Assembly: GCA_002729175.1 (NCBI GenBank)
Contig: PBTS01000076.1
Span: 1 to 17,730, forward strand
Direction of reading: 5' to 3'
DNA from: Fidelibacterota bacterium
GTDB taxonomy: Bacteria > Fidelibacterota > Marinisomatia > Marinisomatales > S15-B10
Length of the DNA stretch: 17,730 nt
The notes below the pieces were generated by a model that was not told the origin of the DNA, searched no databases, and saw only the letters and a program-made list of their open reading frames with translations. Below are positions 1 to 17,730 of the stretch, piece by piece (positions within the stretch are counted from its first letter, which is position 1; every line of letters starts with the position of its first letter). Position numbers and translations under genes: made by a program.

Positions 1-359
1 GCACGGAGATAGGTGAGATAATCCATCTGCTGCTCACGCTGTTCATCTGTGATTTCAGGATGACTGCCGGCAAGATACTTTAATCTCTGAAACTGTTTCC
101 ATGAATAGTGACGTTTCTTTAACCGCCGACGAGACCTGTCCATAAAGACGATTTTAGCCATGTATCTATTGTCAGATATCTTATAGAACTGGGCACTCTC
201 AAACCCCTTGATATCAGGAAAGAGTCCCATAAGGATATTTTCAGCTGCATCTATGGAAGATCCCACTTTGATGGAAAGAACGACGACTTCAGGCTTCTGA
301 ACAGCCAGTAAAAACTGACAGAACAGAAAGACTGTCAAAATTGTTTTAACCGGATTCAA
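1..359 (-). CDS. Hypothetical secreted protein, 5' part only (runs off the left edge)
   Basis: Manual translation gives an open frame from TTG at 359 to the edge: (M)NPVKTILTVFLFCQFLLAVQKPEVVVLSIKVGSSIDAAENILMGLFPDIKGFESAQFYKISDNRY... The N-terminus looks like a signal peptide. The start overlaps the end of the upstream selenoprotein gene, and in-frame TGA codons lie just before the TTG. Confidence 0.7.
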   Translation of the reverse strand, partial: MNPVKTILTVFLFCQFLLAVQKPEVVVLSIKVGSSIDAAENILMGLFPDIKGFESAQFYKISDNRYMAKIVFMDRSRRRLKKRHYSWKQFQRLKYLAGSHPEITDEQREQQMDYLTYLR

Positions 360-576
360 TCAGATTCATGACTTCCCCATCATCAGGGAAGCGGTCCAGA
401 CTCTTTTTAGAAAAGATAAGATCACTATTCTTAATAACTTCAAATACGCCTCCTCCTGAGGGGATTAAAGTAAGTTCTTTCACATCGGTACCATATTTTT
501 CGAGTATTTCGTTCGCCAAACTGGCGGCTCTGGGAAGATAGTTTCACATACTACAATATTCGATCGATATGTTCAT
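346..576 (-). CDS. SelW/SelT/SelH (Rdx family) selenoprotein, 76 aa, Sec encoded by UGA at 546-544
   Basis: GGAGG RBS, then ATG at 576: MNISIEYCSMUNYLPRAASLANEILEKYGTDVKELTLIPSGGGVFEVIKNSDLIFSKKSLDRFPDDGEVMNLIESG*. It has the Rdx motifs I.IEYCxxU.Y..RA, LIPS.GG.FEV and IFSKK...RFP. The TGA falls exactly at the second position of the CxxC/U motif. Confidence 0.93.
514..526 (-). promoter_or_regulatory. Candidate bacterial SECIS apical hairpin
   Basis: mRNA CGCCA-GUU-UGGCG hairpin. The loop starts 22 nt after the UGA and has a G at its start, consistent with the bacterial SECIS model. Confidence 0.55.
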
Positions 577-716
577 GTTGCCTCCAATCCAAAAAATGTA
601 TAAATCCAGAAAGCACCTAACACGGCAATCATCCCTGCCAAAATCAGTAGAATAAAAATCGCCTTGTCAAACCCTTTCCTGCCGGAATCAAACTTTAATA
701 CTGTCTTCATGTCCAT
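573..716 (-). CDS. Small single-pass membrane protein, 47 aa
   Basis: MDMKTVLKFDSGRKGFDKAIFILLILAGMIAVLGAFWIYTFFGLEAT*. It has one clear hydrophobic helix, fills the gap between neighbouring genes, and its stop overlaps the selenoprotein start (ATGA). Confidence 0.65.
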   Translation of the reverse strand: MDMKTVLKFDSGRKGFDKAIFILLILAGMIAVLGAFWIYTFFGLEAT

Positions 717-738
717 AAAATTACAATAAGTAACGAAT

Positions 739-2979
739 TTAAAAGTCAAAAACGGTTTCGATGGTGGTCTGCTTCACCGGTTCAAGCCCTGTCCCCATGT
801 CTCGGTAAAATTGCCGGAAATTCCAAACCAGGCTGACCCCTTTCGCCACTTCGTACCCAACCCGATAACCCAGTACCGTATTTATCGTCGGATTCTCGAA
901 ATCGAATGGATTTTCGTCATTGTTCCTCTGGTAGAATATTTGCGCCTCGCTCAGTTTTGGAATATTCTCAGCATTAACCGTTAATAATGCGCTAAAACTT
1001 CTGAATTTTGTGGTATCAGCTATCATGTTGGCATAGGAGGTGCTCAGACTTGCTATATTCAAAAGATCGAACCCCAGGGATCCATAATACCCTTTTGTGT
1101 TGATTGCTGTGGTAGAATCGGCAAATACAAGCATATCTTTTGTAAAAACCACCGTCCCCGTGTCTGAGTAAACAGGGAGGATCCTGTTTAGATCGTAAGC
1201 CTGATCAAAAAATTGCGGAAGGAAATAATCATTCTTGATCCTGTACTCCACACTCAGATTAATAAAGCCAAACATGCCGGCCCTTAGTCCCGGTATGGTA
1301 ATACCCGTACCACCTCGTTCAATTCGAGTGAACTGTTCCGTCTCCACAGCCGGAAAACTGAGCCTATTCAATTCAGAATAGACCACAAGGTTAAAAGATT
1401 CCCCCTGCACAACTGGATATCCTACATCGAGGGTAAATCCATTAGCAACACTCTTATTTTCTTCAATACTGAACGGCATTGGCTTCAAAGAAAGAGAGTC
1501 GTCCAGCGCATCATAAATGTTGTCGCCGTCAGCATCAATGTCCCACCGAGAACTGTCGAGCCCCTCATGGGGATCAGGTATACCGTCGCGGTCCGTGTCA
1601 TTCCAAAGATTTGTACTATCAGGAAAATCATCAAAGATATCCGGATAAGAGTCGTCATCTTTATCTTTCAGCCCGGAGAACTGGTTCATGTCTGTCACAT
1701 AGCTTACACCCAGCTTCAAGGGAAGGTTCTCAGAAACGGTGAAAGTACCCCTCAGGCCCATAAGTGTACCGCCGCGTGTAAAGTCCTTCACATTGGAGAA
1801 GAACAGCTCGGTGCCGAAATTGCCAAAATTGCCTCCAGTATTCAGGCCCACCCGTCGGATTGAGGGAAACTCCATCATGTTGGAATAGCCGGATAGGAGA
1901 CCACCGTAACCCAGTGTTACCCCTTCCAGGGAACCCACTTTGAACCAGAACGGATCAGACTTTTCTCCCCAGCGAATGTAGAGGAACTTATCGACAAAAT
2001 CGCTCGCCTCATCCCACTCGTCCTTTCTTACATTTCCTTCATTGTCAACGTAAAGGACAAGGTCGAGCCCGATGCCCAAGTTACCCAGTTTAAACTCGGG
2101 CCTCAGAGCGATCTGATTGTAGATCTCACCATCTAGTGTAGCTGAACCTACGCCGAGTCCCATATTGAACGGCTTCTCCGGAGGAGTAGGAGGCTCTTTT
2201 TCTTCTTCAGGACTTTCTTCAGCCTCTGGATCTTCTTCCGGTGTCTCTTCCTCATCAAAAATGTCCTCAGGTTCCTCTTCCTCCTGAAAAAGATTTTCCT
2301 GAGGTTCTTCAACTTCTTCTTCAGGCACCTCCTCAGGCTCCTGTTCGGTTTCAGGTTCCTGAGGTTCTTCCTCCGGTTCAGGTTCCTGTTCAATCTCCGC
2401 CTCAGGATCTTCAGGCACCTCCTCAGGATCGGCGGGAGATGTAAGGACTTGTCCGGTGGCTGTGGAAAGTGTCATTTCACCGGGACCGAGAGCTACAGAC
2501 TGTCCACTAACAGTGTTGAAGACATCTACCATCCCCTCCAGGCCATAAAATTTGTCAAAACCCATCCGGTTAATAGCAGACCAAAATTGCGTCCCTTTCA
2601 CACTCGCAACAGATACCGACGTCTCTACGCGAAAATCCTTCTTTTTGTCCTTTTTTACATCAGAGAGGATCTTTCCAAACTCAATGCCCAGCGTCCGTGT
2701 ATTTTCCGTGTCAATAAATTGGAACTGTGTATCCTCCCGAATCTTCAGCACACTTTTATCATCGAGAAAAATGACCATACAAAAACTTTCTTTTCCAACG
2801 TTGATCACATCACCGGAAATAATGGGTGCACCCGGCTTGGCGGGAGAGAAAGTTGCTTTATTGAGATTTTTGAGACGGACATCACCCCGCATCTTAGTAA
2901 CACGAGCAATGTTTTCCTGGGCCGACAGTTGACCTGTCAGGCCAAGACATAAAAAGAATATGGTAACCCTTCTCGGCAT
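739..2979 (-). CDS. FecR-domain protein with Glu/Pro-rich linker and C-terminal outer-membrane beta-barrel-like domain, 746 aa
   Basis: Signal peptide; FecR-type segment (GDVINVGKES...F.DD.SVLKI..., VETSVSVASVKGTQF); long acidic linker; amphipathic beta-strands ending TTIETVFDF with a terminal Phe; DxDxD calcium-binding-like inserts. Confidence 0.8.
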   Translation of the reverse strand: MPRRVTIFFLCLGLTGQLSAQENIARVTKMRGDVRLKNLNKATFSPAKPGAPIISGDVINVGKESFCMVIFLDDKSVLKIREDTQFQFIDTENTRTLGIEFGKILSDVKKDKKKDFRVETSVSVASVKGTQFWSAINRMGFDKFYGLEGMVDVFNTVSGQSVALGPGEMTLSTATGQVLTSPADPEEVPEDPEAEIEQEPEPEEEPQEPETEQEPEEVPEEEVEEPQENLFQEEEEPEDIFDEEETPEEDPEAEESPEEEKEPPTPPEKPFNMGLGVGSATLDGEIYNQIALRPEFKLGNLGIGLDLVLYVDNEGNVRKDEWDEASDFVDKFLYIRWGEKSDPFWFKVGSLEGVTLGYGGLLSGYSNMMEFPSIRRVGLNTGGNFGNFGTELFFSNVKDFTRGGTLMGLRGTFTVSENLPLKLGVSYVTDMNQFSGLKDKDDDSYPDIFDDFPDSTNLWNDTDRDGIPDPHEGLDSSRWDIDADGDNIYDALDDSLSLKPMPFSIEENKSVANGFTLDVGYPVVQGESFNLVVYSELNRLSFPAVETEQFTRIERGGTGITIPGLRAGMFGFINLSVEYRIKNDYFLPQFFDQAYDLNRILPVYSDTGTVVFTKDMLVFADSTTAINTKGYYGSLGFDLLNIASLSTSYANMIADTTKFRSFSALLTVNAENIPKLSEAQIFYQRNNDENPFDFENPTINTVLGYRVGYEVAKGVSLVWNFRQFYRDMGTGLEPVKQTTIETVFDF
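2170..2430 (-). repeat. Low-complexity Glu/Pro-rich coding repeat (EEPQE/PEE/EPE units)
   Basis: Degenerate tcctcaggttc/ttcttc units encode DPEEVPEDPEAEIEQEPEPEEEPQEPETEQEPEEVPEEE... Confidence 0.8.
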
Positions 2980-3003
2980 TGTATTGCTAAAAGATTAGTT
3001 AGA

Positions 3004-3180
3004 CTAGTCGCTGTCTGACTGAAGAATCACAGGAGGATTAGCCTCCTGGAGAATGGACTTAAGCTCAGCCAGCACCTCTCTTGCTGGTGGCCAGAGATCT
3101 TCTTCCATATCTCCGCCGCCCTGCTCGAAAGCTTTGATCCTTTCAGCAACTTTATTGAGAATTTCTGTGTGATTTTCCAT
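3004..3180 (-). CDS. Small hypothetical protein, 58 aa
   Basis: Manual translation: MENHTEILNKVAERIKAFEQGGGDMEEDLWPPAREVLAELKSILQEANPPVILQSDSD*. Composition is protein-like and helical; it ends 24 nt before the FecR gene on the same strand. Confidence 0.65.
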   Translation of the reverse strand: MENHTEILNKVAERIKAFEQGGGDMEEDLWPPAREVLAELKSILQEANPPVILQSDSD

Positions 3181-3370
3181 TGATTGTTACCAAACCTATT
3201 CCAAATCCTAATTTAATCAAAAATAACTTACTTCTGTTTGATATGGATCACGCGGCGGAAATGAATTGATTTACCCCGTCAGCAACAACTAAATTAGCCC
3301 TAAATAAGTCATCATCGCTCTGTATTTTTCCTATCAAAATTGTAACTGATTATAATCTGAATCTCAGACA

Positions 3371-4666
3371 ATGGCAGACTTTTTCGATAAACTTATAGAA
3401 CAAGAACCTTACACCCAGTACACCCTGGATATGTTTTCCAGGAGCGCTGGGAAGGATCACGCTGAAATCGATCAGTTTGATAAATGGCGTCAAATGGTCA
3501 CAGGCGCCAACAAGTACACTTTTGAAGTCTCTCATCTAGCGGCTCAGCGGCCGGAGATCTCGGTTCGTCGGGAGAGCGGCGATGAGTATAATCTCATCAG
3601 CTTTGCCAGCTACAACTATCTAGGTTATTCATATCATCCCGATGTAGTTGATGCCGCAAAAAAAGCACTGGATCTTTACGGATTGGGTGCCACCGGTTCA
3701 CCCCTACTGAATGGCACTTTTGAAATCCACAATGAACTTGAGGATAAGATTGTACAATTCTTTGGACAAAAGGATTATGGTGTATCTCTCTTTTCTTCAG
3801 GTTATGGAGCAAATCTGGGCGTCATCTCAGCTTTCATTCATAAGGGAGATCATGTGGTTCTTGACCGCTCTTCGCATGCCTCGCTTATCGATGGTGCTAT
3901 TCTCTCACAGGGAAAAATCTCTCTCTTCCGTCACAACGATGCTGAATTCCTGGAAAAGGTACTGAAGCGCATCGATTACAAAAATTCTCGAATATTGGTC
4001 TGTTGTGAAGGGGTCTACAGCACGGATGGAGACTACGGAACACTGAAGGATATCATTGAGGTATCCAAGAAATACGGCGCCGCTGTGCTCGTTGATGAAG
4101 CACATTCTCTTCTTGTGGCAGGAGAAAACGGACGGGGTGTCTGCGAAGAACAGAATGTTTTGGCAGATGCTGATATGATCATTGCCACTTTCAGTAAATC
4201 TTTCGGCGGAGTAGGTGGTTGCGTCTATGCAAAAAAGAAAATTACCAACTACATGAATTACTATGCCAGATCTCGCATGTTCTCCTGTGCTCTGGATCCA
4301 GGTGTGACAGGAGGCCTCATCAAATCCATTGAACTTGCCGGAGGCACCGATGGAAGTGAGAGAAGAAAACGGATTATCGATAATGCAGACTATCTTAGAT
4401 CCAAGCTGAAGGGACATGTTGACATCGGCACTTCATCCAGCTGGATTATACCGATTATTTACGGAGATGAAAGACTCACCCTCCCCCTGAGTGATTATCT
4501 TCAGCGAGAAGGGATCGATATTTCACTCATGATGTTCCCGGCGGTACCGAAAAACCGGTCAAGAATCAGGGCTTTTGTTACATCCGAGCACACAAATGAA
4601 CAACTGGACAAGGGTGCAGATATTATTCTCCGTGCTGCTGATAAATACAACTTTTTGATAGGATAA
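3371..4666 (+). CDS. PLP-dependent alpha-oxoamine synthase (serine palmitoyltransferase / 8-amino-7-oxononanoate synthase family)
   Basis: Motifs SYNYLG, GATGSPLLNGT, SGYGAN, HASLIDG, FRHND, EGVYSTDGD, VDEAHS and TFSKSFGGVGG (PLP lysine). YNYLG, DEAHS and TFSKS look more SPT-like than BioF-like. Confidence 0.9.
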   Translation: MADFFDKLIEQEPYTQYTLDMFSRSAGKDHAEIDQFDKWRQMVTGANKYTFEVSHLAAQRPEISVRRESGDEYNLISFASYNYLGYSYHPDVVDAAKKALDLYGLGATGSPLLNGTFEIHNELEDKIVQFFGQKDYGVSLFSSGYGANLGVISAFIHKGDHVVLDRSSHASLIDGAILSQGKISLFRHNDAEFLEKVLKRIDYKNSRILVCCEGVYSTDGDYGTLKDIIEVSKKYGAAVLVDEAHSLLVAGENGRGVCEEQNVLADADMIIATFSKSFGGVGGCVYAKKKITNYMNYYARSRMFSCALDPGVTGGLIKSIELAGGTDGSERRKRIIDNADYLRSKLKGHVDIGTSSSWIIPIIYGDERLTLPLSDYLQREGIDISLMMFPAVPKNRSRIRAFVTSEHTNEQLDKGADIILRAADKYNFLIG

Positions 4667-4672
4667 TAGGTC

Positions 4673-5365
4673 ATGAAACATACTCCCGGTGAAGACCTTT
4701 TTGTTTGGGAATTCGATTTTGCACTGACCACTTTCTTCGAAGTGGAGACCGATCTGTTTCAGCAGCACATCCCTTCTCGGCTTAGTCTTATGGAAGTATC
4801 TCCGGGTGTAGGACTGGTAAATATTACCGCCTTCAATTTCCCTGAGGGTGCTCTTGGTGAACTTCCCGAGTTCCAGGAGCTTATTTTCAGTGCCATCGTT
4901 TCGCCTGATCTTTCTCGGGGAGTACCAAAGTTTGCTATGTATGTCCTTTCACTCGGTAGCACCTGCCAGGAACATTTAGATCACAGTGCTGATTATTACA
5001 AGCTTCCCATACATGGACTGCTTACCGACACTAAAATCGATTCAGAAGCAATCGCTATTGATTATTCAGACAGTGACGGTCAGATCCTGGCTATGAACAA
5101 CTGCTCACCCACTACCAATTTCAGGGATGAGGAAAGATACTTTCAGGCGTTTACTTCAGATGGTGACAATCTCACTATTGCAGACTGTTATATCGAAGCT
5201 CAACTCTTTGAGCATCAGTTGACTGAGGATGCAGGAAAATTGAATGTGCACCCTTTCCTGAAGAACATTGATTTCGATCTTGGGGATCCCCTCCCCTATC
5301 TACAGATGATTGGCCAGCCTGGGAAGACCGGAAAACAGTTCTACTACCGTCCAACCTCTTTCTAA
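4673..5365 (+). CDS. Hypothetical protein, possibly acetoacetate decarboxylase/DUF2071-like fold
   Basis: 230 aa ORF starting 6 nt after the oxoamine synthase. The pattern (IPSRLSL...GVGLVNITAF...EFQELIFSAIV...MYVLSL...YYKLP) resembles ADC/DUF2071 proteins; the family call is tentative. Confidence 0.6.
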   Translation: MKHTPGEDLFVWEFDFALTTFFEVETDLFQQHIPSRLSLMEVSPGVGLVNITAFNFPEGALGELPEFQELIFSAIVSPDLSRGVPKFAMYVLSLGSTCQEHLDHSADYYKLPIHGLLTDTKIDSEAIAIDYSDSDGQILAMNNCSPTTNFRDEERYFQAFTSDGDNLTIADCYIEAQLFEHQLTEDAGKLNVHPFLKNIDFDLGDPLPYLQMIGQPGKTGKQFYYRPTSF

Positions 5366-5429
5366 ATAACTCCCAATTGGTCAATTTAGTTTTAATTGCT
5401 ACAGGCCATAGTATTAGATAAACAATATA

Positions 5430-6359
5430 ATGGATCATAAGAAAAACGCTCTTAATGCAATAGGAAACACCCCTCTTGTCCGTTTAAAAAAGGTTGTTCC
5501 CAGTCACTCAGCTGAGGTTTGGGTAAAACTCGAAGGGGGTAATCCTACTGGTTCATACAAAGATCGTATGGCATTATCCGTCCTTACTAGTGCTATTGAA
5601 AGAGGAGAATTATCTCCGGGCGATACTGTAATTGAATACACTGGAGGGAGTACCGGGACAGCATTGGCTTTTGTCTCAGCTGTTCTTGGTCTAAAATTTG
5701 TTGCAGTATTTTCTGATGCATTTTCAAAAAGTAAACAACAGGAAATGGAAGCTTTTGGTGCCGAGGTCACTGTCATAAAAAGTCAAGGTGGAGTTATCAC
5801 ACCAGACTTGATCCAACAAATGAAATTACGGGCTTATGAAATGGCGGAAAAACCTAACACTTACTATGCAGACCAATTTGGATCTCCTGAAGTTCGATCT
5901 GGATACAAGCCTCTGGGTATGGAAATAGCACAGAAACTTGATGGAGAACTTGATCTTTTTTGTTCAGCGGTAGGAACTGGGGCTGCCTTGATGGGATCTT
6001 ATGACGGTCTGTTAGAATCACATGTACAAGTAGACCTAGTAGCATTTGAGCCTTTGCAATCCCCATTTCTTACAACAGGGAAAGGCGGACCCCATCTTGT
6101 TGAGGGAATTGGTGTAGGATTTGAACCTCCATTTCTGGACCGATCTAAGTTAAAAGAAATTAGAGCAATTGATCAAGAACACGCTTTCAAAATGTGCCAA
6201 CGTCTAGCCAGAAAAGAAGGAATATTTTGTGGAGGATCAACTGGTTTGAATGTTGTAGCAGCAATCGAGCTTGCAAAAGAAATTGGACCCGGCAAACGGA
6301 TAGTCACTCTTGGTTGCGACAATGGGATGAAATATCTCGGTAGCCATATATATATGTAA
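5430..6359 (+). CDS. Cysteine synthase family PLP-dependent enzyme (CysK/CysM-like, atypical substrate loop)
   Basis: IGNTPLVRL, KLEGGNPTGSYKDR (PLP lysine), VGTG, EGIG, ARKEGIFCGGSTG and CDNGMKYL. The canonical EPTSGNTG reads EYTGGSTG. Confidence 0.9.
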   Translation: MDHKKNALNAIGNTPLVRLKKVVPSHSAEVWVKLEGGNPTGSYKDRMALSVLTSAIERGELSPGDTVIEYTGGSTGTALAFVSAVLGLKFVAVFSDAFSKSKQQEMEAFGAEVTVIKSQGGVITPDLIQQMKLRAYEMAEKPNTYYADQFGSPEVRSGYKPLGMEIAQKLDGELDLFCSAVGTGAALMGSYDGLLESHVQVDLVAFEPLQSPFLTTGKGGPHLVEGIGVGFEPPFLDRSKLKEIRAIDQEHAFKMCQRLARKEGIFCGGSTGLNVVAAIELAKEIGPGKRIVTLGCDNGMKYLGSHIYM

Positions 6360-6441
6360 AGATGTAATTCGAGTAGTGGTCTGGTTTCCTTTATTTCTGG
6401 AAATTATTTCCATCCAATATTTTTTGTTTATTTGAACCTCA

Positions 6442-6500
6442 GTGGGTACTTCTTTCATCCCGACCGTCCCCCCGTCACATATCAGGTTGAGATTGGGAAA
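6442..6500. repeat. Dispersed intergenic repeat, copy 1
   Basis: GTGGGTACTTCTTTCATCCCGACCGTCCCCCCGTCACATATCAGGTTGAGATTGGGAAA; aligns by eye with the copies at 10881, 11183, 12453 and 13115. Confidence 0.9.
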
Positions 6501-6580
6501 GAGGATGACCGATATGAGTCCGGAATACCAGATAAAAGTTTCTAATAAATATTAAGTTGTTTCTTTTGAGGGTTGTTGTC

Positions 6581-7954
6581 TTATGAATAGTCCAGCCCGA
6601 ATCCACTCAATTTCTTTTTGCATCCTTCATACAGGTCCAGGTATTTCTGCATCGGCTGCACCGTTTCCATATCGTAGCATTCATCGAACCGCTTGCCAAG
6701 AGGCGCATCGGATATCCGCGATTCGTACAAATCCAAAAGTCGCTTCACGATTTCGTTGGCGTGAGTCCGTGTCATACCCTGCCGGGCTGCAAGATGCCCT
6801 GCTTCCGCTCCGATGCGCGCCTCCATTCCTGTTGCCCGTTCCGGATGACGATTGCTTGCCACGGCCACCAGATTCAAATCTCCACCAGACACAGTGGATG
6901 CCAAAACATTGGCCACAATCTCGTAGACCACCATCTCGGTACATGGCCCGGCTGCGGCGAAAGGACTGATGGTAACCAGGAGATGGGTATTTCGGCTCAA
7001 AGCCTGTGTAGCGATGCTGATCAGCCACAGAAGCTCCCGCGTGGTATTGCAGAAGTGGTGGATATGCAGCGGGAAGCAGCAGTGCCACTGCGCCTCAAAC
7101 GCGAGCAACCCCAGGAAATGGTGCGCCACAAGCACCACGGCCGTCGATTCCGGTCCGCCGGCATACCCGCCCATCAACGGTCCGTACAGCCCGTACTTGT
7201 TGTGTCCGCTGTTCCGAAGAAACGCGACCTTTTTCACACGTTCATAGTCTATCTTCAACTCGGATATAGCAGCGATGGCCAGTCCGTCATTCGGCAGCAC
7301 GCCGAAGTCAGCCTGAACAGCGGCGAGGATGGCATCGGTCTGTTCAGCATTGGAAACCAGATTATGAATTCCGATCCCGGGCCGTCCGGCTGCCTTGGCC
7401 GCCTCCCGCAGTTTAATTACGTTCCAGATAGCGGCCTCTACCTCCTGGGGGGTCCCCGACTTGATGGGGCGACCATGAACGGTCTGGCTAAAAGCGCTGG
7501 AAAAGGTGTCGGCCAGGGGTTCCTGGGCGAAACTTTGTACCATAGGAACAAACCGCTCTTCGGCCACCGGTGCACCGACGGGTGTGCATAGACAAAACGG
7601 CGGCCGAGTGTCCTCGATACTCCGGCAGGCCATCACCGCCAGATCCTTTCCCTGTCCGTAGGTCACGGTGGTTGGGGCATGTTTCAGCGCCTGTTCCACT
7701 TCCTTGCGGGTAAATTTCAAAACACGACCTGTATCCCGGCAGAACATGCCCAGCTCCAAAAACAGATCGAGACCTGCCTGGTACACCCGATCCACCAGAT
7801 CCTCATCGGAAGGGACTACCTGCTCCGGATCATACCGGATGTCATACCGCTCGACGATCTCGCGGGCGGTCTGCGCCACTTTCCAGTCAAATTCCTCTTC
7901 TTTCACAAGCGTCCCGCTTTCGCTGCGACCGATCACATCCCAGAAACTGATCAT
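6581..7954 (-). CDS. mtmB: Monomethylamine:corrinoid methyltransferase family protein (MtmB homologue 1, non-pyrrolysine)
   Basis: 457 aa. MtmB motifs AGRPG.G, ELKID, GGYAGG, AGPCTEM and TGMEAR, with C-terminal GKRFDECYD. His197 (CAT at 7366-7364) occupies the Pyl position. Confidence 0.9.
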   Translation of the reverse strand: MISFWDVIGRSESGTLVKEEEFDWKVAQTAREIVERYDIRYDPEQVVPSDEDLVDRVYQAGLDLFLELGMFCRDTGRVLKFTRKEVEQALKHAPTTVTYGQGKDLAVMACRSIEDTRPPFCLCTPVGAPVAEERFVPMVQSFAQEPLADTFSSAFSQTVHGRPIKSGTPQEVEAAIWNVIKLREAAKAAGRPGIGIHNLVSNAEQTDAILAAVQADFGVLPNDGLAIAAISELKIDYERVKKVAFLRNSGHNKYGLYGPLMGGYAGGPESTAVVLVAHHFLGLLAFEAQWHCCFPLHIHHFCNTTRELLWLISIATQALSRNTHLLVTISPFAAAGPCTEMVVYEIVANVLASTVSGGDLNLVAVASNRHPERATGMEARIGAEAGHLAARQGMTRTHANEIVKRLLDLYESRISDAPLGKRFDECYDMETVQPMQKYLDLYEGCKKKLSGFGLDYS

Positions 7955-8610
7955 GATACCTCACCTCCCCGCTTCTCCTGCATCAGACTTCTGGCAACTT
8001 CTACAGCTTTTGTCGCGTTTTCACCATAGCCGTCAGCGCCGATCTCTGCCGCCCACTCGGCCGTCACCGGTGCGCCGCCGATCATGACACGGTATTTGTC
8101 CCGCAGCCCCAGTTCACCCAGAAGATTGATAAGGTCAGGTTGATAGGTCATGGTGGTGGTCAACAGCGAGGAGGCGCCAATGATATCAGCGCCCAGCTCC
8201 TCCGCCTGCTCCACAAACCGGCGGACAGGTACGTCATAACCCAGATCATGGACCGTAAAACCGTCCGCCTGCAGCATGATTTTTACGATATTTTTACCGA
8301 TTTCATGTACGTCACCCTGGATGGTTCCCAGGATGATGGTGCCCTGGCTTCCGTGCCCCGGGCGCTCCAGAAGAGAGGGTCTGAGTACCTCCATGGCAGC
8401 ACTCACGGCGTTGGCCGAGAGCATTACCTCGGCCAGAAAACATTCCAGAACAGCGAACCTGTCACCGACGACGTGCATCCCTTTTGTATACCCCTCCTGA
8501 ATAGCCTGGACAGGATCTACACCCTCGTCCAGGGCGACCCGGGCAAGGGCCGCGCACTGCTCTTTATCCCCTTTAATCGTGGCTTCCGCCATCTGTTCAA
8601 AGAGATTCAT
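7951..8610 (-). CDS. Corrinoid (B12-binding) protein, MtmC/MtbC/MttC family
   Basis: GTIQGDVHEIGKNIV (DxHxxG), SSLLTTT, MIGGAP and IGADGY; N-terminal cap helices; ATGA overlap with mtmB-1. Confidence 0.95.
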   Translation of the reverse strand: MNLFEQMAEATIKGDKEQCAALARVALDEGVDPVQAIQEGYTKGMHVVGDRFAVLECFLAEVMLSANAVSAAMEVLRPSLLERPGHGSQGTIILGTIQGDVHEIGKNIVKIMLQADGFTVHDLGYDVPVRRFVEQAEELGADIIGASSLLTTTMTYQPDLINLLGELGLRDKYRVMIGGAPVTAEWAAEIGADGYGENATKAVEVARSLMQEKRGGEVS

Positions 8611-8649
8611 CTTTGCGTTTACCTCCAGATGAGGTTTCCGGAGAGACTC

Positions 8650-10029
8650 TTAATACGGAAACGCCACCCCCATGGTGGCTATCTCGTCCTTCACCTTATT
8701 GAACATATCCAGGTACCAGGACATAGGGCGCGAAACGCGTACGTCATAACACTCCTGGAACGGCTTGCCCTTGGGTGCGTCGGCGATCCGGTCTTCGTAT
8801 TTCTCCAACATTTTCAGGGTGATATCGTTTGCCTGCTCCCGGGACATTCCCTGCTGTGCCGCGGCGTGTCCCACCTCACATGCCAGACGCGCTTCTAGCG
8901 GCGTAGCATAGTTACGATATTTGTTGTGCGCTACAGCGGCTTCCCACAGGTGTCCACCGGACACGGTACTGGCAAGTCCGTGGGCTGCCGCCTCCCACAA
9001 CACCATTTCGGTTCCGGAGCCGGCATTCAGGAAGCCGTTAGATGTGGACAGGATGTCACTGTTGCGGCTAACGGCCTGTTGCGTCACACTCACCAGCCAC
9101 AGCATCTCCCGCCCGCTATTGGAGGTGAAGTGAAGATGGAACGGGAAACTCTGCTGGAAATTCGCCTGATAGATGGTCAGTCCAGCCAGGTGATAGGCTG
9201 TTTCCAGAATGGCTGTGCCCTCCGCGCGGCCGGCATAGCCGCCGTAAATAGATCCGCTCAGACAACCGATGAAACACCCGAACTGCATGCAGTGGACCAC
9301 CTTATTTAGCAATTTATTGTCGATCTTCAACTCGGTCAGTGCGCCTATAAGCCGCCCATCGGTGTATCGTACCCCCCACTCATCATTACTTACCGCAACC
9401 TGGCCTGTGTCGGACTGGGCCGTACCCACGGCCACCAGGAACATTCCCGGCTTCCCTGCCAACCTGACCGCCTGCCGCAATCCCATCGCATGTTCCACCA
9501 CCCCGGCCATCTCAGTCGGCGCGCCGGACTTGATTTTGAGTCCCATACTTTCCTCCAAAATCGGCGCACATACGCCGTCGGCCAGCGGCTCCTGGATGTA
9601 GGCAATGGACATCGGTAGAAAAATTTCCTCATCACAGGTGATGTCAGGACTGAAAATACAGAACGGCGGCGCATCGGCCTCCGGCACACGACTCTTCCAC
9701 AGGCGAGCATCCTTCCCCGCGCCAACGATGTAGCGACCGGGAGTGTGATACAGCGCCTCCTGCAGTTCTGAGGCGTCCACCAAAATCCGGCGGTGGGTAT
9801 CCACGTTAAGTACGCCTACCTCTAAAAAAAACTCTACCGCCGCCTGCCAGACACGGTCGGCCAGGTCGTCATCCGCCGGAACGGGCATGTCAGAGTCATA
9901 GACAATGTCGTACTTCTTAATCACCTCCTGCATTTTGGGCATGAAAATCTCATAGGTGAATTCGTCGTCTTCACAGAATGGACCGGAGTTCGCCCGTTCT
10001 ACGATTTCCCACATCTTATACGGTAGCAT
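8650..10029 (-). CDS. mtmB: Monomethylamine:corrinoid methyltransferase family protein (MtmB homologue 2, non-pyrrolysine)
   Basis: 459 aa. AGKPGM, ELKID, GGYAG, AGSGTEM, TPLEAR and GKPFQECYD. Val199 (GTG at 9435-9433) occupies the Pyl position. Confidence 0.9.
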   Translation of the reverse strand: MLPYKMWEIVERANSGPFCEDDEFTYEIFMPKMQEVIKKYDIVYDSDMPVPADDDLADRVWQAAVEFFLEVGVLNVDTHRRILVDASELQEALYHTPGRYIVGAGKDARLWKSRVPEADAPPFCIFSPDITCDEEIFLPMSIAYIQEPLADGVCAPILEESMGLKIKSGAPTEMAGVVEHAMGLRQAVRLAGKPGMFLVAVGTAQSDTGQVAVSNDEWGVRYTDGRLIGALTELKIDNKLLNKVVHCMQFGCFIGCLSGSIYGGYAGRAEGTAILETAYHLAGLTIYQANFQQSFPFHLHFTSNSGREMLWLVSVTQQAVSRNSDILSTSNGFLNAGSGTEMVLWEAAAHGLASTVSGGHLWEAAVAHNKYRNYATPLEARLACEVGHAAAQQGMSREQANDITLKMLEKYEDRIADAPKGKPFQECYDVRVSRPMSWYLDMFNKVKDEIATMGVAFPY

Positions 10030-10678
10030 CGTTTGTCCTTTTCTCTGCCATCACACGCTCCAATATTTCAACCGTCACGCCGGCATTCTCTCCCCAGCTA
10101 TCGGCGCCGCATTCCGTCACCCACGCTTGCGTTACCGGCGCACCGCCGACGATCACGTGGTACTTCTCACGGATCCCCTTCTCCTCAAGGATCTTGACAA
10201 TGTCCTGCTGCCCAGGCATCGTCGTGGTCATCAGTGAGGACACACCGATGATATCGGCTTTCACTTCCTCGGCTTTGCGCACAAAATCCAGAGCGTTGAC
10301 ATCAAATCCCAAATCATATACCTCGAAACCCTGGGCCTTGAGCAGGCAGACCACCACGTTCTTGCCGATCTCATGCACATCGCCTGCGATCGTTCCAATA
10401 ACCATCGTGCCCTTCTTCTGGACGGACATGGCCGATTTCTGAAGCTCCGGCTCCAGTATTTCCATCACCGCCTGCATGGCCCGCGCGGACAGCATCAGTT
10501 CCGGAAGAAAAATTTCCATACGAGCGAACCGTTCCCCAATCTCGCGCATCCCCACAGTCAACGCTTCGATGATCTCCTCCACATCGGTGCCTGCCTGAAC
10601 TATCTGCTCTGCTGAAGTTGCAGCCTCGCCTTCTTTTCCGTCCTGTACAACCTCAACCAGTGATTGTATTGATATCAT
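10016..10678 (-). CDS. Corrinoid (B12-binding) protein, MtmC/MtbC/MttC family
   Basis: GTIAGDVHEIGKNVV, SSLMTTT, IVGGAP and FLPEL; overlaps the start of mtmB-2 by 14 nt. Confidence 0.95.
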   Translation of the reverse strand: MISIQSLVEVVQDGKEGEAATSAEQIVQAGTDVEEIIEALTVGMREIGERFARMEIFLPELMLSARAMQAVMEILEPELQKSAMSVQKKGTMVIGTIAGDVHEIGKNVVVCLLKAQGFEVYDLGFDVNALDFVRKAEEVKADIIGVSSLMTTTMPGQQDIVKILEEKGIREKYHVIVGGAPVTQAWVTECGADSWGENAGVTVEILERVMAEKRTNDATV

Positions 10679-10797
10679 TGTTGCAGTAACCCCTTGTTAC
10701 ATTTGAAAGACCATATATCACTGATCTGGATTTCTAACAGTTCTGTCTTTTCTATAATCATTTTCTATCTATTAATAAAATTAATCTACCATTTGAA

Positions 10798-10821
10798 CCT
10801 TATAAGTAAAAATTTATAAGG
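10798..10821. promoter_or_regulatory. Palindrome CCTTATAA-N8-TTATAAGG, candidate operator
   Basis: Perfect 8-bp inverted repeat about 120 bp upstream of the corrinoid/MtmB operon, in AT-rich intergenic DNA. Confidence 0.35.
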
Positions 10822-10880
10822 ACAATAGATATACCCCGCATCTATGGATAGTCGGGTACGGGGGCTATAGACATAAACTC

Positions 10881-10911
10881 TCACGATGTGGGTGTTTCTT
10901 TGATCCTGACC
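10881..10911. repeat. Dispersed intergenic repeat, copy 2 (short)
   Basis: TCACGATGTGGGTGTTTCTTTGATCCTGACC, 8 nt beyond the DUF2164 stop codon. Confidence 0.8.
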
Positions 10912-10919
10912 ACACCTTA

Positions 10920-11159
10920 TTATAATATTGGTTTTGTCAAAATATAGATCTCATCAATCAAAGTTTCAGTCCTTTCATTAATGAGACTGTGTACATCTGA
11001 AAGTGCCTCATTATAGAAAAATCCTCCAATCTTTTCCGCAAAGAAATCAAGAAGAAATTCAGCATCTAAATTCCCGATTTCCTGGTCAAGATTCTCTCTA
11101 AACCATTCTTGAATTTCTTGAGTGATTTTTACTTTATTTTCTTTGGACAATTTTATCAT
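10920..11159 (-). CDS. DUF2164 family protein, 79 aa
   Basis: Family pattern I.LSKE.K...I..IQ.WF.E.LD.EIG.LDAEFLLDFF.E.IG..FYN.AL.D; GGAGG RBS. Confidence 0.85.
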   Translation of the reverse strand: MIKLSKENKVKITQEIQEWFRENLDQEIGNLDAEFLLDFFAEKIGGFFYNEALSDVHSLINERTETLIDEIYILTKPIL

Positions 11160-11182
11160 GAGTCTACCTCCAAAAAATTATA

Positions 11183-11242
11183 TCACAATGTGGGGCTTCT
11201 TTCATCCCCGACCGTCCCCCCGTCAGTTTCAAGGATGAGATT
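11183..11242. repeat. Dispersed intergenic repeat, copy 3
   Basis: TCACAATGTGGGGCTTCTTTCATCCCCGACCGTCCCCCCGTCAGTTTCAAGGATGAGATT. Confidence 0.9.
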
Positions 11243-11281
11243 TTAGGTTAAGAAGCATCACGTTAAAATTGAATGCATCCC

Positions 11282-12430
11282 TTACTTTATGACCGGTTTG
11301 CCATCTCTGACCCAAATCTGATCCCCCACCGTCACGGTTGCATCGGTAAAAAAGTTCCAGCGGACATAAGGTCGTTCACCACCTACCGCCCCGCCAAGCT
11401 CTGAATTATCGCCCAACGAAAGACGAACGACTCCCGCACCGTAACCATAATAGGGGACCCACGGATTTCGTTCCGGCACCGCCAATTTGGGATTAAAACC
11501 CAGTGCAAACTCTCTGAATCGACGTCCCACATCGCCCGCCTGTTCCATCTCGGCTTCAACATTTTCCTTTCCTGACTTCGCACTGACTTTCACTACAATT
11601 CCATCAACAATCTCAAGCTTGAGACCGATGACCGGACCTCCGTTCCACTGGGATGGTGGAAACGCAATGGTGCCGCGAACAGATTCCTCCAAAGGGGCGA
11701 CACGGACCGCTCCCGCCGGCAGTTCAATTTCCCGGTCAATCAGGATCACACCACGGTCTGTCCGCGCCTTTGACGCATCGCCATCCTGTCTGTTTACCGG
11801 TCGGTCACCAATTCGGAAACGGATATCTGTTCCAAGCGGTGTGGTCACATGCACTTCCCTGTTTCGCATCGCCCGTTCGAAACGGAGCTGAATTTTTGCC
11901 AGCGTGTCATAGTCACTGTTCAGCACAGCCCGCTGGTATAACGCGTCTATGTCCCTCGGTTCGGGCATCGGCTGACCCGGGAGGGGATATGCGCTTCGGT
12001 TTTCCAACCAGTGAAAATGGACTGTGCGGCTCTTACCAGATCTCAATATATCTTGCATTGCGGCATAGGCAGGATGTTGTGGAGTTGCTCCCGGCAGCAT
12101 CACCGACGCATCAATATCTTTGAACATTTTCCGGTACGCTTTTCTGGAAGGTTCCGCGCCGCGCTTGATAACATCCGGATCCAACTCGCTTGATGGAAGA
12201 ACGTCGATCACGCCGAGATCAACCGCTCCCGCTTTCATCACCTCATAACGCAGAGGTGGAATCAGATCGCGGAACATATCCGGATGGGCCACAAACAGAA
12301 CCTTCTCTCCCTGCCCCACCTCCATGCGCTCGACTATCACACGTGCCAACTCCGGCCAGTCCAGTCTTAGGCGCTCTTGGGCAGAGGAAAAGCTGAAAAG
12401 AATAAGCAGTATGGCTAGGGGCTTTTTCAT
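11282..12430 (-). CDS. Secreted peptidase M29 (aminopeptidase T/AmpS)-fold protein with apparently degenerate metal site
   Basis: Signal peptide MKKPLAILLILFSFSSA. M29-type segments VHVTTPLGTDIRF, LPAGAVRVAPLEESVRG, EFALGFNP, LSLGDNSELGG and terminal ATVTVGDQIWVRDGK. Confidence 0.75.
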   Translation of the reverse strand: MKKPLAILLILFSFSSAQERLRLDWPELARVIVERMEVGQGEKVLFVAHPDMFRDLIPPLRYEVMKAGAVDLGVIDVLPSSELDPDVIKRGAEPSRKAYRKMFKDIDASVMLPGATPQHPAYAAMQDILRSGKSRTVHFHWLENRSAYPLPGQPMPEPRDIDALYQRAVLNSDYDTLAKIQLRFERAMRNREVHVTTPLGTDIRFRIGDRPVNRQDGDASKARTDRGVILIDREIELPAGAVRVAPLEESVRGTIAFPPSQWNGGPVIGLKLEIVDGIVVKVSAKSGKENVEAEMEQAGDVGRRFREFALGFNPKLAVPERNPWVPYYGYGAGVVRLSLGDNSELGGAVGGERPYVRWNFFTDATVTVGDQIWVRDGKPVIK

Positions 12431-12452
12431 TTATTTCCTCCAAAAAAATACG

Positions 12453-12517
12453 TCACTATGTAGGTGCTTCTGTCATCCTGATCATCCCCCGTCATTTACC
12501 AGCTTGAGATTGGGAAA
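12453..12517. repeat. Dispersed intergenic repeat, copy 4
   Basis: TCACTATGTAGGTGCTTCTGTCATCCTGATCATCCCCCGTCATTTACCAGCTTGAGATTGGGAAA. Confidence 0.9.
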
Positions 12518-12619
12518 ATGGTTGAGAAAGCTGATGTAAACGCATAATGGGGAAACTACCTCTCTGGAGGCAAACTAAGGAGAGATAGCGGGAAAATCAA
12601 TCAAGGAAGGAAGGTCTAG

Positions 12620-12654
12620 AAACAAAAAAGCCCCTTCCTGGGGCTTTTTTGTTT
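12620..12654. terminator. Rho-independent terminator (bidirectional form)
   Basis: AAACAAAAAAGCCCC-TTCCT-GGGGCTTTTTTGTTT: perfect 15-bp inverted repeat with a GC core and T-tracts on both strands, 21 nt past the stop of the 123-aa gene. Confidence 0.9.
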
Positions 12655-12675
12655 ACAAGTAAGTATATTTTTGAA

Positions 12676-13047
12676 CTACGATTTTCTACTATTTACGAAA
12701 AATAATATAGAAAAAACAAAATTCATTCCCGTGCTAATGAAGTTTGGTGCGGTAGATGGTGATATTCCCACAGCAATGTCATACACTCCCATAACACCAA
12801 ATAGTCCCCAAAAAATCGCAGTTACCATCCCAAAATTTGAGAGATTTTCTCCAGCCCACATTGGGAGAGTCCAATGAAGTGTGGCAAGTGCGGCCATTGC
12901 CATGCCCATATACCTCATTAAAACTCTTAAGTCAGGCGATGAATTCCAGCCAAATGTTTCTTCAACCATCGAAGGTAAGAACCACATTTGCAAAACCCAC
13001 AATACCATGAAACCAGCTGCAAGCTTAAAAATTAATGGTAGGTTCAT
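12676..13047 (-). CDS. Hypothetical integral membrane protein, 123 aa (about 4 TM helices)
   Basis: Four hydrophobic segments; GAGGAG RBS; followed by a terminator. Confidence 0.85.
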   Translation of the reverse strand: MNLPLIFKLAAGFMVLWVLQMWFLPSMVEETFGWNSSPDLRVLMRYMGMAMAALATLHWTLPMWAGENLSNFGMVTAIFWGLFGVMGVYDIAVGISPSTAPNFISTGMNFVFSILFFVNSRKS

Positions 13048-13114
13048 ATTGACTCCTCATTGTTAGTTAATCGATAAATGACTCGAGATTTAATCAAATT
13101 TCAAAATAATTATG

Positions 13115-13143
13115 TCACGATTGGATGCTTCTTTCATCCCGAC
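13115..13143. repeat. Dispersed intergenic repeat, copy 5 (short)
   Basis: TCACGATTGGATGCTTCTTTCATCCCGAC, 12 nt beyond the stop of the 92-aa gene. Confidence 0.85.
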
Positions 13144-13155
13144 AGTTACAAAAGA

Positions 13156-13434
13156 TTATTGTGGTGGTTTCATCTCATTGAGGGTAAAAAATTCATGATA
13201 CTCAATATATGGTTCCACCATTTTTTTAAATTCTGGGTCTGATGCTCGTTCCGCCATCGCTGCCATATCAACATTTTTCATGATTATGATTGCAGTATTA
13301 TCATTAGCCTTCCCATATAGGAAATTACCATTATTTACCTGCTCCTGATTATCTTCATGAGAAAGAAATAAATTTTCCCATGTTTCATAATCACATTTTA
13401 AATGGGCAATTGATGCCATATTTACTTGTTCCAT
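13156..13434 (-). CDS. Hypothetical protein, 92 aa (possibly a small dimeric alpha/beta-barrel-like fold)
   Basis: GAGGA RBS and a protein-like sequence (CDYETWENLF...YGKANDNTAIII...); the fold suggestion is tentative. Confidence 0.75.
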   Translation of the reverse strand: MEQVNMASIAHLKCDYETWENLFLSHEDNQEQVNNGNFLYGKANDNTAIIIMKNVDMAAMAERASDPEFKKMVEPYIEYHEFFTLNEMKPPQ

Positions 13435-13522
13435 GTTTTTATCCTCTACCTTATCATTATTTTGATAAAAAGGAAAATTAGATTATTAAAATTTCCCCTT
13501 CATGTGCCATAAGGAGTTTATA

Positions 13523-13666
13523 ATGGCTGAAGTCTATTATAGCTACGGCATTACCACGCAAATTGCGTCAATCAGAGGCAGGAGGGTGATTATTTCAGGA
13601 ATAAGGGAAGTAGTGGTAGCTAATCAGGAAGTACAGTTACGAAAAAGCCTTAATTATTCCCAATAG
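13523..13666 (+). CDS. Possible small ORF, 47 aa
   Basis: AAGGAG 6 nt before the ATG: MAEVYYSYGITTQIASIRGRRVIISGIREVVVANQEVQLRKSLNYSQ*. No recognisable family. Confidence 0.3.
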   Translation: MAEVYYSYGITTQIASIRGRRVIISGIREVVVANQEVQLRKSLNYSQ

Positions 13667-13750
13667 TCAAAACATATCCTACCCATATAGTAGGGGTCAT
13701 GTCACACCAGGCCGCTGGTTTGAGTAGCTATTACACTTCAGATAAATATC

Positions 13751-15181
13751 TTAATCACTCACTATATCTTCATATTTCGCAATAATTGCATCGCCCTTTT
13801 CAATAAGGTCATTTGCAATCGGCTCAACCTGGTGCGTATCTAATATGCCCTTCACTATTTTATTGGCTTCAGCAGGCAGTTCCTGCTCGTCCATTTCCAG
13901 CAGGTCAAATTTTCCTCTTTCCCAGGATGAGAGTTCGCCTCTAAGATATTTCAGAGTGTGGGGATGCATCAGGAAGTCACGTCCATGCCCAACTTCTTTA
14001 ACAGCATCCAAACCTATCTTCTCTTCTGATATTTCTACTTCATTCATATAATTTTTGGAGCAATCCCACATATAGGAATCGACAATAAACTGTTCAAAAG
14101 AGATTCCTTTAGCGGAATCAACACACCCATAACCGGTAGCGAGGTCCGAGCCGCCCATTATCCCTGCAAGTTGACTAAAAGGCGTGAACAATCCTGAAAC
14201 GCTGGCTTCTATCCCGTCACCCCATCCGCCATCAGCAACAAGAGATGGCAGGTTGTATTTTTTTGCCATTTGTGCTGCCCCAATACATAAATAGATCTTT
14301 TCAGGCGTATCATAATCTATGCTACCTGTTGCCATATTCATTGGCCCTGACTCGGAACAATAAATGTGGGGTGCACCAGGCGCCGCTATCTGTGAGATTA
14401 CAATACTTCCCAGGTTTTCAGTGTTGATATTTACCAACATTCCCGCTACTGGAAGAGGACAAGTTGCACCACCATTTGACATGGACATGGAAGCGACGGG
14501 GATTCCGGCTTTTGCCAGTTCTACCTGCGCTTCAATGGAGCCTTGCTCATAGGTCAATGGTGCGATAGGGCATATAATTACGGAAAAGAGGGGTCGTCTT
14601 TTTAATTCTTCTTTTCCGCCTGCTATAAGAGCTGCCAGCTCAATCTGCACCTTTGCAATTTCAGAACTTTGCGCTGTAACGCCTTGAACATGCTTGGAAG
14701 TATTCAGCATGGTCGTCCACAATTCATGGGGACCATGGGCAAGAGGTGAAACATCTGTTGCGGTTAATGCTGTCCAGAGAAAATCAAGTGAATCAACTGC
14801 ATCTCCAAGTCTTGTAAACGCAGCAATATCCTTTCTGGTGGAATTACGATACTCTCCAGTTTCATAATCTTTAACAAAAACTGCAAGTCCGCTGGTAGTC
14901 ATCCACGGATATGTTTTAGTAGGAACTTTTAGATCATGCTTCGGATCGCGGGCGCACAGTGTGAACTCTTTTTGAACGCTTTCAAGAGCCTGGTCAACAA
15001 TCATTTCAGGAATTTTGGCAACCATCGCATTATAATCCACACTCGCTCCATTCTTCTCAAGCAATTCAAGAATAGGCTTGCTGAGAACTTTAATACCAAT
15101 TTCCTGCAGGCTTTTTATACTTTGAGCATGAATCAGATTCATCTCTTGTTGGTATAAAAAAACTGTTTTTGCCTTGGCCAT
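13751..15181 (-). CDS. mttB: Trimethylamine methyltransferase (MttB) superfamily protein, non-pyrrolysine
   Basis: 476 aa. IH..S...L.EIG, LCARDP, NTSKHV, PIAPL, GATCP.PVAG, Q.AAPGAP, AAQMAKKYNLP, SFEQFIVD and VGHG.DFL.HPHT. No amber codon; the Pyl region reads LPSLVADGGW. Confidence 0.92.
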   Translation of the reverse strand: MAKAKTVFLYQQEMNLIHAQSIKSLQEIGIKVLSKPILELLEKNGASVDYNAMVAKIPEMIVDQALESVQKEFTLCARDPKHDLKVPTKTYPWMTTSGLAVFVKDYETGEYRNSTRKDIAAFTRLGDAVDSLDFLWTALTATDVSPLAHGPHELWTTMLNTSKHVQGVTAQSSEIAKVQIELAALIAGGKEELKRRPLFSVIICPIAPLTYEQGSIEAQVELAKAGIPVASMSMSNGGATCPLPVAGMLVNINTENLGSIVISQIAAPGAPHIYCSESGPMNMATGSIDYDTPEKIYLCIGAAQMAKKYNLPSLVADGGWGDGIEASVSGLFTPFSQLAGIMGGSDLATGYGCVDSAKGISFEQFIVDSYMWDCSKNYMNEVEISEEKIGLDAVKEVGHGRDFLMHPHTLKYLRGELSSWERGKFDLLEMDEQELPAEANKIVKGILDTHQVEPIANDLIEKGDAIIAKYEDIVSD

Positions 15182-15242
15182 TTTTATACCTCCATGAAAT
15201 TTGTCCAGATTGGGTTCTCCATATCAGAACAGCAAAAATATT

Positions 15243-15380
15243 TTAAAAAGCATCCACAAGCACTATGATATTAGGCGAAAATCCCGGATCTATTATCATG
15301 CATTCTTGTGCTTGGGACGATTCTGTCAGCACACAACAATTTGTTTCAAAATCACCAAGTACTAAACGTTCAATTTCCAC
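15243..15380 (-). pseudogene. 5' stub of an MBL-fold metallo-hydrolase (glyoxalase II-like)
   Basis: AGGAG RBS and GTG start: MEIERLVLGDFETNCCVLTESSQAQECMIIDPGFSPNIIVLVDAF*. Matches the typical N-terminus (..LG.FETNC..., IIDPG) but ends before HxHxDH. Confidence 0.75.
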
Positions 15381-15408
15381 GATTACTCCTATACTGTTTC
15401 AAATCCAT

Positions 15409-15519
15409 TTACCCGGCAAGAATGTCACCGGTACTTGGGTTTTCCACGCCTAAGTAGCCGGTGTTTTCTGCTCCTCACCATGGACCGTTAACGTAATTCT
15501 TGACATTTGTTAAACTCAC
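15409..15519 (-). pseudogene. 5' stub of an aldehyde dehydrogenase
   Basis: GTG start: MSLTNVKNYVNGPW*GAENTGYLGVENPSTGDILAG*. This is the typical ALDH N-terminus (NYVNG.W...V.NP.TGE.LA), with an internal TGA at 15477-15475 and truncation after 36 codons. Confidence 0.75.
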
Positions 15520-15562
15520 AATAATTCCCTTCTTCTATGAGTGCATACACCTAACAGACTGT

Positions 15563-16936
15563 TTAAAACTTGAATCGGACACCTAATTCCCCTAATTCCG
15601 CTTTGATTTTTTTATACAATTGTTTGTATTCCAGAATTGGCTGTTTTGTTTTCATATTCCAACACTGTTCATAGGTTTTGCCATTTGGCGCATTTGGAAT
15701 ATCATCTTCATATTTTGCCAATAATTTTTTAACAATCTCATTTCCTTGTGAACGAGTCATCCCGATTACACCATGCGCAATTTCCGAAGCCCATTTTGGT
15801 TCCATCGGCGTGAAATGATCAACTTCAACGGCCTTTGCAACACCTCCAAATTCTATAGATGCTCCGGAAACAACAGCGTTTATCACAACCGCTGCGATTT
15901 CATACAGGCACATTTCCGTCATCGGACCGGCTGCCACATAATTAAGAATAAAGAAGGGGAAATGACTGTTTCTGCTAATAGCCTGTGCACTAGCGCTATT
16001 GGCCCATATAACAGCCCTATCACTTGTGCATCCATGATTGACATGAATTGGAAATGTGAGTTGACAAGAACCTTTCATTAAGAGTATAGAATTAAGATGG
16101 TAAGCAACATTAGTTACAGCAGTTCCTTCCGGCCCGCCACAATAACCACCTAAAATGGGTGCGGATTCTGCAACTATATGACCTCCTAAATTCATAACAA
16201 AAGCAATCTCATTTAATCTTTCAAAATTAATCTTCATCTCCGCTATAGTACCGATTAACCAACCATCAGTTGGTCTAAGGCCAAATTGACTTCCTGCAAT
16301 TTTAGCCGTATCCGAACCTGCAGAAGCTATTGCATTCATAATAGGCAGACCCGCACGGCCACCTTTTCGCAAAGCTGACCTGGCTAAAGTACTGGATCGC
16401 ATGCAGGCTAGGATTTCCAAAGGACTTTTGGTACGAACAAGTCTTCCTTCAATATACTTAATCGTCGGAGTGGTGATGGAATCGGCCAATGGAAGAAATG
16501 ATGCATAGGCCTCTAAAATACTTTCAAATAGCGTTTCATTGGACACGGCTGCTCCACCAGCTCCTATAAAGCACCACGGATCAATATCGCTTTCGGGCTT
16601 ACGAGCTACCAGAGCCTTGGCATCACTTCCTTCGCCAAATACCGGTCGACTAGTAGCTTCGGCCAAACCTTCCAGAATTTCTTCCTCGGTAAATTTTATT
16701 ATACGTTCTGTATCGACACAGTAAATTCCTACATTGGCAAATAGATCTATTCCTGCCTTAAAAACTCTGTCTGCTAAATCGTCATCACAGGACAAAGGAT
16801 TTTCAGGATCATACTTAATTTCATATTTTTTTATTAATTCCCTTAGCTTTGGAACAAAGATATTTAAATCAAAGTCTTTTTCAGAAGTGAAGGGCCCTTC
16901 CAATGCCCTATCTATGATTTCTATAAGATTTACCAA
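15563..16936 (-). CDS. mtmB: Monomethylamine:corrinoid methyltransferase family protein (MtmB homologue 3, non-pyrrolysine)
   Basis: 457 aa, TTG start. GGRAGL, EMKIN, GGYCGG, AGPMTEMC, GVAKA, TPME and GKTYEQCW. Met200 (ATG at 16339-16337) occupies the Pyl position. Confidence 0.9.
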   Translation of the reverse strand: MVNLIEIIDRALEGPFTSEKDFDLNIFVPKLRELIKKYEIKYDPENPLSCDDDLADRVFKAGIDLFANVGIYCVDTERIIKFTEEEILEGLAEATSRPVFGEGSDAKALVARKPESDIDPWCFIGAGGAAVSNETLFESILEAYASFLPLADSITTPTIKYIEGRLVRTKSPLEILACMRSSTLARSALRKGGRAGLPIMNAIASAGSDTAKIAGSQFGLRPTDGWLIGTIAEMKINFERLNEIAFVMNLGGHIVAESAPILGGYCGGPEGTAVTNVAYHLNSILLMKGSCQLTFPIHVNHGCTSDRAVIWANSASAQAISRNSHFPFFILNYVAAGPMTEMCLYEIAAVVINAVVSGASIEFGGVAKAVEVDHFTPMEPKWASEIAHGVIGMTRSQGNEIVKKLLAKYEDDIPNAPNGKTYEQCWNMKTKQPILEYKQLYKKIKAELGELGVRFKF

Positions 16937-16948
16937 ATTTTTATATCC

Positions 16949-17620
16949 TTATGATTTTTGTTTTTTTGATAAAAATTCTAAAGCAAGTGCAACTGCTCTT
17001 TCAGCGTTTTCCCCATATATATCAGCTCCAATCTCATCAGCCCATTTTTGGGAAGTTGGGGCTCCGCCTATCATAACTAAATATTTTTCTCTTTGGCCTA
17101 TTTCTTTTAGAATGTCGATAAGATCTTTCTGGGATGCCATAGTAGTAGTCAAGAGCGATGACAAGGCTATAATATCAGCATCAACCCTACCAGCTTCCTC
17201 TATAAAAGTAGAAGTGGATACATCTTCACCGATATTGTGGACATTAAATCCCGCTGTTTCTAACATAATAGCAACAATATCTTTGCCGATTTTGTGTATG
17301 TCACCTTTAACTGTGCCAATCAGAACAGTACCTTTATTGAGACTTTTGCTTTTATCTGAACTGTCCGATAAAATATGAGGTTTTAAGATAGCCATTGCTG
17401 AAGTGAATGCTCCCGCAGCCATCATAAGTTCTGGTAAAAAAATTTCAAGTTTGTTGAATTTCTCTCCTACAACTTCCATCCCCTTTGACAAACCGTTCTC
17501 GATACCCTCCAAAGGACTATAATTTTCCTTAATAAGCAGCGTGGCAGCATCTTTACCTTTTTGCACATCCATCTCTACAACGCAATCGAACAGGTCTTTA
17601 AAAATATCCTCTTTATTCAT
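16949..17620 (-). CDS. Corrinoid (B12-binding) protein, MtmC/MtbC/MttC family
   Basis: GTVKGDIHKIGKDIV, SSLLTTT, MIGGAP and FLPEL. Start moved from 17638 (TTG) to the ATG at 17620 because AAGGAG lies just upstream of it. Confidence 0.95.
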   Translation of the reverse strand: MNKEDIFKDLFDCVVEMDVQKGKDAATLLIKENYSPLEGIENGLSKGMEVVGEKFNKLEIFLPELMMAAGAFTSAMAILKPHILSDSSDKSKSLNKGTVLIGTVKGDIHKIGKDIVAIMLETAGFNVHNIGEDVSTSTFIEEAGRVDADIIALSSLLTTTMASQKDLIDILKEIGQREKYLVMIGGAPTSQKWADEIGADIYGENAERAVALALEFLSKKQKS

Positions 17621-17655
17621 AGCATATACTCCTTTCAAATAGTTTCTTTTCTATG

Positions 17656-17730
17656 TTAAAGTTCAAGAACATTTCTCTCCCGCTTAAAAGGAACATCTCC
17701 CGGATCAGGTTCATCAAACTCACGGGCAAA
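17656..17730 (-). CDS. 3' end of a probable trimethylamine/dimethylamine/histamine dehydrogenase-like flavoenzyme (Old Yellow Enzyme family)
   Basis: The frame from the window edge reads FAREFDEPDPGDVPFKRERNVLEL*. This resembles the recalled C-terminal pattern A.E.(D/E)....(V/I)P(F/Y)(K/R)RE of TMADH and histamine dehydrogenase. Only 24 residues are visible. Confidence 0.6.
   Translation of the reverse strand, partial: FAREFDEPDPGDVPFKRERNVLEL

Follow-up and report, generated by a model that had tools for sequence, protein, structure and literature searches.

What does a repeat contribute that recurs, always in the same orientation, between genes of visibly different composition? The question is raised by a 17,730-nucleotide stretch of a Marinimicrobia MAG (the window, by which we mean this whole stretch). 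According to the original prediction, a direct repeat here delimits gene cassettes acquired either through an undescribed gene-capture platform or by serial integration at one att site, with the recombinase encoded elsewhere. The Marinimicrobia (SAR406) are abundant, uncultured and genome-streamlined ocean bacteria with almost no transposases and integrases, and the repeat provides a handle on how they acquire and express accessory genes. What we find is a non-coding, oriented element of marine Marinimicrobia (Marinisomatota, SAR406) that is specific to the lineage and sits at gene junctions; the layout expected of a gene-capture platform stands, while a site-specific mechanism is not borne out.

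The array in the window

A 221-position nhmmer profile derived from four full-length copies in the genome (model positions are prefixed m) recovered five copies in the window; like the genes between them, they all lie on the minus strand. Number, strand and placement agree with the prediction to within 7-17 nt at the starts, and c4 proved ~125 nt longer than claimed. The latter (12437..12643, m3-219, E-value 1.6e-60) is a full-length copy of ~207 nt, aligned with three other full copies of the genome, and c3 (11166..11261) covers m120-220. The half-sites that had been described are real: c1 (6442..6509, m129-196) has the distal arm and core and lacks the gene-proximal end with the -10 element, whereas the distal part is missing from c2 (10874..10916, m168-210; profile and sequence), which has only the core and part of the proximal arm, and from c5 (13101..13146, m171-217), which has the core and proximal arm. 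Chance occurrence is excluded: the longer copies reach profile E-values of 1e-12 to 1e-60, and the core 17-mer, allowing up to three mismatches, matches the genome 25 times versus once for a reversed control pattern.

In the reading direction of the genes, the repeat immediately precedes gene starts and also follows the gene before. The modules thus delimited, all on the minus strand, have the predicted gene content. Module 1 (6510..10873) encodes a corrinoid protein paired with an MtmB-like methyltransferase twice in tandem (Pfam: B12-binding/MtmB/B12-binding/MtmB; 6581-7954, 7951-8610, 8650-10029 and 10016-10678), preceded by its own leader of ~190 nt; it has no match among 14 family genomes and recurs in the metagenome locus L139, at 93.9% identity, between two other repeat copies. 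Module 2 is a DUF2164 gene (10920..11159; Pfam), without a match in relatives; its start codon follows c3 and a GGAGG, and its stop codon abuts c2. Module 3 is an M29-like aminopeptidase gene (11282..12430; weak Pfam match to M29) that is 95-96% identical in the relatives G001, G002 and G003, where its neighbors differ in each genome while the distal half of c3 accompanies it in all three. Upstream of it, c4 begins just after the terminator of the preceding gene and ends with the core, a T-run and the RBS of the M29-like gene. That preceding gene, module 4 (12676..13047), encodes a 123-aa hydrophobic protein with about four hydrophobic stretches, followed by a hairpin and T-run read from the sequence at ~12625-12652; an 87% identical version occurs in G004:C18 without a flanking repeat. 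The 52-nt leader after c5 is shared with another, different gene in G002.

The final joint is c1, beyond which come a 65-nt spacer (6377-6441) and a convergent PLP-dependent, cysteine-synthase-like gene that closes the array (5430..6359, plus strand; Pfam). This conserved flank is 96% identical to that of G003, with which the window is collinear at that identity up to 6376, and 81-87% identical to those of G002 and G001; metagenome locus L168 has the identical truncated form of c1, the spacer and a matching flank. Against a genome mean GC of 0.458, the modules alternate between 0.53-0.60, 0.34-0.36, 0.50-0.57 and 0.38-0.40 from module 1 to module 4, so that the impression, gained by eye, of a repeat delimiting compositionally odd gene blocks holds on calculation.

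Spread and anatomy of the repeat

The MAG containing the window (G000, 1.8 Mb) holds 24 copies of the 100-210-base repeat, and their dispersal over 11 contigs speaks against serial integration at one att site. All its multi-copy contigs are fully co-oriented (C59 4/4, C82 5/5, C11 3/3, C63 3/3, C49 2/2, C71 2/2), and a same-strand ORF begins within 400 nt downstream of 19 of the 24 copies; of the remaining five, three sit at the end of a contig and two are turned toward an opposite gene. The repeat is also present in three genera of one Marinimicrobia family and in marine metagenomes, where at least 131 copies at 72 loci were found. The co-oriented array is accordingly no peculiarity of the window: the relative G004 has 12 copies within 8.2 kb, matched by metagenome locus L150, and in 36 of the 37 metagenome loci with more than one copy, all copies point the same way. 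A metagenome copy shares its strand with the ORF after it in 91 of 101 cases and with the ORF before it in 91 of 99. These counts, together with the lack of a fold, led us to reject a MITE, REP or Correia-type element, which would be scattered in both orientations. Many copies are solitary and stand before ordinary genes. The genes behind the repeat are largely those for peptidases, amidohydrolases, sulfatases, glycosidases, transporters and methylamine methyltransferases; DUFs, glyoxalases, GNAT, APH, methyltransferases and resistance-type enzymes are also found there.

The gene-proximal 40 nt combine ATGAAA, a 17-nt spacer, a TG-extended TATAAT and a T-run, a promoter-like arrangement of the sigma-70 extended -10 type that stops a few bases before the RBS and start codon of the next gene. 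Within 6300-13800, the two best-placed promoter-like sites fall inside c3 (11205 to 11177, with TATAAT and TG; 10/12 consensus matches, the best of the region) and c5 (13137 to 13109, with CATAAT and TG; 9/12), both with ATGAAA and the 17-nt spacer. The ~23-bp core (m176-199), which had been singled out as common to all copies, coincides with this -35/-10 pair and contains a small imperfect dyad of 5-6 bp. Ahead of the -35 hexamer there are two CTCAACC motifs, in direct orientation and 19 nt apart; in full-length copies, whose start comes right behind the upstream gene's terminator, there is also a second promoter-like pair (TTGAYT-17-TAGTTT in c4). Several copies (c1, c2, C58) have lost the -10 hexamer and are therefore unable to act as this promoter. 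The 3' ends of the copies are sharp (165/241 at m211-220, 97 of those at 216-217) and the 5' ends ragged, from m1 to m180. Conservation is high throughout: nearly all columns of m50-200 are 80-99% conserved, and copies from different genera are 86-92% identical, as opposed to only 70-76% for the flanking genes.

No fold was detected: RNAalifold predicts no pairs on either strand and no consensus structure among 28 copies, single-stranded DNA folds at -5.4 and -5.7 kcal/mol (z-scores of +1.95 and +1.75 against shuffles) and RNA gives z-scores of -0.57 and -0.14. A weak terminal match of 10/13 can be seen by eye and contributes no folding signal. A coding sequence was rejected, as variation is without 3-base periodicity and a poly-G run varies in length. 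So was a known structured RNA (riboswitch, leader or sRNA), since besides the missing consensus structure an Rfam scan of the window at E-values up to 1 gave no match in the conserved body of any copy; it returned a rimP leader (12593-12693, below the gathering score) and a weak IS128 sRNA (12617-12691), each covering the terminator hairpin on c4's distal edge.

Breakpoints, recombinases and competing explanations

Between close relatives with flanks that are 94-99% identical, gene content changes at the repeat or within it, as had been anticipated for a comparison across strains, so that gene order is not simply kept through the joints. Similarity is lost downstream at model positions 175, 188, 190, 193, 198, 199, 199, 213, 213 and 219 and upstream at 119, 124, 125, 132, 135 and 161. 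The breakpoints are hence spread over 15-40 nt rather than lying at one position, and microhomologies (ATGAAA, AGGAG, TTTGGTA) occur at the junctions. Between related contigs, 54 of 107 similarity breaks touch the repeat, which with 40-nt margins makes up ~6% of the sequence by a rough estimate. Among 3'-truncated copies, 13 of 27 end within 7 nt (m186-192), inside the small imperfect dyad, in what looks like a preferred crossover zone. The MtmB block retains its own distal arm in two genomes, with the match ending at the core edge (m175), and the M29-like gene its downstream arm in four; other junctions lie outside the core (m136-139 for the M29-like gene in G001 and G002), some of them at start codons without a repeat.

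The recombinase postulated elsewhere did not emerge, none being linked to the repeat anywhere we examined. The integron integrase (TIGR02249) scores above its cut-off only in G005 (439 bits), a genome without the repeat; in G000 the best match attains 85 bits versus the cut-off of 265. The repeat-bearing genomes encode neither a serine recombinase nor a Y1 or rve transposase nor a reverse transcriptase; PF00239, PF01797, PF00665 and PF00078 are absent from G000, G002, G003 and G004. No tyrosine recombinase adjoins a repeat, the array ORFs of the same four genomes include no integrase or hallmark mobility or replication gene, and none of the 221 ORFs neighboring metagenome copies is a recombinase. 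Such absence is weak evidence, because MAGs often miss mobile elements. tRNA genes are associated with a minority of copies: the G004 array starts 112 nt after a tRNA-Ser(CGA) and has a second tRNA-Ser 3' fragment inside, a diverged tRNA-fMet 3' part (D-loop to end) directly follows the repeat in G000:C59, L175, L139 and G004, and in the metagenomes a called tRNA (tRNA-Ser, tRNA-Met or tRNA-Lys) lies within 170 nt of a copy, at 112-166 nt, in only 3 of 72 loci; the window array has no tRNA beside it.

We give a little less than an even chance to the explanation we regard as best, namely that the repeat is a portable promoter and linker that doubles as a homology patch for module exchange. The element would act as double-stranded DNA rather than as a folded strand. 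With a promoter-like proximal 40 nt and a start behind the upstream terminator, it may insulate and then re-start expression at each joint between accessory modules, going by its consensus matches. One sequence of 100-200 nt that is 80-95% alike at many joints could likewise supply the homology for gaining, losing and re-joining modules by general or microhomology-mediated recombination, presumably by host functions and probably following uptake of DNA from relatives; the outcome would be co-oriented arrays, some of them seeded beside tRNA genes. Several observations sit uneasily with this. Conservation of m50-200 exceeds the needs of a promoter and calls for very frequent exchange or conversion, or for a sequence-specific protein. 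Arrays bear complementary half-copies at their ends (c5 and c1), which resemble hybrid att sites; arrays beside tRNA genes with tRNA 3' fragments are an integrase footprint; and there are the m186-192 truncation cluster and the copies without a -10 hexamer.

Some of these observations feed an unlikely but substantial alternative, a true site-specific gene-cassette system of integron-like logic. In it the core is the crossover site, the distal arm comes from the upstream cassette and the proximal arm from the downstream one, and a recombinase acts in trans (an unassembled integrase, one of two Xer-like tyrosine recombinases or another enzyme). Co-oriented arrays of single unrelated genes, the complementary half-copies, the arms that travel with the MtmB block and the M29-like gene, the truncation cluster, a repeat better conserved between genera than the genes, and integron-typical content (glyoxalase, GNAT, APH, methyltransferases, DUFs) all fit. 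Yet no recombinase stands beside any array or solitary copy examined or has a fitting phyletic pattern, junctions are visible over m119-135 and m175-219 instead of at a single point, with certain ones outside the core or at repeat-less start codons, the dyad is short and imperfect, and many copies are solitary before ordinary genes. Should it apply, which we likewise hold to be unlikely though far from negligible, cassette exchange in Marinimicrobia would do the integron's job with other parts: a double-stranded, promoter-bearing site with a ~23-bp core and a non-IntI enzyme, possibly a recruited housekeeping tyrosine recombinase or another protein. Each captured gene would then arrive with, or land behind, a ready-made promoter.

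It is improbable that the repeats are left-over arms of tycheposon-like, tRNA-targeting integrative elements, that is, attP-side arms or end regions of small elements that piled up beside tRNA genes and decayed, leaving cargo and arms without integrases. The tRNA-Ser and tRNA-fMet associations above agree with this, as do the att-arm-like size of ~200 nt, internal direct repeats and lack of overall symmetry, and intact elements make up only 3.6% of the material of Prochlorococcus islands (10.1101/2020.12.28.424599). Most copies are nonetheless far from a tRNA, a tRNA fragment is missing from most joints, modules of 0.4-2 kb are too small for former elements, the arrays examined lack any integrase fragment, and the strict position before start codons is left unexplained. 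At least as improbable is a purely cis-regulatory role as the common promoter or operator of a nutrient-scavenging regulon, kept by selection for a regulator, with breakpoints arising merely because rearrangement is tolerated in intergenic DNA. The predominance of peptidases, amidohydrolases, sulfatases, glycosidases, transporters and methylamine methyltransferases downstream, the constant pointing toward a gene and the paired CTCAACC motifs suit such a role. It is opposed by 150 nt of uniform, near-complete conservation without motif islands, by copies cut short at one end or the other, some of them without the -10 hexamer, by the DUFs, glyoxalases and resistance-type enzymes behind copies, and by the share of similarity breaks at the repeat. 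An artefact of assembly or binning, with chimeric contigs joined at the repeat, is very improbable: G000 does consist of 87 contigs with 7% contamination and scattered N calls, several contigs terminating in or near a repeat, but independent MAGs and metagenome assemblies show the same arrays and joints again (L150, L139, L168), and copies diverge by 10-25%, more than k-mer collapse would allow.

Were recombination at the repeat to be site-specific, this would constitute a new gene-capture system; if it is homology-driven, a portable promoter can be landing pad and expression signal at once. Either way the element is easily searched, flags joints of the flexible genome, probably drives expression of the inserts, and makes it possible to search marine metagenomes for the phylum's pool of accessory genes, which includes pyrrolysine-free MtmB-type methyltransferases.

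Relation to known elements

The prediction is upheld in that the repeat belongs to none of the attC, pdif and CRISPR types. Integron arrays and CALINs (attC clusters without an integrase) are nevertheless alike in their co-oriented, unrelated and often single accessory genes, in a conserved repeat of 60-200 nt after each gene that is homogeneous within a lineage, and in content (glyoxalase, GNAT, methyltransferases, DUFs) that varies between close relatives; the Marinimicrobia arrays are themselves co-oriented and cassette-like and vary between strains. Unlike integrons, they lack the RYYYAAC/GTTRRRY pair, the imperfect palindrome and the single-strand fold, no IntI is present in repeat-bearing genomes, junctions occur at more than one position, promoter-like signals point toward the next gene, and there are solitary dispersed copies. 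An attC site was rejected on the consensus and a 69-copy alignment, where TCTCAAC occurs twice but as a direct repeat, without a complementary GTTRRRY at the other end. A pdif site is 28 bp long, of which 11 bp each form the XerC and XerD arms and 6 bp the spacer between them, and such sites alternate in orientation; Xer/pdif was rejected, as neither the consensus nor the alignment shows a 28-bp 11+6+11 dyad of this kind and every copy is direct. Correia elements of Neisseria, ERIC and pneumococcal BOX possess inverted repeats at their termini, or hairpins, and are found inserted either way round. They are likewise 100-200 nt, multi-copy, intergenic, promoter-supplying, modular and variously truncated, and, going by these descriptions, differ from our repeat, which has neither inverted termini nor a fold and is strictly oriented.

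Tycheposons and tRNA-seeded additive islands (10.1101/2020.12.28.424599) also belong to streamlined ocean bacteria without common mobile elements, lie beside tRNA genes, contain partial tRNA copies and carry nutrient-acquisition cargo. What defines a tycheposon is a site-specific integrase together with hallmark replication genes, and its repeats are parts of tRNAs, whereas the Marinimicrobia arrays have no integrase or hallmark gene and a repeat that is not tRNA-derived. The putative mobile promoters of Matus-Garcia, Nijveen and van Passel (2012; PMC3575422), defined as stretches of 50 nt or more that precede unrelated genes and are at least 80% identical, are similarly shared between genera, without a link to a known mobile element and without an Rfam match. 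Their families are mostly pairs (PMC3575422), as against a family with ~24 members in a genome and 131 or more in metagenomes here, and tandem arrays and gene-content breakpoints are features of the Marinimicrobia family that this survey does not report. Within one genome, copies of our repeat share at least 80% identity over at least 50 nt in front of non-homologous genes, and so fall within that definition.

Copies and anatomy of the junction repeat

An nhmmer profile of the junction repeat, an oriented non-coding element, was built from four full-length genome copies, and with it the five same-strand copies of the original prediction are recovered in the window, all of them minus-strand, as are the genes from 6581 to 17638 without exception. 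Copies 1, 2, 3 and 5 lie at 6442-6509, 10874-10916, 11166-11261 and 13101-13146, while copy 4 (12437-12643), a full-length element of ~207 nt, begins just past the terminator of the upstream gene and stops at the ribosome-binding site of the next; the copies are thus real, and the unit had been drawn too short. A 17-mer of the core, searched with up to three mismatches, has 25 matches in the genome versus one for the reversed control pattern. The proposed content of the modules is borne out by Pfam, which gives B12-binding, MtmB, B12-binding and MtmB domains in this order, followed by DUF2164 and a weak M29 peptidase match, and the 123-aa ORF, taken earlier for a four-TM protein, is hydrophobic over its entire length. 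The GC alternation seen by eye is likewise found on measurement, at 0.53-0.60, ~0.35, 0.50-0.57 and ~0.39 along the modules, the genome mean being 0.458.

Other features of the window were recorded alongside. Copy 2 and the leader of the corrinoid/MtmB block are separated by 56 inserted nucleotides (10818-10873) that include a G+C-rich inverted repeat and are absent from the metagenome locus L139, which is otherwise 94% identical. An intergenic stretch of ~110 nt (13517-13629) is 88-91% identical to stretches of two related genomes (G003:C73 and G008:C70), adjoins a repeat copy in G008, is single-copy in the source MAG and has no Rfam match. The gene for a 746-aa FecR-domain protein (739-2979) contains short imperfect direct repeats within its coding sequence, especially at 2190-2430 (families D4, D7, D9 and D16).

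Read in the direction of the genes, the repeat ends in a 40-nt segment made up of ATGAAA, 17 nt of spacer, TATAAT with a TG extension and a T-run, immediately after which come GGAGG and the start codon. A promoter scan of a 7.5-kb region places the site in copy 3 best, with 10 of 12 matches and the TG, and also recovers that in copy 5; full-length copies have an extra TTGACT-17-TAGTTT pair ~100 nt further upstream. In 246 distinct copies the 3' boundary is sharp, positions m211-220 of the 221-position profile accounting for 165 of 241 (97 of these at m216-217), and the 5' end is ragged, with a peak at m120 (19 copies), a full-length class at m6-15 (25 copies) and a continuum to m180. Nearly all columns of m50-200 are 80-99% conserved, and between genera the copies are 86-92% identical as against 70-76% for the surrounding genes. 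The copies were mostly retrieved by an exact 22-mer core, so that covariation of the small core dyad is uninformative.

A second junction motif of ~22 nt, TGAAACGCCTCTGGCTCAAAT-like, stands directly after stop codons between successive low-GC genes (G000:C11 at 2943, 3685, 4304 and 9344; G000:C59 at 13156 and 10592, G000 being the source MAG); in places it is fused to the core ATGAAA of the junction repeat, and elsewhere it precedes a terminator and the start of a full junction repeat copy.

The source MAG (1.83 Mb in 87 contigs, the window being its contig C82) has 24 copies on 11 contigs at E < 0.05, four of them full length and the others truncated on either side, and its multi-copy contigs are all fully co-oriented (4/4, 5/5, 3/3, 3/3, 2/2 and 2/2). 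With this genome included, the repeat is found in 10 of 41 related genomes, the repeat-positive genera of one family being g1 (3/3 genomes), g2 (3/4) and g6 (2/2); in genera g3, g4 and g5 no copy was found, and a second family in this set has only a 24-nt match. The records that bear it belong to Candidatus Marinimicrobia/Marinisomatales. Marine metagenomes hold at least 131 stretches with the repeat, and in the 72 metagenome loci fetched, which contain 131 copies, co-orientation is complete in 36 of the 37 multi-copy loci, and copies share the strand of the ORF that follows in 91 of 101 cases and of the ORF that precedes in 91 of 99. Outside the phylum there are three matches, all on short contigs labelled Dehalococcoidia (L096 and L104, DLRJ01) and Nitromaritima (L099, JBGTUV01); the two Dehalococcoidia-labelled ones are probably mis-binned Marinimicrobia DNA, since they are 86-91% identical to flanks in the source MAG. 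A viral origin was rejected, as two 20-22-nt core patterns gave no match among IMG/VR viral contigs. A dense array is that of G004, a 20-contig MAG, with 12 copies on one strand in 8.2 kb (contig C11, within 76-85 kb) and mostly single ORFs between them, which encode a methyltransferase, a glyoxalase, an amidohydrolase, a lipocalin-like protein, an FAD oxidoreductase, a DUF protein and several orphans; comparable arrays occur in G002 and in metagenome contigs with four to six copies.

Changes of gene content at repeat copies

The original prediction called for a comparison of relatives, and gene content does differ at the repeat. G003, a related genome, is collinear with window positions 1-6376 at 96% identity, and beyond 17 nt past the cysteine-synthase-like gene it has a SnoaL-like lipoprotein module and other repeat copies. 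In the metagenome locus L168 the window's flank, 65-nt spacer and truncated copy 1 are all present, and upstream of m130 the locus runs into another module. The corrinoid/MtmB block has no match in any of the 14 family genomes searched and recurs in L139 at 93.9% identity between two other repeat copies, the match ending at m175 on one side and m197 on the other. G001, G002 and G003 each have the M29-like gene at 95-96% identity, with all neighbours different; the gene's upstream break is the start codon in all four genomes, and its downstream break lies within the repeat, at m136-139 in G001 and G002 and at m>=216 in G003. High-GC blocks unique to the source MAG are likewise bracketed by repeats (C59 3829-10213 and C49 5182-7604). 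When all fetched loci were compared with each other, 54 of the 107 ends of long matches (identity >=85%) touch a repeat copy in one or both partners, the repeats with 40-nt margins making up, by a rough estimate, ~6% of the compared sequence.

Pairs with the upstream module in common lose similarity at m175, 188, 190, 193, 198, 199, 199, 213, 213 and 219, and those with the downstream one in common at m119, 124, 125, 132, 135 and 161; 13 of the 27 3'-truncated copies of the first collection end at m186-192. From these break positions and truncation ends, the breaks fall in preferred zones, one at the core and one where the 100-nt unit starts, and at no single position. Short words are often common to both sides of a junction: ATGAAA is present in the core, at the start of the M29-like gene and in a second small repeat, AGGAG is found at ribosome-binding sites, and TTTGGTA links the end of the T-run to the D-loop of a tRNA-fMet-like fragment. 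The occurrence of ATGAAA at junctions is weak evidence that the word is special there, since 10% of the long ORFs of the source MAG start with it.

Fold, mobility enzymes and competing readings

An alignment of 28 copies has no conserved secondary structure on either strand (alifold); as single-stranded DNA the repeat is less stably folded than shuffles of it (z +1.95 and +1.75), and RNA folding is unremarkable (z -0.57 and -0.14). Hence attC sites, REP or MITE hairpins and IS200-type ends are excluded, in agreement with the original prediction as regards attC. A 70-nt MITE inside the unit, with a terminal 7-bp direct repeat and weak inverted ends, was considered and set aside, as it has no fold and the shared sequence extends well beyond it. 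Searched against Rfam at E values of 1 or less, the entire window has no match in the conserved body of any copy, and its two weak matches (12593-12693) both overlie the terminator at copy 4's distal edge. Three short frames noticed by eye, of 17 and 7 codons (gene strand) and 33 codons (opposite strand), were dismissed as coding sequence, for variation per codon position (0.176, 0.140 and 0.142) has no codon periodicity and the G-run has 1-nt indels, its length changing in single-base steps. Nor is the core ATG the true start of the downstream genes, its frame stopping after 3-19 codons in truncated copies (by-eye check).

The original prediction also suggested looking for a nearby recombinase; none is found among the array ORFs of four MAGs (G000, G002, G003 and G004), nor among 221 of the 257 metagenome-locus ORFs of >=90 aa, the other 36 being near-duplicates of annotated loci. 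Serine recombinases, Y1 and rve transposases and reverse transcriptases are all missing from these four MAGs, and the repeat has no phyletic link to any of these enzymes. As tyrosine recombinases the MAGs encode two Xer-like proteins and occasional integrases, all of them away from the repeats; the integrases of G000:C6 (451 aa), G004:C18 and G004:C5 were set aside as repeat neighbours, the 11.6-12 kb around each being free of the repeat. An integron integrase above the curated cut-off occurs only in G005 (G005:C95:12729-13673; TIGR02249, 439 bits), of a sister genus without the junction repeat, and G005 has no copy; classical integrons and the repeat therefore occur in the same family and are not seen in the same genome. 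The absence of mobility enzymes from the repeat-bearing MAGs is suggestive and no proof, because mobile DNA may be missing from MAGs.

Repeats and genes are laid out as in a gene-capture array, and the idea of the original prediction is therefore not idle: that part fits, while the absent fold and enzyme, the scattered junctions and the solitary copies speak against it. We tentatively favor, at somewhat less than even confidence, a portable promoter or linker, whose near-identical copies also supply homology through which host recombination would exchange modules, probably among relatives. The lack of a fold and of an enzyme, the scattered junctions, the microhomologies, the dispersed solitary copies and the strict placement before start codons point to the repeat being a linker of double-stranded DNA that bears a promoter, and not a site for a recombinase. 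As a predicted portable promoter/linker it would resemble the putative mobile promoters, a catalogued kind of portable promoter element (PMC3575422). A purely regulatory role, as the element of a regulon, is quite improbable.

A site-specific system acting at the repeat is somewhat less likely, as junctions are scattered and neither a fold nor a recombinase accompanies the copies, yet it would fit four things: conservation in excess, truncations clustered within a small imperfect dyad, half-copies that complement each other at array ends, and tRNA footprints. The array of G004 begins 112 nt past tRNA-Ser(CGA) and contains a second tRNA-Ser 3' fragment, and in several genomes the T-run is immediately followed by a diverged partial tRNA-fMet, the 3' two-thirds from the D-loop onwards (G000:C59 1-56; L175 ~6455-6515; L139 ~3540-3600; L056 ~12000-12060), the genuine tRNA-fMet genes being on C38 and at C58:5975-6049. 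As a variant of the site-specific idea, decayed arms of tRNA-targeting elements such as tycheposons (10.1101/2020.12.28.424599) are an improbable source of the repeat, and an assembly artefact is extremely improbable for copies that recur in related genomes and metagenomes. We found no description of the junction repeat in the openly accessible literature on Marinimicrobia repeats, genomic islands and integrons, the papers on islands and repeats being judged by title and the opening of the abstract. We file it with known kinds, the mobile promoters and integrase-less cassette arrays; that it represents a new recombination system we hold to be unlikely.

Methyltransferase genes of the window

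The window contains MtmB-like genes at 6581-7954, 8650-10029 and 15563-16936 and an MttB family gene at 13751-15181. The three full-length MtmB-family genes have no in-frame TAG, and in the first the residue aligned with pyrrolysine 202 in the Methanosarcina barkeri MtmB structures 1tv2 and 1nth is a histidine. All these methyltransferase genes accompany corrinoid proteins, in a bacterium. Given the missing TAG, the corrinoid partners and the bacterial host, the predicted products of the MtmB-like genes are pyrrolysine-free methyltransferases. ARAGORN reports an 87-nt 'tRNA-His' within MtmB-like coding sequence, at 7079-7165 of the window and 4262-4348 of L139, which is probably a false positive.

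Follow-up and report, generated by a model that had tools for sequence, protein, structure and literature searches.

Methanosarcina MtmB carries an amber-encoded pyrrolysine (Pyl) at position 202 (O202). What do three uninterrupted MtmB homologues do in a marine bacterium that is not a methanogen, and where would their methyl groups go? Our best overall reading, to which we assign a probability of roughly 0.48, is a methyl-scavenging kit that feeds methionine synthesis from N-methylhistidines and N-methyl-beta-alanine. The MtmB family and the three-component corrinoid design are already known, which limits the surprise. A single protein among the more than 1,000 catalogued MtmB-family members without pyrrolysine has a demonstrated substrate (PMC13044021). 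The locus offers three intact enzymes together with their partners, and donors from two phyla yield specific substrate predictions that are inexpensive to test.

A repeat-bounded island and its enzymes

The source organism is a marine Marinisomatota (SAR406) species with a genome in 87 contigs that is 93% complete with 7% contamination. The window, i.e. the whole stretch of DNA analysed (17,730 nucleotides), is one whole contig, cut within the upstream gene, and harbours the following features:

6431..6512, unstranded: island repeat copy, downstream border of the B1/B2 module
6581..7954, minus strand: MtmB1, non-Pyl MtmB-family methyltransferase, His197 at the Pyl column (PF05369, alignment, AlphaFold model)
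7951..8610, minus strand: corrinoid protein C1, overlapping the mtmB1 start (B12-binding domains, motif)
8650..10029, minus strand: MtmB2, non-Pyl, Val199 at the Pyl column (PF05369, alignment)
10016..10678, minus strand: corrinoid protein C2, which opens the C2-B2-C1-B1 module (B12-binding domains)
10870..10918, unstranded: island repeat, partial copy, upstream border of the B1/B2 module
11167-11258 and 12437-12528, unstranded: further copies of the island repeat
13100..13151, unstranded: island repeat, partial copy, downstream of the B3/MttB module
13751..15181, minus strand: MttB-superfamily methyltransferase, non-Pyl (PF06253 match)
15415..15519, minus strand: pseudogene, a stump that retains the initial 35 codons of a CoA-acylating (methyl)malonate-semialdehyde dehydrogenase (internal stop, comparison with locus L056)
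15563..16936, minus strand: MtmB3, non-Pyl, Met200 at the Pyl column (PF05369, alignment)
16949..17620, minus strand: corrinoid protein C3, GC 0.37 (B12-binding domains)
17659..17730, minus strand: histamine/trimethylamine-dehydrogenase-family flavoprotein, last 24 codons, cut by the contig end (comparison with locus L076)

The truncated flavoprotein gene is whole (693 aa) in L076, a near-identical locus. A search near the modules for SAM or cobalamin riboswitches gave no Rfam match at the gathering threshold in five sources. GC content ranges from 0.36 to 0.58 along the contig (0.54-0.57 in the C2-B2-C1-B1 module), which, with the genome's contamination, could indicate a chimeric contig or mis-binned sediment DNA lying outside any Marinisomatota genome. 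This explanation is already largely refuted and its probability is negligible: the left part of the contig is 93-96% identical to congeners, L054 and L076, two independent metagenome contigs, run colinear with it at 99.7% over 11.5-12.2 kb, and NCBI labels cluster members of B1, B2, C2, MttB and the FecR gene as Marinimicrobia.

An earlier note, made from the DNA alone, had proposed three corrinoid-MtmB pairs, which are indeed six uninterrupted ORFs on the minus strand, and had called for an HMM search, a structure prediction and a check for Pyl genes. All three proteins pass the Pfam MtmB model PF05369 with full-length matches (MtmB1 380, MtmB2 314 and MtmB3 333 bits; cut-off 25) at a mutual identity of 36-40%, and C1, C2 and C3 each possess both B12-binding domains and the DxHxxG cobalamin motif. 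The AlphaFold model of MtmB1 (pLDDT 96.6) superimposes on the TIM-barrel fold of MtmB (1NTH) with a TM-score of 0.95 and an rmsd of 1.5, and matches in the ESM Atlas were limited to the MtmB family. The residues that the note had placed at the Pyl column were likewise recovered: in a HMMER alignment to M. barkeri MtmB (1L2Q/1TV2) the His, Val and Met face O202 across a gap-free motif, and in an L-INS-i alignment of 144 proteins His197, Val199 and Met200 share one column, relative to which a fast alignment offset MtmB2 by one position. None of the three genes contains an in-frame stop, so they lack the amber codon of Pyl-dependent MtmB. The genome (93% complete) yielded neither a PylS above cut-off (best 34 bits vs 178) nor a tRNA-Pyl.

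The Pyl-column residue is fixed within each clade of proteins of at least 60% identity (His in 153/153, Val in 106/109 and Met in 49/49), and each clade has its own set of pocket residues, constant inside it and distinct from those of the other two. The equivalent of Glu229, which we take to be an active-site residue together with Glu259 and Tyr335, is gone from all three proteins; that of Glu259 is retained only in MtmB3, which also keeps Tyr335. The data support the identification of MtmB1, MtmB2 and MtmB3 as Pyl-free homologues of B12-dependent substrate:corrinoid methyltransferases. Family and fold make it very probable that each transfers a methyl group from an N-methylated compound to its partner corrinoid.

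No characterised member was found in any of the three subclades. The earlier note knew of no established substrate for a non-Pyl MtmB, a premise overtaken in 2026, when MtqB of Methanococcoides methylutens Q3c was shown to act on choline and tetramethylammonium as a demethylase (PMC13044021). The same source presents an MtmB-family tree with 1,061 sequences and places MtqB in a branch near Pyl-MtmB (PMC13044021). The enzymes described here might share the substrates of MtqB or of classical MtmB (choline, tetramethylammonium or simple methylamines), given that the only characterised non-Pyl MtmB takes the first two and, weakly, monomethylamine (PMC13044021), that a gene of the TMADH family of amine dehydrogenases lies upstream, and that MtmB3 retains its Glu259 and Tyr335 equivalents. 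We regard this as quite improbable, because the three MtmBs lie 2.5-3.2 substitutions per site from the presumed MtqB clade (a proxy placement that uses post-amber fragments, Methanomassiliicoccales proteins and the Methanohalobium non-Pyl MtmB), the upstream flavoprotein is nearer to histamine dehydrogenase (729 bits) than to TMADH (549 bits), and no choline or betaine transporter family is among the annotated recurrent neighbours.

Acquisition and maintenance of the modules

MtmB was found in 0/400 other Marinisomatota genomes searched, congeners included. The three mtmB genes and the MttB gene were acquired horizontally from sediment anaerobes as two modules. Tandem duplication as the origin of the three genes is ruled out by a constraint test (p-AU 6e-6), the constrained group of which had been fixed before the tree was inspected. 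The nearest relatives of MtmB1 (77-81% identical) are found in Anaerolineae and Desulfobacterales, those of MtmB2 reach 86% (an Anaerolineae protein, 85%), and MtmB3 shares 92% nucleotide identity with the metagenome loci L056, L057 and L086; orthologues of the MttB (79-90% identity) accompany MtmB3 in eight other loci. The earlier note's picture of Pyl-free B12 methyltransferase homologues in an accessory region survives, the region being specific to this non-methanogenic species, whereas two further elements fall: instead of one battery there are at least two modules, acquired separately, and the arrangement is not rare, since absence of Pyl is the rule among full-length MtmB-family members and 7/9 donor-type genomes gave two or more matches (8/9 gave 1-7; all nine were chosen for having one copy).

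The absence from congeners, the loose contig ends at 6452, 12432 and 17643, which represent other arrangements in natural populations, the 92% identity of MtmB3 to its relatives and the neighbour gene that is already a pseudogene could all mean that a repeat-bounded island has picked up the modules recently, as cargo that varies between strains, goes unused by the host and is decaying like the stump. We consider this improbable. All seven genes are intact and the intervening breakdown genes are gone, B1, B2, C1 and C2 sequences were found again on 152-168 contigs, and B1 and B2 combine a synonymous divergence from their nearest relatives of pS 0.62-0.66 with low dN/dS (overall 0.06-0.26, a value that includes the donor branch). 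Moreover, the C2-B1 stretch occurs in long RNA-library contigs: such contigs cover much of the region in 4/4 studies, one spanning 6635-10763, with the caveat that DNA carry-over is possible. Positions 12940-13421 had no RNA-library cover in any of four runs.

Donor neighbourhoods and predicted substrates

The substrates are less open than the earlier note assumed; the neighbourhoods of the donor genes point to methylated histidine and methylated beta-alanine. Genes for hutH, hutU or formiminotransferase stand in 12/33 MtmB2-clade loci and 5/33 MtmB1-clade loci as against 0/72 MtmB3-clade loci (about 0.17 expected by chance, a rough estimate), and the three hut neighbours tested all scored above the hutH or hutU cut-offs; these counts describe the gene context of the donors rather than that of the host, and the loci are non-independent. 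The MtmB2-clade link is found in 2/13 Anaerolineae-class and 10/20 Desulfobacterales loci, the latter ten probably derived from one ancestral cluster, and 21/33 B2 loci and 28/33 B1 loci show no hut gene within the DNA examined. In locus L019 hutH lies between B2 and C1, where the host has a gap of 40 bp. On this evidence MtmB2 somewhat probably acts on N-methylated histidine, and for MtmB1 the same role is conceivable with the odds leaning the other way.

Candidate histidine substrates include Npi-methylhistidine and the mono- or dimethyl-N-alpha-histidine that the breakdown of ergothioneine or ovothiol yields. Prior demethylation is not required for all methylhistidines, because a histidine ammonia-lyase is reported to accept Ntau-methylhistidine directly (cited in PMC11432326). 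The L019 lyase was rejected as an ergothionase, being closer to histidine ammonia-lyase (404-421 bits vs 247). A molybdoenzyme of the donor loci, considered as an ergothioneine desulfurase, was likewise set aside, as it shows only a loose likeness to acetylene hydratase, to which the ergothioneine synthase module is related (PMC9516567). In a search that reached few subscription papers and bioRxiv supplements, no paper brought MtmB and corrinoid methyltransferases together with histidine and urocanate, and no title or abstract opening pointed to a corrinoid-dependent removal of methyl groups from methylhistidine or beta-alanine betaine. Likewise, no paper on corrinoid methyltransferases of Marinimicrobia was found, and the passages of PMC8318568 consulted have no mtmB.

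The MttB gene, the dehydrogenase stump and the flavoprotein 3' end were absent from the earlier note. The MttB matches PF06253 with 209 bits, has no in-frame stop, falls below the cut-off of the Pyl equivalog TIGR02369 (354 vs 525) and carries Gly319 or Trp320 at the Pyl column; it is without a corrinoid gene of its own, both in the host and in close B3 loci. A beta-alanine-type methylmalonate-semialdehyde dehydrogenase (MMSDH) or a class-III aminotransferase is found in 26/72 MtmB3 loci and 0/66 B1/B2 loci, and the three MMSDHs tested all scored above TIGR01722. Where L056 has the order C3-B3-MMSDH-aminotransferase-MttB, the window has C3-B3-stump-MttB, the stump being 77% identical to the intact L056 gene with an internal stop. 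The beta-alanine-type breakdown genes have been deleted from the module in the host. Tentatively, MttB and MtmB3 may act one after the other on a methylated amine of the beta-alanine type.

Aldehyde:ferredoxin oxidoreductase is also encoded in 15 MtmB3 loci, and saccharopine-dehydrogenase-like genes lie in 9, a context compatible with polyamine catabolism leading to beta-alanine and with substrates such as N-methylated polyamines. That the enzymes use these or other N-methyl heterocycles and amines (methylated purines or pyrimidines), or run in the methylating direction, appears very improbable: no purine-breakdown family is conspicuous among the recurrent neighbours of these clades, and the catabolic and import genes nearby favour demethylation.

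Fate of the methyl group and relation to known systems

We propose that the region comprises two horizontally acquired modules of first-step (MT1) methyltransferases, each of which would pass a methyl group from an N-methylated compound to the Co(I) corrinoid of a partner protein. MtmB2 and, less surely, MtmB1 would demethylate N-methylated histidine, the freed histidine entering the host hut pathway, and MttB followed by MtmB3 would process the methylated beta-alanine-type amine. Reactivation of the corrinoid would fall to the RACo/DUF1638 pair encoded on another contig, C46, which bears one copy of the reductive activator (RamA/RACo). The C46 cassette of MttB, homocysteine methyltransferase, RACo and corrinoid protein is kept in 5/5 other Marinisomatota checked, and its homocysteine methyltransferase retains three zinc cysteines. 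Both C46 and C36 encode homocysteine methyltransferases, which are the stand-alone acceptor enzymes found; a further candidate for the second methyltransferase is a URO-D/MtaA-like protein encoded on C86. Transfer through the C46 enzyme to homocysteine, yielding methionine, is a better-than-even prediction, supported by the precedent of MtgB-MtgC-MtgE in Ruegeria (PMC12478193). A stand-alone homocysteine methyltransferase also occurs in 7/13 Anaerolineae B2 loci, divergent from C2-B2 in six; these are the 64-67% relatives, the 80-85% relatives being without it. No importer accompanies the two modules.

Alternatively, the same enzymes and substrates could deliver the methyl group to tetrahydrofolate for one-carbon oxidation, or the gain could be histidine carbon and nitrogen with methionine as a by-product. 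The host encodes hutH, hutU and formiminotransferase homologues, FolD and a full MetH that includes a pterin domain; furthermore, genome completeness is limited and the contig is cut within the upstream gene. MetF is patchy, occurring in 5/14 family genomes and 5/5 other carriers of the C46 cassette; for this reason its absence may reflect incompleteness, and the argument that missing MetF forces methyl scavenging is weakened. We nevertheless judge the folate or histidine alternative unlikely, as no stand-alone pterin-binding methyltransferase, CdhD, Fhs, MetF or MetE was found in the genome (93% complete), the site adjoining the congener metF is assembled in the host with no metF match, and the beta-alanine-type breakdown genes are deleted. 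CdhD, Fhs and MetF are the families sought for Wood-Ljungdahl methylotrophy. A link to mercury methylation via hgcA was discarded (PF03599 not found).

The preferred reading remains methyl scavenging rather than an energy pathway, because the host would have kept the methyltransferases while the skeleton-degrading genes were lost or never received. Its most specific form, in which MtmB2 and MtmB1 would be the first methylhistidine demethylases to depend on cobalamin, MttB and MtmB3 strip beta-alanine betaine stepwise, the cassettes form a repeat-bounded array and the corrinoid-to-homocysteine route is folate-independent, is unlikely to hold in every part. If true, the kit would let a cell that lacks a Wood-Ljungdahl pathway collect methyl groups from seawater N-methyl compounds derived from animals and algae. 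Confirmation would establish that methylhistidines and beta-alanine betaine have an oxygen-independent fate, and would reveal what stands in for pyrrolysine in the MtmB pocket. In addition, the locus documents a passage of genes from sediment anaerobes to a SAR406 population of the ocean, with the acquired operons pruned to methyl-transfer genes.

Compared to M. barkeri MtmB/MtmC (1NTH, 1L2Q, 1TV2), the proteins described here share the fold (in the MtmB1 model), about 31% identity, the GRPG-type motif and a corrinoid partner, but lack pyrrolysine, any Pyl machinery found and the Glu229 equivalent. MtqB/MtqC likewise pairs a non-Pyl MtmB-family enzyme of about 459 aa with its own adjoining corrinoid gene; it belongs, however, to an archaeal methanogen with coenzyme M as acceptor and other neighbourhoods, and to a clade near Pyl-MtmB from which the three MtmBs are far off, as judged from the proxy. 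'Ca. Formimonas warabiya' DCMF has a bacterial, dichloromethane-induced non-Pyl MtmB of unassigned function (PMC9768040); MtmB2 shares 59% identity with a protein from the same bacterium, which may or may not be the induced one, and the organism differs in being a Wood-Ljungdahl fermenter (PMC9768040). MtgBCDE of Ruegeria pomeroyi and the split methionine synthase of Phaeobacter (PMC12478193) offer a further parallel. Those systems use an MttB-type MT1 with glycine betaine as donor and cannot do without the pterin module MtgD, whereas most MT1s of the host are MtmB-type and come with corrinoid proteins of their own, MtgD was not found and MetH is full. What the systems have in common is a marine heterotroph, N-demethylation (predicted in the host) leading to methionine via a corrinoid protein, a stand-alone homocysteine module, RamA and DUF1638 (PMC12478193).

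Three corrinoid-MtmB pairs and the missing pyrrolysine

The window is an entire contig (C82) from a 1.83-Mb genome with 93% completeness and 7% contamination, and its minus strand carries three corrinoid-MtmB pairs, all intact in the translated ORFs, as well as a pyrrolysine-free MttB that had been overlooked in the earlier note. The genes form two modules, C2-B2-C1-B1 and C3-B3-MttB:

6581..7954, minus strand, MtmB1 (B1)
7951..8610, minus strand, corrinoid protein C1, partner of B1
8650..10029, minus strand, MtmB2 (B2)
10016..10678, minus strand, corrinoid protein C2, partner of B2
13751..15181, minus strand, pyrrolysine-free MttB
15563..16936, minus strand, MtmB3 (B3)
16949..17620, minus strand, corrinoid protein C3, partner of B3

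MtmB1, MtmB2 and MtmB3 match the Pfam MtmB family with 380, 314 and 333 bits, and O202, the pyrrolysine of M. barkeri MtmB, aligns opposite His197, Val199 and Met200, respectively. ORFs, scores and alignments thus confirm the pairs and residues described in the earlier note, and two further checks it had proposed agree: the predicted structure of MtmB1 resembles 1NTH (TM 0.95), and searches of the 93% complete host genome found neither PylS above the cut-off nor tRNA-Pyl. MtmB3 retains equivalents of Glu259 and Tyr335, which we take to have an amine-binding role.

Lack of pyrrolysine is not unusual in this family. The column of O202 is filled by 19 different residues among 132 full-length representatives of 50% clusters (from the best 150 matches listed), a set from which amber-containing genes are missing because gene callers cut them; donor-type genomes hold one to seven MtmB-family matches each, none with internal stops. 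The reading of the genes as pyrrolysine-free B12 methyltransferase homologues holds, as a three-component variant, but the accompanying remark that no established substrate is known for non-Pyl MtmB does not: PMC13044021 showed in 2026 that the non-Pyl MtmB protein MtqB (ACT9XH_RS04775) acts as a methyltransferase on choline and tetramethylammonium. The same paper describes an MtmB-family tree of 1,061 sequences with MtqB near the Pyl-like branch. In our tree the three window proteins are distant from that branch and, judged by these positions, are unlikely to be members of the MtqB clade. Within the Pyl-like branch, Lys or His occupies the pyrrolysine column in the Methanomassiliicoccales-type proteins P0515, P0516, P0520 and P0523.

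Acquisition and pruning of the island

The three MtmB proteins share 36-40% identity, and a single clade uniting them was rejected (p-AU 6e-6; 36 hand-chosen rows). For B1 and B2 (GC 0.56), relatives with 77-86% identity come from Anaerolineae and Desulfobacterales, and their gene order recurs in the Anaerolineae locus L019. B3 (GC 0.40) has 92% DNA identity to metagenome loci, and its 90% cluster also contains proteins from Aminicenantes and Thermodesulfobacteriota. These separate relatives, the GC difference and the non-monophyly require at least two acquisitions.

NCBI labels on members of the protein clusters place the host in Marinimicrobia/Marinisomatota. Over its left part the contig shares 93-96% identity with congeners, and since the arrangement recurs at 99.7% identity on metagenome contigs of independent origin, the island is real and species-level. 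Searches for MtmB gave 0/40 relatives and 0/400 phylum genomes as carriers; by contrast, the MttB and RACo (corrinoid reductive activator) families occur in 48/251 and 54/251 genomes. Gene blocks of differing GC are bordered by a 50-90 nt repeat (18 matches on 8 contigs; no Rfam match); at the corresponding site a congener also carries this repeat, next to different cargo. Copies elsewhere in the genome lie on contigs C59, C71, C28, C58, C49, C63 and C11, and those in the window are:

6431-6512, repeat copy
10870-10918, repeat copy
11167-11258, repeat copy
12437-12528, repeat copy
13100-13151, repeat copy

RNA-library contigs leave the reference at 17643, 12432 and 6452 in two or three studies, so cassette content differs between natural strains.

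The metagenome locus L056 reads C3-B3-dehydrogenase-aminotransferase-MttB; in the window a dehydrogenase stump of 35 codons, with a stop, lies between C3-B3 and MttB. Between B2 and C1, L019 carries hutH and the window 40 bp, although the true donor may never have had hutH there. The host itself encodes homologues of hutH, hutU and formiminotransferase.

Values of dN/dS against the nearest relatives are 0.06-0.26, donor branches included. Part of the stretch is present in 17 runs recorded as RNA; contigs cover 25-29 of 30 bins in all four runs examined, one extends from C2 to B1, and contigs from three studies end at 10730-10763, directly upstream of C2. These extents are compatible with an operon transcript, although DNA carry-over may also account for them.

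Other genes nearby include a BioF/serine-palmitoyltransferase-like gene and a 230-aa protein without Pfam or NCBIfam match (3371-5365), both conserved in congeners and a sister genus, and a protein of 746 aa (739-2979; matches in 14/14 relatives searched) that combines a FecR domain at its N terminus with an acidic linker. In a sister genus, a 3067-aa ORF lies close to the island site (L133, G004 C19, 8427-17630).

Candidate substrates and methyl acceptor

Relatives of B2 were sampled in an Anaerolineae class (351 genomes) and in the order to which a Desulfobacteraceae genome belongs (301 genomes), taking 13/14 and 20/32 B2-type loci; the rest, either already in the set or short in flanks, were dropped before neighbours were seen. 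One contig is common to the B1 and B2 sets, and three distant B1 matches were excluded. Histidine-utilisation genes lie near B2 relatives in 12/33 loci and B1 relatives in 5/33, with 0/72 for B3 and about 0.17 expected by chance; three such neighbours were checked and all are canonical hutH or hutU. Further genes in these surroundings encode MttB proteins, importers of polar amino acids and a molybdoenzyme. A demethylase beside a standard hut pathway would fit methylated histidine as the B1/B2 substrate, demethylation feeding that pathway. For a Geobacillus lyase tried with 1- and 3-methylhistidine, PMC11432326 reports the methyl ester as the sole active analogue for the wild-type enzyme and cites Ntau-methylhistidine as substrate of a different lyase; these data would favour Npi- or N-alpha-methyl forms. 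A DMSO-reductase-family molybdoenzyme is found in 15/33 B2 and 13/33 B1 loci (L221-L240, L016-L043), accompanied by a HutC-like regulator and ABC importers for polar amino acids.

Of the 72 B3 loci, many of them short, 26 encode a class-III aminotransferase or a CoA-acylating (methyl)malonate-semialdehyde dehydrogenase, and none of the B1/B2 loci does; in eight loci, B3 is followed by an orthologue of the window MttB. Together the dehydrogenase and the aminotransferase convert beta-alanine or beta-aminoisobutyrate to acyl-CoA, so that a methylated beta-alanine-type amine would be the simplest substrate of B3/MttB. A histamine-dehydrogenase-family gene sits upstream of C3.

Searches of the host genome for CdhD, Fhs, MetF, MetE and a stand-alone pterin-binding methyltransferase found none of them. 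Its contig C46 (L006, 1965-7444) encodes a cassette of MttB, stand-alone homocysteine methyltransferase, RACo, DUF1638 and corrinoid protein, kept in 5/5 other Marinisomatota checked (54-86% identity), and a stand-alone homocysteine methyltransferase also occurs in 7/13 Anaerolineae B2 loci. In Ruegeria, according to PMC12478193, the same components couple betaine demethylation to methionine. Homocysteine is the likely acceptor predicted for the window system, although the host has a full MetH, MetF occurs patchily across the family and is encoded by other carriers of the C46 cassette, and the closest B2 relatives have no homocysteine methyltransferase beside them. Contig C86 (L007, 4145-5916) encodes a corrinoid protein and a URO-D/MtaA-like methyltransferase, with homologues near B2 in three Anaerolineae loci.

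Relation to known methyltransferase systems

Taken together, we give a probability of just under one half to the reading that two acquired modules scavenge methyl groups from methylated histidine and beta-alanine-type amines, probably into methionine. In the open-access literature we found no publication that deals with MtmB of Marinimicrobia or with the demethylation of methylhistidine by corrinoid systems; new here are the host, the pruning of the operons, the likely homocysteine acceptor and the specific substrate predictions. The C46 cassette is similar to the Mtg system of Ruegeria, but without MtgD. The window system, lacking pyrrolysine, is not a Pyl-MtmB; by its predicted proteins, it can be classed as a variant among three-component corrinoid methyltransferases of known type.

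Follow-up and report, generated by a model that had tools for sequence, protein, structure and literature searches.

The window, by which we mean the whole 17,730-nucleotide stretch of DNA that was analysed, is an entire contig (G000:C82) and ends at 17730. Toward that end it carries, all on the minus strand, the 3' end of a flavoenzyme gene, a corrinoid protein, an MtmB, an aldehyde dehydrogenase (ALDH) stub, a filler and an MttB. This order, obtained by open reading frame (ORF) and Pfam profile analysis, is that of the original prediction, except that the prediction labelled the filler's ORF a metallo-beta-lactamase hydrolase. The arrangement from the flavoenzyme end to MttB is not an artefact of a single assembly. 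It is present whole in loci L089 and L110, L088 has it starting inside the corrinoid gene, and positions 2454-6422 of L110 are spanned by single contigs from two DNA runs of different studies. This trimmed form was found in 20 runs from 14 studies, with six of the runs being RNA. L110 is 99.7% identical to the window over 5566-17730 and runs on past the contig end, where it holds an open 693-aa flavoenzyme ORF with the 3' end of an APC-permease (amino-acid permease) gene before it. In the run contigs, depth was about doubled across the permease and at both ends of the flavoenzyme. These contigs also showed a flavoenzyme allele without 1353 bases of the gene and, in three of the four runs shown, a second continuation downstream of the flavoenzyme; a single assembly, L110, together with homologous cassettes, is the basis for placing the intact copy beside the corrinoid gene.

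Only the last 24 codons and the stop of the flavoenzyme gene lie in the window (17656..17730, minus strand). This fragment alone matched histamine dehydrogenase 6de6 weakly (E 0.61) and had no Pfam match. The sequence right of 17730, obtained from L110, bears out the predicted upstream gene of the trimethylamine dehydrogenase (TMADH)/histamine dehydrogenase (HADH) family. Its FMN/Fe-S product (PF00724, PF07992 and PF22620) has the OYE barrel and two Rossmann domains, the FMN-linking Cys31, a Tyr170/His173 pair and an Fe-S motif (Cys349/352/355/367). Its best PDB matches were the histamine dehydrogenases 3k30 (729 bits) and 6de6 (691), then 6l6j (670) and TMADH 1djn (549), a difference of 180 bits in favour of HADH over TMADH. 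TMADH proper was rejected: of the aromatic bowl, which we take to be Tyr60/Trp264/Trp355, Tyr60 is kept, but Trp264 is replaced by Tyr and Trp355 by Asp. HADH proper was also rejected. Among its determinants (Gln60, Glu74, Asn110, Trp263, Asp265 and Asp354, Rhizobium numbering; PMC10180351) only Asp354 is kept, with Tyr, Gln, Ser and Tyr at 60, 74, 110 and 263. The pocket is a hybrid that joins TMADH-like Tyr61/Asp70/Trp106 to HADH-like Asp359, with Tyr in place of Trp263/264 and HADH Gln60/Glu74/Asn110 absent. As a comparison, HADH (3k30/6de6), TMADH (1djn) and 6-hydroxypseudooxynicotine oxidase (PMC5500553) share its three-domain layout, FMN-linking Cys, Tyr-His pair and four-Cys Fe-S motif, and oxidative C-N cleavage would be expected. 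Rhizobium HADH uses 1,3-diaminopropane as a secondary substrate (PMC10180351).

The cognate corrinoid protein (16949..17620, minus strand; 223 aa) contains PF02607, PF02310 and a DxHxxG motif and scored 209 bits against TIGR02370, slightly below the cut-off of 215. Next to it lies MtmB-3 (15563..16936, minus strand; 457 aa, TTG start), an intact, pyrrolysine (Pyl)-free ORF with a full-length match to the MtmB family (PF05369, E 4e-99, 333 bits with a cut-off of 25). A Pyl-dependent monomethylamine methyltransferase was rejected, since the ORF is open under table 11 with no in-frame amber codon; neither MtmB nor MttB of the window has an in-frame TAG. MtmB-3 is a full-length homologue of Methanosarcina barkeri Pyl-MtmB (1nth, 1l2q; E 4e-66), which also has a corrinoid partner (MtmC), but in the alignment to 1l2q/1nth Met200 (ATG) stands at Pyl202. 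Met fills this column in 100, 100 and 97% of sequences across the three closest MtmB identity bins, and the clade conserves Met200, Cys122 and Trp226. The prediction looked to the neighbours of non-Pyl MtmB for a hint of its substrate, and this stands. The group does have one assigned function: MtqB of Methanococcoides methylutens Q3c, a non-Pyl MtmB, demethylates choline and tetramethylammonium (PMC13044021). Like MtqB/MtqC, MtmB-3 is a Pyl-free homologue that adjoins a corrinoid protein, and it is a proposed N-demethylase. Compared by description, it differs in being bacterial, in having no CoM, in lying with amine-catabolic genes and MttB, and in its proposed C3-amine substrate. The MtqB clade is described, with residue numbers not given, as keeping Met and Cys near the ligand (PMC13044021).

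MttB (13751..15181, minus strand; 476 aa) is an intact member of the MttB superfamily (PF06253, E 1e-61, 209 bits with a cut-off of 25) and is Pyl-free, like the betaine demethylases MtgB/MtcB/MtpB/MtyB (PMC13080624, PMC12478193). A Pyl trimethylamine methyltransferase (TIGR02369) was rejected at 354 bits with a cut-off of 525. Alignments placed Gly at the Pyl334 column and Thr at Tyr364 (residue roles from PMC9842639), and MttB scored 191 bits against Pyl-MttB (7xcl) and 151 against MtgB (9yce). In the pairwise alignment to 9yce, MtgB Tyr97, Arg312, His348 and Phe356 correspond to Ser, Leu, Thr and Ala, and all eight cassette MttBs aligned have Leu at the Arg312 position. Because Arg312 is conserved in every characterised acidic-substrate member of the superfamily, and R312L kills MtgB activity (PMC13080624), the window MttB is unlikely to be a betaine demethylase.

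A full cassette was found in L005, an Aminicenantes MAG, with 88-95% nucleotide identity to the window in three blocks. Its order is permease, flavoenzyme, PuuC-like ALDH, corrinoid protein, MtmB, (methyl)malonate-semialdehyde dehydrogenase (MMSDH), class III aminotransferase and MttB. This agrees with the prediction of a larger ancestral operon that combined demethylation, deamination and aldehyde oxidation. MMSDH exceeds the TIGR01722 cut-off in L005 (493 against 448.5) and in L008; the aminotransferase passes no specific family cut-off. By sequence comparison, the window locus is a shortened deletion derivative of this horizontally moving cassette, which is common to sediment microbes of other phyla. 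It has kept the flavoenzyme, corrinoid protein, MtmB and MttB and has lost PuuC, MMSDH and the aminotransferase. The ALDH stub (15416..15519, minus strand) matches the first ~35 codons of L005 MMSDH (tblastn, 77%, E 5e-9) but runs into an early stop at codon 15, which rules out an intact MMSDH in the window. The predicted ALDH is thus an ALDH, but the remnant of a CoA-acylating MMSDH partnered with the lost aminotransferase. The oxidiser of the flavoenzyme's aldehyde would be another ALDH, the separate PuuC-like gene, wholly deleted here. The MMSDH/aminotransferase deletion is filled by 167 bp of foreign DNA (15249..15415, minus strand) with an RBS and a 45-codon ORF (15380-15243), and its sole matches among the collected loci are copies of the window's own DNA. 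A likeness of the filler ORF to the metallo-beta-lactamase fold, and with it the hydrolase label, is tentative: the 45-aa fragment stops before HxHxDH would begin and has no match in Pfam, NCBIfam or PDB. Relative to L005, a second deletion junction joins flavoenzyme and corrinoid gene at about 17643-17650, just upstream of the latter, and their direct adjacency is a derived state. The right boundary of the cassette lies at 13678..13750 (minus strand), where homology to L005 and L093 stops at 13687 within a small hairpin. This hairpin is terminator-like, at a frequency not above chance (8 such sites vs 6.2 +/- 2.4 in shuffles).

Across loci, the MMSDH and aminotransferase deletions break at L005 11375, 11381, 11398, 11489, 11510 and 11521, and the start of MttB survives in every case except one. 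These two genes were lost at several differing breakpoints, with MtmB and MttB retained. For the neighbourhood survey we reduced 148 loci to 122 groups and kept the 85 whose flanks reached 4 kb or more, dropping 37 short-flank groups. In these related, non-independent loci, with neighbours labelled by a reference set picked from the same loci, the class III aminotransferase lay near MtmB in 19 of 40 groups at >=47% identity vs 1 of 45 below, MMSDH in 11 vs 0, and aldehyde:ferredoxin oxidoreductase (AOR) in 16 vs 1. The recurring partners of the MtmB clade are the aminotransferase and either MMSDH or AOR. The aminotransferases fall into five sequence families and the MMSDHs into two, and were therefore recruited more than once. 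The predicted flavoenzyme association held in the closest cassettes (4/10 groups) but hardly beyond (1/30 at 47-85% identity and 0/45 further out), which partly refutes it. Counted over L005 and the 26 close loci mapped, PuuC occurred only in L005, L106 and L122. Among clade members at 54-67% identity, L018 has a hydroxyproline dehydratase (above cut-off) beside MtmB, L118 a proline racemase and L012 a choline-dehydrogenase-like Fe-ADH; with such differing neighbours, the wider clade is not monospecific.

In the host, a Marinisomatota species, the cassette sits in an accessory-gene array. The contig's left arm is 93-96% identical in two congeners, GC3 is 0.30-0.37 in the cassette vs 0.48 in a native neighbour, and MtmB was absent from all 300 further genomes of this phylum that were compared. 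The cassette locus holds no methyl acceptor gene, and neither MTHFR nor a stand-alone pterin-binding methyltransferase was found in the genome (93% complete). Candidate parts of a three-component corrinoid system are present, with MT1s and a corrinoid protein in the locus and RACo, DUF1638, a corrinoid protein and a homocysteine-methyltransferase domain on contig C46. Contig C86 encodes a URO-D-family protein and a corrinoid protein, and the host also has ETF and heme-copper oxidase genes. In this oxygen-respiring host, methyl groups probably pass to methionine. The prediction took corrinoid demethylation to be anaerobic only, which is contradicted by MtgBCD in aerobic marine bacteria (PMC12478193); the C46 module is like their MtgBCE, elsewhere in the genome.

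Our best reading, to which we give a probability of roughly 50%, is that the cassette demethylates an N-methylated aminopropyl amine that is degraded via beta-alanine. An amine with a three-carbon (aminopropyl) arm would be imported, and MtmB and MttB, the latter lacking the carboxylate-binding Arg of betaine demethylases, would transfer its N-methyl groups to the cob(I)alamin protein. C-N cleavage by the flavoenzyme would yield 3-(methyl)aminopropanal, with electrons passing to ETF; either demethylation or oxidation may come first. The PuuC-like enzyme would form (N-methyl)-beta-alanine, the aminotransferase malonate semialdehyde and MMSDH acetyl-CoA. Parts of this route have precedents: PauC/KauB converts 3-aminopropanal to beta-alanine (PMC9397018), and an omega-transaminase and MMSDH operon is a demonstrated beta-alanine pathway (PMC4907197). 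The full cassette resembles the Pseudomonas route from polyamines via beta-alanine to acetyl-CoA (SpdH, PauC/KauB, omega-transaminase and MMSDH; PMC9397018, PMC4907197) in its amine dehydrogenase, PuuC/PauC-type ALDH, class III aminotransferase and MMSDH. It differs in using another dehydrogenase family and in its added B12-dependent demethylases, and the window lacks the downstream half. Because the methyl group would most likely go to homocysteine via the separate MtgE-like/RACo/DUF1638 module on C46, the trimmed cassette would harvest methyl groups and electrons, not fully break down the carbon.

Several observations count against this reading: the scarcity of PuuC, the aminotransferase's failure to pass a specific family cut-off, the mixed neighbours in the wider clade, and the doubled depth, second continuation and variant allele around the flavoenzyme in the run contigs. 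Outside the closest cassettes the flavoenzyme is also rare beside the MtmB clade (1/30), and cassette homology has an abrupt start immediately ahead of the corrinoid gene, with differing genes upstream; the flavoenzyme may therefore be a separate module. The permease and flavoenzyme (with or without PuuC) would then be an ordinary amine-oxidation unit of histamine, agmatine or diamine type beside an independent corrinoid-MtmB-MMSDH-aminotransferase-MttB unit with a different substrate, and their adjacency in the window a deletion accident. We consider this rather unlikely. Homology in 10 of the 26 close loci mapped does start at one base, L005 9270, just upstream of the corrinoid gene, beyond which those loci carry AOR, IS, PuuC or a flavoenzyme stub. 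L091 and L100 have no flavoenzyme in 10 and 6 kb of upstream sequence, an unrelated M14 peptidase separates the two units in L005 and L090, and the second continuation behind the flavoenzyme also fits. However, a flavoenzyme or its remnant lies upstream in 6 of the 10 closest loci that offer informative sequence on that side (L005, L090, L095, L110, L120 and L122; not L091, L096, L100 or L160) despite different inserts. The same adjacency occurs in a Chloroflexi MAG, L013 (MtmB 54%, flavoenzyme 55-56%), with duplicated flavoenzyme pieces that may be an assembly loop, and other C-N oxidoreductases take that place in the clade (saccharopine-dehydrogenase-like in 8/14, CrtO-like in 4/14).

It is distinctly unlikely that MtmB-3 instead demethylates choline or tetramethylammonium, with MttB and the flavoenzyme, as a di/trimethylamine dehydrogenase, taking on the small methylamines or amino alcohols so formed. 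MtqB, the sole characterised non-Pyl MtmB, acts on these substrates, and the MtmB-3 clade keeps a Met and a Cys as the MtqB clade does by description. The flavoenzyme retains Tyr60 of TMADH, one source calls it a di/trimethylamine dehydrogenase, MttB is nearer Pyl-MttB than MtgB and lacks the carboxylate Arg, and choline-dehydrogenase-like genes adjoin two more distant clade members. Against this are the Asp and Tyr at TMADH Trp355 and Trp264, the higher HADH score, and a one- or two-carbon route that has no role for MMSDH or the PuuC-like ALDH. It is very improbable that the cassette is an eroding relic from an anaerobe, non-working in its present host: two deletions, a pseudogene stub, a filler fragment, the flavoenzyme allele with an internal deletion, absence from 300 further genomes of the phylum and the lack of an acceptor in the locus would fit, but four intact ORFs with dN/dS of 0.25-0.33 vs L005, the recurrence of the form in DNA and RNA runs, intact flavoenzyme in several Marinimicrobia MAGs, and reactivation and acceptor genes elsewhere in the genome all argue otherwise.

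Returning to the aminopropyl amine reading, an extended form of it is speculative and on balance doubtful. The full cassette could be a so far undescribed route acting on N-methylated aminopropyl polyamines, for example those released when diatom long-chain polyamines break down; non-Pyl MtmB and Arg-less MttB would here demethylate non-betaine amines. The cassette would have jumped between sediment anaerobes and an oxygen-respiring Marinisomatota species of the water column, which would keep the methyl-harvesting half for methionine without MetF. The literature searched, which covered few subscription journals, held no account of this set of genes. Function has been demonstrated for only one Pyl-free MtmB, and most of the ~1,060 family members are unassigned (PMC13044021). 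The full cassette offers a testable substrate guess for this B12 enzyme family, with a small set of substrates to try and five enzymes open to expression and assay. These data suggest that gene neighbours allow MtmB subclades to be read. They also suggest that B12 demethylases of anoxic-sediment origin enter ocean bacteria that respire oxygen, and that they could compete there for methylated amines.

The window is the entire contig C82 of the host genome, G000, and gene calling and family profiles bore out the order predicted for the minus strand between 17730 and 13751. The last 24 codons of a flavoenzyme gene lie at the right edge, from 17730, followed by genes for a corrinoid protein (17620–16949), an MtmB-family methyltransferase (MtmB-3; 16936–15563) and, after a 380-bp gap, an MttB-family methyltransferase (15181–13751), all on the minus strand. 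Both methyltransferase genes are open without amber read-through, and allowing pyrrolysine (Pyl) read-through gave no longer frames for the genes of the locus. In alignments, Met200 of MtmB-3 occupies the position of Pyl202 in M. barkeri MtmB and a Gly of the window's MttB that of Pyl334 in MttB (residue roles from PMC9842639). An Rfam scan gave no match reaching the gathering score and a promoter/terminator scan gave no usable signal. The whole stretch is covered by contigs from RNA runs, some of which cross gene borders; strand, level and co-transcription cannot be read from contigs, so we did not take them as proof of an operon.

The 24 flavoenzyme residues inside the window match histamine dehydrogenase (HADH) only at E 0.61. 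Within G000, no contig overlaps the end of C82 and neither a PF00724 match nor a second flavoenzyme piece was found; a DNA search of 40 relatives returned short non-coding matches alone. The right-hand sequence was retrieved from a metagenome contig of the window's species (L110, among the best 80 of 182 matches in a metagenome scan), which is 99.7% identical to window 5566–17730 and extends past the edge into an open 693-aa flavoenzyme ORF and then the end of an APC permease. The original prediction of an upstream gene resembling HADH or trimethylamine dehydrogenase (TMADH) thus held. Against PDB entries this protein scored 729 and 691 bits with histamine dehydrogenases, 670 with 6l6j, which we take to be 6-hydroxypseudooxynicotine oxidase, and 549 with TMADH. 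It retains the FMN-linking Cys, Tyr-His and the Fe-S cysteines. The pocket is a hybrid, with Tyr61 and Trp106 as in TMADH, Asp359 as in HADH and Trp263/264 replaced by Tyr; the enzyme therefore fits neither the usual HADH nor the usual TMADH pattern. The record of an identical protein, one of a cluster of 23, names Marinimicrobia as its source; a search at E 1e-60 of 301 genomes of the phylum, a set with no positive control, found no flavoenzyme.

Contigs from four runs fill 30 of 30 bins, and in two DNA runs a single contig reaches from the flavoenzyme end through MttB. Over the permease and the two ends of the flavoenzyme gene, depth roughly doubles. Behind the flavoenzyme gene there is a second continuation, and one flavoenzyme allele skips 1353 bases. 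The permease–flavoenzyme unit is probably duplicated, with two copies or alleles present, and this would explain the contig break at the window edge. In the runs, the internally deleted allele (L110 coordinates 670–2024) and the second downstream sequence (2500) have roughly equal depth. The predicted placement of the intact copy beside the corrinoid gene rests on L110 and homologous cassettes; depth-based phasing leaned opposite ways in runs X3 and X5.

A genome scan for relatives yielded 72 loci, and the metagenome scan, with the best 80 of 182 matches kept, yielded 76. One genome locus (L005, from an Aminicenantes MAG) is 88–95% identical to the window in three blocks and carries, in order, an APC permease, the flavoenzyme, an M14 peptidase, a PuuC-like ALDH (best model NF007352, score below cut-off), the corrinoid protein, MtmB, a (methyl)malonate-semialdehyde dehydrogenase (MMSDH; above the TIGR01722 cut-off), a class III aminotransferase and MttB. 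Two stretches of L005 are absent from the window: 5.1 kb separating the flavoenzyme and corrinoid genes, and 2.7 kb separating MtmB from MttB. The truncated ALDH noticed earlier is indeed the remnant of an aldehyde-oxidation gene, but it corresponds to the first 35 codons of MMSDH (tblastn to L005) rather than to the ALDH partner of the flavoenzyme. An unrelated 167-bp piece fills the MMSDH/aminotransferase deletion, and a 45-aa stub within it had no family match in Pfam, NCBIfam, PDB or a comparison with the loci.

The same two genes are also lost in seven other close loci, some of them single metagenome contigs in which misassembly is possible. Left breakpoints, in L005 coordinates, fall at 11375 (L122), 11381 (L093), 11398 (L095, L155), 11489 (L116), 11510 (L096, L156) and 11521 (window), and all these deletion loci except L116 retain the start of MttB. 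The differing stub lengths indicate that MMSDH and aminotransferase were lost, not gained. In two further loci, L115 and L133, an MMSDH stub just after MtmB is followed by an MMSDH of another (Dehalococcoidia-type) family, complete in L115 and ending at the contig edge in L133; here one MMSDH has taken the site of another.

None of 60 relatives and none of 300 other genomes sampled from the phylum (overlapping sets) yielded an MtmB; among 60 relatives of the Aminicenantes MAG, 1 genome did. C82 has a native left arm, with 93–96% identity in two congeners. Synonymous distance between the window and L005 is 0.13–0.30 with dN/dS of 0.25–0.33, which argues for a recent transfer of the cassette between phyla, in either direction, with selection still acting. 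Of the 24 runs listed, 20 contain the stretch; they come from 14 studies, with seawater or vent samples predominating, and 6 are recorded as RNA.

G000 encodes a heme-copper oxidase, ETF and MetH. Its contig C46 (L077, 850–7444) carries an OprB porin, MttB, a homocysteine-methyltransferase domain, the corrinoid reactivase RACo, DUF1638 and a corrinoid protein, a set resembling MtgBCE of aerobic marine bacteria (PMC12478193); RACo occurs in 5 of 40 relatives. MTHFR was not found in G000 (93% complete) or in two of three kin, nor were MtrH or, by tblastn, CODH/ACS found in G000. Given MetH, the C46 module and the MTHFR result, methionine would be the simplest fate of the methyl groups in this host. 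Distant MMSDH-like and aminotransferase genes in G000 (35% identity) might substitute for the two that were lost. Another contig, C86 (L078, 4145–5916), encodes a URO-D-family protein and a corrinoid protein.

In its workings the system would resemble a three-component corrinoid N-demethylase coupled to the breakdown of omega-amines. The features tested place it outside the Pyl methylamine, MtgB, HADH and TMADH subfamilies, and no published description of this gene set was found in the literature searched, which covered few subscription journals. A demonstrated route for beta-alanine pairs an omega-transaminase with MMSDH (PMC4907197), PauC/KauB converts 3-aminopropanal to beta-alanine (PMC9397018), Rhizobium HADH accepts 1,3-diaminopropane (PMC10180351) and a related enzyme frees methylamine from an N-methylamine (PMC5500553). 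According to PMC13080624, every characterised betaine demethylase uses an Arg for the acid group. The window's MttB lacks this residue (Arg312 of MtgB) in our alignment, which points to a non-acidic amine as its substrate. Taken together, these observations fit an N-methylated aminopropyl amine as the likely substrate of the cassette. Long-chain polyamines of diatoms are N-methylated. They persist in frustules in sediments (PMC6356823).

Set against an aminopropyl amine is the fact that choline and tetramethylammonium are the substrates of the sole characterised non-Pyl MtmB (PMC13044021). In addition, some relatives adjoin genes for hydroxyproline dehydratase, proline racemase or choline-dehydrogenase-like proteins, and the cassette aminotransferase received no specific family assignment in a profile search. 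Beta-alanine betaine as sole substrate was downgraded because MttB lacks Arg312. Another non-Pyl MtmB without an assigned role is noted in PMC9768040; in PMC10418091 no mention of MtmB was found.

Several other loci carry related genes. Two more intact corrinoid plus non-Pyl MtmB pairs lie at window 6581–10678 on the minus strand; they have a GC of 56% and share only 36% identity with MtmB-3. A tandem pair is also present in the Aminicenantes MAG (L188), beside a HisC-like aminotransferase, an indolepyruvate oxidoreductase and an acyl-CoA ligase, neighbours that hint at N-methylated amino acids as substrates. Desulfobacterota MtmB-2-like genes (L030, L039, L045, L047, L048, L051, L055, L071) adjoin urocanase, histidine ammonia-lyase, a HutC-like regulator, the methyl-acceptor methyltransferase MT2 and RACo, and are candidate methylhistidine or hercynine demethylases. 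At L018 (10001–14641), genes for a hydroxyproline dehydratase and its activase come immediately after an MtmB (54%), which makes this locus a candidate N-methyl-hydroxyproline route. Directly after a non-Pyl MtmB, L142 carries a dimethylamine-methyltransferase-family ORF (4353–5399; PF09505, profile positions 2–353 of 463), whose terminal stop could be an amber codon. Elsewhere in the window, a lineage-wide, co-oriented repeat (6442–6508, 11167–11242, 12430–12630 and 13096–13146, minus strand; about nine copies on G004:C11) has a fixed 3' end and promoter-like -35/-10 elements and lies directly upstream of unrelated accessory genes. The M29 peptidase gene (11243–12432) is on other contigs in three congeners. 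At 3371–5365 (plus strand), a class I/II PLP enzyme, presumably 8-amino-7-oxononanoate/serine-palmitoyltransferase-like, precedes a 230-aa protein that is conserved in the family and matches no Pfam model.

For neighbour conservation, the 148 loci, with metagenome loci drawn from the best 80 of 182 matches, were grouped at 97% MtmB identity into 122 groups. Those whose flanks reached 4 kb or more, 85 in all, were counted in bins of at least 85% (n=10), 60–85% (n=14), 47–60% (n=16) and lower MtmB identity (n=45), which are identity cuts compared only with a FastTree drawing; L095 and L122, with a flavoenzyme remnant or end, were among the groups dropped. Neighbours were labelled by BLAST against references chosen from the same loci, and related loci are not independent. 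The proposed association of flavoenzyme and MtmB was seen among the closest groups (4 of 10, one being the window's own species) but faded beyond them (0/14, 1/16, 0/45). By contrast, a class III aminotransferase was a steadier neighbour (6/10, 6/14, 7/16, 1/45), alongside MMSDH (6/10, 4/14, 1/16, 0/45) and aldehyde:ferredoxin oxidoreductase (4/10, 3/14, 9/16, 1/45). Groups at 60–85% also had saccharopine-dehydrogenase-like (8/14) and CrtO-like FAD (4/14) enzymes, and those below 47% had URO-D/MT2-like proteins (19/45), RACo (9/45), indolepyruvate oxidoreductase (7/45), histidine ammonia-lyase (6/45) and urocanase (5/45). The aminotransferases comprise five families at 50% identity and the MMSDHs two. 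The idea of an amine-catabolic operon was correct in outline, but it rested on the wrong partner. Together, the neighbour counts and the multiple enzyme families argue that the constant partner of MtmB is deamination followed by oxidation of the aldehyde, for which the HADH-like enzyme would be one local solution.
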